Of a stretch of 64,000 nt of DNA, positions 1 through 64,000 are shown piece after piece; positions within the stretch are counted from its first letter, which is position 1, and each line of letters starts with the position of its first letter. The stretch spans positions 2,208,001-2,272,000 of the forward strand of contig CM000208.1 in assembly GCA_000002445.1 (NCBI GenBank). The letters are read 5' to 3'. This DNA comes from Trypanosoma brucei (lineage: Eukaryota). The position numbers and the translations under genes were made by a program. The notes under the pieces were generated by a model, which saw only the letters and a program-made list of their open reading frames with translations, did not search any database and was not told the DNA's origin.

Positions 1-325
1 GTATATACACATGTTAAAAATTTTAAAAAAGTTAAGCGCTGTGCGAGGTGCTGTAAGCACCCTTCGTCGGTTTCTTTACATCGTCTCCTGCAGGAGTGGA
101 AGCTCCTAAACTTTATGGAGTCAAGAGATCTCTTATCACACTATTTCTTTCTTCCAAAGCAGCGTCTACGCTAACTATTGCTCAATCGCTTCGTTTCCCT
201 ATATCGTGCAGCTGTTTCTCCCATCGCGGAAAACCACAGAATCGCCGACAGTGCTCGTTATGTTTTTATTCTGCTTTACTTTATGTAGGTACATCGTTTG
301 CTTGCCATAGTTAACTGTGCGTGCC

Positions 326-1741
326 ATGTCCTCCACGACACTAGTGGAGACCCTTCAAGAAGAAATTGGCGCGCTTCAAGCAGAGGTAGCGCGCTTACGT
401 ATTATGGTTCACCGCGTTACCCGCGGCACCGATGCCGTAATTTGCCCTGCGACTAAAGGTGATATTCCCCATAGAATTCCCCATGAAAACGGGAGCGCTA
501 GTGAAAAGAGCATGGGACATGCGGACGTCGTTTCTCAGGACCTGGTGCTACTTTTGAAGCGCTTGCTGCAGTCCCCTGGAATCTGTCTTGGACAGTCAAG
601 TGACACAGCGCCGGTATGCACTGATGCGACGGCTGAGCCAGATGGATCCACCAAAAAGAAACCAAAGCGGAAGAGAAGAGAGAAAGGTGAAAGGAAGCAA
701 GAAGAAGCAGAGAATAAGTCGCGACCAAGAGAAGTCACTGAGCGCTCCAGTGGGCTGTCACCAACAAAGAAGCAACCAGTCGAGTGTGCGATTCCATCGG
801 ATCCCAAAAAAACTCCAGTACGTGAGCAGGCTGGTGAAAAGGAAGAGAGGGCGGTGCTTCCCGCAACAAGGAACGTAAGCACCCCGCGACGCGCATCTGC
901 GTCAGAGGAGCCACGTCTAGCGCCTGCAGCAACCACAGGATCCAAGCAAAGCAACGAAGATAACGTTGTTCAGCAGCAAACCGTGAGAAAGCGTTCGGTC
1001 CCGCCTCCTTCTCCGGGGTCTCTGGTGAGCATCCCACGTGATGGTTTTCTGTCTTATGAACACCATGATGAGGAACCTACGCATCAGCCACCACTCGTGG
1101 GGGTCACCCAAAGGGTAGGTCGGAGGGCGCTTTCTTCTAGCAGTTCAAGTGACGACTTACCTGTCGGTACGGGTTGGGTACCCACCGCGTCCGTGTTGGA
1201 TGAAGAGACCCCGCAAATGGAAGAAGTGAGCCGGGCTACCCGCAGTATTTCGTCGGTGGGTCGGCTGGCTGAGCGGAGCCGTCCTTCCCCCGTGAGGGAC
1301 ACAAATTTGACTGATATTGATGATACCCATTTGTCCATAAAGTCTCACAGAGGGATTGTAGAGTGTGTCCATGAGTCGAATGATGGTCTGGACGGTGCTC
1401 GAGGAAGAATGCAATTTGTTTCGGTTGATTTTTCACGGTCACAACAAGTAAAGAGGCGGAAGTTGCTGTCTCGACTTCGCGATTCAAGTTTCGATTCGGA
1501 GGAGACATGTGAAGAGGATCTGATGGCAGAACATCCCTCACCCACTCAGCGCTCCACTACGCTAAATGCACAGCAGACAATCAAGCCACCTCAAATACCC
1601 AACGAAGTTGAGCGTGCTGGGAGTACTTCCACCCGCAGTGAAGTCGCTATGAGCCATCGATCTTATACTCATGCTCAAAGTGCAGGATATGTGCTTGATA
1701 TGCTTAGCGATTGCGAGTTTACCGAGGACGTTGCTGCGTGA
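326..1741 (+). CDS. hypothetical protein with coiled-coil N-terminus and a strongly basic K/R-rich NLS-like stretch
   Basis: Track ORF 317..1741 begins with GTG; the first in-frame ATG (MSSTTLVETLQEEIGALQAEVARLR) is at 326. It contains KKKPKRKRREKGERKQEE and is Ser/Pro/Arg-rich with no recognisable catalytic motif. Minus-strand ORFs overlapping it are shorter. Confidence 0.5.
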   Translation: MSSTTLVETLQEEIGALQAEVARLRIMVHRVTRGTDAVICPATKGDIPHRIPHENGSASEKSMGHADVVSQDLVLLLKRLLQSPGICLGQSSDTAPVCTDATAEPDGSTKKKPKRKRREKGERKQEEAENKSRPREVTERSSGLSPTKKQPVECAIPSDPKKTPVREQAGEKEERAVLPATRNVSTPRRASASEEPRLAPAATTGSKQSNEDNVVQQQTVRKRSVPPPSPGSLVSIPRDGFLSYEHHDEEPTHQPPLVGVTQRVGRRALSSSSSSDDLPVGTGWVPTASVLDEETPQMEEVSRATRSISSVGRLAERSRPSPVRDTNLTDIDDTHLSIKSHRGIVECVHESNDGLDGARGRMQFVSVDFSRSQQVKRRKLLSRLRDSSFDSEETCEEDLMAEHPSPTQRSTTLNAQQTIKPPQIPNEVERAGSTSTRSEVAMSHRSYTHAQSAGYVLDMLSDCEFTEDVAA

Positions 1742-2078
1742 TGTGGTGACTAAAGGGAGAGTTTTAATAGACCATTGAACAATTGGGGGTGTTAATGCCT
1801 GGGTTCTCGAATAACAGTGCATTGTTTTCAAAACCACTACAAGTTTACCATGGGCTTGTAGATTAGTGAACTGCAAGCGTGTGGTAGCGGGATGGAGATG
1901 TGTGTCATCGTCACTGGTTGCTGTGAATGCAATTTCGCGTCCAACTACGCTCTTCTTTCTCTTTCTGTGTTGTTTTGCTGCGCCAACTATCCCTGTATGA
2001 GTGCGGTTGTGCTTGTAGACAGACTTGTTTAGGGATTACGCTCTTGTTACCGTGTTGTTACGGAGCTTCCCAGGAAAT

Positions 2079-3869
2079 ATGACCGCGAGGTTCACTGCCC
2101 TCTGTGAAGAACTAAGTCGTTTACAGGTGCGTGCGTTACGTCGTGATGGGAATCCATTAGATATCGCCGTGGAGGCTATTCGAGCGATTCGGATCAACCG
2201 CGATAGTATCGAGCCTTTGCGGCAAAATATCCCGCATGTGCCACTCTTCTTAAGGAGCTGCGCAACTCTTCTCAGTCGTTCGGTGACCTCTGAAGCGGAC
2301 GATGCTATCGAATCCACAGGAAGGCTCGCGGAGGTGTACGTTGGTGGCAATCACGGCGATGTTAATGACTCGGCGGCGGTACTTCAGTCTTTGGTGCAGT
2401 TGTCTCGCGTTCGGTGCGAAAGAGCAGCATGTGTTGGCGATGCTGCCAAGGTGTTATCCTCCTCGTTGAAACCGTTAGTGCCTGCGGCTCTGCATAATAC
2501 CTTGCAGAAGTGGCAGCAACATAAGGTGCGCCCACACACGTCAAGCCTCCTGTCGCTTTTGCGGGGAACAGACGCAGTGTATGGTGGGAGCTTTCAGTTT
2601 ACCCCGGTTGGGGCAGATATGATGGGCTTGCTTCCTATCAAAAGTAAGGTGCAAATGGAAGCAAAAATGCAAAAGTGCGAGCACTCACGCGATATTCTTC
2701 GAGCTCTGTGTGAAATGCAATTCTCAAAACTTGACGCAGGTATATGTTTGACCAGCCAAGCTGAATGTGGGTTTTACCAGTCCGAGCTGTGTAATATTTG
2801 TTGTGAAGTTCTCTTCTCCACTCACGCACTGATGACCAGTCAGCAGTTAGCACAGGTTGTCCACAGCCTCGGTGTTCTTCAGCATCGACATATCCACCAA
2901 AAGTTCTTTTCGAGTCTGATCGACTTCAAGAATTGTAACGCAGAAGCGGTACGACAGCACATAATGGGGCTCGCCATGCTTCGTCAGCCGCCACCCAATG
3001 ACCGTCGTTTGATGGATGGGGTATTTCTGCATGTCTTCCGCCCAACTGATCCTCTTGATTACGATTCCTCACCAGAGGCTGCCCTTTCACCGGGATGGTT
3101 CGTAGATGTGGGTCACGCACTTACCTGTCTAGGAATCACACATCACAAATATCGTTTGACAATGGCCCGAACGGTTCGGAGAAGTATCGCTTCCATGTCC
3201 ACGCAGGAGCGCTGCAAGTTGTTGTATGGTCTTGGTGGCGTCTCACTAGATTCTGTGCCGGCGGAACTTCAGGGGTCATGGAAGGGGAAAGTGATTCGGA
3301 CAATTGAGGTATTGGAGCAAAGACTTCGCAGCAATGTTGATCCGGTGGATGGGCCGTCCGTTATGCACGCACTGTTGTTTGCTGGTATACGCGAACACCC
3401 AATGATTCCTCAGCAGCCTGACTTGGCGTCGAACGAGAATCCGGTGGAAACTCTGCTCCGGACTTGGGCCACTTGCCCGAGGGAGCGTGTGTTATACTTG
3501 ACGGAACAAATACGCCCCAGTCATCTGGGGAGCGATCCCGCGACGACATTGTCACACGTCTGTGGTATCATAGCTAACAATTGTGGTGGTGTGGGTACTG
3601 ATTCGTACCGTTTTGGGCCACTATGTGATGTTATACGCACTCATGGGGGTTCCATGACTGTTGATGAAGCAATGAGCACGATTGAGGCTATCGAACGGAT
3701 GAAGGCGGGGGACCGATTTAGTGGTGCTTTGGTCAGCCTTCTGGGAAGTTTGTGGAATCAACGAGAGAGTATGACACCAGAACAACGAATGCGCTGTTGC
3801 CGCTTGTTGGAGAACGTGGGACACTTGGAAATAGCGGTTAACCTTCTTGACTACATTGTCTCTCAATAG
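2079..3869 (+). CDS. hypothetical protein (about 597 aa)
   Basis: Track ORF 2025..3869 starts at TTG; the first in-frame ATG (MTARFTALCEEL) is near 2079. It is a long uninterrupted ORF whose codon composition matches its neighbours. I recognise no domain. Confidence 0.5.
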   Translation: MTARFTALCEELSRLQVRALRRDGNPLDIAVEAIRAIRINRDSIEPLRQNIPHVPLFLRSCATLLSRSVTSEADDAIESTGRLAEVYVGGNHGDVNDSAAVLQSLVQLSRVRCERAACVGDAAKVLSSSLKPLVPAALHNTLQKWQQHKVRPHTSSLLSLLRGTDAVYGGSFQFTPVGADMMGLLPIKSKVQMEAKMQKCEHSRDILRALCEMQFSKLDAGICLTSQAECGFYQSELCNICCEVLFSTHALMTSQQLAQVVHSLGVLQHRHIHQKFFSSLIDFKNCNAEAVRQHIMGLAMLRQPPPNDRRLMDGVFLHVFRPTDPLDYDSSPEAALSPGWFVDVGHALTCLGITHHKYRLTMARTVRRSIASMSTQERCKLLYGLGGVSLDSVPAELQGSWKGKVIRTIEVLEQRLRSNVDPVDGPSVMHALLFAGIREHPMIPQQPDLASNENPVETLLRTWATCPRERVLYLTEQIRPSHLGSDPATTLSHVCGIIANNCGGVGTDSYRFGPLCDVIRTHGGSMTVDEAMSTIEAIERMKAGDRFSGALVSLLGSLWNQRESMTPEQRMRCCRLLENVGHLEIAVNLLDYIVSQ

Positions 3870-4198
3870 GGGAGTTGAATGCGGTAGGGATAGGGTGGGA
3901 GCCGGCGGGATTAATACAGTGCTTCAAATATCGACGGGGGACATAAAGAGAACCCTTTTTTTTGTTCAAGACATCTTCCCTCCTTTTACCTTCGCGTTAA
4001 CGACTGATATGCCACTCTTATCACTATTTCAGGGTGAATTCTGTGAGTCAAAGTTTCTTTACTCTTAAACGTTTTTTCCGCATTTTATTTTCATAATAAC
4101 AACCTCTTTATTGTTGCTGTGGTAATAGTTTAAAGTTTTTTCCAGCAACAACATTCGAAAACAGGCAAGCAGAGAGAAAAAAAAGAAGAGAGTGAACC

Positions 4199-6121
4199 AT
4201 GAGTTTCGCCCCTACGCGGTCACTACCCAACGAGGTAAACGAGCCTTTGCCAACGCTGCAATCCGAGGAATCAGGGGAGGCGACATATGTTCATCCTGAT
4301 GCCCGTGCTCTTTTTAACAAGGTACCATGCCTTCGCCGTCTCCCAATGTTTGGTACAGCTGCAGAAGGTTATGGTCCTAAAGCTGTGATGTCCATCAGTT
4401 TGTCGTATTTCCTATGCAAAGGCTTGTCTGACTACTTGGTTCGAGACTCTCTTCTGGCCATGTTTACCCAGCGTTTTGGAGTGGATGTTTCCGTTTACCA
4501 ACGTTTAAGCAACGTCGCGAACATGGGATGGTCCGTTAAGCCCTTGACCGCAGTGGTTAGTGATATCTTCCCCTTATTTGGTTACAGTAAGCGGTGGTAT
4601 ATGTTCATTTCATGCCTCATAGGCCCATTACTATCCCTTGGCTTTGGCTTGTTACCAGGCAAAGAATCAAGTGCAGCCATAGGTGCTGCACTAGTTTTCC
4701 TTTGCTGTTTCACTAAAGCCAATGTGGACATCCTTGCTGAGGGTCATTACAGTCGCATGATGCGCCGGGTCCCAGCTCCAGGTCCAGCTCTTGTAAGTTG
4801 GATTTGGTGGTTCATCATCGCTGGGTCTTTCGTTTCATCTTCTGTCGTTGGTCCTTTGGGCGACGCAAAGATCCCTCAAGTGGCTTCGTTCATTGCGAGT
4901 GTTGTGCAGATATTGGTATTGCCTTTCTTCATTTTCAACTGGTTTGGTGAACTTCCAAACCGCGAGGAGCGCTACGGTGATGCCCTACTTCTTTACAAAA
5001 AGGAACGTGAGGAGAGGGAGAAGAAGTGCGACCCATTTTCTGATTCTCTAACACAGCCAGATAGGGCCATAAACAGCGAGTCTAACCCATTATCCACAGA
5101 GGGGCCTGATGCAGCGGGGCTCGTTCCGTATGAGGGTGGGGCACCCACGGGTGACGGAGACTTAAGCTCATTTCACTTTCAGGAGCCAGGTTCTTGCTGT
5201 TGTGGTGTGTTTGAGTACAACAAGGAAGTCGTCGAACGTAACGGTCGCGCCACAGTTTACAGCATTCTCATTGGTTTGTTTGTACTGGTTGTGGCTGTAA
5301 CTTCCGTTTTAGGTTCAACGACCTACCTAACTGTGGTAGCTATTGTGGTTTCCTTGTTGCACTGCAGTTTCAATTTCTACGCTTTTCCGTTGATCATTGC
5401 GAAGGCTAACCTCTTCGGTTACTTGCAGAGGGCCACATCAGTAAGCTTCCCCGGTGCACTTTCAAACTTCTTTATCGCTGAAGCCGATTGTCTCGCAGAT
5501 GGCCCGCACTTCAGCTTTGCCTTCTATCAGACTGTTGGAGGCATTATCAGCTGCGCCGCATCGATAGTTGGCATCATGCTGTTCAACTACATTTTTTCGA
5601 AACGCACGTACCGAATGACCTACTTGTCGACACTTTCCCTCGGCATTTTTTCAAGTATCTTCGATCTTGTACTTGTTATGAGGTGGAACCGGCCGCACGT
5701 TAGTGATCACGCGCTGTACATCATGGGTGATGCCATTATATCTCCCGTGATTTCCATGTTGAATTGGATGCCTCAAATTGTCCTACTTTCGCGGTTGTGT
5801 CCTAGGGGAAGTGAAAGCACAGTGTATTCCATTCTTGCCGCCTCCAGCAACTTGGGTGCTTCCATGGGAAGTGTCGTTGGGTCAGTTGTCATGGAGTATG
5901 CCTTGCCCGTGTCATCAAAATTGCCTTGCAACTTTGAAAATCTGAAGTGGCTCGTCGTGATTGCAGGTTTCTTGGCACCGCTGCTTCAGATACCAATGGT
6001 TTTCACTCTCCTTCCACGTGCGCGCATGTGCGACGATCTTGACGTAGACAATGCAACAGCCAAGAAAAAGTCAGAGATTCAGAAAGAAGTTGCTGAAGTG
6101 CAGGAGAGCGGTAGTACTTAA
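4199..6121 (+). CDS. folate/biopterin transporter (BT1/FBT family, MFS-like)
   Basis: ATG start. The 640 aa product has a hydrophilic N-terminus of about 60 aa, roughly 12 hydrophobic segments, and a central hydrophilic loop of about 100 aa. The motif NMGWSVKPLTAVVSDIFPLFGYSKRWYM matches the conserved WxxKPxxGxxSDxxPxxGxxRRxY signature of BT1-family transporters. A polypyrimidine tract lies upstream (about 4080-4160). Confidence 0.6.
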   Translation: MSFAPTRSLPNEVNEPLPTLQSEESGEATYVHPDARALFNKVPCLRRLPMFGTAAEGYGPKAVMSISLSYFLCKGLSDYLVRDSLLAMFTQRFGVDVSVYQRLSNVANMGWSVKPLTAVVSDIFPLFGYSKRWYMFISCLIGPLLSLGFGLLPGKESSAAIGAALVFLCCFTKANVDILAEGHYSRMMRRVPAPGPALVSWIWWFIIAGSFVSSSVVGPLGDAKIPQVASFIASVVQILVLPFFIFNWFGELPNREERYGDALLLYKKEREEREKKCDPFSDSLTQPDRAINSESNPLSTEGPDAAGLVPYEGGAPTGDGDLSSFHFQEPGSCCCGVFEYNKEVVERNGRATVYSILIGLFVLVVAVTSVLGSTTYLTVVAIVVSLLHCSFNFYAFPLIIAKANLFGYLQRATSVSFPGALSNFFIAEADCLADGPHFSFAFYQTVGGIISCAASIVGIMLFNYIFSKRTYRMTYLSTLSLGIFSSIFDLVLVMRWNRPHVSDHALYIMGDAIISPVISMLNWMPQIVLLSRLCPRGSESTVYSILAASSNLGASMGSVVGSVVMEYALPVSSKLPCNFENLKWLVVIAGFLAPLLQIPMVFTLLPRARMCDDLDVDNATAKKKSEIQKEVAEVQESGST

Positions 6122-7774
6122 TATCATTAGGGCGCAGCGACGCTTCGTTTACAAGCTTTTCAAGGCGAGGAGGAGCTCGGTGTAAACACGTTTTTTTCTT
6201 CCCTCCTCTCGGAGAGATTGCAACTGCATTTTCCCTTATTAATTATTTTCGTTCTTTTCCTCAGGTGCGGCACATTCTTCCGGGACTAAAGCGAACGCGC
6301 TTTTTCTTGCGTTGCGTCGTGAACACCCGTTAGCCGCCACGACGAAAATTCTCTTACCTTGTTGTTTGTTTTCCCATTTTTAAAAAGATTACGGAGGCTG
6401 TGCGTAGAAGTTGTTGCGAGCAAAAACACATCTACAAACAGCTAAATCAAGTCAAAGAACTTACGGATAATTCCAAACTTACGTTTTACTACTGTAATCC
6501 CTTCCCTTTTTTAATTGTTGTTTCCTCTTCTTTTTTTTTCCGTTTCCTTTCCTGTTCGCTTATATGTCTGCCTTGTCCGTAGACGATTGTTGTACTTCTT
6601 TGAGTTCTTTAGCAATTTGTTAAATCAGGGGTGACCAGATCCCCCTTTCCCCCTTTTTTTTTCAGCAACCGGTGTTGTAAAAAATTTTCGTGTGTTATTG
6701 CCGTTCTTAATCTGTTCCCTTTTTTCTTTTTCCCTTTCCTTTTTTTCTTAACTACTTTTCATCTTTTTTTATTTTTGTTTCTCTTGTTTTCACTGCTGAT
6801 TAACGGCTGGCAGTGCAGTATGCGATCGTTATATATTTTCTTTTTTTTGTTGTTGTTTCACTTCGGTTCAGGGGAGCACGTGCGGATATTTAAAAATTCC
6901 GACACGCGCGTTTGTTTATATTTAGATGATGAAAGTTTCATCCATTGTTGTCACTCAAAACTTATTTTTTTCTGTTTTGTTTTTAGAACAACTCGTCTTC
7001 TTTTTATCGGTATTTTCGGAAGTTATGCTTCTTTTTTTGTTTGTTTTTAAATGCTAGCGTCGCTGTCATTTGCACAACGGTATATATGCATATAAGCTGT
7101 TCCTACACCTGAACTTAGTCTGTATAACCTTTTTGAAGCGCTCCCATCACTGACTTAACCGTGAATTTCGCTCCTTTTTAAAATTTTTTTTTGGTTTAGT
7201 TTTCTTGACCTCTTACTTGCCTACACTACAAACAAACAAGAAAAAAAAAAAGAAAGGTAATATGACGATGCAAGGCTTTGTTTCAATGAGTTTCGAATTG
7301 CTGACGCCAACCCCCTGGCCTCCCGGATGAGAAAATCACATATATCTGTTTCCTCCATGCTTTCGTTTATCTCCTTCTTTCGCTTCATCATCAGCTGTGC
7401 CTTTCTCAACAAAAATGTTCTTTTTTTTTGGGGGGGGGGAGGGGGTAACAATTCGGTGTATACCAAAAACATACGAAAGAACCGAGTAACTTGTCACAGT
7501 GATTTTGCACCATTTGTTAGTGGTTGACTAAAAGGTGAATGGTACCACTAAGGGAGAGGAGGACGGTGTGGATGATACAAGGTCCGATGAAAAAATATTA
7601 CAATATGAAAGCAGGGAAACCGTAAGCGCGGGCGTGCGTTTTTATATTCGTCTTGTTTCTCTCTCTCTCCCTCTCTTTATTTCTCGTTGAGCAGGTGGGC
7701 ATTCTGCGGCGTAGCGTTAAAGGAAGAGAATAAAAGAGAGGAAGAGAGATAGAGAAATAGAGTTAGGGGAGTAC

Positions 7775-8500
7775 ATGAGCTGGAGGGTTTCCTGCAAGAC
7801 TGCACTGTTGGATGAACTCTTCACATACATCGCTGGGAAAACTGATGCGAACACATTACAAAAGGAATGTGTTTTAGCTCTGCCACAACTGGAAACATTG
7901 GCAAAGATGTTAGGTTTTTCACTAGATGACATGTCAATGTACCGCTTGGCGTGGAGCTGGTCGTGCGAGGCGCCACTGTGCATTCGAAAAAGTGAATTTG
8001 TGAATGGGATGAATGCCATTTGTAGTGGCGTGAAGCTTTCCGCCACCGCGACTTCCTCCACATGCTCGGCGTCACCGGTTAAATCACCCAAGAAGGAATT
8101 TGAGCCAATTCTCTTGGCGTTGCGGAACCATGTTGAAACTCTGGATGGTGCGTTGCGCGGTGATGTGACAAAGTTTAGACATTTTTACCGCTTCATTTAC
8201 AAGTGGGTTCAGTCTCCTTTAACGATGGAGAGGAATATGGGTCAAGTAGGAATGTCCATCGAAACCGCTGTGGAATTATGGCGGATGCTTTTTCCACACT
8301 ACAGGGAGTTTAAACGATTGGATGACTGGATAACATTCTGTATGAGTAAAAAGCTTTTCCCTCACGGGATCATTAGTCGAGATTTGTGGGAGCAGTTGCT
8401 GGAGTTCACCTTTGTGACAGACTACAGCAAGTATGATGTTAGTGATGCATGGCCCAGTGCAATGGATGATTTTGTTGAGTACGTTAAATCAAAAGTGTGA
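7775..8500 (+). CDS. DCN1-like protein (defective in cullin neddylation; PONY/DCUN1 domain)
   Basis: ATG start, 241 aa. The C-terminal two thirds match the PONY domain pattern: FRHFYRFIYKWV...SIETAVELWRMLF...FKRLDDWITFC...ISRDLWEQLLEFTFVT...YDVSDAWPSAMDDFVEY. No N-terminal UBA domain is visible. Confidence 0.65.
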   Translation: MSWRVSCKTALLDELFTYIAGKTDANTLQKECVLALPQLETLAKMLGFSLDDMSMYRLAWSWSCEAPLCIRKSEFVNGMNAICSGVKLSATATSSTCSASPVKSPKKEFEPILLALRNHVETLDGALRGDVTKFRHFYRFIYKWVQSPLTMERNMGQVGMSIETAVELWRMLFPHYREFKRLDDWITFCMSKKLFPHGIISRDLWEQLLEFTFVTDYSKYDVSDAWPSAMDDFVEYVKSKV

Positions 8501-9958
8501 AACGAATAAGAAACGCCGCGTTCCTTTTGGTGTGAAATATTTGAACCTTGGGAAGGACTGGGAGACAAAGGAATCTTTAACTTCGTTTCACACGCCCGCA
8601 GTAATCGACTCAGCATATGCCAAAAGTAGCAGTGATCGGCTCTCCTTTGCCGCGTGATGGATTTTTGATTCCTGTTGTTTTGCCAACTTGTGTTGAATGC
8701 ATGGTCTCTTTTGTACCTACTTATGTGGGGGTTTCGATTTGAACCTTTGATGTGGCGCGACATTTTGTTGTTGCATTTTTTTTTAGCTATGATGTGAATG
8801 AATATCCTTTGGAGTGGGGACGAAGATATATCAAAAATGTCATTTCGGGAAGATGAAATATTGCTTGTTCTTCTTCTGCCGATTCTGCAGAGGGAGGTGA
8901 TGTGCCTATATTTCTCCTCCTCCATACACACGCTATAACATTAACGAGAATTACGACAGCAGCAGCACAAAATGATGTTGGTTACCTTGTACTGCCCCTC
9001 TGTTGGTGGTTCCAGTTAGTGATAACGTAGAACGACGAAGCGAAGTGGTTTCCTCAGACCTACATGTTTCAAGTGGTGCGCGAAAATTGTGCGTTCGTTT
9101 TCACAGGGATGTAATGTCCCAAATAATTTTGAGGCGTAAACAACTCACCTACGGTGTGCCACGATGACTTTCAGTGTTTCCTTTTAACTAGTAATTCAGA
9201 GTGTGAAGCGGTGTTAAATGGTGCATTTGAGAGTCACTCGGAGGGTGCGGGTTTAAGTAGTTTATCTACCTTTAGTTAAACACCGTTGCTGCTCGCCAGA
9301 CTGCAGTGCCTCACAAGTCACCAAAGATTATTCTGCGAGAACTGAGATAGCCATTTGTTACCCGGCGGTGGTTCGATTGGTGGCGTCAGTTATTTGTCTT
9401 CCTTCCGATGAAAGTCTTGCGGGGCTCTTTTCTTCTTTTGTTGTTGTTGTTGTTTCGCTCGAGTGAGTGAGTGCTGCGGTGCAAACGTATTGGGTGTGTA
9501 TAGTATGATTGGCTATGGGATACGGTGCCGTTTTTTGAGGCGGGTTGGGTGTTGCCCTCAGTGACATGATGCGTCTCTTCCTTCTCTACTCCTCATTGCG
9601 CTACAAGTACGGCCTATGAAGCAGAATATCCATCAAACGAGATTCGGGCAATCGTTTCAACGGGCGTATTTGGCTTGAGTTGTGAAACTTAGTGTTTTCT
9701 TAATGAAAAGAACACGTGAGGCATAACACCATCACTTTAACCTCGCCTTCCTACTTTTGCGCGTGACGACTAATGTGTAGTGTTTACGATGTTACTTTCT
9801 GACGCAGGGCATCGACTGTGCAGCCCTATTTTTGTTGTTGTGGGCGTGACATTATTGGTGCTGTGGCCGACCTACTCACCACTGACTCAGTTTCCTTCGT
9901 CAACTTTGCTACTCCGCGGTTGCCGGGTGTATTCTTATCTTCCATAAAATTGTAGTAG

Positions 9959-12202
9959 ATGGCAAAAACACTTAGCGATGCCTTCCCTGACACGGATGGT
10001 GCCATCTGTCAGTCCTTCTTCCAAAGCACTGATTTTGGTGAAAAGACGTGGCAAGAGGTTGGTCTCTACGCTCAATGCGACGAACGTACGTTTTGGACGG
10101 TGGTTGCCAATCACAAAAATGTGGCGATTGTCCTGAAACAGTTAGTCGATGCGGTTAACACTGCCCACAGCTCTGCCTTCTCCAGAAAGCTTCAACCCAC
10201 TGATGAGAATAGCGTTGTTACAATATTTGTTCGAGTTGCCAGCACCACATCCACCGTGCTTGCGGCTGGCGCAAGTATCTCGAGTCTGGCGAATCGTTTG
10301 ACCGAAATCATTGCCCCGTCGTTACTGGTGTCCGTCTCTGTGATGCTATTACGCCACTCGGGGACGATAGCATCTGCAGCAGTCACTGGACTTATCCTCC
10401 TCAACCCCGCGTACCTCTGTGCAATGCCATCTATCATAAACTCATGGTGTGATGCCACATCTTCTTTGGCCGCACAGTGCTGTAGGGACCTGTCAAGGGG
10501 AAGGCACCAAAGGCTTGCTGGTGATGTTGTCCCTTTTTTCGAGAACGCTTACCGCCACATGAAGCAACTCTGGTCTCTTATGCACTGTGCACCGTTTCTT
10601 GCGGAATATGTGCCACTGTCTCGTGCGCTCAGCTGCCTTCGCGTTGTTGTGGATCTCATCTCACCAGCACTTCAGCATTTTGTCCTCACATGTGACGCAT
10701 TGGTGAATCACCGTGGACAACTTTCAAAGGCTAACTCTGTAATCGTAAATGCTGCCGTAAATACTGCATCTATACTTGTTCTCTTCCGTACATACCGGCT
10801 GGCATATGGCGAGGGACGATCTTATTGCGTGGATCACGTTGTGGAGTCCACATATGAGTCTATCACCGGTTACATTACAAAAAAAGTTTCGGGTGCACCC
10901 GCGCTCCTGCTTTCAAACCCCACGTGGCCGTTAACTTCGGTGCTGCATGAGCTGGTTTTACCCCGCCATGAGGACAGAGACTTTCGGTTGGGGAAGTTGT
11001 TTGGTTTGTTGAATGAGTCCGTTCAGGATAGTAAAGACTTTGCCGATGGGTTCGCGGGGTGTCGCCCTCGGTTCTTTGAAATACTTTTATTGGAGTTAGT
11101 CCACCAGTCGTTTCACATTGATTCGCTTTTGGAGAAACATTTGGTTACTGCTACGGAGGCTGAAGAATGGGGAGCATCCGAGCGCACCATAACACAAGCA
11201 ATTGCGGGTATTGTTGATAAAAGCAAAGGGAGCTGTGCCAGCCCGCCCGGCGATTGTGGTGATATTGTCAACCCACCCATTCCTCCACATCGGCACGGTA
11301 CGTCAAGCAACCCGCTAGTAAATATTGTCCTGGATGTTATGCCACACTTCAACGTTAAGGGTATTGAGGCGGCTTTAAGTTACTACAATAATGATGTTGA
11401 ACACTTTATACTTGATGCTTCAATGGAATATATTGTGCCTCACATTTTTGAGCAGTTGATGGAGCCGGAACCCTCCTTAATTGCGGAGATGTTACGCGAC
11501 GAAGATGATGATACAATGCGTGGAACTGAGGTGCCTCCGGCACAGCAGCACGTCATTACTTCTGAAGACTATGATAATGAACTTGAAGGTGTTGACATAA
11601 ACTTATTAATTGGATGCGACTTGTATGAAGCTATCAATGGTTCCGCTGAGCAAATTAGCTGCAACGACTTCTCCGAAGAATTTCAGTACTCTACGCTGCA
11701 TTCAGGGGACCATGGGCACCACAATGTGGGTGGAACGTTTGAGGTCGATGAAGTGCTCAAGGAGAAGATTCGCATGTTGACAGAGATGATGTACGAAGAT
11801 GAGTATGACGATACACAGGATGGCACGGAGGTTCGTGGACTCGGGAAGCAGTTCAACACAGATGACGTAGAGTCGCTGTCGTCAGGCGAGGAAAGAAATG
11901 AAAACTATGAGGTGACTCATGGAAATGAAGGCGTGGCCACCGAGGATGCATCTGCGGCCCCAACAAGTAGTGATGGCTTTGCAGCTATGCCTTCCAATAC
12001 TGCCACACATCGTCCACGGACACTTTACGACGAGAAGCGGTTTCATATGGATCGAACTAAGCAGCACGACGCACGAGTTAAAGCTGTTAGGGAGGCCAAA
12101 CAAAACACCCCTTCTTATACCAAGAAGAAAAAGACGATGCAAAGGAAGCCGAGGGACAGCGGAGCACTTACCCGTGCTGCGAGGAAAGGCAGATTGGAAT
12201 GA
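9959..12202 (+). CDS. hypothetical protein (747 aa) with acidic C-terminal region
   Basis: ATG start and a long ORF. The N-terminal half is hydrophobic and Ala/Ser/Val-rich. The C-terminal third is highly acidic and carries two copies of a (D/E)D(D/Y)DDT(M/Q)(R/D)GTEV motif, followed by a basic tail (KKKKTMQRKPR). Confidence 0.55.
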   Translation: MAKTLSDAFPDTDGAICQSFFQSTDFGEKTWQEVGLYAQCDERTFWTVVANHKNVAIVLKQLVDAVNTAHSSAFSRKLQPTDENSVVTIFVRVASTTSTVLAAGASISSLANRLTEIIAPSLLVSVSVMLLRHSGTIASAAVTGLILLNPAYLCAMPSIINSWCDATSSLAAQCCRDLSRGRHQRLAGDVVPFFENAYRHMKQLWSLMHCAPFLAEYVPLSRALSCLRVVVDLISPALQHFVLTCDALVNHRGQLSKANSVIVNAAVNTASILVLFRTYRLAYGEGRSYCVDHVVESTYESITGYITKKVSGAPALLLSNPTWPLTSVLHELVLPRHEDRDFRLGKLFGLLNESVQDSKDFADGFAGCRPRFFEILLLELVHQSFHIDSLLEKHLVTATEAEEWGASERTITQAIAGIVDKSKGSCASPPGDCGDIVNPPIPPHRHGTSSNPLVNIVLDVMPHFNVKGIEAALSYYNNDVEHFILDASMEYIVPHIFEQLMEPEPSLIAEMLRDEDDDTMRGTEVPPAQQHVITSEDYDNELEGVDINLLIGCDLYEAINGSAEQISCNDFSEEFQYSTLHSGDHGHHNVGGTFEVDEVLKEKIRMLTEMMYEDEYDDTQDGTEVRGLGKQFNTDDVESLSSGEERNENYEVTHGNEGVATEDASAAPTSSDGFAAMPSNTATHRPRTLYDEKRFHMDRTKQHDARVKAVREAKQNTPSYTKKKKTMQRKPRDSGALTRAARKGRLE

Positions 12203-12444
12203 TGAATCAGCTGCAGTTTGGCGACGATTTACCCACACCTGGGGGCTTTGTTGCTGCTGTACAGTTTGACTCTTTGACCACATTGTTGGGCGCTCCCAAA
12301 GCCCCAACTTGTTAAAATTTTCAAGGTCGCTACTGTTGCGGCGGCAGCCCTCGGCACAGATTCTTTTCTTATAGCACGCTGTTTCTCCCGCCTGAAATTT
12401 TTTGTCCTAAATGGAAAGTATGAATAAAATAGGCAACAGTTAGC

Positions 12445-13401
12445 ATGTGGCAACGCCTCAGGTTCGACAGGTTGTCCTCTTCGGTGCGACGCACGAACTT
12501 GAATCCCCTCAAACCATGTGCTGCTCTGACCGAGCAGCGTGCCGAACTGCGCAATCTACATCAATACCCCACTGCCCGACACAAAAGTTTAGTTAAAGAT
12601 CGCCTCCGCTTCGCACGAAACTGGTGGTTGACGGGTGGAAATAATTATGAATTAGTTCACGAGGTGGGTCACGAACGAGAGGCAACGGAGTGCTTCGCCG
12701 AATACGCTCAGGACTCCAGCAGGGACGTTTATTTGATGTCAACGAATAGACTTAGCGATTTACCCCCCGGGGACAGACTTAAAGCAATTGTGGGTCTTAT
12801 GCGCTCCCGTTGGGAAGTGAAAGATGCTAACCGCGGTTATGACAAAGCCAAATTGCTACTCCAGGCTTTGGAGTGCTTTAGTGAAATGAAGGCGTCTGGC
12901 CAAATTGGGGACTTTAACTCGCTTCCAGAACCAGACCAAGATACTTTTCTGCAGTACGTTGAGGGTTGCTCGCGGTTTGCTCAAGCATGCTCTCATTCCC
13001 ATCCCGATGCCGTGAGGGTTCTGCTTCGGGCAGCTCAAATTTGTGAGGAGATGCGTTGTGTTGAGAAAAGGGATGAAATGATACAGGTGACGGAAGCAGC
13101 TGCCAATCGAATGGACAGGGCGTATGCCTTTAGTCGTCCCCACGATACTTTGCGTGCTGCGCCTCCATCGTTGCATGAAAACGAGGATTGTGTTCGGTTG
13201 AAGAATACCGAGGAGCTGAGGCGACGATTTGGGAATACTGCTCCACACGTGCTAGAGAAGCCCAAACGTGTGGACTGCCTCCGCATACATCGCAATCGGC
13301 CTCTCCTTTTGCATCCTATGAAGGACAACAACAAACTGTTGGAGCTATCAAAGTTACCCGCGAGGCCAGAGTTTGATTCGTGGACTTCCCATCAAACTTA
13401 G
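12445..13401 (+). CDS. hypothetical protein, possible mitochondrial presequence
   Basis: ATG start, 318 aa. The N-terminus MWQRLRFDRLSSSVRRTNLNPLK is basic and hydroxylated with no acidic residues, as in mitochondrial targeting peptides. No known domain recognised. Confidence 0.5.
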   Translation: MWQRLRFDRLSSSVRRTNLNPLKPCAALTEQRAELRNLHQYPTARHKSLVKDRLRFARNWWLTGGNNYELVHEVGHEREATECFAEYAQDSSRDVYLMSTNRLSDLPPGDRLKAIVGLMRSRWEVKDANRGYDKAKLLLQALECFSEMKASGQIGDFNSLPEPDQDTFLQYVEGCSRFAQACSHSHPDAVRVLLRAAQICEEMRCVEKRDEMIQVTEAAANRMDRAYAFSRPHDTLRAAPPSLHENEDCVRLKNTEELRRRFGNTAPHVLEKPKRVDCLRIHRNRPLLLHPMKDNNKLLELSKLPARPEFDSWTSHQT

Positions 13402-13741
13402 CGTGGCGCATGGCGTATGATCACGGGTTTGCGTATTCACCAAGTCAGTCGGCGTTTCCTCTGGCCAACTTATGGGGCACCTGGCACGTTAGCTAGTGCA
13501 TTATTTTTCCTTTTTATGTGTGCTTTGCGCAAAACACTTCATACTGGTAGTCGGCACTGTGCTTCTGTCACGCACACAAGACAATTATCTGGAAAAAAAA
13601 TGTCTTCTGTCCTTTATTTCTCGTTATTTTTCCTTTCCCTGTCGCTCCTTTGCCTGCGCATACACTTCCAGGGTGCAGTTCTTCGGGTAAAGGAAGTGGT
13701 GGGGAGTGGTTGTGAGGCCGGTTAGCGGAGCGTTAATCAAC

Positions 13742-14455
13742 ATGTCCCGGTACAGTACAGGCATCGAAAATATTCCCTCGCTTTTTGATCTAGCGAGTGC
13801 ACTGACGGGGTTCATTGCAGATTTCACGCAAGTTGTTTTCGGAAACACACAAACTTCCTTTACAGCAGCGGCATTGGAGGAGACTGACCGTGGCAACTAT
13901 GATCCGGTAGCTCGTAGTTGGGAAGGCACGGGCGGCTTAAACTACCGTGTGCCGCTATATCCTATTCCTAGTGAAAGACATACGCGTGAACGAACACGCA
14001 ACATCAAAATTCTTATGGACAACTGTCGGCGGATTTGTGTTGAGGATGAGCTCCCCAGTACAAAAGAGGAACTTCAATTTTGGACTGCCTATCGATTTAT
14101 GAAGTACCAAATGTACCTAACACCTACGTGTGTGATAATGCCACCGCTGTACGTTATGTGGCGCATGTTTCACGATCGCATTCCACGGCCTTTCCGCGGA
14201 CGGACAATACCAGTTACACTTTCACTCGCTCTGGCGGAGCAGTGGGCAGATGCAACATACCCCGGTCATCAGTTCTTGTCGACGGCACTGAGGGCGAAAA
14301 CACCGATGGGTGATGCTGCCAGGGCTGAATGGTTGCGACTTCAACCAATCGACATTCCCTATTACATATACGCTGCCTATCAGTTTCAGCATTTCTTTGG
14401 AAATGTTCCCAAAGAGATTCTGTTTGGTGGGGACATTGCCGGCTATTGCAGCTAA
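13742..14455 (+). CDS. hypothetical protein
   Basis: Track ORF 13706..14455 starts at GTG; the first ATG (MSRYSTGIENIPSLF) is near 13742. The product is 237-249 aa with no recognised domain. Confidence 0.4.
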   Translation: MSRYSTGIENIPSLFDLASALTGFIADFTQVVFGNTQTSFTAAALEETDRGNYDPVARSWEGTGGLNYRVPLYPIPSERHTRERTRNIKILMDNCRRICVEDELPSTKEELQFWTAYRFMKYQMYLTPTCVIMPPLYVMWRMFHDRIPRPFRGRTIPVTLSLALAEQWADATYPGHQFLSTALRAKTPMGDAARAEWLRLQPIDIPYYIYAAYQFQHFFGNVPKEILFGGDIAGYCS

Positions 14456-15382
14456 TTATACTAGTGTGAAGGAAAGCAGGGGAGAACCTGATACCATCTG
14501 GAGTACCCTAATTTTTGGAGAGCAGTTGCGGTTTTCGTGATGCTTCTTTTTCCCCACCGTCACACCGAGTTACAAGAATTACGTGCCATTATGGGGGTGA
14601 TCGTCACAGTACGTTACTGTTATCGTTCGTGTTGTTTCGCGCCTGTCGACTGTTACCAATTATTTTTATTCGTTTGCGTTCGGTGGAGTGTTGGTCTCGC
14701 GGAGACTGGAATGAAGAGTTGACTAACGTTACTGTCACCGTTGGCGTGTGCGTGTCGATATTATCTTCTGGGTTGGGGAAGCCATATCACGGCGAGGGGA
14801 ATAGGATAAAGGTGGAAATTCGGAAGAAACAAGACATATACACTTACTGTACAGATGCTGATGCTTCACTTTCGTGGTTGCCTTGTTTTTGTTATCGGAA
14901 CGGGAGAGTGTCGCCCTTTCCGGCACACAACGATGAGCGTTTTCTAACTTCATGGGAACTGCGCGAAAGTTGATAATAGGACATTTTGTATTAATGCCAT
15001 TTGATGATTCCATCTACTCTCTGGGCCGAAGTCACAACCGGCAGGCTAGCGTGGTTAAAATCAGCCGGCAGAGCTACTTTGCGGGGTTTATCTGCTTTTT
15101 ATTGGTTTGTTTTGGTGCGCCCCCTCCGCGTCTGCATTTATTATGGTTACAGTGTGTCCGCTGTGGTGGTGGCCTGGTGTGTTACGACATGTTCTTGGTC
15201 CCGATACTTCCGGTTTTTACCGCTTTGTGTCTTGTCACATAATGTGCACCTTGCAAAGGGTGGATATTCATGATCTGCCTTTATCAGGAGTTTCACTATT
15301 TTTTTATGTATGTTATAGGACGAGGCTCTGTGTGGATTGCTGAATTCTGGTGCATGTGTGCGGGCGAGTGCTTTTTCTAACA

Positions 15383-15440
15383 GTTTTCCTTCGCCTTTCT
15401 TTCTTTTATTTTTCCCTGCTCTCAGGTACACCTCCCCCTC
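15383..15440 (+). promoter_or_regulatory. polypyrimidine tract (predicted trans-splice acceptor region) upstream of DEAH helicase ATG 15505
   Basis: ttttccttcgcctttctttcttttatttttccctgctctcAGgtacacctccccctc is pyrimidine-rich with AG. This is why the TTG-initiated N-terminal extension in the ORF track is more likely UTR than coding. Confidence 0.4.
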
Positions 15441-15504
15441 ATTAATACTTTTTTCATTCGTCAACGTTGTTGCATTAATACGAGTTCTGCCACCGTTCAG
15501 GTAT

Positions 15505-17574
15505 ATGTTGAATGAACGGCGGCCTCAGGTGCATTTACCCGTGACGGAGGCTCGCGCCGCAATTGTCCGCATGATTCGCCGCCATAATGCCGTTGTTATT
15601 GTAGGTGAGACGGGTTCAGGAAAGACAACACAAATTCCGCAATATGTGTGGGATGATATCGTCTCAAAGGGGGACGGAGGCATTGTTGGATGCACGCAAC
15701 CACGTCGTGTGGCTGCTGTGAGTATCGCGCGGCACGTCGCACAGCAAAGGGGTGGTAAAGTCGGCGGTGAGGTGGCTTATGCCGTACGATTTGATGACAC
15801 ATGCACAAAAAATACGAAGATAAAGTTCATGACGGACGGTATTCTTTTGCGAGAGATCCAGACGGATCCTGATTTGACGCATTATCGCTGTTTGATTCTT
15901 GATGAGGCACACGAACGAACGCTGCACGGTGATGTACTTTTCGGTCTTCTTAAAGACATTGCCAGACGCAGGAAGAACACACTATCCATTGTCATAATGT
16001 CCGCAACGCTCAACGAGGAGCACTTCTCAAAATTTTGGTGGGATGCGCCGGTTGGCGTGATTCACGGCAGGACTTTTCCGGTAACTATTTATCACACAGT
16101 TGAGCCGCAGGCCGATTATGTGGAGGCAGCTGTGAGTGCCCTTCTACAGATTCACCAACGGGAGGAACCAGGTGATGTTTTGTGTTTCCTTACAGGGAGG
16201 GAGGAAATTGAAGATGCTAAACGGATGCTCGAGCAGCGCATGAAGTTGCTCCCAAATGACATAGGAGATTTTGTTGTTCTTCCGCTTTACTCTGCGATGC
16301 CGTACGAGCAGCAATTGGTTGTGTTTGACCCTGCTCCACCCGGGAAGCGTAAGATAATTATTGCGACAAACATTGCTGAAACTTCTATTACCGTGGAAGG
16401 CATAAAGTACGTGGTGGACAGCGGTGTGGTGAAAGCGAAGCACTACAATTCAAAGACAGGAATGGAAGTGTTGGCAGAAGTTGATGTTAGCAGGGCTCAG
16501 GCGACACAACGTGCAGGACGGGCAGGGCGCGTGGCGGCAGGGAAGTGTTTTCGTCTGTACACCGCTCAGGCCTTTGAATCGCTGCACGAGAACACGGTGC
16601 CGGAAATACAGCGGTGCTCGCTAATTAGCGTAGTGCTGCAGATGAAGAGCCTCAACATTGATCGTATTGCTGACTTTGAGTTCATGGATGCACCGAACCC
16701 GCACGCGTTAACAAAGGCGGAGGAAACACTGATGCTGCTGAACGCTCTGGATAGCGAAGGGTGCGTTACGCCGCTGGGAAAGCGGCTGACCGACTTCCCC
16801 ATTGAGCCAGCAGCAGCTATGGTGCTATTGGCAGGAAAGGCTTTAGGTGTCGAGCGTGAAGCAGTTATTGCTATTGCGATGACAAGCACCGAAAACTTGT
16901 TTGTTACATCCCGTGACATGAAAGAAAGGGCTGACAGGTGCAAAGGGGCCTTTGCGAAGTCCGCAGGAGATCACGCAACTCTGGTTAGCATCTACCAGGC
17001 GTTTAAACATTCACCAAAGGATCAGCGAAAGTTATGGTGCGAGACAAACGCCATCAGCTATCGCCAAATGCTAAAAGTTCAAGATGTTATTACGCAGCTT
17101 ATGGCTATACTTGCTGAGGGTGATGACGAGGAATTGTTAGCTACTTTAGTGCCCAAGTCAGTTCGGCAAGCGCTGTCCCATAAGGCGACGGACGAGAGTT
17201 GTGCCGTCGTCAGTGGGAGTAATGACGACAACACCGTGACGAACGGTTATGACCACCAGTGGGAGCCTGGTGCGAATGGAAGGTCTAGTGGACTAAAGTT
17301 TCGTGATTTTGAGCTTCTTCGTCGCGCGCTTTGTTGCGGTTATTTTCTTAATGTAGCCTTTTACAATGCAAAAATTGGCAACTTCCAAACCGTAGTGGGA
17401 CAGCAGGTGGTGCACATCCACCCCTCATCGGTGCTATTCACGTTGCGAAGAAAGCCAGCATTAGTACTATTCAACAGCGTTGTGCGTACAACAAGACGAT
17501 ATATGCAAAACGTTTCCGTTGTGCAGGAGGCCTGGCTTCGTGAAACATCGTCTTTCTCACGTATGATGTTGTAA
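15505..17574 (+). CDS. DEAH-box ATP-dependent RNA helicase (DHX family; short N-terminus as in DHX33/35-type)
   Basis: Motif I VIVGETGSGKTTQIPQY, motif II ILDEAHERT, motif III SATL, and the typical FLTGREEIE, TNIAETSITVEGIKYVVDSG and QRAGRAGR motifs are present. The C-terminal HA2/OB region has the classic CCGYFLNVA...HIHPSSVLF. The track ORF starts at TTG 15337, but the first 56 codons are a pyrimidine-rich low-complexity stretch that is probably 5' UTR/splice-acceptor sequence. The first ATG (MLNERRPQVHLPVTEARAAIV) is at 15505. Confidence 0.8.
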   Translation: MLNERRPQVHLPVTEARAAIVRMIRRHNAVVIVGETGSGKTTQIPQYVWDDIVSKGDGGIVGCTQPRRVAAVSIARHVAQQRGGKVGGEVAYAVRFDDTCTKNTKIKFMTDGILLREIQTDPDLTHYRCLILDEAHERTLHGDVLFGLLKDIARRRKNTLSIVIMSATLNEEHFSKFWWDAPVGVIHGRTFPVTIYHTVEPQADYVEAAVSALLQIHQREEPGDVLCFLTGREEIEDAKRMLEQRMKLLPNDIGDFVVLPLYSAMPYEQQLVVFDPAPPGKRKIIIATNIAETSITVEGIKYVVDSGVVKAKHYNSKTGMEVLAEVDVSRAQATQRAGRAGRVAAGKCFRLYTAQAFESLHENTVPEIQRCSLISVVLQMKSLNIDRIADFEFMDAPNPHALTKAEETLMLLNALDSEGCVTPLGKRLTDFPIEPAAAMVLLAGKALGVEREAVIAIAMTSTENLFVTSRDMKERADRCKGAFAKSAGDHATLVSIYQAFKHSPKDQRKLWCETNAISYRQMLKVQDVITQLMAILAEGDDEELLATLVPKSVRQALSHKATDESCAVVSGSNDDNTVTNGYDHQWEPGANGRSSGLKFRDFELLRRALCCGYFLNVAFYNAKIGNFQTVVGQQVVHIHPSSVLFTLRRKPALVLFNSVVRTTRRYMQNVSVVQEAWLRETSSFSRMML

Positions 17575-18075
17575 AGAGCAGTAATTCAGTTAAAATTTTC
17601 CACCTTGATCACAACGGCAGGAAAAGGGGTACCGCGGGGATGTTCGTAACTTTAAGAGGAGTGACGTCTACATCGCCTCCCGCTTAAATAAGCATACGAC
17701 TGCGCCTGCGCATGCATGAATGTATGGGGTAAACATTGGAGGATATGGTCGCAACGTTACATTCGGATAAAAATTGAGCGAGCAGTACAATAAGTATTTT
17801 TGTGTATTTGTAATCTACATAAATACCCCTGTTTTTTCCCCTTGTTAACTACATGTGGAAAGGTATCTTAGGGCTACTTAGTTTGTGTCTCCTCACATGT
17901 GTGCCTGCTCACGCGCATCCATTTTTGCGACTACAAGCCTCCTTTCCCTTCCCTTTCCTTGCATAGCATCCGTTGCATCAACACCGTTGCAACACGGGTC
18001 AGTTGGACATCCATTAGGTAGTTTGGTTCAAATATAACGGGCAGGTGTGAGCCATTTGGTGTAAAGGGTAGTGCT

Positions 18076-20010
18076 ATGGGTTCTTTTACTTCCTGTGACC
18101 AACGCCCAACGGCATCGACTACCGCTGCTCCGCATTCTTATGATGCTGATAAGGTGCTTCGAAACTTTGACACCTCAACCCCCACCGCCGCCGTCATTGG
18201 TGCCGGCATTACGGGTGTGCACATCGCCTACGAACTCGCTCAGTTGGGATTCCGCGTAACAGTTTTCGAGCAACGCCGGGATATTGGCCTTGGTGAAACG
18301 CAATACGCGCTTCCATTTGTTGGTGTCGGTTTGCTTCATCCTTACATTCATTCCATTCGGATGGGTCGCGAGCTGCTATGGTCAAAACTGAAATTGAACT
18401 CGAAAGACATAGTAACTGTTGACTTCTCGTGGAATTTCCTCTTCTCATCCTTCATCCACCGCTGGCTATGGGCGAGGAAGTGGGGTAAGCTGAGAGCAGA
18501 AGAGGTGATGAAGTATACAAACAATTTGGCACGCTTAAGTGTGGGTGTTATTGATGAACTTTCCCACAAACACAAAACCCTTGCACCGTACGTTCTAAGT
18601 CGGAACGTCACTGTGCAGACGTTGGAGGAGGGGCCTCGCGCCGATAAGCGGGAAGCAATACTGCACCAGGCCGCAACAGCCCATCGTCAGCCGTTAATGG
18701 TTGATTTGGTGGGATGGACACGCGAGCTGGCTAAAGTTTGTCGTGAGAAATACGGTGTAGAATTTGCAGTTGGCGAGAAACTTTTGGATTTCAAGACGAC
18801 CCTGTCCTTCGGAGTGGAAGTGGTGTCTGGTCTGCGTTTCTCACGTAACGTTGACGGGCGCGTGGAGTATAAAAACCGGGTCTTTGACGTCGTTGTTCTT
18901 GCCGCCGGTGCACAAACGGGTGAGTTGACGTGGGAGTCGTCACAAATCCCCATCGTTGGATTGGCTGGCTGCTCCGTTGCTCTGCGTCCTGGAGCTGGAG
19001 AGGGAGTTGGGGAGCTTATGGGGAAGTTGCACCTCTCTTCACCCGGTTTGGTTATGGTTTCTCCAGAAAGTCACCTTGTTTGCTACAGGACGTCAGCTAG
19101 TAATGATGCTGGTGGGGAAGTGCTTTTCCTTCAGGGTCTATTGTCTCTGGACTGCACCGTAAGGACTTTGCCACGCGTTGGGAGAATGCTTTCACGCATA
19201 GAGGCACATCTACGGGAGAAGTGCCAGATTAATATCCCGCTTTTGCACCGCTATCGTGAGTGTGGTGGGAGACAACAGCTGGATGATGGTAACACACACG
19301 TTGTGACGAGCAATCCGGTAATGCATGCTGCAGAGTACATTCGTTCTTCTACACCGGACGGCGTTCCGTTCATTGGTGATAACGGTGCCGCGTTTAATTC
19401 TTTCATATGTGCAGGCTTTGGTGATCATGCTGCCGACATGGCTCCAGGTGCAGCAAAAATACTGGCGAAGTTTATCGAATTAAAAGCATGTGCAATGCAA
19501 AGACAGGATGAAAAGACGATGGAGCGCGACGGCTATAATATTGCCGCTGTTATGTCGGACGAGCGCGTGGAGAAAACGCGGCGAGAGCTGCAGTTACTCC
19601 TTAACGGCTGCCAGACTATTGACGATATTCCCCCAGGAGGGGAATTGGAGAACTTTGTGCAGCTTCCGTATTCTTACACACGTTTTGATGGGGTTGTGAA
19701 GGACCAAATCCCCGATGTGGCGCACGTTTCGCTTTTGCAGCGGGTGTCTGACATGGAGAAACGTTTGCTTCAAACTTTTGCTCCCTGGGAGCATTACATC
19801 AACCAGCAGGCTATCAAACTCTCGCGTCGCGATAACGTCCCCGATTGGCTGAGGACCATTGTGTATTACTACTTTCTGGACGAAAGTGACGATCTGGAGA
19901 TGCTGAAGAACAAGCAGAAGTACGTGGAGGGAATTCGCCGTATACGTGAGCAATTTGAGGAAGGTAATGAAACGTCAGCCAGTGGGGCCACTCCGTCATC
20001 GTCATCGTAG
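18076..20010 (+). CDS. FAD-dependent oxidoreductase (DAO-like) with a C-terminal extension of about 200 aa
   Basis: ATG start. The N-terminal Rossmann dinucleotide-binding motif is AAVIGAGITGVHIAYELAQLGFRVTVFEQRRDIGLGET (GxGxxG...E). The product is 644 aa. The C-terminal about 200 aa (charged, coiled-coil-like ...LKNKQKYVEGIRRIREQFEEG) has no obvious counterpart in typical DAO enzymes. Confidence 0.55.
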   Translation: MGSFTSCDQRPTASTTAAPHSYDADKVLRNFDTSTPTAAVIGAGITGVHIAYELAQLGFRVTVFEQRRDIGLGETQYALPFVGVGLLHPYIHSIRMGRELLWSKLKLNSKDIVTVDFSWNFLFSSFIHRWLWARKWGKLRAEEVMKYTNNLARLSVGVIDELSHKHKTLAPYVLSRNVTVQTLEEGPRADKREAILHQAATAHRQPLMVDLVGWTRELAKVCREKYGVEFAVGEKLLDFKTTLSFGVEVVSGLRFSRNVDGRVEYKNRVFDVVVLAAGAQTGELTWESSQIPIVGLAGCSVALRPGAGEGVGELMGKLHLSSPGLVMVSPESHLVCYRTSASNDAGGEVLFLQGLLSLDCTVRTLPRVGRMLSRIEAHLREKCQINIPLLHRYRECGGRQQLDDGNTHVVTSNPVMHAAEYIRSSTPDGVPFIGDNGAAFNSFICAGFGDHAADMAPGAAKILAKFIELKACAMQRQDEKTMERDGYNIAAVMSDERVEKTRRELQLLLNGCQTIDDIPPGGELENFVQLPYSYTRFDGVVKDQIPDVAHVSLLQRVSDMEKRLLQTFAPWEHYINQQAIKLSRRDNVPDWLRTIVYYYFLDESDDLEMLKNKQKYVEGIRRIREQFEEGNETSASGATPSSSS

Positions 20011-20375
20011 TTGACCTTCCACGACCAGTTGGTATGTGAAAGCTCGACTGTTTTATTCGTGCGGTTTACCTCCTTTCTTTCTCGTTAACACATTTTCCTT
20101 GAGTACATTTTTTGCACCTTGTGTTGACCCTCGCCGGGTATTATTTTTACTTTGGTTTGGCTGATCGCCTCGGTTTCACCTTTTTCTATTCTGATCAAAC
20201 GTCCTTCGATTGTGAGTTGCGTGAAGCGGCAGGGACAGCGTTGCTGTGCACTCCCATTGCGGTTGATTACAATCCTCTGGAGAGTCTACAGGACAAAAGG
20301 GAAACAAGGGGAGGTTGGACACATCAGTGCGACAAGTGTTAAAGTATTATTATTATTATTATTTTGTAGTGCAAC

Positions 20376-31000: not shown

Positions 31001-31500
31001 AGGCACCACAAATCCGCAAGGCGATTCAGGCATTGGGACCAGCAGCGGTTACTGAGTTTCTCAAAACTGGCGAAGTGGAGGTGCTCGGCAAGAAGATATC
31101 GCGTGACGATGTGAAGGTGATCCGTAAAGTAAAGGATGGCATAACTGACTTTGAGAGCAACACTGACAATGATGTGGTCGTTCTCTTGGACAAGCGAGAT
31201 GACCAAACGTTGGTGGACTCATGGCGCGCGCGGGAGTTCGTTAACCGAGTGCAGCAGCTCCGCAAGAAGGCCAAACTCATCGTCAAAGACATTATTGAGG
31301 TCTACTTCGAGACGGAGGATCCGGAACTGACTACCTCGATCCTCAACTGCTCTGAGCAGGTTAACAAAACTATCCGGGGGAAATGGGAAACAATGGACAA
31401 GCTCCCTAAAGGGGCTAAGCTAATTGCGGAGGAAGACAACTCGATATCGGGAGTTGGAATAAGAATTGTTTTCACACAACCGTCGGCTGGTGAATCGTAA
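28069..31500 (+). CDS. IARS: isoleucyl-tRNA synthetase (class I; eukaryotic cytosolic type) with N-terminal presequence-like extension; second in-frame ATG at about 28267
   Basis: HIGH-region variant PPFATGLPHYGHLL and KMSKS motif KMSKRL are present. Editing/CP1 and anticodon-binding regions are in the expected order, giving 1143 aa from ATG 28069. The first 66 aa (MNRCYSLLCSVLNSGKRAQTSFPSTRRTVIHSRVLPSES...) are basic and hydroxylated, with acidic residues only at the distal end (ET.., DK.., E), consistent with a mitochondrial presequence. The canonical enzyme body starts at MTGPLQNFGDELNFPKMEEEVLKHWEDIDAFK (ATG about 28267). A strong polypyrimidine tract lies upstream (27941-28062). Confidence 0.9.
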   Translation: MNRCYSLLCSVLNSGKRAQTSFPSTRRTVIHSRVLPSESITSSFSPPETTTASKDKSRGEAASKTTMTGPLQNFGDELNFPKMEEEVLKHWEDIDAFKECLKQSEGKKPYTFYDGPPFATGLPHYGHLLAGTIKDIVCRYAHQTGHHVDRRFGWDCHGLPIEFEIDKEYGIKSSHDVKKMGIENYNNACRAIVMRFSEEWRKTVTRMGRWIDFDNDYKTMYLSYMESVWWVFKSLWDKGLVYRGFKVMPFSTACTTPLSNFEANLNYKDVSDPSLMVTFRTKDDPNTFLIAWTTTPWTLPSNLALCVHPDIDYVKVLDSKTKRHYIFGEPRLGEVYPKKKGDGKKGTEASPYTIVSRMKGKELVGTKYEPLFPYFEEKYGATAYRVLCDAYVATDSGTCVVHQAPGFGEEDNRICIDSGVITKEDMLCPVDENGSFTPDVVDFQGRYVKEADSDIIKYLESKGLVHSKGSIVHSYPFCWRSEAPLIYKAVDTWFVKVESLREQLLSANEETEWVPDFVKVRRFSNWLADAKDWNVSRNRYWGTPLPIWHSEDWEEVVCVGSVAELEELSGTKGITDIHRHFVDQLTIPSKRPGMPPLRRVEVVFDCWFESGSMPYAQIHYPFAAKDSFVGEKFPADFVAEGLDQTRGWFYTMLVLGVALFGRAPFKNVVVNGLILAEDGKKMSKRLKNYPEPGIIINTHGADALRMYMINSPVVRAEPLRFREQGVKGIVRDVMLPLFNAAKFFIANANYCVELGGNVATDVVSSNEMDRWILASTQTLQQYVKREMEKYHLYNVVPGVLRFVVDLSNWYVRMNRRRMKDTVDLEDRSRALSTMLNVLFAVSRIIAPIAPFVAEMLYLRIKPLLPQEQQLKSVHFHMFPEDDISKHDEVLERAMTRMVTIVELARVLRDRMVIPMKRPVRQVVVVHPDEAYLDDVRKVVTYIKEEVSAFEVVLSSSDEYVTTQLDASMENLGKLYRNEAPQIRKAIQALGPAAVTEFLKTGEVEVLGKKISRDDVKVIRKVKDGITDFESNTDNDVVVLLDKRDDQTLVDSWRAREFVNRVQQLRKKAKLIVKDIIEVYFETEDPELTTSILNCSEQVNKTIRGKWETMDKLPKGAKLIAEEDNSISGVGIRIVFTQPSAGES

Positions 31501-32284
31501 TGTGTGCATGGTGTTTCTTTATCCCATGCTCGGAACTTTGCCTCAGGGGAATCTCCCCTCTGTTTCAGACCTTAAAGACTGATGTAAGAATAAACGCAAG
31601 GGGCTTGGAGAACACCAGCAGGACGGTATGCTGAAGCGGGGGAAGTGGTAGTAGCAAAAAAAACTAAGAAGAGGCAACCGTAGGTGAGGAGGGGAGGGAT
31701 GAAGTAATGTTGTGAATATGAGATTTAAAAAAAAGGATGCATGGGAAGCAAAAAGGACAACAAAAAGAAAAGAATAGTGGGGATGGGTCGGCGGGTGGAT
31801 AGGGTGAGGTAACAACGGAGGAAAGAACAGACTGCATTTCAACATTGTTGTGATGTATACACCTTTTCATCCATTTTTTGTTTAATTTTTCCTTTTCAAA
31901 ATATTTTCTAGTGATAACATAGAAGCTACTTTAAAGGAGTAGGTGTTTTGTTGTACTGACTTTTATTGGTTCCTAGCCTTCACCCAAGAGTATTGTCTCG
32001 TTGTTATCGTTCAACCACTGTGTTCCACTTCAGCCTTCCCTGGGAATCTAAGCTTTAAAATTTACTCCTGTGTCGCTCCCCCGATTTCTTGCTAGGCGTG
32101 ACCCCACTGGTGACTGTGCGAACAGCAATGAATTAACGGTTTGATAACCCCAAATGGCCTTGTTTGCATTTCTTTCCTCACTTTCTTTTTGTGGGTTTCG
32201 GCTTGCCATGTTATCACTTCCACTTAGCACACCTCAGCAAATAGTGGACGTAGGCTGTTCCTCGCTTAGCAACGCTATCTGCTG

Positions 32285-33526
32285 ATGACGCACTATGTTG
32301 ATAGTGTATTGTACTGGTTCCCCACGCTGGTACTTGTGGTTTGTATGATTGTGCTGATCGTCACCGCGGTTGGTTTGAGTCTTGGGAAGTTCTGGCGGGG
32401 CTTATCATCGTGGTCATGGCGTCGTATTTTTTCCCTAACACGCATGTCGATGCGTCAAACCACATTTCGTGCATCGATGAATGCAGAAGAGGCGGTGGAA
32501 ACGGCACTGCGGAAGGCTGGCTGGAAGCACGTTTTCCTCCGCCGTCGCGTCTTCGTGCCGCGGTTGCAACACAATCGTGAAATTGATGTTGTGGCTGTTG
32601 GACCCGTGGTGCTGGTGGTGGAAGTGAAACACTGGCGTGGCTCCGTTTGGTGCAATGGCCAGCGCTGGTTTCAACAGGTGCATAAGACTGCGCGGGCACT
32701 CGAGTTTGAAGACATTAGGGAAGATAACGTTGTAAAGGCGGCTGCACTCCGTCGACATATCGAAAACGATAAACGTGTACCGCTTCCAGACTTCAATTTA
32801 CTTTCGGACTGTCTGCAGGAGAGTGAAGGGGATGGAACATGGTATGAGGACCGACGTCTCCACAAACAATGCGGCACCGTCATCATCCCCGTAGTAGTGT
32901 TCACGAACCCACTGGTTCGCTTGGATCCCAGCACGGTTAAGCAAAAGGATGACGTATTTGACTTGCCCGGGTTAGAGAGGTATGCAAGAAACCTCCTGTA
33001 CAACACGCGTGGAGCGTCAGTCTTTGACTATTACAAACAGCGCGTTGATGAGTTTTTGCGTCCTATATTTATCGGAAGAAGTATAACACCCGATACTTAT
33101 TGCCTATCTTTTTTTACTGAAGAAAAAGTGGCCCGCGTGGTCGAGCGTATGCGCACGTGGGACATGGTTTATCTTCTTAATGGGCGGCTGGTTCATGGGG
33201 ATATTGTATCTTTTGGGCTCCCCTCTACCAACCGCCATTTTGTGCGTCAGCAGATATCTGATGTGGAGATTACATGGTTCGATGGTTTAATTGGTTTTGC
33301 GCGAACCATGTGGATGAACAGTGGTGGAATGGTCAAAATTACCCTTTCAAGTCCGCGAAAGAGGAAGGTTTTTAGTTTTCCTCTAATGCCGCGCCACTTG
33401 AAATCCATTTATAAGAACGACCGACTGGTGCTTAAGTTGGCGGGTACGACCAATTTGGAGGAAATACCTTTGGCGGATATCGCGACACTCCGGCTCAGTC
33501 AGCACCGGGAAACGGACGGATCCTAA
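32285..33526 (+). CDS. NERD-domain (nuclease-related, PD-(D/E)xK-like) protein with N-terminal transmembrane/signal-anchor segment
   Basis: ATG start, 413 aa. N-terminal hydrophobic helix FPTLVLVVCMIVLIVTAVGLSL is followed by a basic stretch. Residues around 65-135, AEEAVETALRKAGWKHVFLRRRVFVPRLQHNREIDVVAVGPVVLVVEVKHWRGSVWCNGQRWFQQ, match the NERD pattern (GE..v..L...; EIDhvvv.p.gvfviEvKn..G.v.....W.q) with the D...ExK catalytic-type triad. The C-terminal about 250 aa are unassigned. Confidence 0.5.
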   Translation: MTHYVDSVLYWFPTLVLVVCMIVLIVTAVGLSLGKFWRGLSSWSWRRIFSLTRMSMRQTTFRASMNAEEAVETALRKAGWKHVFLRRRVFVPRLQHNREIDVVAVGPVVLVVEVKHWRGSVWCNGQRWFQQVHKTARALEFEDIREDNVVKAAALRRHIENDKRVPLPDFNLLSDCLQESEGDGTWYEDRRLHKQCGTVIIPVVVFTNPLVRLDPSTVKQKDDVFDLPGLERYARNLLYNTRGASVFDYYKQRVDEFLRPIFIGRSITPDTYCLSFFTEEKVARVVERMRTWDMVYLLNGRLVHGDIVSFGLPSTNRHFVRQQISDVEITWFDGLIGFARTMWMNSGGMVKITLSSPRKRKVFSFPLMPRHLKSIYKNDRLVLKLAGTTNLEEIPLADIATLRLSQHRETDGS

Positions 33527-34090
33527 AATGGAGAGATTTAAATCTCCTAAATCCGCTTCACTCGTGGCTGCTCAGCTCTGGAGTGGCTGTGAACGGGAGA
33601 GGGAGAAGTGGAAGACAGTGTTCACTTTGGTTTTTGGTTCTGTGCGCGTGTACATAAAAAACATAATGACTACCGGTGAGTTAGACTGACCATTGGCAGT
33701 TCCTTTCTCTACCTCTTATTAAATGACTTCATTACACGATATTGGTGGACATGGGTACCCTGGTTGTGTGAAGGGAAGTTCATCACAGAGCGGTGTATAT
33801 CCTCGGTTAACTTTCCTCCATTGGGCTCAACTCAAATGGGAAGGTAACTTTTCTACGCGTAATTACTTAACACTATAACCAAGCAAACGGGAGAGCCATC
33901 ATCCTTTCGAGTGGTATTCAAATTCCGCTACGTAGTCACCCATTTTCACACCCCTTCTTCAGGGTCATTGTTTAATTTGTGTTTCTTTACTCTCGAAACC
34001 TCAGGAAGTTAACGGCTTGCAAAAAGGACGGACTCTCAAGTTTGTGGAGTCGGAAGCAATCAAAGCAGCAAGAGCTGCTGACATTGGGTC

Positions 34091-35704
34091 ATGCTTCGCA
34101 CTAGCATTATTGTGCGGTGGGTTCCAAAGTACTTTAAGCGATCTATTCAAGCACCCCAAAGGCAGCGACGAGGAGGTCCAACAATTGAAGCGACATGTGG
34201 GAGGGACAATAAGTCCTACCCATCCGCTGACGCACGACGTGAAACGGTTTCCGGGCATGCGAAGAAACAAAAAGCACGGGATGCAACTGTGATGGCAAGT
34301 AAACAGCGCGTACCACATCCGAAAGCATTTTCTCCACATCGAACCCCAGAGGTTCGGGCGCTTGCAGAAAAGGCAACTACGATTCTCCGTTGTTTTGATC
34401 AACAAAAACTGGAGGGACAAGTGTTTAGTCGAGGAATAGGACCCGATTGCCATAGCTCTGGACTATCACCTTCCGCATTGACGAAGGATCATTGCGAGGA
34501 CGCGCAACTCCGCCGGAGCAAGGGCAGTTTGTGTTTCATGGGAAAGACAGAGGTACTTGCTGTGCTCAAAGCTGTGCTTCCCCCACCCCCACTCAATAAT
34601 GCGGCGTCTCTTTCCCACGGTGACTGCCAACGGCTATCAGAGCCGTGTGGGTCGACCCGTAGCCTTTTAGTTGCTATTCCTGATGACGAGGCTGCCAATG
34701 TTCATGGTTACCTACGACGTATAAGGGGCAAAGCTGAGGACAAGGAGGGAGATATTACAAGCATTGATAGTGCTGCTGGCGGGACAACTTTGGCTGCGTC
34801 TATGTCGTTGCGCGATGTGACTATTTTTTTGCAACTGTACGAAGCCGTGGAGAGTGAGGATGGTGCACTGCTTCTTCAACTAATGGGTGTGCTGAGACGC
34901 ATTGTGTTTTCAGGTCACGGATGTGAATTTAACGAAGGAAGCCCCAAGGACACCGTTGGTGTGGTGTCGCAGCTGCTTGTTGTTCTTTCAAGTCTTGGTC
35001 TGGCAGAGGAACACGTCCTTCAGAGGCTAGTAAGTTCCACTGGGCCCTTCCTCACGACTCCCCTAATCCTTAACAGCAAAGAGTCCAATCTGATACAACT
35101 CCTTGTGGCACTTCACCGCTTCGGTTTCCACCACGAGAAGTGCTACACGGCTTGTGTAAGGGCATTGCAGACTGCAGCACATCGAGATCCGCTGAACTCT
35201 TTCATTCGGCATGCACTTCTGAAGCGTGGTAGCAAAGAGCCCGCGCAGCTCTCGAAGGGAGGCATCAGAATCCCTCGGTGTTTGAATGGGCTAACAGTGA
35301 GTGATTTACTCGAGGCACTCTCTGGGATGGCTCTTAGTTTACACAGACAGAAAGTTGTTGTGGACTTGCTCCTAGCCACGATAGTCGCTATCGTACTGAA
35401 CGAAGAGCTTGCAATGACAAATAAACCCCATCTCCGCAATCCGGAAAATATCGTGACCACTGCCGATGAACATGCCTTCATGCAGGACTGGATTTCGGCT
35501 CGGGCACTACAGGTACAACGTGCAGCTAAAGTAAGCGAACAAATGGAATTGCCTCACCCAGTAATCCCTCAACTCTTCGAGCGACTCGCTGTTCGTTACC
35601 GTGGGCTGATCGTTGATGGTGGCGATGGGGATATTAGTCCAGAGAATGTGGGCTTCTACGATGCCGTCACAGCAGACTTGATAAAGGTATCGAGAAGTAA
35701 GTGA
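34091..35704 (+). CDS. hypothetical protein (537 aa; alternative start at about 34292 would give 470 aa)
   Basis: ATG at 34091, with a second in-frame ATG (MASKQRVPHPKAF) near 34292. The intervening 67 aa are basic and presequence-like. The body is Leu-rich and helical (possibly HEAT/ARM-like). No catalytic motif recognised. Confidence 0.5.
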   Translation: MLRTSIIVRWVPKYFKRSIQAPQRQRRGGPTIEATCGRDNKSYPSADARRETVSGHAKKQKARDATVMASKQRVPHPKAFSPHRTPEVRALAEKATTILRCFDQQKLEGQVFSRGIGPDCHSSGLSPSALTKDHCEDAQLRRSKGSLCFMGKTEVLAVLKAVLPPPPLNNAASLSHGDCQRLSEPCGSTRSLLVAIPDDEAANVHGYLRRIRGKAEDKEGDITSIDSAAGGTTLAASMSLRDVTIFLQLYEAVESEDGALLLQLMGVLRRIVFSGHGCEFNEGSPKDTVGVVSQLLVVLSSLGLAEEHVLQRLVSSTGPFLTTPLILNSKESNLIQLLVALHRFGFHHEKCYTACVRALQTAAHRDPLNSFIRHALLKRGSKEPAQLSKGGIRIPRCLNGLTVSDLLEALSGMALSLHRQKVVVDLLLATIVAIVLNEELAMTNKPHLRNPENIVTTADEHAFMQDWISARALQVQRAAKVSEQMELPHPVIPQLFERLAVRYRGLIVDGGDGDISPENVGFYDAVTADLIKVSRSK

Positions 35705-36224
35705 CCGGGACACTATCGACTGTACACATGTTCCTCTTCTTTTCTTCTTGCCGATCAGCTGCTGTGTCGCACCTGCTCAGCTGGTAAATACTTGTATGTG
35801 TGTTAATATGCCGTACCGTGGTTCCTTATTATCCCTCCTGGTGTCGCACCCACTATGTCTCCTCTTTCTGCGCGAAACGTCATTTGTTAGACTATTGTAA
35901 CTAATAGCGCTATCACAGTAACAAAAATAAGGTAATTGCATAAACGTCCAAGCGGTAACAAAAATTGCTACAAACCGCCCTGTAATTCAAAGATAACAAA
36001 CTGCCGGGTGTACATAATTAACTAGCTTGAAAGAGGGAGAGCACACAAAGCAAGGAAGGCTACATTGCACTCTTGTAGGTGGTGGATAGGTGTACGAGAA
36101 GGAGTGGAAAATAGATTCCACAAAATCACACCACACTGAAAGAGAGAGTGAAGGGCAAGTGGATAACTAGTGGAGGCGGTGCGGGTAAAGCAAGAAATAA
36201 GCGGAAAGCTAACAAAGGGACAAA

Positions 36225-36890
36225 ATGTCTGAGGAGTCCTTGACGTTTGCTGAAGTTGTGGCCCGCAAGAATCGTGGGAGCCAATCCGAACTTGTCGGTG
36301 CGGATGACAGTGTTGCCAGCCTGCCTTCACATGGAGCACTTCAAAATGGATTAATTGTATTACCATCGCGCCCTTCGGTGGGTGAGAGCTACGCGGATGC
36401 AGTAAAGTCAGCGAGTGTGAAACTTGGTGGTGTTCCGGTGAATGTGTCCAAGCTGGATGGCCATGAGTCCGTCACGAATTCAACTTTACAAGAACAGGAG
36501 TCCGTACTTTCTTCCTGGGCTGATGATGACGAATGTTTCTTTGACTCGGTTCGAAACGCCTTGCAGAACAGAAATGATGAATTTGAATTGAGGGGCTACC
36601 CCAACAATAGCCTTTCTTACGTCAATGTTGGTAATAACGGTTCTAACAACGTTTATGGCAACTCCAATAACAATTACGGTGGCTACAGCAACTTCCGGCG
36701 GGGTCGTGGGTCACGTGGGTGGCGGTTCATTAACGGTAACGAAGCAAATTCCAGCAATGGCAACACCCACAGCAACAACAACAAAAAACGAAAGGGATAT
36801 AACAACAAAACTTGGGGCTCCTACAATCCACCTTGTGGAGTTGATTCTTTAAACCACTTCGGTGGTGGGAGGTTCAGTGGATTTCGGTAG
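36225..36890 (+). CDS. hypothetical protein with Asn/Gly/Tyr-rich low-complexity (prion-like) region and RGG/RG motifs; candidate RNA-binding or granule protein
   Basis: ATG start, 221 aa. The C-terminal half is NVGNNGSNNVYGNSNNNYGGYSNFRRGRGSRGWRF...NSSNGNTHSNNNKKRKGYNNKTWGSYNPP...GGGRFSGFR. Confidence 0.45.
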   Translation: MSEESLTFAEVVARKNRGSQSELVGADDSVASLPSHGALQNGLIVLPSRPSVGESYADAVKSASVKLGGVPVNVSKLDGHESVTNSTLQEQESVLSSWADDDECFFDSVRNALQNRNDEFELRGYPNNSLSYVNVGNNGSNNVYGNSNNNYGGYSNFRRGRGSRGWRFINGNEANSSNGNTHSNNNKKRKGYNNKTWGSYNPPCGVDSLNHFGGGRFSGFR

Positions 36891-37151
36891 CTGTGCATAT
36901 CCTTCCTCTATTCAGTGAATAAATGGAAGTTGTGGCTTCTTTTTTTTTCTTCTCGTTTTGTTTGTTACATGTGATGATGGCATTATATCCCCCTTCTTCT
37001 TACCTGTATTGTTCTCTTCGTAGTGACTGTTGTTGCTTCCCTGGGGCGATAATTGGTTTGTTGTGTGCTGACTCAGTTTTGCTGATGTTCGTTTGGCCTT
37101 CAGCTGCACAAACGATTTTTTTTCCCCCTTTCTACGTTTCTCTTCCACCCC

Positions 37152-37193
37152 CTCCCCCCCCCCCCAAAAAAAAAAAAAGACACACACACACAC
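37152..37193. repeat. compound homopolymer/microsatellite C(n)A(n)(CA)n
   Basis: cctcccccccccccc aaaaaaaaaaaaaa gacacacacacacacacg. Confidence 0.85.
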
Positions 37194-38184
37194 GTCGTTG
37201 TTGTTGCTGTTGTCCCTGGGGTTCAGTGTGCGGGAAAATGGAGCGGATATTCGGTGTGTGATGAGGTCCCATTTGGAGTGCGTGTAGCGCAGCAGTTGAG
37301 AGTTTAATCGAGCAATGAAATAAACAAAAAATTTAACTGGGCTACTGAGAGGTAATAAACTGGCGAATGGATTCCCTTATGCTTCCATCCAGTAGAGAGG
37401 TAGTGCGGAAGTAAGTGAAGGAATTAGGAAGGTGCTTAAAGGAAGTGCTGCTGTCTTTTTTTTTTTCCTTTGTGACGTTTTTGAATGTTTTTATTTTGCC
37501 ATTTGAAGTATGCCCACATGTGCGCCATATATCTTTGTATATATATATATATATATATGTGTGTATGTGTGTGATTCGTTTGTTTTTTGTTTCTTCGGTT
37601 TTTTCTCATGCTATGCGCTAATACGCTTAAATTGGACCTGCATCCATTTTTCTCCTCTCTTTTCAACGTACGTTTCAGTCTCTAGCAGTTGACACTGCCT
37701 TTATTATTATCATTACGATTTTATTATTTTAGCCTGCTGCCTTTCATTCGATCCGCTGGGCACCTTCTTTTTTTTTCTTTTTTATGTCACCGACCATTAC
37801 CTCTTCTTTCTTTTTTTTTGTTTGTTTGTTTCTTCCATTTTGTTTTGAATTTTCAGACCGCGCTGCCGCTTTTGTATTCCACCAATTAAAAACAAGAGCA
37901 CACGCACAAAAATACTAACACAAAAGGAAAAGAAAAAAAAACAAAATTAAATTAAATTAAATGTATGGTTGGATAAGTAAATAAATGACAAATTGGGCGA
38001 TTTAAAAAAAAAAAAAGGAAGACCAGCTGATGACATGTGGGAAGATGTATACGAACTAACACAAAATTGGCAGCGCTAACCTCCCTTTTTTTCCTTCTCT
38101 TTTGTTTTGCAATTGACAGTGACAATATGAGGAATTGTAACCGGATGAAGGAAAGACAAAATAACTAATACATTTGTACGGAAA

Positions 38185-38185
<1 letters not shown>

Positions 38186-38216
<31 letters not shown>
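38186..38216. repeat. (AT)n microsatellite, about 15 units
   Basis: atatatatat... run within the 2.8 kb ORF-free spacer. Confidence 0.9.
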
Positions 38217-38218
<2 letters not shown>

Positions 38219-39600
38219 CGTGAATTTTGTTTCTTTTTCAAGTACATGTTGAAATATGTTTGTCTTTACCTTTCTTTTGCTTTTTATTTTTCTTTCCTCA
38301 CGTTAATCACCGCGCACAGTTTCCTCTCGAGGTCATCTGTTTTCAAGAGCAACAAAAGCAAAATAATAAAAAAAAAGGCGCTTTTTCTTTTTATTTCGTT
38401 TACTTCTTTCGGTATGTACGGTGGCCTGACGATGATAGCGTCCAATTTTTTTTTTGTCAATTCTTTTTTTTTCCTTTCTCCCTTTTAGTTAACATGCGCG
38501 TGGAGAAAAAAGGTTAAACTCACAACTCTTTTGGTGGTTACTCATTTTTTTTTGTTTTTTTAAATCTCGTTTTGTTGTTCTATTTTACTTTTTTATGCAA
38601 ATGCATTGCCTGTTGTAATATTTGGTTGCTTCGCATTAACCAGTCCCCCCTCCCTCAAATGTTTACATTTTTTGTTGCATTTGCATCAGTTGATACTTGT
38701 AGGAGACTGTGATGATGATGATTATTATGATTATTATTATAATAATTATTGCGTGGGAAAAGGAAGGCAAAGAGAAGTAAAACAAACGAGGGTGGAAAAA
38801 ATACATCCCCCTCCCCAGGAAGGAAAAAAAAAAACGAATATGATTGGTGTTTTTCAGTTTAATGAATTGTAACTTCTCAACAGGATGCGGGGGGGGGAAG
38901 TGGTGTGAGCCGAGGAATTCGTAATTGATAAGTGACAGTACTGCCATAGCACAAACAAACACGCCAAGTATTGAATTTGAAGGTTCTAAAAAAAAAAAAA
39001 TACTCGGAACTAATTTGGTTCATTTCGATGCCGGAGAGTAGTCACTGTTTCATTACTTTTTTTCTATGTTTTGTTTTTTCTCTTTTGGTTTATGTTTTAA
39101 TTTCAAGGTCAGCTTCTCTGATTTGTGGCGGGCTCTAGCGAGTATTGATCTCAGTTTGAATTTGCGCTTTTCACCTTTCATATTTTTTTTTTTATGGTTC
39201 ACGTGTGAGGTGAGGTGTGCTGCTGTTTTTTCTTTGTTTATTTTATTTTTTTTTTTTTGACACAATCATGTGGGCATAAATGTTCGGTTTGTTCAATTTG
39301 CATTAGTGATATTTGCAGCTGTTGCGACTGTGGATGTGCAATGAGGTAAAGTACAGAGACACAACCCATGATAGTGAGTAAAAAAAATAAAATAAAAAAT
39401 TGAAAGTGATAACTTTTGTATTAGGGGAGGATAAGGGACAAAGAAGAGAAGAATCAGTTAGTGAAGGAATAGTATGAAGTTATTGTAGTACTAGCGAAGG
39501 AGTGCGTGATCATCTGACCAATAGCTGAAATAATTACTTTTCAAAAACGAGTAAAATCGCCGTTTTTTTTTTTGGTGTGTGTCGTTCAGGCCGGTACCTT

Positions 39601-39670
39601 TTCTTGAAACGATCCTTTCCTTTCCTTCCCTTCCCTTTTTGTTTTTTTTTTCTTACCTTCTCATTGATTA
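39601..39670 (+). promoter_or_regulatory. polypyrimidine tract + AG (predicted trans-splice acceptor) upstream of beta-adaptin
   Basis: ttcttgaaacgatcctttcctttccttcccttccctttttgttttttttttcttaccttctcattgattAG lies immediately upstream of the CDS. Confidence 0.45.
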
Positions 39671-39737
39671 GAGGTGAAAATTTCCGGTGCTTCAGTACGG
39701 CATTACCGACGGAAGTTTCACTTTTACACACGACCTT

Positions 39738-42047
39738 ATGGAAACCTCATGTGCCTCTGCAGAAGTGCGTAATGAATTGAGTAAATTATTGCAGCGGTTT
39801 CAAGATCCAGAGGTTCAGTTTGACCCCATTCAAAAACGTGGAGTCATAAGTAAGGTGATTGGTTACATGACGATGGGTGTTGACACTTCATGTCTCTTTC
39901 CACACTTGACACTTGCATGTGAGACGACAGACTTTGTCACCAAGAAACTCGTTTACCTTTATCTCAGCAATCATGCAGAGAAGAATCCTGAAGTGGCGTT
40001 ACTTTGTATAAACACACTTATTAAAGAGTGTAAGGAACAAAGTCCCATTGTGCGAGGACTTGCGCTGCGCTCCCTTTCTTCCCTTCGGTTGCCACAACTG
40101 TTTGAGTACTTATTTCCTGTCCTAAAGACTGCCTTCACCGATCCATCCCCTTATGTGCGCAAGACGGCGTGCACATGCGCCCTTAGAGTTTTCCGCGCGT
40201 CACCCGCGGAGTTTCGCAGGCATCAGTTTCTCAACAACGTCCTAAAGGCCTTGCAGGATAGCGATGCTCTGGTGTGTGGGAATGCATTGGCAGTGCTTCT
40301 TGAAGTCTCCCGCGAAGCCGAAGCTAATGGTTGTACGGAAGGTGTTTTGCATGTGACAAAACCTTTATTGTACCAACTGCTAAACATCATGAAACGCGTC
40401 TCCGAGTACCACCGCGTGCAGATTATTAGCCTCATACATAAATACGTACCTCAAGATGAGAGTGAAATGTATGACATTATGAATTTATTGGATGAACACC
40501 TCCAGACGAGGAATAGCGGTACTGTACTAAGTGTGTGCAAGGCTTTGTTTCACCTGACGCAGAATCACCCTGCGATGTATTCTGAGGTTCTCAGTCGCTT
40601 AAAGGCCCCGCTTCTTACGCTAGTGTCGTCGTGCACTGGAACAGAGGCGGTGTATCCTGTGCTATGTCATATTAAGCTGCTGCTGCAACATGAGCCCCGG
40701 CTTTTTCAGGATGCATACAAGTCATTCTATTGCCGCAACGGGGACCCAACCTATACAAAGACGGTTAAGATGGATATACTTAGTATGTTAGTGACTCCCA
40801 CCTCGGTAGGAGATATTCTCAATGAATTTGTAGCGTATGCGCACGAACGTGGAAGCAGCGCGGTGTCATGTGCCGCCATCGAGGCGATTGGCCGAATCCC
40901 ATTGAAACTACCAGCGATGGTGGAGGATGTGACGAAGCATCTCGTTACATTCCTGGAGAGCAGTGTTGAGTACGTACGTAACACGAGCATCACGGTCATG
41001 AAGGGCGTTCTGAAAAATCGTCGGTATATTCCCACGGTCCAATTGTTTCTTGAGAAGCTGATGGAATCATATCGTGAGATGGATGTGGTGGAACCTGAGA
41101 GCTCCGTAGCGCTTGTGTGGCTTCTCGGCGAGTATGGTGAGCACATAGAAGAGGCGCCGTATATTTTGGAGGAGATGTGTAATGATTCTCTTCTCAAGCG
41201 CCCAGCAGAGTTCCTTCGACAGTTTCTTACATCCTCCATAACATTGTTCTTCAAACGCCCACCGGAAATGCAACGCGTTCTAGGACGGATGTTCCAACTG
41301 CTTGCCAATGACTTCACACATCCAGATGTTCACGACCAGGTGCGTCTCTACTATCGGTTACTCCGAGAGAACCCAGAAGTAGCTTCCTACGTAATATGCG
41401 CCCCGAAGTCTGACATTATCGAGTTTGCAGAGGAGCGGAACGCGGAACTCAAGGATAAACTCTTTGATGAGTTCAATACACTCTCTGTTGTGTATTTCCG
41501 ACCGAGTGAAGAATTTGTCCGCGACTCTGCACCACGCACAGGCGATGATGACGATGATAAAACTGAAGATGAAGAACAGGAAGACGATCCCACACATGAC
41601 GAGGATGGGAATAAGACAACACACGAGGGGATAGCAGGCCACAATGTCTCCACTTTGCCTAACGTTTCTCATCCTCATTTGGAAAGCAACTTTAGTCTCT
41701 CAGTTGATGCGAGCATGGAACTGCACGAGTTTGAGCATCGCTGGATCTCGCTTGGTGATTCAGTTGTGACGACAGCCAACATGCAATTGCGGCTGCGCAG
41801 TGTCCCTGACATGGAAATGTTTGAAGATGCACTTGACGTGTGTGGAGTCGTCATGCTTACGGCTGGTCCTCACAATGATGGTGATAGATGCTTTTTGTAT
41901 GCGCAAGAAGAGGGCGCAATGGGAGCGTACTTTCTACTGGAGGTATGCCTGTCGAGGAATGGTATGGTAAACGTTAAGGTGAAGTCCGACAGCGCTCACA
42001 TGCAGCAATTTTTGCAACATTTTCACAAAATCATGGATCAGTTTTGA
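39738..42047 (+). CDS. AP-complex beta subunit (beta-adaptin)
   Basis: Track ORF starts at GTG 39687; the first ATG (METSCASAEVRNELSKLL) is at 39738. The adaptin N-terminal trunk is clear: KRGVISKVIGYMTMGVDTSCLFPHLT, KKLVYLYLSNHAEKNPEVALLCINTLIKECKEQSPIVRGLALRSLSSLRL, and SPYVRKTACTCALRVF. An acidic hinge (DDDDDKTEDEEQEDDPTHDEDG) is followed by a short C-terminal appendage-like domain. Which AP complex (AP-1/3/4) cannot be decided from sequence alone. Confidence 0.8.
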   Translation: METSCASAEVRNELSKLLQRFQDPEVQFDPIQKRGVISKVIGYMTMGVDTSCLFPHLTLACETTDFVTKKLVYLYLSNHAEKNPEVALLCINTLIKECKEQSPIVRGLALRSLSSLRLPQLFEYLFPVLKTAFTDPSPYVRKTACTCALRVFRASPAEFRRHQFLNNVLKALQDSDALVCGNALAVLLEVSREAEANGCTEGVLHVTKPLLYQLLNIMKRVSEYHRVQIISLIHKYVPQDESEMYDIMNLLDEHLQTRNSGTVLSVCKALFHLTQNHPAMYSEVLSRLKAPLLTLVSSCTGTEAVYPVLCHIKLLLQHEPRLFQDAYKSFYCRNGDPTYTKTVKMDILSMLVTPTSVGDILNEFVAYAHERGSSAVSCAAIEAIGRIPLKLPAMVEDVTKHLVTFLESSVEYVRNTSITVMKGVLKNRRYIPTVQLFLEKLMESYREMDVVEPESSVALVWLLGEYGEHIEEAPYILEEMCNDSLLKRPAEFLRQFLTSSITLFFKRPPEMQRVLGRMFQLLANDFTHPDVHDQVRLYYRLLRENPEVASYVICAPKSDIIEFAEERNAELKDKLFDEFNTLSVVYFRPSEEFVRDSAPRTGDDDDDKTEDEEQEDDPTHDEDGNKTTHEGIAGHNVSTLPNVSHPHLESNFSLSVDASMELHEFEHRWISLGDSVVTTANMQLRLRSVPDMEMFEDALDVCGVVMLTAGPHNDGDRCFLYAQEEGAMGAYFLLEVCLSRNGMVNVKVKSDSAHMQQFLQHFHKIMDQF

Positions 42048-42800
42048 CTTCGTCGTCGTGGCGTTTTATTTTTGTTGACATTGTTTATTTTTGTTCGAGT
42101 TAATCACATTACACAGTCCGTTGCACCGGTTTTTGGTATCACTTCACGCGAAACTGTTAAGTAGAAACAATGAAATTGAGGGACGTACGATTCACTGTAC
42201 ATTTTAGTGCTGTTTGTTCGAGTTGTGCCACTTCATTTATTTTTTTTCTGCTTTCTTATCACCTGTTGCGGCCACACTTGGGCAAATGTATGGCCACGAG
42301 TAACAATCAGTTGCGACTGGGTTTCTCTTATCCGCTGTTGTTTAACCATCTTTTGAGGATGAAGAGTGGGAAATGCGGGAAATCATCGAAATACAGCTTT
42401 TCAGTTTGGGGAAAGGACTGCTTTCGGATTTGACGATTGGCAGAGGCTATTATTATTATTATTTTCTGTTGTCTGCGCAGTTATTTTTTCCCCATCTTCA
42501 TGCATCCGCTCAATAAAACTGTAGCGAAGAAAACAAGAAAAAACAGCACACACACCTCTGGAGTGCATTCTTGATCAACTCGTCGCTATTTTTACCTTAC
42601 TCGCTTAGACTTTGCCTTAGTGTCAAAAGGACAGTTGGCAGGAAGCTTTAACGAAGGGAGGAGGAAGAAAGACGACTGAAGTAGATCGCGGCGTCAGGAC
42701 GTTATAAGGAACTGCGCCTCTTAACTTTTGATTGTGCATATACAGGTAACTATCATTTGCAAGTATATATATATATATATACGCATATATTTGAATAGAT

Positions 42801-43898
42801 ATGGATGACAAACAGGCGTTCTTTGTACGCTGCATAGATGGAAAGACATTTAAGATGGTGATTCGGGGGGACCTGGGGAAGTTAACTGTTGGAAAGATTA
42901 GGCGATACCTAAAATCATACGGTGTCCAAGATGGGATGCAGCTACTCTTCAACGGTTTGTCGCTTGCGGACGAGCAGGTGGGCAGCGATTTTGGCCTTTG
43001 CAATGGTGCCACGCTGCATTTGGGTCCTCCATCGTTTAGTGAACCTGCGGTCCCACAACGGACTCATGGCCAAGGCTTTAGTGACGAGGCAGCTGGTTCA
43101 AGGACCGGAGACCCAACTGATACACCTCATTCATCTCTGAGTGGTGACTCGCGGGAACGTAACTCAAAAGCGGACTCCACGCATCGTGACCCGTGTGGTG
43201 GGTTAAGTCATGCCGATCCAGCGAGAGGGACTGCCACTTACTCAGGGGGACGTTATAATGTGGATAAAGGGATCCCTGTTACCGCTACCTCTGCAACGAA
43301 AACAAATATTGATAGGATCCCCAGCGCCGATTTGACTAGTCACAGTGGTTTCCCGGTGGCTCTCGAAGTAGAGAACCAGCAACTGCGCGAACAGGTGGAG
43401 TTACTGCGTCGGGAGGTCGCCGACTTGAGGCAAAAGAACAAGGCGCCGCGCGCCACGGTATTGCGACAGGATCTCACATCAATAGAGGTGCTGCAGAGTG
43501 CTAAATCCAACCTGCAAGAACTTGCTGAAGAACTTGGTGTTCCACTTCAATTCGATACGAACTTCACTTGTGTGGTGGGTGATGACGAGAGCCACACCGT
43601 CTTGGTTACCTTTGACTGTGTCACTGAGCGTCTCTATATATATTCCACCCTCCTCACTCAAATTCCGCATGATGGTGAGGTTCGCGCCAAGTTGTATGAA
43701 CTTCTACTGGAGGGTTCATTGCTTAGCCGCGAGGTTTGTGGCGGTGGCATCGGCATATCACCGCAGAACGGTCTCGTGCTTCTCTCTACCACCATACCTC
43801 TGCGGCACTGCAACTCCTCCGCGTTGAAGGATATCATGCCGGTGTTTGTTGAAACAGTTGCGCGCTGGCGTTCGCTCATAAATGAACTGCTTAACTAG
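42801..43898 (+). CDS. protein with N-terminal ubiquitin-like domain, central coiled coil and C-terminal alpha/beta domain (function unknown)
   Basis: ATG start. Residues 1-77 align to the ubiquitin fold: FFVRCIDGKTFKMVI (compare IFVKTLTGKTITLEV) and QLLFNGLSLADEQ...GATLHLG (compare QRLIFAGKQLEDG...STLHLV). A heptad-like segment follows (ENQQLREQVELLRREVADLRQKNK). The C-terminal about 130 aa (TFDCVTERLYIYSTLL...GLVLLSTTIPL...FVETVARWRSLINELL) are unassigned. Confidence 0.5.
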   Translation: MDDKQAFFVRCIDGKTFKMVIRGDLGKLTVGKIRRYLKSYGVQDGMQLLFNGLSLADEQVGSDFGLCNGATLHLGPPSFSEPAVPQRTHGQGFSDEAAGSRTGDPTDTPHSSLSGDSRERNSKADSTHRDPCGGLSHADPARGTATYSGGRYNVDKGIPVTATSATKTNIDRIPSADLTSHSGFPVALEVENQQLREQVELLRREVADLRQKNKAPRATVLRQDLTSIEVLQSAKSNLQELAEELGVPLQFDTNFTCVVGDDESHTVLVTFDCVTERLYIYSTLLTQIPHDGEVRAKLYELLLEGSLLSREVCGGGIGISPQNGLVLLSTTIPLRHCNSSALKDIMPVFVETVARWRSLINELLN

Positions 43899-45241
43899 CA
43901 CGATAATAGTTTGAAACCTCTTTTCATTGTTATTGTTCGCTTCCTTCCCATTCTTCGTGGGTTGATGAGGGGGCAGTCAAGTTTCATATGAAGTGCTTGC
44001 TGCGCCCCCACCCCGGCCTCTTTCGTTTCTGTCTTGGCTTCCCGCCACCGCTATTTGCAGCTACTGCTGCTTTATCACATCGGAGTTTTGAGGGACACAC
44101 GAGAGAGCATTTGGTCACACAGTCACTATTAACATGTTGAGATGGAGGTAAGACGATAGACCATGTGATAGAGGGGAAAACACTAGTAAGCTCAACGGAA
44201 GGAAGGAAGTTTAGATGAAAATAAAAAAATTTTGAAGAAAGAACACAAATGGGGAAGCATGTGAAGGGGAAGGGGAAAATGAAGGGTAATACCTTTTGTT
44301 GGTACAGCGTAGTTTAGTGATTGCTTGGGGATCGGACAGCCGATCAGAAAGGGCAAGTTTCTTTGCACTACATATCTAACGGGTTCCAATATTCAGTTGA
44401 GTGCAGCACACTGACGGAGATGCGTTTGAAAAACTCGTGAGGCCGCTGCGAAAACTGACGGCAGGAAGGGTTCGAAGAAAAGGAGGAGAGTACGTGCTAG
44501 GTGTGGGTGGTGGTGGTAATTTTATATTGCTTCGTCTTTTATGTTTTATGCTGTTTATGTTTTAACTTATCTGCCCAACCAAAGGCTGTGGTCACACGCC
44601 GCAAACTAGGTGGGTTTAGAAGGCAAGGTTTGAATTATGTGCCTTCTTCTTTTCGTTGTTAACTAAATCCCCTTCCTTTTCTTTCATTTACTTCGTGGAG
44701 TACCACCCTCCATATCACATACATACACACACGCACGTACAGAATTACCTCTCGCCGCGATGTCCTCGTTAAGAATTGGCCTTTAATATGTCCCTTTACT
44801 TACCGTTATATCTGACGTGCACGGATCTACGTATCGGGCCGGGACCTTTTCTCACTTTTACTTCGGTCGGATCTCACCCAATGCATTCCCCTTCTCTCGA
44901 TAGGCATTTGAACGAGCGTTTGCGCGTAAATTTTCCCGTTCCACCTTTTAACTTTCTTCTTCACTGAAAGAATTCAACAATCGTCATACATATAAGTGTG
45001 CGAAAGCATGTGCGTTCATCAACTAACTGTCGGTCTTGTAGTACCCAAGCATACCTTTTTATCTTTCTTTTTTTTTTTACTAAACCGGTGTGTAACCGTG
45101 CCTGTGAGATATAGAGAATCAATAAAAGGGAGACGGTAGGGAAGTGGGTCTTTGAAAAAGACAAAAAACAAAAACAAAAATCAAATCGGACTACGAGGTG
45201 ATATTGAGACCTCCCCGCTGATTTGTGTGCACGGAAGGAAA

Positions 45242-46051
45242 ATGCCGCCGCCGCCACCAGCACCACCGCCACCGCCACCGCCACCACCTCCACCCAAGGC
45301 AACAGAAGGCAACTCATCAAGCACCGTTGGAGGCGCGGCATCGGCCCTCTTTGCTGAGATCCGCCAGGGTGGTGATAACATTACCTCTCGACTCCGCCAC
45401 GTGACGGATGATCAAAAAGCATATAAACAAAACATTCAACACGGTGCCGTTGATTTCTCCGACCTCGATGCAAAGAAGGCAGAGGCGGAGGCCAAGCGAC
45501 AGCAGAAGCAAAAGCAACCGGAAACCACCGCAGCGGAGGAACCCGTGACGCGACTCGAAGGGGACAAGCGGTGGGTGGTTAAACACCACAAAGGAACTCC
45601 TTCGGAACCCTGCAAGGTGACTTTGGAAGATGTCAATATGCGTCATGCCGTGCACATTCACGGTTGTGACAACACATTTGTTGAGGTAAAGGGGAAAGTT
45701 AACACGGTCTCCGTTGTGTCATGCAATAAGGCGCAAGTTATCCTGGAGAGTGTTGTCTCGGCTTTGGAGGTCCTCAAGTCTGACAGCGTTGATGTTACGG
45801 TGCGGCGTTTTGTCCCCACTGCTATGGTTGAGAAAAGCACGTCGGTGAATCTCTTCCTCATGGATGTTGAGGAGGCGCCGAACACTGAAATTGTAACAGC
45901 ATGCAGCAGCGCTGTGAATGTGAACTTCCCTACCGTGGAGGATCCAACAGATATTTTGGAAAGACCCCTCCCGGAGCAGTTCGTCTCACGTATTGTGAGG
46001 GACAATAGAGGAAAGTATAAGATTGAGACGAAGCCAAATGAGGTGGCGTAG
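45242..46051 (+). CDS. cyclase-associated protein (CAP/Srv2), short form: polyproline + WH2 + C-terminal CARP beta-helix domain
   Basis: Track ORF starts at TTG 45152; the first ATG (MPPPPPAPPPPPPPPPPPKATEG) is at 45242. A polyproline tract is followed by a WH2-like motif, GAASALFAEIRQGGDNITSRLRHVTDDQK (compare LF.EI.QG...LKHV). The C-terminal CARP/TBCC-type beta-helix repeats are VNMRHAVHIHGCDNTFVEVKGKVNTVSVVSCNKAQVILESVVSALEVLKSDSVDVTV. The N-terminal helical-folded domain of canonical CAP is absent. Confidence 0.65.
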   Translation: MPPPPPAPPPPPPPPPPPKATEGNSSSTVGGAASALFAEIRQGGDNITSRLRHVTDDQKAYKQNIQHGAVDFSDLDAKKAEAEAKRQQKQKQPETTAAEEPVTRLEGDKRWVVKHHKGTPSEPCKVTLEDVNMRHAVHIHGCDNTFVEVKGKVNTVSVVSCNKAQVILESVVSALEVLKSDSVDVTVRRFVPTAMVEKSTSVNLFLMDVEEAPNTEIVTACSSAVNVNFPTVEDPTDILERPLPEQFVSRIVRDNRGKYKIETKPNEVA

Positions 46052-47076
46052 TGAAATTCCTATAGCATCCCAGTTTGCGTGTAAGAGCGTATTTTTACTT
46101 CAGCCGCATTTACATTTGGGAAGGGACTGAAGGGCGGGGTAGAGGCGGTTCCTGTTAACGAGCATGGGTGGGAGAAGAGTAACCCCACACGAAAACGATG
46201 CGGCGTGAAAAAGTCGCGCGATCAAGAATAGGAAAAAGACAGTAGAGAGTGTAGCAAGAGGGAAGATTAAGGTGGGAAAAATTTATTACTTACACCAGAT
46301 AGGTTTCGGCATCAACTCTACAATCTTCCGCATTTGGCGGAAGGGATGTCTGTGGAAGGGGGGAGAAGGTAAAAATTTGTTGTGGAATGTACTTTTGTTT
46401 GCTGCTTTCTCGGCAGGCGGAAGGAGCCGTTTCATCCGAATGTCGCAGGTATTTCGTTTTGCTTCGCCTTCGTCTCTTCCCCTGTGTTTGCTCAACCTCT
46501 TGCGTTGGGTGCGTTGGTTCATCGTTGCCGCTCCCCTTCAAACGTTTCGATTTCATTCTGTAAATACGCGCCTCTCAACGGTTGATTTTTACTGCTTTGT
46601 GGCCAAACTAGCTGGTTTATTTCTTTTATAATGCTCCTTTGATGTTGTGTCTCGTTGAAAGAGCAGATGCAGTCCGTTGAGTGAAGTTGTGTGCTTTGGT
46701 GTGTGTACCGTTCCTCCACCCTCTTCTCTGGGGTTTTATCTTTCTTAATTTCCTCTGCATTCCTTTGTACTCATTGTTTTTCGCTTCCCTTCTGTGCCAA
46801 CTTGTATGTGTGCCCTCGCGGCTGGTGCAGCCTGTCCTTCCTATCGCAAAGGGCACGCTAACGAACGTAGAAGGGGTGAGTACGTTGGACGCACTCATAA
46901 GCAGCTGAATTAACAAAGTGACGATAAAGAACGCAGCAAAAAAAGTTAGAGAGAGTTACGGAGTCCGTAAGGGAGTTTCAACGGTCGTCAAGGTGACCAA
47001 ATAGGTCCACGCATACTGGCAGATACATATATATATATATATAATATACGTGTTGTGCTTACCTAGGTGAATCAAC

Positions 47077-48051
47077 ATGACTTCGCTCAACACAGAGCTG
47101 GCTCTCGCAAAGAGGTTTCATATGCTGAGCAAAAATTATAGCAACCGCCCTGTCATCGCGCGCCGCAACACGCTTCCCACTCTTGTGCGGTTTATTCGGA
47201 GTAACGACCGAGAAACTCGTCACTACTCCCTCTCTGCGCTCCTGCTGCTTGCGCAACACGAGGAAAATGTGGAACTACTTTGCTTGGAGCGCGGCCTCGT
47301 CCCGGGTGTTTACGCAGTTTACAAAGATGCCGATTACGACGACCCCCAGTTACGTGAAATAGCAGATCAAATTCTGAACTGTCTCGAACCCGTTTTGCAG
47401 GGCAGAGACCCACGTAAGGCTAGCCAAACAAGCGTAACTCCTGTTGGGAGTAGCAGTGATGCGGTTGACAGCGATCCTTTAAATGATAGTTTTTCCCCCA
47501 GTCGACGAGCGCGCGCGGGCAGGGTGCTGCGGGGAGTTGGCTCGGATGCTATCCACACTGTTCTACTTGACATCCCCGCGTTGGATCCGAATGGGGGGGA
47601 CAATATTGAGGCTATCGAAGACATCTTTCAAACAACGCGCGGCGTTTTGTCATACTCTATTTTTGTGGAGAACAGACAGGCACGTCTGTTCGTTACATGT
47701 GCCACACAGGTAGTGCAACAAGTCCTCTCCGACTCTGGTTTCGAATCAGTGGTAGTTCGCGATGACGTCGTCAACCAGGAGATGTTTGGCGGCGGAGCTG
47801 ACGGCAGTGCCGGGTTAAATAGCGGTGGGAATAGAAGCAATACAAGCTACTACGATGGCGGTTCTCCACAGCACCGTCCCTCTTATCTGCAAAGTGTCGC
47901 CAACAGCATCTACCAGTCCGCACTTGTCCTTGGAGGTGGCAGCAGGAATAATGACACGCTGTCGGCACGTGTTAACGAGCAGCGGACGAGGGAGCAAGAA
48001 GGAGAATCAACATTTGGGTACATATCGAAAACGCTGTCGAAGTGGTGGTGA
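47077..48051 (+). CDS. hypothetical protein, possible ARM/HEAT-like N-terminal region
   Basis: ATG start, 324 aa. LVRFIRSNDRETRHYSLSALLLLAQHEENVELLCLERGLVPGVYAVYKD resembles armadillo-type repeats. The C-terminal half is Ser/Gly/Asn-rich and low complexity. Confidence 0.45.
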   Translation: MTSLNTELALAKRFHMLSKNYSNRPVIARRNTLPTLVRFIRSNDRETRHYSLSALLLLAQHEENVELLCLERGLVPGVYAVYKDADYDDPQLREIADQILNCLEPVLQGRDPRKASQTSVTPVGSSSDAVDSDPLNDSFSPSRRARAGRVLRGVGSDAIHTVLLDIPALDPNGGDNIEAIEDIFQTTRGVLSYSIFVENRQARLFVTCATQVVQQVLSDSGFESVVVRDDVVNQEMFGGGADGSAGLNSGGNRSNTSYYDGGSPQHRPSYLQSVANSIYQSALVLGGGSRNNDTLSARVNEQRTREQEGESTFGYISKTLSKWW

Positions 48052-48882
48052 TTTGGTTAGTAGCAATACGATCCGTAGCTAACGTCGCTATTTTTGAACA
48101 GGGGAGGTGTGAAAAAGATGTATGAAGCGGGAGGGGTCTCACCGAATGGGTGTCACTCGAACTGCAGCGCTGTTTTATCGTGGATGGACTGGTAAAAGGA
48201 AGTTATACCCCCTTTTTTCCATTGGTAAACACCCATTGCCTTCTAGAAGGGGTTGGGTTGGGCTAATCAGCTCGTTTGGCGACCCCCTGCTGCCATGTCA
48301 ACGTTTTGTTCTTTGTTGTGCCTAGAAAGTGAGATGTGAAAAAAAAAATGTGCGATTTGGGTTAAGAAGGAGAAAATAGACGGGCTCGGGGTGAGACGTC
48401 ACACATGGAGGTGGTGAAAGAAGTGAGTCGGAGGGATCGTGAACGATAGGCAGATGTTTTTTTTTCTTTTACCTCTAACTAGTAAGGAGGGGGTGTTATT
48501 TGCAGGTGGGTGGGACACAGCGCAGTACTGATTGGTGAAGAAGAGGAAGTGGTGTCCTTTTCACCACATACTTTAAAAATTCAATGTGGAACTGTGGACT
48601 CCTTTGTATGTTTGTGCTCTTTCACCTCTGCGAAGCGGTGTCCTTAAGGCATCCAATTGTCTCTCCATGTTGTTTCTATCGTTTGGTCCCCTTCTCGGAT
48701 CTCTCTTTTGTTACTGATATCGAAACAACAATAAAAAGAGAAGACGTGAAGAAAAATTGTAAGCTTCTATAAGTTTGACAAAAATAAAAAGGTTTAAATA
48801 TCATCGTTTTCGATCTGTGTGTGTGTCTGTTTAGTACGGCTACACTCGGCACCTCCCTCGCACCAACGTCAAACTGAGTGAA

Positions 48883-49581
48883 ATGAAGAGTTTCCGCGTA
48901 GTTTGCAGGTTCCCCGCCATGTTGCAGCTGCTAGCACTTGTGGGACTTGCATTGGTTCCGCAAAGCGCTCTCAGTTCTCAAAACGGCGTGTACGTAAAAC
49001 TCTTTCCCGGCCGTGAGTTGTGTTTGAGTTACGAGGGGTACCGGGAAGTGGAGGAAACACCGCCAACAGTTGCCTTGCGACATCGCGCCCTCTCGCCACG
49101 TAACGTTAACGTGCGAACACGCCTCTACGGCCCTGATGGAAACATTATACGACATGATGACCGCATCGATCCCTTTGGACAACCAGCGTCTTTCTTCTTT
49201 AAGGTAACAAAGACGGGTACATATCGGGTTTGCATGCGTACACCGTTGAACCACCCGCCGCTATCGTTTGACATGCGTTTCATCGGCGAGCGCGATGTGG
49301 CGCAGTCACCGGAGACCGTTGAGGGAGTGGAAGTTGCTGACAAACCAATAGAAGCCTCCGACTATCAAAGTTCACTTCACATGTTGGACATTTGTGTGCA
49401 AGTGGCTCTAGATGAAGTGCGTATGAGTGAGAACCGCCTTCATCTTCTTGATGAGATTACAAACTCTACGTACAACCGCGTTGTGGGATTCTTAATTCTG
49501 AACGTTCTGCTTGTCATTGTTGCTAGCGTTGGGTCAGAGAAGTATTTGGAACGATTCTTTATAAAGCAGAAGATTGCTTAA
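48883..49581 (+). CDS. p24/emp24/TMED family cargo receptor (GOLD domain)
   Basis: ATG start, 232 aa. Signal peptide is MKSFRVVCRFPAMLQLLALVGLALVPQSALS. The luminal GOLD-like beta region is followed by a coiled coil (LDEVRMSENRLHLLDEITNSTYNRV), then a single TM (GFLILNVLLVIVASVG) and a short cytosolic tail, KYLERFFIKQKIA, with the FF COPII-binding motif typical of p24 proteins. Confidence 0.7.
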   Translation: MKSFRVVCRFPAMLQLLALVGLALVPQSALSSQNGVYVKLFPGRELCLSYEGYREVEETPPTVALRHRALSPRNVNVRTRLYGPDGNIIRHDDRIDPFGQPASFFFKVTKTGTYRVCMRTPLNHPPLSFDMRFIGERDVAQSPETVEGVEVADKPIEASDYQSSLHMLDICVQVALDEVRMSENRLHLLDEITNSTYNRVVGFLILNVLLVIVASVGSEKYLERFFIKQKIA

Positions 49582-50725
49582 GCATGGCTCCAACTCTCCA
49601 CCCTGTGGATGAGTATTTAACGTTGAGATAACCAATTGAGGGGCAGTAGAAAGCGCTTTAATACCACTCACCACCAATTAAGATGACGAAACCCCTGTGA
49701 AGCAAAATAGGGCAGGGTGGCCAAAAGAAGTTATATTCAACAAACAGGCAGGGTGGAAATGCAATGTGGTTGCAGTAGAAATGCGGAACGTTAATGGGAA
49801 AGACGAAAGGGATGAGTACTCGCAAGTTGCGGCGGTGAGTTTGTGGTCTCTGGGGCTCATGCTGTGTGTGATTATTTTTTCTGTGAGCTTGTTATTCTCT
49901 TCGGTGTAGTCAAGTTGTGCTGTAAGTGCTAAGATTTGTGTGCCTATGAACTCTTTTTATTTTCGTTTTGATATATATATATATATATATATGTTGTTAT
50001 TGTCATTGTTTGTTATTTTGCTGTACTTCTGGTTCCCTTGGCTCACGTAACGGTGGGATTCAAGGGGATAAGATGTGGCTGCAGCGTATGTGCCCAACTG
50101 TTCACTGATCGGCTGCGGCACTAACGGAACTCGATTATGAAATTTTATGTGCGTTGCGTCTGCAATTTATGCATTTTTTTTTCATCGTATTGCTGCGTGC
50201 AAAACAACAACAACAAGGGATCAGAGAGTGTTTTGCACGTGTGTATTAGTGTGAGTGGGCGCCTCTGTAATAAAAAGAAGTGACGAGTTTATACCGGGTG
50301 TCACTGCCATGTTTTCCTCGTCTTGTATGCAGAGCATGCAAACACAATACATATGCCCACATGCGTAAGTAAATACAAAAATGCATGTGCTTATTGTTGG
50401 TTTTACGGTGTGGTATATATGGGAGGTTGTGCGTTTATATATTTCTGTGTGTGTGTCTTTTCTTTGTTATTATTATTTATTGTTATTTTTTTTTTGTTTA
50501 TTCCCTTGCATGTCAGTTGGGTCGCATGTGGCGCCGACACCCCACTGCATACAGTTCTGCAATTCACTCTGAACCACCTGTGTGTTTCAGTGTGCTTGTT
50601 TGTTCTTATATTCCACCGGCTTATGTTCTCTTTTTTTTTTTTTGGTGTTGTTGCCTTAAATCTGTACACACTCCATCCATCAGAGTCGAGGAGGAAGGCT
50701 TGACAGCAATTTGTCACGCGGTGCA

Positions 50726-53599
50726 ATGGTATCCGCTTCGAAGTTGCTGCAGGTGTTGGTCCGACGCTTTGAGACTCCCCAACCAGACTTTATGGTCGGC
50801 CACGCGCATTTCGTATTGAAGTTCTTGTCCGCTATTTGTCAAACTAATATAAGTCGTGAGGATATGCTGAACGTGACGAACATTATTACCAACTGCCCCC
50901 ACGCATTACCGATATTTAAGGGTAATCAGCGCTTATGCGAAAGGCTTTTGCTTAGTTGCTTTGCTAGTGTGTCCCGTGTTGATGCCGAGTTACAGGATGG
51001 CGTTCGACATGTAATTTGCACCTTGAGTGTCAATCCTGAATTGAATTCAAACATCATGATGACAATGGCTCGCAAAACTGTGGCCGCGAAGCGTGTGGAG
51101 GGTGCAGTAGCCAAGCAAGTTCTTGACAGAGATGACGCCATTTCCAACGAACTGCTTCGCCGTGTTGTTGCTCAGATGCCCGCTCACGGTGACCTTATAC
51201 CCGATGGAGGTGTTGAAATTGCCCTTCTTCCCCAGAAAGCTATGCACAAACGCCGACAAGAGCGCTTCGAGAGACCTGAACTCTTTTTCCTTGTCTCAAC
51301 TTTACGCTGCATTGCAACACACCGTCAGAGCCGACTTCGTGATAGTTTTGTTGAGGCGGGATGTTCTGCTGTGGGGATGCAGCACAGAAATTTACAATTT
51401 CTTCCAGCTGACGTTGTCGATCCCGTCGTGCGTTGCGTCACATCGCTTCCTGCATTTTGCAATCCTGAAGCACCAATGCGGCCCGATGACTGGTATCTTT
51501 TAGCCAGTCTCATTGCCTGCCCCGACGCGCGGCTCCGGCCATTGGGGATTCGACTGTGGGCGCAAAAGGTGTGTTATTATGATCCACTTGAAATGAATCT
51601 TACGGAAGTAAATAGCCCGTTTCCCCTCACAATTGCCGGGTTCCTGGTATCAATGCGGGGTGAGTTCAAGGAAGAAGCGATGATGTTGTGGTTGGGGGTG
51701 GTCACGGATCCCGCAGCTCTACCGTTGATAGATGAAAGAGTTCTGCAACTGCTGTTGTTTGACATTGCGCAATATGCTCAGGTCAACGATATGAATGACG
51801 TTAAGCGGGAACAAATTTTGGTGGCTCAATTAGCCGTTCTCAAAGCTTTAGAAGATTCTATGTCTCCTATTTACTATTTGGATGCTCGCATGACACTCAC
51901 CAGGACGACAAAGCTTCTCAATACCTCCAGTGATCTGATCAAAACGCTCAGTTCACTTAAGGATGTGCTATCGACCGGTCAGATTTTGAGGGCTTCTTTC
52001 TTACGCAGTGCAACTGATTTTTTGCGTTACGTTCGACAGACGGCTAATGTAAACGAACAGTCGTACATTAGGGTCTTGATTCTTTTGATGGGCAATGTTT
52101 TGCATGCCATACGTGTCTTGTCAGTTCAGGAGTATACATCCGTTTGCATAGTTGTTTTGGCCACCATCGTTGGATTTCTTCGCGACGTTCAGCCGAAAGC
52201 CTCCTCTCCGCAGGGAGACGAGTGGTGCGAATTGTTGAAGGCTCTAGCCACCACTATAATGAACGAAAAATCACTCGTTGATCCCAACATAGTCTCTCTT
52301 CAACTTCATATGATGGAGTTACTTGATTTTGCGTCCGACGAGCATTACAGCACCTCTGTGCGCGAGCGTATCCTTGCATCGCTACGCACTGTTTCGACAA
52401 AAACTCAAGAGATAGCACCGACTAGTGCGCAGCACTGCTACGAACTGCTTCTGCGCGCTGTCCATTTTCACGTCTTGGACGAGGAATTGCTATCTGAAGC
52501 GGTTGCGGCGCTACGTCATGCGACGGATACAACAGTTGCTATTGAGTGTATGAATTGGTCGCAGCGTAGGCATTTGATTGATCGTTGTTCTACATTGTAC
52601 CGCGAGATTGCACCAATGTTTCCCTCATCTCGAGGGGCTCGACGTCTTGGCAAGCAAATGTTAACAGTGGCAACCATAATTACGACTGAAAAACATGCAC
52701 CACGGACACAGCTGCAACGGCGTTCGTATGATGCGCGTCGCCCGGTCCTGGACTCGGGTTCTATGCAATTCTGTGCCCAGGCAATGTGGTCGCTTGCACT
52801 GCGGGCAACGCTGTCTCCCATTCCTCACCTGCCTGTGGATCGTTACCTTGCCGCGATGCTGCGCTTCGCGAAAAAGCATTGGAGACGGGATGAGGCACCT
52901 AGCGGTTACTCTTCCGAAAAAAGTCTAACAGAAGAAGCACAGGTCACTACCAAAACACCATTGGCAGAGCCGCGTGGTGGGCGCACGCGAGTATCATGTG
53001 GGGATGAGAGATTTTGTAGCGATATTGCTAACCTTTTGTTACCGCTGCTCAACCAAGTGCTCTTGCTTTGGTACACGAATAGAACTGCATTTCAGGCAAA
53101 TCAGAGGCGCCATAAAGCCGTTGTTTCAACAGCCTGCGACATAATCGAGCGGAACAGCGCCTTTCTTTCGCCTCGTGTATGGTTTGATACCCAACGTGTG
53201 TTATCCAACCTTCCTATCGTGCTGCCGAATCAGTGTACCCCACTTCATCTGAGCGTACTGAGGCGATCTTTACAGGAAACACTCCGTAACGTTCGCGCTT
53301 GTGGCAACCAAGGAACGTGGCACTTGCCTAGTGAAAAGACTCAATTGAAGGCCCAGGAAGGTTCTACGGAGGCCATATTGGGTGGAAGGATGATTGCAGA
53401 CATGTTTGGATGCGCAAATATAATTGAAGACGCTGATTTGAAGGTGTACCTCATATCTCTCGCGTCGGAGCAACTGAAGATGATCAGTGACCTTGACGAG
53501 ATGGATGAAAAGGCCTTAACACCGGAGGAGAAATCGCGTCTTATGTGTTTGAATAAAATTGTGTCTTCCGTGCGACACGGGACGGTCCTCTACTACTAG
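50726..53599 (+). CDS. large hypothetical protein (about 957 aa), helical-repeat-like
   Basis: Track ORF starts at TTG 50711; the first ATG (MVSASKLLQVLVRRFETPQPDF) is near 50726. It is a long Leu-rich helical ORF with no recognised catalytic motif. Confidence 0.5.
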   Translation: MVSASKLLQVLVRRFETPQPDFMVGHAHFVLKFLSAICQTNISREDMLNVTNIITNCPHALPIFKGNQRLCERLLLSCFASVSRVDAELQDGVRHVICTLSVNPELNSNIMMTMARKTVAAKRVEGAVAKQVLDRDDAISNELLRRVVAQMPAHGDLIPDGGVEIALLPQKAMHKRRQERFERPELFFLVSTLRCIATHRQSRLRDSFVEAGCSAVGMQHRNLQFLPADVVDPVVRCVTSLPAFCNPEAPMRPDDWYLLASLIACPDARLRPLGIRLWAQKVCYYDPLEMNLTEVNSPFPLTIAGFLVSMRGEFKEEAMMLWLGVVTDPAALPLIDERVLQLLLFDIAQYAQVNDMNDVKREQILVAQLAVLKALEDSMSPIYYLDARMTLTRTTKLLNTSSDLIKTLSSLKDVLSTGQILRASFLRSATDFLRYVRQTANVNEQSYIRVLILLMGNVLHAIRVLSVQEYTSVCIVVLATIVGFLRDVQPKASSPQGDEWCELLKALATTIMNEKSLVDPNIVSLQLHMMELLDFASDEHYSTSVRERILASLRTVSTKTQEIAPTSAQHCYELLLRAVHFHVLDEELLSEAVAALRHATDTTVAIECMNWSQRRHLIDRCSTLYREIAPMFPSSRGARRLGKQMLTVATIITTEKHAPRTQLQRRSYDARRPVLDSGSMQFCAQAMWSLALRATLSPIPHLPVDRYLAAMLRFAKKHWRRDEAPSGYSSEKSLTEEAQVTTKTPLAEPRGGRTRVSCGDERFCSDIANLLLPLLNQVLLLWYTNRTAFQANQRRHKAVVSTACDIIERNSAFLSPRVWFDTQRVLSNLPIVLPNQCTPLHLSVLRRSLQETLRNVRACGNQGTWHLPSEKTQLKAQEGSTEAILGGRMIADMFGCANIIEDADLKVYLISLASEQLKMISDLDEMDEKALTPEEKSRLMCLNKIVSSVRHGTVLYY

Positions 53600-54017
53600 G
53601 CATGAGAAGCAAAAGTGTTTGGTGGTGCTTTGCTTTTGCAGGAGAGCCAAAGAGTTGGTTGCGGGAATTGATAATACCCCGTATGATTGAGTTTGTGCGT
53701 GTGTGTGGACGGATGAGGGAAAAAGGCAGTTGGAAGTCAAAGATGTTCTAGCCTAACAATCTTTGTGACACAGTGCTAATGGTAGAATTCAAGTAGCACA
53801 AGGGATACATTGGCGTTCGTAACACTCAATGTCTTGGTATTTTTTTTTCTACATATGTGATATACACATTTCTTTTTCACAAACTATGTGCTGATCTCTC
53901 TTTTTTTTTTTTTTTGAGCGACGCCTTCCTGCTTCGTTCAGTTTGTCAAGGGCATGGGAAGGTATAACAGGCGGTGATTTGTGCCGCAACATCGAAAGGG
54001 GGTGAAGAATCGCCATA

Positions 54018-55100
54018 ATGACAGTTTGTCTTGTTCTACTAACTGGGCTGCCAGGAGCGGGGAAGACGACACTAGGCAAGGCTCTTAAACAGTTGGGGGA
54101 TCACATAACCCATGAACTCTCCCTCATAGTCACGGCAGTGGTGGAATTAGATGACTTTATGTGTAACGTCGGTGCGAGTAATGGGTCCCGTGTAGAGAGT
54201 ACCGTTTTCGATCCAAGTCGGTGGCGAGAGGCGTTCGAAGCGGCTCGTCAGGCAACTCGCCAGGAGTTGGAGCGGTGCCTAATGATGGAGAGGAATAAAG
54301 CGGTAATGCACTTGGTTTTTCTGGTGGATCCGCTGCCATATAGGAGTATGAGAGCATCGTACTGGAAAATGTGCAAGGAATTAAGTGCCAAGTGTGCTGA
54401 GACTCACTTTCATGATTCATGGGAAGTGCAGAGCATTGTTGTCTTGTTGGAGGTGCGGATGAACACCCCGGAGGAGGTTTGTCTCCAACGCAATGAGCTC
54501 CGCGCCGGAACCCCGCAGTATATTCCCCCGTATGTTATTAAGGGGATAAGTGACTCGTTTGACCGTGGTGACCTCACTGCTGTGCTGCCGGGTACAGACG
54601 GAAATATGTGGGCCGTACTTCCCGGGCAGAGGTCGGCACCGTGGCCCGTTCTTTTACTGGTTGATGAAGTGAGATGTTGCGCGTCACCACCCAATTTGTT
54701 GGCCACGCAGTTGCTGGAGCGTATCCGAGGGGAAGACATAATGCGTGAGATGACGGAACAACAAGTAAGTGTTTTTAATTATTACAAGTGCCAAGTGGAA
54801 GGGGGGAAGTCGAAGTGCTTGGCGAGTGGAGAAGCACATGACAACGTTAACAACTGTCTTCATCAAGTGGACCTCCACATGCGGGCAGTTGTGGGACATT
54901 ACATGGTCCAGCGGCAGAGTATTGGTTCACTGAAGCCAGGCACTGGGCAACGCGTAAGCAAATGTCGTTCGACCCACTACGCGGGAATTCGGGCAGCAAT
55001 CACGAAGGGAACGAGAAACACAGGAGGATCTTTTTCCGAAGTGCAAGGACTACTGCAGCAGTTACTTTTGGAATTCGAGCATGCCTTAGTAGATCTTTGA
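54018..55100 (+). CDS. P-loop kinase of the KTI12/PSTK family (possible O-phosphoseryl-tRNA(Sec) kinase or KTI12 homologue)
   Basis: ATG start, 360 aa. The N-terminal Walker A at the very start, MTVCLVLLTGLPGAGKTTLGKAL, is as in KTI12 (MPLVLLTGyPsSGKTT) and PSTK. The size fits both. The two cannot be told apart without alignment. Confidence 0.45.
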   Translation: MTVCLVLLTGLPGAGKTTLGKALKQLGDHITHELSLIVTAVVELDDFMCNVGASNGSRVESTVFDPSRWREAFEAARQATRQELERCLMMERNKAVMHLVFLVDPLPYRSMRASYWKMCKELSAKCAETHFHDSWEVQSIVVLLEVRMNTPEEVCLQRNELRAGTPQYIPPYVIKGISDSFDRGDLTAVLPGTDGNMWAVLPGQRSAPWPVLLLVDEVRCCASPPNLLATQLLERIRGEDIMREMTEQQVSVFNYYKCQVEGGKSKCLASGEAHDNVNNCLHQVDLHMRAVVGHYMVQRQSIGSLKPGTGQRVSKCRSTHYAGIRAAITKGTRNTGGSFSEVQGLLQQLLLEFEHALVDL

Positions 55101-55624
55101 GAAACGTGCACGAGGTATGCTGTTGGGTGTGGCAAAAGTTGCTGAGAGCAAATGTCACGTGGTTGTTTGACGTGTCAGCTCCTTCATCTGTGCTGGTGGT
55201 GATTACCGGCATGTGTCTCTTGAGAAGGTACATGTGAGTTTAGATCCTTTTTTTTTGTTTTTAGTGTCTGCAAACTTTCCCACGTGTTGGTCGTGTTCTC
55301 TGTCACATCCCCCTCCCCTGCCGCTCTGTCGTCCGCGCCTTGCTGGGACTGGAGAGTTTGCCCTCATCTGTGCGTGTACACGTATCCCGTACGTCCCTAA
55401 CTTTTCTATCATTTCCTCCCCCCGTTGTTTCGCTCTCTGTTTACTTGTTTTTCACGTAGTGTCGGCTGCACTTCTCTCCTTCAAGGGGGTTAGCACTTTA
55501 TTCCCTCACTTCATCCTTCTGATTTTTTTTTCCTTTTCCTTCGTTATATATCTTCACTTCTGTCTGTGTCGACTCATGGAACCGTTCCCACTAGACACAC
55601 ACACCCACACACCGTAGGAGTGCA

Positions 55625-56548
55625 ATGGAATCCACAGTCACCGGTGAACCGTGTCATGCGTGCGAAAAGCAGGAAACAACTGATGAACACAGTCGCTGTG
55701 GCCGCGGGACGCTGCCGCTGTACCACATTCATTCAACGAAAGTGCCAGAATACATGAAGGACAATCCATACATCTATACTGGCTATAGGGCACAGTATAC
55801 CACTATGATGTGCCTGCGGAGTTTCCTTGCGGTTCACAATGAGTCGTTGAACGTGTGGACCCATGCGTTTGGGTTTGTTGTTTTTGTATTGCTTTCAATT
55901 CTACTTTTCACGAACGTGGTGCTGGCCCGAGAGTACGTTTGGCACTGTGTAGTTTATGGAGGCTTTAGTTTTGCTTGCCTAATGTGTATGCTATGTAGCA
56001 CAGTTTACCATCTGTTCATGTGCCATGAGAATGAGGCAGTTTCATTGTTTGTGGAGCTTGTGGACTATCATGGCATTAGTGTCCTCATAGTGGCGAGTTA
56101 CATTCCCCTGCTTTACATTGGTTTCGCCTGTAAGCCATATTACCGGGCAATTTATATGGTGAGCATCATCATGTTTGGTACTTTAAGCGTTGTTTTCTCC
56201 TCTCTACCAAGTCTCCGTGATGCAAAGTATCGATGGATTCGCACAACTGTTTACATTCTCATGGCTGTAGGGGGAATTGTGCCCCTCCTACATTTCTATG
56301 CCTTTACACCCCACAATACTGAAAGTATGATGCCACTCAAAGGTGTGGCACTCATGTTTGCACTTTACGGTGCTGGAGTCCTCTTCTACACATCCCGAAT
56401 TCCTGAACGTTGGTTCCCTGGTCGGTTTGACATATACCTTTCAAGTCATCAAATATGGCACGTTTTTGTACTTGCAGCCGCCTGTGTTCATTTTTTCAGT
56501 TGCACAGCACTGTATCAGCAGTGGTTGGTGAGCCGACACATTTGTTAA
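55625..56548 (+). CDS. PAQR family protein (Hly-III/adiponectin-receptor-like, 7-TM)
   Basis: ATG start, 307 aa. PAQR motif I is YIYTGYRAQYTTMMCLRSFLAVHNESLNVWTHAFGF; it is followed by 7 hydrophobic segments. The C-terminal motif is GRFDIYLSSHQIWHVFVLAAACVHF (the HxxxH zinc site of the Hly-III family). Confidence 0.75.
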   Translation: MESTVTGEPCHACEKQETTDEHSRCGRGTLPLYHIHSTKVPEYMKDNPYIYTGYRAQYTTMMCLRSFLAVHNESLNVWTHAFGFVVFVLLSILLFTNVVLAREYVWHCVVYGGFSFACLMCMLCSTVYHLFMCHENEAVSLFVELVDYHGISVLIVASYIPLLYIGFACKPYYRAIYMVSIIMFGTLSVVFSSLPSLRDAKYRWIRTTVYILMAVGGIVPLLHFYAFTPHNTESMMPLKGVALMFALYGAGVLFYTSRIPERWFPGRFDIYLSSHQIWHVFVLAAACVHFFSCTALYQQWLVSRHIC

Positions 56549-56672
56549 ACTTTGAGTACACATGCTGTACCACTTGGGGAAGCAAATGCTGCTAAAAGGT
56601 GATGGCGCTCGATTGAGGCAGAGTGAATAAATTAAGCGGTGACGGTCCGAAATGGTGGTGTGGGGAGGCAGG

Positions 56673-56699
56673 CGAGAGAGAGAGAGAGAGAGAGAGAGA
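56673..56699. repeat. (GA)n microsatellite, about 13 units
   Basis: gagagagaga... run in the spacer between the two PAQR genes, followed about 200 nt later by (AT)10 at 56901-56920. Confidence 0.9.
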
Positions 56700-57599
56700 A
56701 AAAAACGTCAGGTAATGCGGCTTTGATGATATCATCTACCGTATTCGGTATATAGACTGTTGTTCGTGTTGTCTCCCCACCCACCTTTTTTTTAAACACC
56801 ATTTAATATATCCATTTTGATTTTTTTTCTTTCGGGAAGTATTGTGGGTTGCTGAAGGACGGGTTTCACACAATGTTTTTCTGTTGTAATTTTTTTTGTT
56901 ATATATATATATATATATATAAGCCTTACCATTTACGCTTTTTCACTCGCTGTAGTGCCCACGTTGTGTTGCCTGCATGTAGTTATCTCGTATATTAGCG
57001 TACACGTGACGAAGTTGAGGAAGCAAAGGGGGAAAAGTGCTACGAAGAGGGACCGGAGAAACGATGATAAAAAAAGAAAAAAAACCGACATAATTGGTTA
57101 TTTTCTTGGTATAAAATAAATATGCACTCGCACATTCCTTTCTTGTTTCCCCCACTTAACCCAACACATATCATTTTTTAGGTACGCACGCAATTATTTT
57201 ACATGGCGCCCGCCCTGCTCTTTCTTTTTTTTTTTCACCTTTCATTTCCCGTCTGGTGGTGGGAATCAAAATCACGGCACAATCGCTCCACTGTTATATT
57301 AAATGCGGTGGAGAGGGGGGGTTGTCTTCCCTTTTTTTCTTTTGTTTTACGGTGTGTTTTTCCGCTTACATACGTGTATCCACGTAGGAATTTTCGAGTA
57401 TGCGCCTTGATTCCTTTATATTTGTCACTAAGTTAAAAGATTTGTCTCATTACTTGTTTAAAACTCACTCGTTTGGGTAGGCTTAGTCGTCGGTATCGTG
57501 GCCATAAGGAATCCGGTACATTCGACTGGGCAGGCAAAAATTCTCGTGTGCGACAGAACTTTTACGACACGCAAAAGCATCCATTCTGAAGTTTAAAAG

Positions 57600-58649
57600 A
57601 TGATTTCATCGAGATTTCGAGGGGAAAACGTGAGCTCGGCATCAACAACCATCACAACAAATGGCGGCGATCAAAGTGAGAAAACATGCAGTTCCTCCTC
57701 AAGCATGCGTGCGACTGAGGCGCCAGTACCGTACAACAGTAATCCAGATCTTCCATTGTATACTGTCGATCAGGTTCCACCCCATCTTGCGGAAAATTTA
57801 TACATTCATACCGGCTATCGCATGAATTATAGTGCAGGCATGTGCTTCCGTAGTGTTTTGGCTTTGCATAATGAAACTTTTAACGTATGGACGCATCTTA
57901 TTGGGTTCGTCATATTTCTCATTGTCTCTTTTGTTTTTTCGATCGGAGTTCTGATTCCCAGGTTGACGGACCGTCCAGGGGAGGGCAGCGAAACCGGTGG
58001 CAGTTCCTTCCCCGACACGGTGTCTCTGCTTGGTTTCCACTGGCCGACACTTTCTATATTTGCAGTGTATTCTGTGAGTTGTCTCATGTGTATGCTCTGC
58101 AGTGCGGCCTTTCATACGTTGATTCCTCACAACCATCCAGTAATATACCGCATTGCTCATACATTGGATTACTTTGGCATCACCTTCCTTGTAGTTGGGT
58201 CATTTCTGCCCATGTGTTACTTCTGCTTTGCATGCAAACCGCACTTGAGATATATTTACCTTATTATGGTGTCGCTGTTTGGTGTTGGTGGGCTTGTGGG
58301 TCCCTGTTTTCGAAGGTGGACTGATCCAGCTTACATGTGCGCAAAGATCACCTTTTACGTTTGTATGGTTGGAAGCGGTCTCTTGCCCGTTTTTCACATT
58401 TACTTAACACTTCCCAGTAGCGCCACGGCATCGGTTGTACAAGGTTTATTACTTATGATGGGTCTCTATGGAGTGGGTGTTATGATTTACGCATTGAAAG
58501 TGCCTGAGTCCTTGTACCCTGGCGAGTTTGATATTTATCTTTCCAGTCACCAATTGTGGCATGTTTTTGTGCTGTGCGCAGCTGTTGTTCACTTCTTTAA
58601 TTGCGCTTCCATGTACATTAACTTTGATAAAATGGCGCTCAACTGCTAG
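57600..58649 (+). CDS. PAQR family protein (Hly-III/adiponectin-receptor-like), tandem paralogue of 55625..56548
   Basis: ATG start, 349 aa. Motifs are YIHTGYRMNYSAGMCFRSVLALHNETFNVWTHLIGF and GEFDIYLSSHQLWHVFVLCAAVVHF. It shares blocks with the upstream paralogue but has a different N-terminal tail and an inserted loop (PRLTDRPGEGSETGGSSFPDTVSLLGFHWPTLS). Confidence 0.75.
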   Translation: MISSRFRGENVSSASTTITTNGGDQSEKTCSSSSSMRATEAPVPYNSNPDLPLYTVDQVPPHLAENLYIHTGYRMNYSAGMCFRSVLALHNETFNVWTHLIGFVIFLIVSFVFSIGVLIPRLTDRPGEGSETGGSSFPDTVSLLGFHWPTLSIFAVYSVSCLMCMLCSAAFHTLIPHNHPVIYRIAHTLDYFGITFLVVGSFLPMCYFCFACKPHLRYIYLIMVSLFGVGGLVGPCFRRWTDPAYMCAKITFYVCMVGSGLLPVFHIYLTLPSSATASVVQGLLLMMGLYGVGVMIYALKVPESLYPGEFDIYLSSHQLWHVFVLCAAVVHFFNCASMYINFDKMALNC

Positions 58650-58921
58650 CGGCGAAAAAAAAAAAGTATTTATTTGTGAATTTACGTAATGATGCGATTG
58701 CACACGAACGCAAACGTCCGCATATGTGTGTGTGCGCATACGTGCATATGACGAGGGAGAAAAAAAAGAGAGAGGGAACATCCACCTAAAGTGAGGGAAT
58801 GTGAATGTTTTTTTTTTTAAATGTTGTTGTTGTGTCCATTTGCCTAGTAGTCGATTCAGATTTTTTCTGTACATGGTTTAATAATGAGACGAGAGAAAGA
58901 AAATAACTGTGGAGGGAGTAC

Positions 58922-58955
58922 ATATATATATATATATGTGTGTGTGTGTGTATGT
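58922..58955. repeat. compound (AT)n(GT)n microsatellite
   Basis: catatatatatatatatgtgtgtgtgtgtgtatgtgg lies downstream of the second PAQR gene. Confidence 0.85.
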
Positions 58956-61763
58956 GGTTGCGTGTGCATTTAAGAACACAATAAAAAATAAAAAAGCGAA
59001 GAAGGAACGGGAACCGTGTCACTTCATTATCTGCTGAGGCACGCGATGGGTTCTACACGCACCTCTCCCCATACTCTTGTGTGGTTATTCTTGGTTTATC
59101 TCTCAGACATAATATATTTACCATAAGTTGTTGTTCACCCGCTGTGCTAAGGTCTGTGGGACGCGATAATTTCACACATGTGGTAACGAGGCATTCATCA
59201 TTCTTTTCTGTTTCTTCATCTTGAGAGGACGGTTTATATTTCGTGCGTTTGTGGGTAACTTTAGTTGATAACAACATATGGTTAATTCTTTTTTTTTTGT
59301 TGCTGTGCCGTTGTTTGGCGTCAATTTTAACCCTCCATCTTCTCCACATCCCCTCCATTTATTTGTGAGGTGTGTTGTGAAGGTATTTTTTTTTTTTAAT
59401 TCCTATCCGTAATTTAAACAGAAATATCCCAACGTCAAAAAAGACAAAAAAGGGAAAGAGTGTGAGTTCATAGTACAGATTGAGATAGGTTTATAAACAT
59501 TTATATATAGTTAACCCAGTGAATAGGTATCAGCAACAGGCGGGACCCTGCGTTTACTTGCATGAAATCATTGGAAGATTTGAACGGATGCGACATTCTT
59601 AATCGCGTTGAAAAGGCATTGCGGTTGTGCGAACAGCAGCGAGCCTGCCAACAACACATGCTTCAACTCTTGACAACTGTTGAACAAACTCTTGAGGCCA
59701 CTAAATCCGACTTACCGCGCACTCCTAAACTCACAGTACCGCAAAATACGCCTTTAACTTCCCGTTATTCACAACAGTGTATTGGCAAAATCAATTCAAG
59801 TGATGATTCCGCACAACAATTTCACAGTAAGGCGGAGGTCACTTCATCGCTTCGTAATGTCGTTTATGTGCTTGATCAACTCAACTACAGAGCCACTGCC
59901 GCGTTGTTAGACTTGTCAGCGCGCGTTAGTTGCATCGACAAGCGGGTGCAGCACCTCACTAATATTTCTAAGAGAAATGTGATGGCAATAAACGAGCGTA
60001 TGGAAAGAATTAAGCAAGAAGCAGCGGTGGGAGCCACTTCATTGGCTGTTATGGCGACAGTTGTGCGTCTTGGTTGTAGTGAATCCGAAATGGAATTCGC
60101 ATGCCACCGTGAGGAACAAAATGGGGTTGGGAGCGTTGCAATGCGGTCGGAACCCACTTGCAGTAGTGCCATACGCACGGCGTGGAAATCTCTTGAGGAG
60201 GCGGAGGCTTCCGCCATTATGAGTTCAGCTGAAGCTCATGAAGCGGTAGCGAACACAACATGTGGCCTCTTGCGTGCGAGTCTAATGGAGGAATTTAAGG
60301 CGCAACGTTATTTTCCTTCGAAACGTGTTTGGCAACGGCGTCGTGACGGTCAGGCGGAGTGGAGTCGAAAACTGCGGGAAGCGGCTGCGCAGCGAAAAGT
60401 GACGGCGTGTGTGAAGTGGCAGCGCCACGAAAAGGCCGTTGATGAGGCGATGGATGGCGAGTTCATTGGGGAACTTTAATCACATGCGCAAAAAAATAAA
60501 CAAATGAAGTGGGGAATCTATTGAGTTATACATTTGTAAGCTACCGCTATGGGGTGCGGTGGAATTCTGTTCTTCACAGGGGTGACGTAACGCATGTTGT
60601 GTTCATATTTCTTTTTTTTTTTAATTCCTTCAGCTGTTTTTTTCTCTTTTCTTTTTAGTTTATTTACATGTATGAGAACATATTATTATGTATTGTTTCA
60701 TCCATTGTGAAGTCATTGGTTTATTATTTTTATGATTATTATTGTTGTTGTTGTTCCAGTCGAATTTATAAGTCACTTACTGCTTGTGCATATTGCTTCC
60801 GTGTCTTCTTCCGCATGTTTGAATTGCTGCATTTTACTGCTTTTCTTTTCTTTTTTTTATTTTCGTTCTTTTGACTCCCCCACTAATTTATATTCATCGC
60901 AAATACAAATGTTTATTTGTACTTTAGCATTAGCGTTTCAAGCGAACACATATTCAAGTGGAGCCGAAACAAACAGAAAACAAAACCAAGGGAATAAGCA
61001 CTAAGTGCAAGTGACGGACAAGACAAATACATCAAACAGTTTATTTTCAAAAAAAAAAAGGAGGAAATATAATTACATTTATACAAGGAAAAAAGAGAAC
61101 AAACATAGGAAGAACAGTAGAAAAATAACTTGTGCAGGGAAATAACCGCGACTTCACACATATATATATATATATATTTGGTTCAAGGAAGAGAGTCTTA
61201 CTCGCCTCGGGGGGAAACCACCCAATCTCAGTGAAGGTTAGTTTGTTTTTTTTTTTGTGTGTGTGTGTCTGGACGTAAAAGAAAAGAGAGGAAAGAAATA
61301 AAAGAAAAAGGAAGAAAGAAAGAAAACAAAAAGTGACGTGAAGGCGGAGATCAAACAAAAAGGAAGAATAAACACCGTACGGGTAGATTCATACCTTATT
61401 GGTAAAGTCGGGGCGCTCGCGTGTTTGGGTGTTTGGGTGTTTGTGTTTGTTTTTTTTTTTACTTAGAGGAAAAGTAAAAGAGGAAAGGGGAAAAAAAAAC
61501 TCCAGCGCAGCCTCTTCTTTTCCACATTTTTACGGGTTAGTTGTCATTTGACGGGTTCACGTCCTTTTGGTTTCTTTGTTTACTTCGGTTACTTTGTTTA
61601 TTCCTTTCTTTTCTCGCCTCCCGCCTTTTTCTTCTTCTTACTCTTACACTTTTCATTGTGTCATTTACTGTTACTAATTATAATTGTCATTCGCTCCTCT
61701 TTTCAATCCACTCCATTTATTTTTCCAATTCCGCTTCGACTTCGAACTCTAATTTTGGTTTGA

Positions 61764-61768
<5 letters not shown>

Positions 61769-61795
<27 letters not shown>
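61769..61795. repeat. (TA)n microsatellite, about 13 units
   Basis: tatatatata... run in the 2.6 kb spacer. Further (AT)n runs lie at about 61159-61177 and 62787-62809. Confidence 0.85.
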
Positions 61796-63107
61796 CCAAA
61801 CAAACAAATAAATATATTTAAGAGAGAAAAGAGGTGCAGAGGTACTGTAACTTTCAGTTACACGTTCAATCGAGATTTACTTTGCCGTTGAGCCGGAAAA
61901 TATAAATAAATAAATAAAAAGCGAAAGTGAAAGTGAGAAGGTTGCACGTACGCCCATACCAAATAAATATTTTTAAGTAAATAGAGGAAGTAACAGGAAA
62001 AGGTGTTGTATTTTGTATTTATATCTCTTTTCCTCATACGTGGTGAAGAGCAGAGGGTCTCCAAGCGTGAAGCAGAGCTCTTCATCATTGTCTCAACTTC
62101 CATTCCTTCTATTGTGTTTTTTGTTTTTTTTTCCTCCTTTTTGTGTTTGTGTGTTTGTGCGTGTCTTTCCTATATAATTTGCATCGCTTGAAACTGCAGG
62201 CTTGTAAGTTTGTTTTTTGAAAGGATTGAACTGCGTATTTTTGTAAGTCTTTGATTGCGCAGTCACATTAATTTTTTTTTGTTTTGTTGTGTTTCGTCTT
62301 CCGCGTGGTTTGATAAAAGGATCAACTGAAAGAAAAGGGAACGAGGAACTAAACGAAACGAAAAGAGGCAAAAAAAGAAAAATAATAATAATAATACACA
62401 CACACACACAAGGGGGAAAAAACAAGGACTGGTTCTGTCGTCGTTTGGTTGGTGTTGGTTTCTTTTTTTTTTTATTCTGAATTTAGTTGTTACATTTTTA
62501 ATTATCTTCTGGTTGTGCTGCTTGGGAAGTTCACCTTCCCTCAGAGTTGAACAACTGAGTTGGCCATTATTTGTGTGTGTTCGTTTCTGAATTTTGTTTA
62601 GTTTTAGTGTAGATTTTCATTACTTCTGTTCATTCATTCATTCCTTTTTGGTCTTTTGTGTTCGACTGTTTTTGTTGTTGTTGTTGTTGTTTTCTTTTTG
62701 CACTCATAAAGTCGTACGAGTGGCAAATCCCAAGGGATTAAATTGAGCGAGTGTGGAAAGAGGAAAAACAAAAAGAGAGAGGAGAAATATATATATATAT
62801 ATATATATAATACGGAGTCACTGATTGGACTGTGGTTGATTTTTTTGTTTGGTCGATTTGTCGAGTAAACAGAAAACGAAGACGGAGAGAAGAGAAAAGA
62901 AAAGAGATTTTAACGCGTTTTGTTTGTTGTTTCTCCTCCGTATCGAAGTGATCACTACTTGTCGTTCCCCTTATACATTAGGAAAATAAATAAATAAATA
63001 AGAGCCACACTGCTCTCTAGGAGGGAGAAAGAGAGAGAGAGAGTAGGGTTCTTTTTATTTCTTTTGGTGCTTGTTCGATCGTCACGGGAAGTTGCAGCGA
63101 GCTCAGG

Positions 63108-64000
63108 ATGGAACACGAAATTCATAAGGGAATGGAGGCTATAGTTGAGCAATCTGGTGATAACCGGGCTTCTGGTGAAGTAAATGCTGAAAGTAATGTA
63201 CATAGCCCTGCTTCTGTAACCGCAAAAGATGGGTGTGAATTTGCCCGGCGCCGGATATCGACACGGGGAATACGAGGATCGGTGCGGAGTCCATATTATT
63301 CTCCCACTCGCTCATCCGCAATGTCTCCCGTTGGTAATGGAGAAAAAGGTGACCAAGAGAAGGAGGAGGGTGAGGGTGCTGCTGAGCCGGATGTGGTACC
63401 TGATATTGATGTCATTCCTCGATATCGCAGTCATCCAAACAGGTCTCAGGGAAGTTTTTCACATCTCACCTACAATGTACATTCACCAGCACACTCGCGT
63501 ATGAGCAGCTATGAGCGTATATCATGGGACTCCCAGGCGTGGAAAGATGTTTTTCCAGAAAATGCCTTCTTGGGTGATCAGTCAAAGGATCTCCTCCGTC
63601 TGCCACACTCTTCCATGGATTTTTATCACGGCTCTCCCACTCAGCAATGCCGCAAGCACGTCCGCTCCCTCGCGACGTGGGGCAAAGTTGAAGGAGATGG
63701 CTCTCCAGAGTTGTTGGCGACGCGTAATAGCTCCCCCATGCGGCCAGCTGGGTGTCAATCACTCGTTAGTACTCTGGATGCTCTACCGGAACCAATCTAC
63801 GAAACTGCTCCATTGGGTCATCAACATTGTTTCAGTCTCTCGAGTCGTAAAGACGCCGCATATCTGAAAACTGAGGCTGGAGGCGAAGCCACAGCTGTCA
63901 CCAACGAGGCGGGAGAGCAACCATCGAAGGGGCCTGCAATGACACATGTATTGGTGGCGTTTAAAAGCTTGTATGGAGTGTACTACGTTCCTGAAGCACA
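63108..64000 (+). CDS. hypothetical protein, N-terminal fragment (ORF open to the window end)
   Basis: The ATG at about 63108 (MEHEIHKGMEAIVEQSGDNRASGEV...) opens a reading frame with no stop through position 64000 (at least 297 codons). It lies on the same strand as all other genes and is preceded by a 2.6 kb T-rich spacer. It is absent from the supplied track, presumably because that lists only stop-terminated ORFs. Product is Ser/Pro-rich and unassigned. Confidence 0.4.
   Translation, partial: MEHEIHKGMEAIVEQSGDNRASGEVNAESNVHSPASVTAKDGCEFARRRISTRGIRGSVRSPYYSPTRSSAMSPVGNGEKGDQEKEEGEGAAEPDVVPDIDVIPRYRSHPNRSQGSFSHLTYNVHSPAHSRMSSYERISWDSQAWKDVFPENAFLGDQSKDLLRLPHSSMDFYHGSPTQQCRKHVRSLATWGKVEGDGSPELLATRNSSPMRPAGCQSLVSTLDALPEPIYETAPLGHQHCFSLSSRKDAAYLKTEAGGEATAVTNEAGEQPSKGPAMTHVLVAFKSLYGVYYVPEA

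What the first reader, a model, noticed from the sequence alone, without database searches (positions are those of the whole stretch)
32285..33526. Membrane-anchored NERD-domain (PD-(D/E)xK-like nuclease-related) protein in a eukaryotic parasite
Residues about 65-135 carry the NERD signature with a D...ExK triad, ...REIDVVAVGPVVLVVEVKHWRGSVWCNGQRWFQ..., preceded by AEEAVETALRKAGW. An N-terminal hydrophobic helix plus basic flank could be a signal anchor or a mitochondrial import signal. NERD domains are predominantly bacterial/archaeal, with few characterised eukaryotic members, and the C-terminal about 250 aa have no assignable fold. In a kinetoplastid, a compartment-targeted nuclease-like protein is a plausible player in mitochondrial (kinetoplast) DNA or RNA metabolism. 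It could also reflect a horizontally acquired module. Either way it is a poorly described protein class for this lineage.
Basis: partly seen in the sequence, partly recalled or inferred. Interest (0 to 1): 0.6.

Follow-up and report, generated by a model that had tools for sequence, protein, structure and literature searches.

The report
Known trypanosome rRNA-processing NERD nuclease (TbLrRP2)

Summary
The ORF at 32285-33526 (+) is real. It encodes a 413-aa, 48.0-kDa protein with one N-terminal transmembrane helix and a significant Pfam NERD domain (44.2 bits against a cutoff of 22.1). It is residue-for-residue identical to T. brucei TREU927 XP_823144.1/Q38A54 and lies directly downstream of the single-copy IleRS gene Tb927.10.9190. 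It is therefore Tb927.10.9200, published as TbLrRP2 (Amodeo et al., NAR, December 2025, PMC12702573).

That paper reports an integral ER/nuclear-envelope protein with its bulk facing the cytosol. It is a predicted heterodimer partner of TbLrRP1 and is required for excision of LSU-rRNA spacers ITS3-7. A five-residue NERD alanine mutant is inactive. The guess of a mitochondrial/kinetoplast role does not, although the TMD-deleted protein is imported into mitochondria.

Three points here are not discussed in the main text of that paper:
- The whole soluble NERD-plus-barrel module occurs in ~326-aa bacterial proteins, mainly from Planctomycetota.
- Non-trypanosomatid relatives, one syntenic with IleRS, lack the TMD.

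Novelty: already known. Interest is modest.

The parts
32285..33526 (+). Complete ORF of the NERD protein (413 aa, 48.0 kDa, pI 9.7). This is T. brucei Tb927.10.9200 / TbLrRP2.
   Evidence: Identical to TREU927 XP_823144.1/Q38A54. Lies next to IleRS Tb927.10.9190. Paper description.
32318..32386 (+). N-terminal transmembrane anchor, residues about 12-34 (FPTLVLVVCMIVLIVTAVGLSLG). The AF2 helix spans residues 2-32.
   Evidence: Kyte-Doolittle 19-residue maximum 3.03, and the only segment above 1.6. AF2 helix. Conserved in position in all trypanosomatid orthologs. Integral membrane behaviour is shown in PMC12702573.
32387..32464 (+). Basic juxtamembrane segment, residues 35-60 (KFWRGLSSWSWRRIFSLTRMSMRQTT), net charge +6. 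It follows the positive-inside rule, placing it on the cytosolic side. It is a candidate for the cryptic mitochondrial targeting signal exposed on TMD deletion.
   Evidence: Charge count. Cytosolic C-terminus and mitochondrial import of the ΔTMD protein. Assigning the cryptic signal to exactly this stretch is my inference.
32480..32779 (+). NERD domain (Pfam PF08378), residues 66-165, with a PD-(D/E)xK restriction-endonuclease-like core: α1 at 56-77, β-strands at 82-91, 96-105 and 109-115, α2 at 144-162.
32486..32629 (+). Putative catalytic residues: E68 (32486-32488), E99 (32579-32581), D101 (32585-32587), E113 (32621-32623), K115 (32627-32629).
   Evidence: Invariant in all alignments. They sit on α1, β2 and β3 as in canonical PD-(D/E)xK enzymes. 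A five-residue alanine mutant of charged NERD residues is non-functional, but the text available to me does not name those residues.
32780..32878 (+). Insert specific to the TMD-bearing (trypanosomatid) orthologs, residues 166-198, containing the conserved GTWY...HK.CG motif. It is partly low-confidence in the model and absent from TMD-less and bacterial relatives.
   Evidence: Alignments. pLDDT 52-77 for residues 171-200.
32879..32962 (+). Final conserved core strands, residues 199-226 (VVFTNP.V.LDP motif, with F206 invariant in all tiers). These complete the nuclease-domain sheet beyond the Pfam NERD boundary.
33146..33280 (+). First small β-barrel of the C-terminal half, residues 288-332, preceded by helix 276-287. 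It is Sm/Hfq-like and carries the family-wide RTWD...G..GD motif (W292, D293 and G305 are invariant).
33281..33499 (+). Second β-rich subdomain, residues 333-405: helix 334-344 followed by five strands. In most kinetoplastid orthologs it contains a lysine/arginine-rich loop (KRLAKKRKEKKPRN), which is shortened in T. brucei.
28069..31500 (+). Upstream neighbour, isoleucyl-tRNA synthetase (Tb927.10.9190). It is used as a positional anchor for gene identity, and the adjacency is conserved in a TMD-less relative.
   Evidence: Pfam tRNA-synt_1 E=3e-159 plus Anticodon_1 and DUF5915. Single-copy IleRS = Tb927.10.9190 (PMC3273800). IleRS lies upstream of the NERD gene on L033.

Best explanation
The ORF is Tb927.10.9200 (TbLrRP2) of Trypanosoma brucei. 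It is an N-terminally anchored ER/nuclear-envelope protein whose cytosol-facing NERD domain (a PD-(D/E)xK-type nuclease fold) most likely acts as the endoribonuclease that removes the kinetoplastid-specific spacers ITS3-ITS7 from the large-subunit rRNA. It acts late, on (nearly) assembled 60S particles at or near nuclear export, and works with the DEDDh-domain partner TbLrRP1.

Shown in the literature: membrane integration, ER/nuclear-envelope location, cytosolic C-terminus, co-purification with TbLrRP1, the RNAi phenotype (unprocessed 5.1-kb precursor incorporated into polysomes), and loss of function in both a five-alanine NERD mutant and a TMD deletion.

Shown here: gene identity, a significant NERD match, an invariant E...D...ExK set on canonical secondary-structure elements, and a nuclease-fold match.

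Inferred here: the C-terminal half supplies Sm/Hfq-like small β-barrels that could hold single-stranded RNA next to the active site. The module of NERD plus barrels was inherited as a unit from a bacterial ~326-aa protein family, and the TMD and the GTWY insert were added later in the trypanosomatid line.
For: Identity:
- The protein has zero differences from TREU927 XP_823144.1/Q38A54.
- It is 48.0 kDa; the paper gives 48 kDa.
- It lies immediately downstream of IleRS, and IleRS is Tb927.10.9190.
- The paper describes Tb927.10.9200 as a NERD protein with an N-terminal TMD.

Function (PMC12702573).

Fold:
- Pfam NERD 44.2 bits.
- AF2 pLDDT 90, pTM 0.85.
- Catalytic register with Hjc.
- Invariance of E68/E99/D101/E113/K115 across three evolutionary tiers.

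C-terminal barrels.

Bacterial two-domain relatives.
Against: - No in vitro nuclease assay exists, and the paper itself says the ribonuclease activity is inferred. The five-alanine mutant could fail through misfolding or loss of RNA or partner binding rather than loss of catalysis.
- The heterodimer rests on a 5-fold co-IP enrichment and an AlphaFold3 ipTM of 0.62.
- I could not access model coordinates, so the spatial clustering of E68/D101/E113/K115 was not measured. It is inferred from topology only.
- The mapping of XP_823144.1 to locus tag Tb927.10.9200 is positional and descriptive. I did not read it from a database record.
- The Sm-like assignment has no sequence-level support: hhalign probability 3%, and no Pfam or PDB sequence hits. 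Small β-barrels recur in many unrelated proteins.
Confidence: 0.85

Rival explanations
1. This is the first reader's reading: a mitochondrial (kinetoplast) nuclease. The N-terminal region would act as an import signal and the NERD domain would process kDNA or mitochondrial RNA.
For: The basic, amphipathic-looking segment after the hydrophobic helix has net charge +6. The TMD-deleted protein is efficiently imported into mitochondria. A mitochondrial RNA-editing TUTase was among four proteins co-enriched with TbLrRP1. TMD-less orthologs in other kinetoplastid-like organisms start with the equivalent segment.
Against: The native tagged protein behaves as an integral membrane protein and co-localises with the ER marker BiP and the nuclear envelope. 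Its C-terminus is protease-accessible from the cytosol, and spatial proteomics places it with ER markers. Depletion affects cytosolic LSU rRNA. The mitochondrially sequestered ΔTMD form only marginally complements.
Confidence: 0.04
2. TbLrRP2 is not itself the catalyst. The NERD fold would serve as an RNA- or ribosome-binding or scaffolding module at the nuclear envelope that recruits another, unidentified endonuclease, much as the DEDDh motifs of TbLrRP1 are dispensable.
For: No biochemical activity has been shown. Mutating five charged residues at once is a blunt test. The partner TbLrRP1 works without its catalytic motifs. Some NERD proteins appear non-nucleolytic, for example S. aureus SmdA, which is listed as a cell-morphology determinant (title only).
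Against: The complete E...D...ExK set is invariant from bacteria to trypanosomes, which is the conservation pattern of an active site rather than a scaffold. The set sits in register with the catalytic residues of Hjc. The TbLrRP2 phenotype is stronger than that of TbLrRP1.
Confidence: 0.1
3. The protein is a DNA nuclease, the classical prediction for NERD, acting at the nuclear envelope (for example on rDNA or in DNA repair). The rRNA defects would then be indirect.
Confidence: 0.04

Closest known systems
TbLrRP2 (Tb927.10.9200), Amodeo et al., Nucleic Acids Res. 2025, PMC12702573
   Same: It is the same protein. The sequence is identical to the TREU927 reference protein, with the same size (48 kDa), N-terminal TMD, NERD domain and genomic position next to IleRS.
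   Different: Nothing differs in the protein itself. Three points added here do not appear in the main text of the paper, which I checked by term search (its supplements were not available):
- The C-terminal half has an Sm/Hfq-like barrel fold.
- The bacterial relatives share the whole two-domain soluble module.
- Deep-branching relatives lack the TMD.
The discussion of the paper also says 'C-terminal TMD' in one place, but the TMD is N-terminal.
Bacterial ~326-aa NERD proteins of Planctomycetota (Singulisphaera, Paludisphaera, Gemmataceae, Isosphaeraceae), Hydrogenedentes, Omnitrophota, and Thiomicrorhabdus, Piscinibacter and Acidithiobacillus
   Same: They have a NERD domain with the same invariant E/D/ExK set. 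They also have the same C-terminal domain, with the TWD...G..GD motif and the terminal AG...PL strand, collinear over the whole soluble part.
   Different: They have no TMD, no GTWY insert and no basic loop. Identity is only about 20%. They have no conserved gene neighbourhood, and their function is unknown.
Archaeal Holliday junction resolvase Hjc, UPF0102/YraN, and the CRISPR ancillary nucleases Can2 and Cdn1 (PD-(D/E)xK superfamily)
   Different: There is no significant sequence similarity to any solved structure. Their partner domains differ (CARF in Can2 and Cdn1), and Hjc cleaves DNA junctions.
Hfq / Sm / LSm RNA-binding β-barrels, and the related WYL domains
   Different: Profile-level homology is not significant. 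There is no evidence of ring oligomerisation. Here the barrel is fused to a nuclease and followed by a second barrel.
NERD modules of phage-defence kinases PglW (BREX/Pgl) and MAD6
   Same: They share a short local NERD-core match at residues 91-135.
   Different: Scores are far below the family cutoffs (23.8 against 460, and 13.4 against 990). There is no kinase domain, and the gene is not in a defence context.

Membership tests
NERD domain (Pfam PF08378) | The profile HMM score exceeds the curated gathering threshold. | tested here: met
   44.2 bits against 22.1, E=3.1e-11, residues 66-165, covering positions 4-102 of the 111-position model. All 31 orthologs carry the precomputed PF08378 hit.
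NERD domain (Pfam PF08378) | The charged residues E...D...ExK are conserved on the α1, β2 and β3 elements. | tested here: met
   E68 lies in helix 56-77, D101 in strand 96-105, and E113/K115 in strand 109-115. All are invariant across the three tiers of relatives.
PD-(D/E)xK nuclease superfamily | The protein has a restriction-endonuclease-like αβββαβ fold. | tested here: met
PD-(D/E)xK nuclease superfamily | The D/E/K side chains cluster in space at a solvent-exposed metal site. | not testable with these tools
   Model coordinates are not exposed to the scripting environment. Only the topology and the hhalign register with Hjc could be checked.
PD-(D/E)xK nuclease superfamily | Phosphodiesterase activity has been demonstrated. 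| not testable with these tools
   The only evidence is genetic: a five-alanine mutant fails to complement. The authors state that in vitro work is still needed.
TbLrRP2 (Tb927.10.9200) | The sequence is identical to the T. brucei TREU927 reference protein at that locus. | tested here: met
   Zero differences from XP_823144.1/EAN78316.1/Q38A54, which sits on a 4.05-Mb contig. The upstream gene is IleRS, which is Tb927.10.9190. The link from accession to locus tag is inferred from position and description, and was not read from TriTrypDB.
TbLrRP2 (Tb927.10.9200) | The protein is 48 kDa with a single N-terminal TMD and a NERD domain. | tested here: met
   48,021 Da, with one hydrophobic segment at residues 8-34. 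NERD. Paper description.
Sm / LSm / Hfq fold | The domain is a small, strongly bent five-stranded β-barrel preceded by an α-helix. | tested here: met
Sm / LSm / Hfq fold | The sequence belongs to the family by profile match (Pfam LSM or Hfq) or by significant profile-profile similarity. | tested here: not met
   None of the 33 family members gave a Pfam LSM, Hfq or WYL hit, even at E<=10. hhalign against E. coli Hfq gave probability 3%. A PDB profile search found nothing relevant. The domain is therefore 'Sm-like in fold', and I do not file it as a family member.
   This was not tested computationally. Published experiments place the protein in the ER/nuclear envelope with a cytosolic C-terminus. 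Only the ΔTMD construct enters mitochondria.
Phage-defence NERD kinases (PglW, MAD6) | The protein matches the full-length equivalog model and has a kinase domain. | tested here: not met
   NCBIfam scores are 23.8 against a cutoff of 460, and 13.4 against 990. The matches are confined to about 45 residues of the NERD core.

The most novel reading that the evidence does not exclude
The 'NERD plus Sm-like barrels' module would be a previously unrecognised, bacterially derived family of RNA-directed endonucleases. The Hfq-like barrel would bind single-stranded RNA and position it for cleavage. Kinetoplastids would have acquired the module once, as a soluble protein; TMD-less forms persist in non-trypanosomatid lineages and are still syntenic with IleRS. 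Only the trypanosomatid line would later have tethered it to the ER/nuclear envelope by adding an N-terminal TMD in front of what otherwise behaves as a mitochondrial presequence. On this reading, the subcellular site of LSU-rRNA fragmentation, or even the substrate, may differ between bodonid-like kinetoplastids and trypanosomatids, and the bacterial relatives would be RNases rather than DNases.
Probability: 0.3. Interest if true: 0.5.

Novelty: already known. Interest (0 to 1): 0.3.

Why it matters
Kinetoplastids cut their 28S-equivalent rRNA into six pieces, and for decades no enzyme was known for this. TbLrRP2 is the best candidate for the endonuclease. It is absent from the human host, and its depletion slows bloodstream-form growth. 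It also suggests that NERD domains, long annotated as DNA-processing, can act on RNA. Because all of this was published in December 2025, the window adds no discovery.

What remains open is biochemical: whether the protein cleaves directly and how it chooses its sites. The Sm/Hfq-like barrels, the two-domain bacterial ancestors and the TMD-less orthologs found here are concrete handles for those experiments and for dating the acquisition.

Tried and rejected
- A phmmer search of the protein, and profile searches with the whole family and with the C-terminal half, against PDB sequences gave no meaningful hits.
- Pfam scans of the C-terminal half in 33 family members at E<=10 gave only scattered single-member noise. 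No Pfam family covers the C-terminal half in any relative tested.
- hhalign of the C-terminal profile against E. coli Hfq gave the expected register but only 3% probability. Sm homology is therefore not claimed.
- NCBIfam gave only sub-threshold NERD-core matches to the defence kinases MAD6 and PglW, so I rejected a defence-system reading.
- Clustering of bacterial gene neighbourhoods across 23 loci found nothing conserved beyond close relatives, so it gave no functional hint.
- I looked for hidden TMD-coding sequence upstream of the TMD-less orthologs in all three frames on four contigs and found none. Truncated gene calls are therefore rejected as the explanation.
- The paper's supplements are not held, so I could not confirm the identities of the five mutated residues.

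Full report
**1. Observation**

The window carries an ATG-to-stop ORF at 32285..33526 on the + strand, encoding 413 aa. The opposite strand in the same span is interrupted by many stops.

Pfam assigns residues 66-165 to NERD (PF08378) with E=3.1e-11 and 44.2 bits, twice the gathering cutoff of 22.1. A Kyte-Doolittle scan finds a single strongly hydrophobic stretch at about residues 8-34, with a 19-residue maximum of 3.03. The flank after it has net charge +4 over 15 residues and +6 over 25 residues.

**2. Identity**

The first homology search returned 31 proteins, and every one that carries an organism name is from a kinetoplastid. The window protein has zero differences from the cluster member with accessions XP_823144.1/EAN78316.1/Q38A54_TRYB2 (T. 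brucei brucei TREU927), which lies on a 4.05-Mb contig.

The ORF immediately upstream (28069..31500) is an isoleucyl-tRNA synthetase (tRNA-synt_1 E=3e-159, Anticodon_1, DUF5915). T. brucei has a single IleRS gene, Tb927.10.9190 (PMC3273800). The next gene on the strand is therefore Tb927.10.9200.

A full-text search for "NERD domain" plus "trypanosom" returned one paper, Amodeo et al., Nucleic Acids Res., 15 December 2025 (PMC12702573). It names Tb927.10.9200 as TbLrRP2 and describes it as a 48-kDa NERD-containing protein with a predicted N-terminal TMD. The computed mass here is 48,021 Da. I consider the identity settled. One caveat is that I inferred the link from accession to locus tag from position and description, and did not read it from TriTrypDB.

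**3. What is already known (from the paper)**

- TbLrRP2 was 2- to 5-fold co-enriched with TbLrRP1 (Tb927.3.5130), a DEDDh-domain protein with a C-terminal TMD. AlphaFold3 predicts a heterodimer (ipTM 0.62).
- It is carbonate-resistant, so it is an integral membrane protein. It co-localises with BiP at the ER and nuclear envelope, and its C-terminal tag is protease-accessible from the cytosol.
- RNAi blocks excision of ITS3-ITS7 of the LSU rRNA. The unprocessed 5.1-kb precursor still enters polysomes. Growth slows, more so in bloodstream forms.
- A version with five conserved charged NERD residues changed to alanine is expressed but does not complement.
- Deleting the TMD nearly abolishes complementation and sends the protein into mitochondria, which the authors explain by a cryptic targeting signal.
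- The authors propose that the NERD domain is an endoribonuclease and that the gene was acquired horizontally in the ancestor of metakinetoplastids. They state that biochemical proof is still missing.

**4. Independent structural checks**

An AF2 model built on 31 orthologs is confident (pLDDT 90, pTM 0.85). It shows a long N-terminal helix (residues 2-32), followed by α(56-77), β(82-91), β(96-105) and β(109-115), then further strands, α(144-162) and β(200-206).

E68 sits on the first helix, D101 on the second strand, and E113 and K115 on the third. This is the canonical PD-(D/E)xK placement. These residues are invariant in the 31 orthologs and also in a mixed alignment with TMD-less and bacterial relatives.

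- Foldseek against the PDB gave nothing significant. Its weak top hits were the R2 restriction-like endonuclease and Exo5.
- hhalign of the family profile against P. furiosus Hjc placed E68/D101/E113/K115 opposite E9/D33/E46/K48 (pairwise E=3.6e-4, probability 37%).

**5. The C-terminal half**

No Pfam family covers it in any relative.

The first barrel carries a family-wide motif, RTWD-hhhL-x-G-xxh-x-GD. It resembles the Sm1 pattern of Hfq as I recall it. Sequence-level tests did not support homology: hhalign gave 3% probability, and there were no relevant PDB or Pfam hits.

I therefore describe the region as Sm/Hfq-like in fold, not as an Sm family member. The functional inference is that it binds single-stranded RNA beside the nuclease. 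That is plausible but untested.

**6. Evolutionary context**

An exhaustive profile search of 1.84 billion representative proteins found 258 proteins at E<=1e-3. Mapping their matches onto the profile gives three tiers.

- Tier 1: TMD-bearing orthologs with a GTWY...HK.CG insert. All the named members are trypanosomatids.
- Tier 2: TMD-less proteins of 350-480 aa (E 1e-87 to 1e-26) that match both halves of the profile.
  - One carries the EukProt label "Tbor_TRINITY...", probably Trypanoplasma borreli.
  - One lies on a GC-rich contig next to a sideroflexin gene.
  - One lies on a 74.8-kb contig with nearly all called genes on one strand.
  - One lies downstream of IleRS with one intervening gene, which preserves synteny with T. 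brucei.
  - On four contigs an in-frame stop lies just upstream of the start codon, and no hydrophobic segment is encoded in any frame before the previous gene. The absence of a TMD is therefore genuine.
- Tier 3: bacterial proteins of about 326 aa that are collinear with the whole soluble part, NERD plus the same C-terminal domain, at about 20% identity.
  - They come from Planctomycetota (Singulisphaera, Paludisphaera, Gemmataceae, Isosphaeraceae), Hydrogenedentes, Omnitrophota, Thiomicrorhabdus, Piscinibacter and Acidithiobacillus.
  - They have no conserved gene neighbourhood.

This supports the paper's horizontal-transfer idea and sharpens it. The unit acquired was the two-domain module, and the TMD appears to be a later addition in the trypanosomatid line. 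The paper's discussion calls the TMD "C-terminal" in one sentence, but it is N-terminal.

**7. Mechanism and rivals**

The best explanation (confidence about 0.85) is that this is TbLrRP2, a cytosol-facing, membrane-tethered PD-(D/E)xK-type enzyme. With TbLrRP1, it excises ITS3-7 from LSU rRNA on nearly mature 60S particles at the nuclear envelope/ER.

- Catalysis by the NERD domain is inferred, not shown.
- The main rival, at about 0.1, is a non-catalytic scaffold.
- A DNA-nuclease role and a mitochondrial role are each at about 0.04. Both run against the published localisation and phenotype.

**8. Verdict**

Novelty is "already known" and interest is 0.3. The residual value lies in three side observations that could guide the missing biochemistry: the Sm-like barrels, the two-domain bacterial relatives and the TMD-less orthologs.

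Noticed in passing
window 42801-43898 (+): A 365-aa ORF has a C-terminal part (residues 237-357) that matches the full length of the Pfam CesT family (Tir / type III secretion chaperone) with E=3.3e-18. This is a bacterial-type chaperone domain in a trypanosome gene.
   Followed up: no
L001 2258-3445; L031 10001-11137; L033 6001-7131; L034 3733-5040: Orthologs of the NERD protein on eukaryote-like contigs with nearly all genes on one strand lack the N-terminal transmembrane helix. In-frame stops lie just upstream of the start codons, and no hydrophobic segment is encoded upstream in any frame. L033 keeps IleRS upstream. Their N-termini align with the T. brucei segment that follows the TMD. This lies within the region left at the N-terminus when the T. 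brucei TMD is deleted, a construct that the paper shows is imported into mitochondria.
   Followed up: partly
L003-L025 (for example L006, Singulisphaera acidiphila NC_019892, locus position 5001-6008): Bacterial ~326-aa proteins, mostly from Planctomycetota, carry NERD plus the same un-named C-terminal domain (TWD...G..GD motif) as the trypanosome protein. No Pfam family covers that domain, and the genes have no conserved neighbourhood.
   Followed up: partly
window 1-64000: All 27 ORFs of at least 200 aa lie on the + strand, consistent with one kinetoplastid polycistronic transcription unit. Recognisable genes include a BT1 transporter (4199-6121), a DEAH-box helicase (15337-17574), an FAD oxidoreductase (18076-20010), a PRA1-like protein (25194-26450, just below the Pfam cutoff), β-adaptin (39687-42047) and a CAP C-terminal domain protein (45152-46051).
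   Followed up: partly
window 34091-35704 (+) and 36225-36890 (+): The two genes immediately downstream of the NERD gene (537 aa and 221 aa) have no Pfam match at E<=1e-3.
   Followed up: no
P0036 (EukProt, 1636 aa), residues 130-579: One EukProt gene model embeds a complete TMD-bearing TbLrRP2-like region (E=8e-165) in a 1636-aa protein. This is probably a fused gene model rather than a real multidomain protein.
   Followed up: no

What the first reader, a model, noticed from the sequence alone, without database searches (positions are those of the whole stretch)
55625..58649. Tandem pair of diverged PAQR (Hly-III/AdipoR-like) 7-TM genes
Two adjacent same-strand genes, 55625..56548 and 57600..58649, encode proteins with the PAQR hallmark motifs. 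Compare YIYTGYRAQY...HNESLNVWTHAFGF with YIHTGYRMNY...HNETFNVWTHLIGF, and GRFDIYLSSHQIWHVFVLAAACVHF with GEFDIYLSSHQLWHVFVLCAAVVHF. They differ in N-terminal tails and carry a loop insertion only in the second copy. This indicates an old tandem duplication followed by sub-functionalisation rather than a recent repeat. PAQRs act as ceramidase-like or hormone-receptor-like membrane hydrolases. Their ligands and roles in trypanosomatids are essentially unknown.
Basis: seen in the sequence. Interest (0 to 1): 0.5.

Follow-up and report, generated by a model that had tools for sequence, protein, structure and literature searches.

The report
Old tandem pair of AdipoR-like genes
Two neighbouring Trypanosoma brucei genes encode intact, anciently diverged relatives of the adiponectin-receptor family of zinc-dependent membrane lipid hydrolases; both are real and conserved, but they are already annotated and ordinary, and their function has not been studied.

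Summary
ORFs 55625..56548 (307 aa, "A") and 57600..58649 (349 aa, "B") both match Pfam HlyIII/PAQR (E 2.6e-57 and 1.1e-50). They are 38% identical to each other, and human AdipoR1/2 is the best sequence and fold match for both. All eight signature residues are intact in both copies. The window is T. brucei, and the genes are already annotated publicly as "adiponectin receptor protein 1" and "hemolysin-III related".

The duplication is old. B belongs to a 100%-bootstrap clade spanning Trypanosoma, Leishmania, Angomonas, Strigomonas and Phytomonas, and that clade is marked by a variable insertion in the TM1-TM2 loop. A lies outside it. The syntenic array holds 1 to 4 copies depending on lineage. 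A is missing without remnant in T. vivax, T. rangeli and Phytomonas, whereas B is present in every trypanosomatid locus examined. Both copies are under purifying selection (omega 0.20 and 0.12).

The most likely function is a zinc-dependent, ceramidase-like intramembrane lipid hydrolase involved in membrane lipid homeostasis. This is inferred by homology only. "Sub-functionalisation" is plausible but untested.

Verdict: already known and of low interest. Side note: the PCIF1-like gene that flanks the pair in other trypanosomatids is absent here, and no homolog was returned from any African trypanosome.

The parts
55625..56548 (+). PAQR-A coding sequence (307 aa), an AdipoR-like class I PAQR. 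It is 99% identical to T. b. equiperdum 'adiponectin receptor protein 1'.
   Evidence: ORF. Pfam HlyIII E 2.6e-57. AdipoR1 5lxg E 2.5e-49. AF2 pLDDT 92.7 with seven long helices. Foldseek AdipoR1 TM 0.82-0.89, rmsd 2.1 A. P0001 at 99% identity.
57600..58649 (+). PAQR-B coding sequence (349 aa), an AdipoR-like class I PAQR. It is 99% identical to T. b. equiperdum 'hemolysin-III related' and belongs to the pan-trypanosomatid orthogroup.
   Evidence: ORF. Pfam HlyIII E 1.1e-50. AdipoR1 E 1e-40. AF2 pLDDT 88.1. Foldseek AdipoR1/2 TM 0.67-0.87. 100% bootstrap clade with Leishmania copy 3, Angomonas, Strigomonas and Phytomonas.
57969..58016 (+). B-specific insertion in the loop between TM1 and TM2 (residues 124-139, DRPGEGSETGGSSFPD). 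It is predicted to be exoplasmic and disordered.
   Evidence: Gap in the pairwise alignment. The motif-A His to SxxxH Ser distance is 61-72 residues in all 14 B-clade proteins, against 43-52 in A, Leishmania copies 1 and 2, a bodonid, a plant and Capsaspora. The loop sequence is not conserved among B orthologs. The loop is non-helical with pLDDT 59-74. The exoplasmic side is inferred from the AdipoR topology of N-terminus inside (PMC7427782).
55997..56011 (+). A: SxxxH motif (S125-H129, STVYH) at the end of TM2. H129 aligns with the zinc ligand His191 of AdipoR1.
   Evidence: Zinc ligands as given in PMC7427782.
56063..56065 (+). A: conserved Asp147 at the start of TM3 (AdipoR1 Asp208).
56447..56461 (+). 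A: HxxxH motif (H275-H279, HQIWH) in TM7 (AdipoR1 His337/His341).
58101..58115 (+). B: SxxxH motif (S168-H172, SAAFH).
58167..58169 (+). B: conserved Asp190.
58548..58562 (+). B: HxxxH motif (H317-H321, HQLWH).
56549..57599 (+). 1051-bp spacer between the two genes. It carries (GA)13, (TA)11 and pyrimidine tracts typical of trypanosome intergenic (UTR and trans-splicing) regions, and has no ORF or RNA family match.
   Evidence: Sequence. Repeat and pyrimidine tract positions. No Rfam hit. No repeat shared between the genes.

Best explanation
These are two functional, anciently diverged paralogs of the AdipoR-like (class I) branch of the PAQR family. They lie head-to-tail in one polycistronic unit of T. 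brucei, probably on chromosome 10 (inferred only from the name of the T. congolense ortholog, TCIL3000_10_8070). SHOWN: both have the full HlyIII domain, a confidently predicted seven-helix AdipoR fold, and every residue that in human AdipoR1 binds zinc (three His) or sits beside it (Ser, Asp). Both evolve under purifying selection. The A/B split predates the last common ancestor of trypanosomatids. The locus is a tandem array that expanded and contracted: 3 paralog types in Leishmania and Angomonas, 2 in most Trypanosoma, and 1 in T. vivax, T. rangeli and Phytomonas. B was retained in every trypanosomatid locus examined, whereas A can be lost. INFERRED by homology: each protein sits in a membrane with its N-terminus in the cytoplasm. 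It holds a zinc ion in a cavity open to the cytoplasmic leaflet and hydrolyses an amide- or ester-linked fatty acyl lipid. The most likely substrate is ceramide, which would yield a sphingoid base plus a free fatty acid. Through this activity the proteins would regulate membrane lipid composition, as proposed for yeast Izh2, C. elegans PAQR-2 and mammalian AdipoR1/2. B's extra exoplasmic loop and A's dispensability suggest the two are not interchangeable, perhaps differing in compartment, partner or substrate. No adiponectin-like ligand is expected.
For: Domain and motifs. In the 76- and 75-sequence alignments the invariant columns include S125/H129/D147/H275/H279 in A and S168/H172/D190/H317/H321 in B. 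Closest solved relatives are AdipoR1/2 only. Models have pLDDT 92.7 and 88.1, and the fold matches AdipoR1/2 at TM up to 0.89, with alkaline ceramidase ACER3 and Myomaker as distant next hits. Purifying selection: omega 0.20 (A) and 0.12 (B) between T. theileri and T. melophagium, against 0.21 and 0.25 for two neighbouring genes. Age of the split: NJ tree; clade-specific loop insertion; reciprocal best hits pairing A with Leishmania copy 2 and B with Leishmania copy 3. Synteny. Family mechanism (zinc site, ceramidase proposal, fluidity sensing): PMC7427782, PMC8088037, PMC3146951.
Against: No experiment or expression data for these genes could be reached. The biochemical activity is inferred purely from conserved residues and fold. 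Even for human AdipoR1 the zinc site is not needed for its main signalling output, and the ceramidase activity is described as 'putative' (PMC7427782). The tree is neighbour-joining only and its deep nodes are weak: A with Leishmania copy 2 has 32% bootstrap, and the position of bodonid sequences is unresolved. Absence of A in T. vivax and T. rangeli was shown at the syntenic locus and in the protein search, not by whole-genome scans.
Confidence: 0.7

Rival explanations
1. The proteins are non-enzymatic sensors or receptors. They keep the zinc site only as a structural brace and act as membrane-property or ligand sensors that signal through partners, without hydrolysing lipid.
For: [quoted passage not shown] AdipoRs and PAQR-2 are described as fluidity sensors independent of adiponectin (PMC8088037). 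B's variable exoplasmic loop could be a partner or ligand surface.
Against: Ser and Asp, which are not zinc ligands but sit next to the site, are invariant in all 76 and 75 aligned sequences. That is what a catalytic site predicts. Yeast Izh2 and AdipoRs were reported to act as ceramidases (PMC8088037). The B loop is not conserved in sequence, which argues against a specific ligand-binding site.
Confidence: 0.22
2. The pair is a recent duplication or an assembly artefact.
For: Only the adjacency and shared orientation of the two genes.
Against: Amino-acid identity is 38% and pS is 0.82, which is saturated. No DNA repeat longer than 30 nt is shared. The same pair is present in an independent T. 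b. equiperdum assembly and in four other Trypanosoma species.
Confidence: 0.01
3. One copy, most likely A, is a decaying or non-functional gene in T. brucei.
For: A has been lost in T. vivax, T. rangeli and Phytomonas, so it is dispensable in some lineages. One Angomonas copy is frame-shifted.
Against: The T. brucei A ORF is intact, all eight signature residues are kept, and 100 columns are invariant across seven Trypanosoma A orthologs. Omega is 0.20 between orthologs and the model has pLDDT 92.7.
Confidence: 0.04
4. The proteins are pore-forming cytolysins, as the database name 'hemolysin-III related' suggests.
For: Only the Pfam family name, HlyIII, and the source annotation.
Against: The best sequence and fold relatives are eukaryotic AdipoR1/2, plant HHPs and fungal Izh-like proteins, not bacterial hemolysin III. 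The CREST analysis places these in the eukaryotic PAQR group and argues for hydrolase function (PMC3146951).
Confidence: 0.03

Closest known systems
Human adiponectin receptors AdipoR1/AdipoR2 (PAQR1/2; PDB 5LXG, 6KS0, 5LWY)
   Same: The 7-TM fold is the same (TM-score up to 0.89, rmsd 2.1-2.9 A). Identity is 27-32% over about 280 residues. The zinc ligands (three His), the neighbouring Ser and Asp, and the pre-TM1 ExxNxxxH motif are all the same.
   Different: Trypanosomes have no adiponectin, so any 'receptor' role must differ. The N-terminal tails are unrelated. B carries a 17-27 residue insertion in the first exoplasmic loop that AdipoRs lack.
Yeast Izh1-4, plant HHP1-5 and C. elegans PAQR-2 (class I PAQRs of non-vertebrates)
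   Same: They belong to the same family branch: Arabidopsis HHP1 and fungal Izh-like proteins are among the homologs at E 1e-32 to 1e-40. They also occur as multi-copy paralog sets and are implicated in lipid and membrane homeostasis without a protein hormone (PMC8088037).
   Different: No functional data exist for the trypanosomatid proteins. The trypanosomatid paralogs sit in one conserved tandem array.
T. brucei CREST-superfamily tandem genes Tb927.7.6110/6150/6170 (GPI-PLA2, PGAP6/TMEM8-like)
   Same: They are also a tandem array of 7-TM CREST-superfamily hydrolase genes in T. brucei, with the Ser/His/Asp/His/His signature. One member has a proven lipid hydrolase activity (PMC10457582).
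   Different: They belong to a different CREST branch (TMEM8/PGAP6, not PAQR), lie on a different chromosome, and share 50-66% identity among copies against 38% here. One of those copies has lost catalytic residues, whereas both copies here keep them.
Alkaline ceramidase ACER3 (PDB 6G7O)
   Same: It is a distant fold relative with the same zinc-His3 intramembrane site, and appears as the next-best non-AdipoR hit.
   Different: Identity is only 12-13%, TM-score 0.35-0.51 and E 0.03-0.13. It is a different family within the CREST superfamily.

Membership tests
PAQR / HlyIII family (Pfam PF03006) | Full-length match to the HlyIII profile above the gathering score | tested here: met
   A scores 194.5 bits and B 172.9 bits against a cutoff of 26.2. 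Both cover profile positions 2-224 of 224.
PAQR / HlyIII family (Pfam PF03006) | Seven transmembrane helices | tested here: met
   The AF2 models show seven long helices: in A 74-102, 105-131, 137-166, 171-198, 200-227, 232-257 and 274-303, with the equivalent helices in B.
PAQR / CREST signature | SxxxH at the end of TM2, Asp at the start of TM3 and HxxxH in TM7, plus the PAQR pre-TM1 ExxNxxxH motif | tested here: met
   All eight residues are present in A and B and in all 28 full-length trypanosomatid and outgroup sequences tabulated. The two N-truncated Angomonas gene calls keep the five residues they cover. The residues are invariant in the 76- and 75-sequence alignments. The motif definition comes from PMC3146951.
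Class I (AdipoR-like) PAQR | Closest relatives are AdipoR1/2, Izh or HHP rather than mPR (class II) or bacterial hemolysin III/MMD (class III) | tested here: met
   The only PDB sequence hits are AdipoR1/2, at E 1e-39 to 1e-49. The named homologs are plant HHP, a fungal protein that its source names 'hemolysin-iii channel protein', PAQR3 and 'adiponectin receptor'. No explicit tree with human PAQR5-11 was built.
Class I (AdipoR-like) PAQR | AdipoR three-dimensional fold with an internal cavity | tested here: met
   Foldseek against AdipoR1 6ks0 gives E 3.7e-17, TM 0.82/0.88 and rmsd 2.1 A for A, and E 1.4e-15, TM 0.70/0.85 for B.
Class I (AdipoR-like) PAQR | Zinc bound by the three His residues | not testable with these tools
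   The residues are conserved, but metal binding needs experiment, and the model geometry could not be measured.
Class I (AdipoR-like) PAQR | N-terminus cytoplasmic and C-terminus exoplasmic (the inverse of GPCR topology) | tested here: inconclusive
   The K+R count in predicted inside loops exceeds that in outside loops only weakly: excluding the N-terminal tail, 4 against 2 in A and 3 against 3 in B. The topology is therefore taken from AdipoR homology (PMC7427782).
Ceramidase (functional class) | Hydrolysis of ceramide to a sphingoid base plus a fatty acid | not testable with these tools
   The activity is inferred only from the homology of the site to AdipoR, Izh2 and ACER3.
Adiponectin receptor (functional class) | Binds adiponectin and signals through AMPK/PPAR-alpha | not tested
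   Adiponectin is a vertebrate hormone and no parasite ligand is known. The database name 'adiponectin receptor protein 1' is a homology label only.

The most novel reading that the evidence does not exclude
The PAQR array could be the trypanosomatids' ceramidase system. I found no characterised trypanosomatid ceramidase in the searchable literature. Under this reading the universally kept B paralog would supply sphingoid base and fatty acid from ceramide or IPC-derived ceramide for sphingolipid turnover. The accessory paralogs (A in Trypanosoma, copies 1 and 2 in Leishmaniinae) would be lineage-tuned versions for different compartments or life-cycle stages. That would make the array a parasite-specific handle on ceramide homeostasis.
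Probability: 0.25. Interest if true: 0.5.

Novelty: already known. Interest (0 to 1): 0.18.

Why it matters
The practical significance is modest. These are the only two AdipoR-type proteins of T. brucei returned by two large homology searches, and they have no published functional study. AdipoR-like proteins elsewhere control ceramide levels and membrane fluidity. Trypanosomes remodel their membranes when they move between the insect at about 27 C and the mammal at 37 C. A knockout plus lipidomics study of the pair would therefore be a reasonable small project, and B, which is kept in every trypanosomatid locus examined, is the better candidate for an essential role. As a genome-scan finding, however, this is an already annotated member of a well-known family with a conventional evolutionary history. 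It does not open a long-standing question.

Tried and rejected
Synonymous sites are saturated (pS 0.82 in T. brucei; dS 1.65 in T. theileri, unreliable). I used ortholog pairs instead.

(2) I looked for expression evidence in the short Logan contigs that carry gene A (L012-L014). They have no spliced-leader sequence and are collinear with the genome, so they say nothing about transcription.

(3) 'YHLF' after the catalytic His looked like a shared derived character of A and Leishmania copy 2. It is also present in plant, Capsaspora and bodonid sequences, so it is ancestral and uninformative.

(4) I searched for remnants of A in T. vivax, T. rangeli and Phytomonas, and for a PCIF1-like gene in the window. 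Nothing scored better than E 0.2.

(5) The first tree attempt, using Biopython bootstrapping, timed out. I replaced it with my own NJ implementation.

(6) Literature searches for PAQR, adiponectin receptor, hemolysin III or ceramidase in trypanosomatids returned no study of these genes.

(7) Zinc-site geometry could not be measured because model coordinates are not exposed.

(8) An Rfam scan of the whole window found nothing.
Full report
OBSERVATION. They lie in a window where all 27 ORFs of at least 200 aa are on the + strand, as expected for one trypanosomatid polycistron. Both proteins match Pfam PF03006 (HlyIII/PAQR) end to end, with E 2.6e-57 and 1.1e-50. BLASTP between them gives 38% identity, E 3e-74, with one ~23-residue gap in A opposite B residues ~122-144. 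No DNA repeat longer than 30 nt links the two genes.

ORGANISM AND ANNOTATION. The best hits are 99% identical proteins of Trypanosoma brucei equiperdum, named by their sources "adiponectin receptor protein 1" (A) and "hemolysin-III related" (B). The T. congolense ortholog of A is TCIL3000_10_8070, which points to chromosome 10. The T. b. equiperdum chromosome shows the same gene order. The genes are thus already annotated as members of this family. Full-text searches for PAQR, adiponectin receptor, hemolysin III or ceramidase together with trypanosomatids found no functional study of them. The only CREST-superfamily proteins characterised in T. brucei are the unrelated TMEM8/PGAP6-like GPI-PLA2 genes on chromosome 7 (PMC10457582).

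ACTIVE SITE AND FOLD. The CREST/PAQR signature is SxxxH at the end of TM2, Asp at the start of TM3 and HxxxH in TM7 (PMC3146951). PAQRs add ExxNxxxH before TM1. A has E73/N76/H80, S125/H129, D147 and H275/H279. B has E92/N95/H99, S168/H172, D190 and H317/H321. In the HMMER alignments to human AdipoR1 these align with Ser187, His191, Asp208, His337 and His341. Those three His residues are the zinc ligands and the Ser and Asp are the neighbouring residues (PMC7427782). The same residues are invariant in alignments of 76 and 75 homologs. AlphaFold2 models are confident, with mean pLDDT 92.7 for A and 88.1 for B, and show seven long helices. Foldseek against the PDB returns only AdipoR1/2 as strong hits: A gives E 3.7e-17, TM 0.82/0.88 and rmsd 2.1 A, and B gives E 1.4e-15, TM up to 0.72/0.87. 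Alkaline ceramidase ACER3 and Myomaker appear as distant CREST relatives. I could not measure the His-His-His geometry because coordinates are not exposed.

AGE OF THE DUPLICATION. I built a neighbour-joining tree from 63 sequences, 301 trimmed columns and 200 bootstraps. It places T. brucei B in a 100%-supported clade with B orthologs of nine Trypanosoma species plus Leishmania mexicana copy 3, Angomonas copy 4, Strigomonas and two Phytomonas. The seven Trypanosoma A proteins form their own 100% clade outside it. They join Leishmania copy 2 and Angomonas copy 3 only weakly, at 32%. Reciprocal tblastn agrees, pairing A with Leishmania copy 2 (222 and 221 bits) and B with copy 3 (286 bits). The loop insertion is a clean marker of the B clade. 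The distance from the motif-A His to the SxxxH Ser is 61-72 residues in all 14 B-clade proteins, against 43-52 in A, Leishmania copies 1 and 2, a bodonid, Arabidopsis and Capsaspora. The inserted sequence itself is hypervariable and hydrophilic, and it is predicted to be non-helical with low confidence. Synonymous sites between A and B are saturated, at pS 0.82. The split therefore predates the trypanosomatid ancestor. Whether it predates kinetoplastids is unresolved, because the deep nodes have under 50% support.

SYNTENY AND COPY NUMBER. In T. cruzi, T. grayi, T. theileri and T. melophagium the order is: ~940-aa gene, AAA/KTI12-like gene, PCIF1_WW gene, PAQR-A, PAQR-B, ~300-aa gene. L. mexicana has three PAQR genes after the PCIF1_WW gene. 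Angomonas has four called PAQR genes. By tblastn these are a frame-shifted type-1 copy, a full type-1 copy, a type-2 copy and the B-type copy, and two of the gene calls are N-terminally truncated. T. vivax, T. rangeli and Phytomonas EM1 have only B, with no detectable remnant of A in the 400-950 bp upstream. T. rangeli's close relative T. conorhini keeps A, so A was lost at least twice within Trypanosoma. B is present in every trypanosomatid locus examined.

SELECTION. Nei-Gojobori estimates between T. theileri and T. melophagium give omega 0.20 for A (dS 0.67) and 0.12 for B (dS 0.93). Two neighbouring genes give 0.21 and 0.25. Within Trypanosoma, 100 columns are invariant in A and 108 in B. 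Only three positions are fixed differently between all A and all B proteins, and one of them lies next to the catalytic His (L130 in A, T173 in B). That position is Leu in outgroups too, so A keeps the ancestral state. Both genes are clearly maintained by selection.

MECHANISM (INFERRED). Everything that defines an AdipoR-type zinc site is conserved. Homologs such as yeast Izh2 and AdipoR1/2 have been reported to act as ceramidases and as adiponectin-independent regulators of membrane composition (PMC8088037; PMC7427782). The most likely function is therefore zinc-dependent hydrolysis of ceramide, or of a similar acyl lipid, from the cytoplasmic leaflet, feeding sphingoid-base and fatty-acid signals into lipid homeostasis. 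The main rival is a non-catalytic sensor role with a structural zinc, which I put at about 0.2. Pseudogene, artefact and cytolysin readings are essentially excluded. "Sub-functionalisation" remains a hypothesis. The different retention patterns and the B-specific loop argue that the copies are not equivalent, but no expression, localisation or activity data were reachable.

VERDICT. The genes are already annotated members of a well-known family, so novelty is "already known" and interest is low (0.18).

SIDE OBSERVATION. The PCIF1-like gene (PF12237, related to the metazoan cap-specific m6Am methyltransferase) immediately precedes the PAQR array in stercorarian trypanosomes and Leishmaniinae. 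It is absent from the syntenic position in T. brucei, T. b. equiperdum and T. vivax, and from the whole 64-kb window. A homology search with the T. cruzi protein returned orthologs from T. cruzi, T. conorhini, T. rangeli, T. grayi, T. theileri, Leishmania, Novymonas and Angomonas. It returned none from T. brucei, T. congolense or T. vivax.

Noticed in passing
window 55101-55624 (gap between the AAA/KTI12-like gene and PAQR-A); compare L002 4081-5679, L001 4041-5639, L009 2905-4692, L010 2852-4630, L015 3989-5584, L004 4845-6818, L007 1602-3110: A 500-660 aa PCIF1_WW (PF12237) gene, a homolog of the metazoan cap m6Am methyltransferase PCIF1 (E ~1e-20), sits just upstream of the PAQR array in T. 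cruzi, T. grayi, T. theileri, T. melophagium, T. rangeli, L. mexicana and Angomonas. It is missing at this position in T. brucei, T. b. equiperdum and T. vivax, and tblastn finds no trace in the 64-kb window. A protein search with the T. cruzi protein returned no homolog from T. brucei, T. congolense or T. vivax. This suggests loss in African (salivarian) trypanosomes. The search is word-seeded and scored only 8000 candidates, so a divergent copy could have been missed.
   Followed up: partly
L004 8001-9014, 12542-14035, 15110-16201 (L. mexicana); L007 3353-4302, 4807-5760, 6516-7646, 8001-9014 (Angomonas deanei): The syntenic locus holds three PAQR paralog types in Leishmaniinae. Angomonas has an extra type-1 copy that is split over three reading frames and is probably a pseudogene. 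Two Angomonas gene calls (191 and 216 aa) are N-terminally truncated relative to the tblastn alignments of 319 and 414 residues.
   Followed up: partly
L006 (T. vivax) 6383-7000; L015 (T. rangeli) 5585-6000; L008 (Phytomonas EM1) 7048-8000: PAQR-A is absent with no detectable remnant in these three species, although T. conorhini, a close relative of T. rangeli, keeps it. These are independent losses of the accessory paralog. The 109-aa ORF called in T. vivax at L006 6464-6793 has no similarity to PAQR or PCIF1.
   Followed up: yes
L004 12542-14035 (L. mexicana copy 2, 497 aa) and protein P0082 (569 aa): Type-2 paralogs carry a long N-terminal extension before the PAQR core, of 259 and 329 residues respectively. 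Trypanosoma A has only 49-90 residues there. The content of the extension was not analysed.
   Followed up: no
window 54018-55100: The upstream neighbour is a 360-aa P-loop protein with weak AAA_33, AAA_18 and KTI12 Pfam matches (E 1e-6 to 1e-4). It is conserved in position in every trypanosomatid locus examined except Phytomonas EM1, but is longer in T. vivax at 467 aa.
   Followed up: no
window 55576-55617 and 55596-55612: A 13-codon upstream ORF (MEPFPLDTHTHTP) ends 7 nt before the PAQR-A start codon. The CA-rich stretch inside it differs in length between the window and one T. brucei-group read assembly, L013.
   Followed up: no
window 1-64000: All 27 ORFs of at least 200 aa are on the + strand, forming a single polycistronic unit with steadily rising cumulative GC skew. 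No Rfam family reaches its gathering score anywhere in the window.
   Followed up: no
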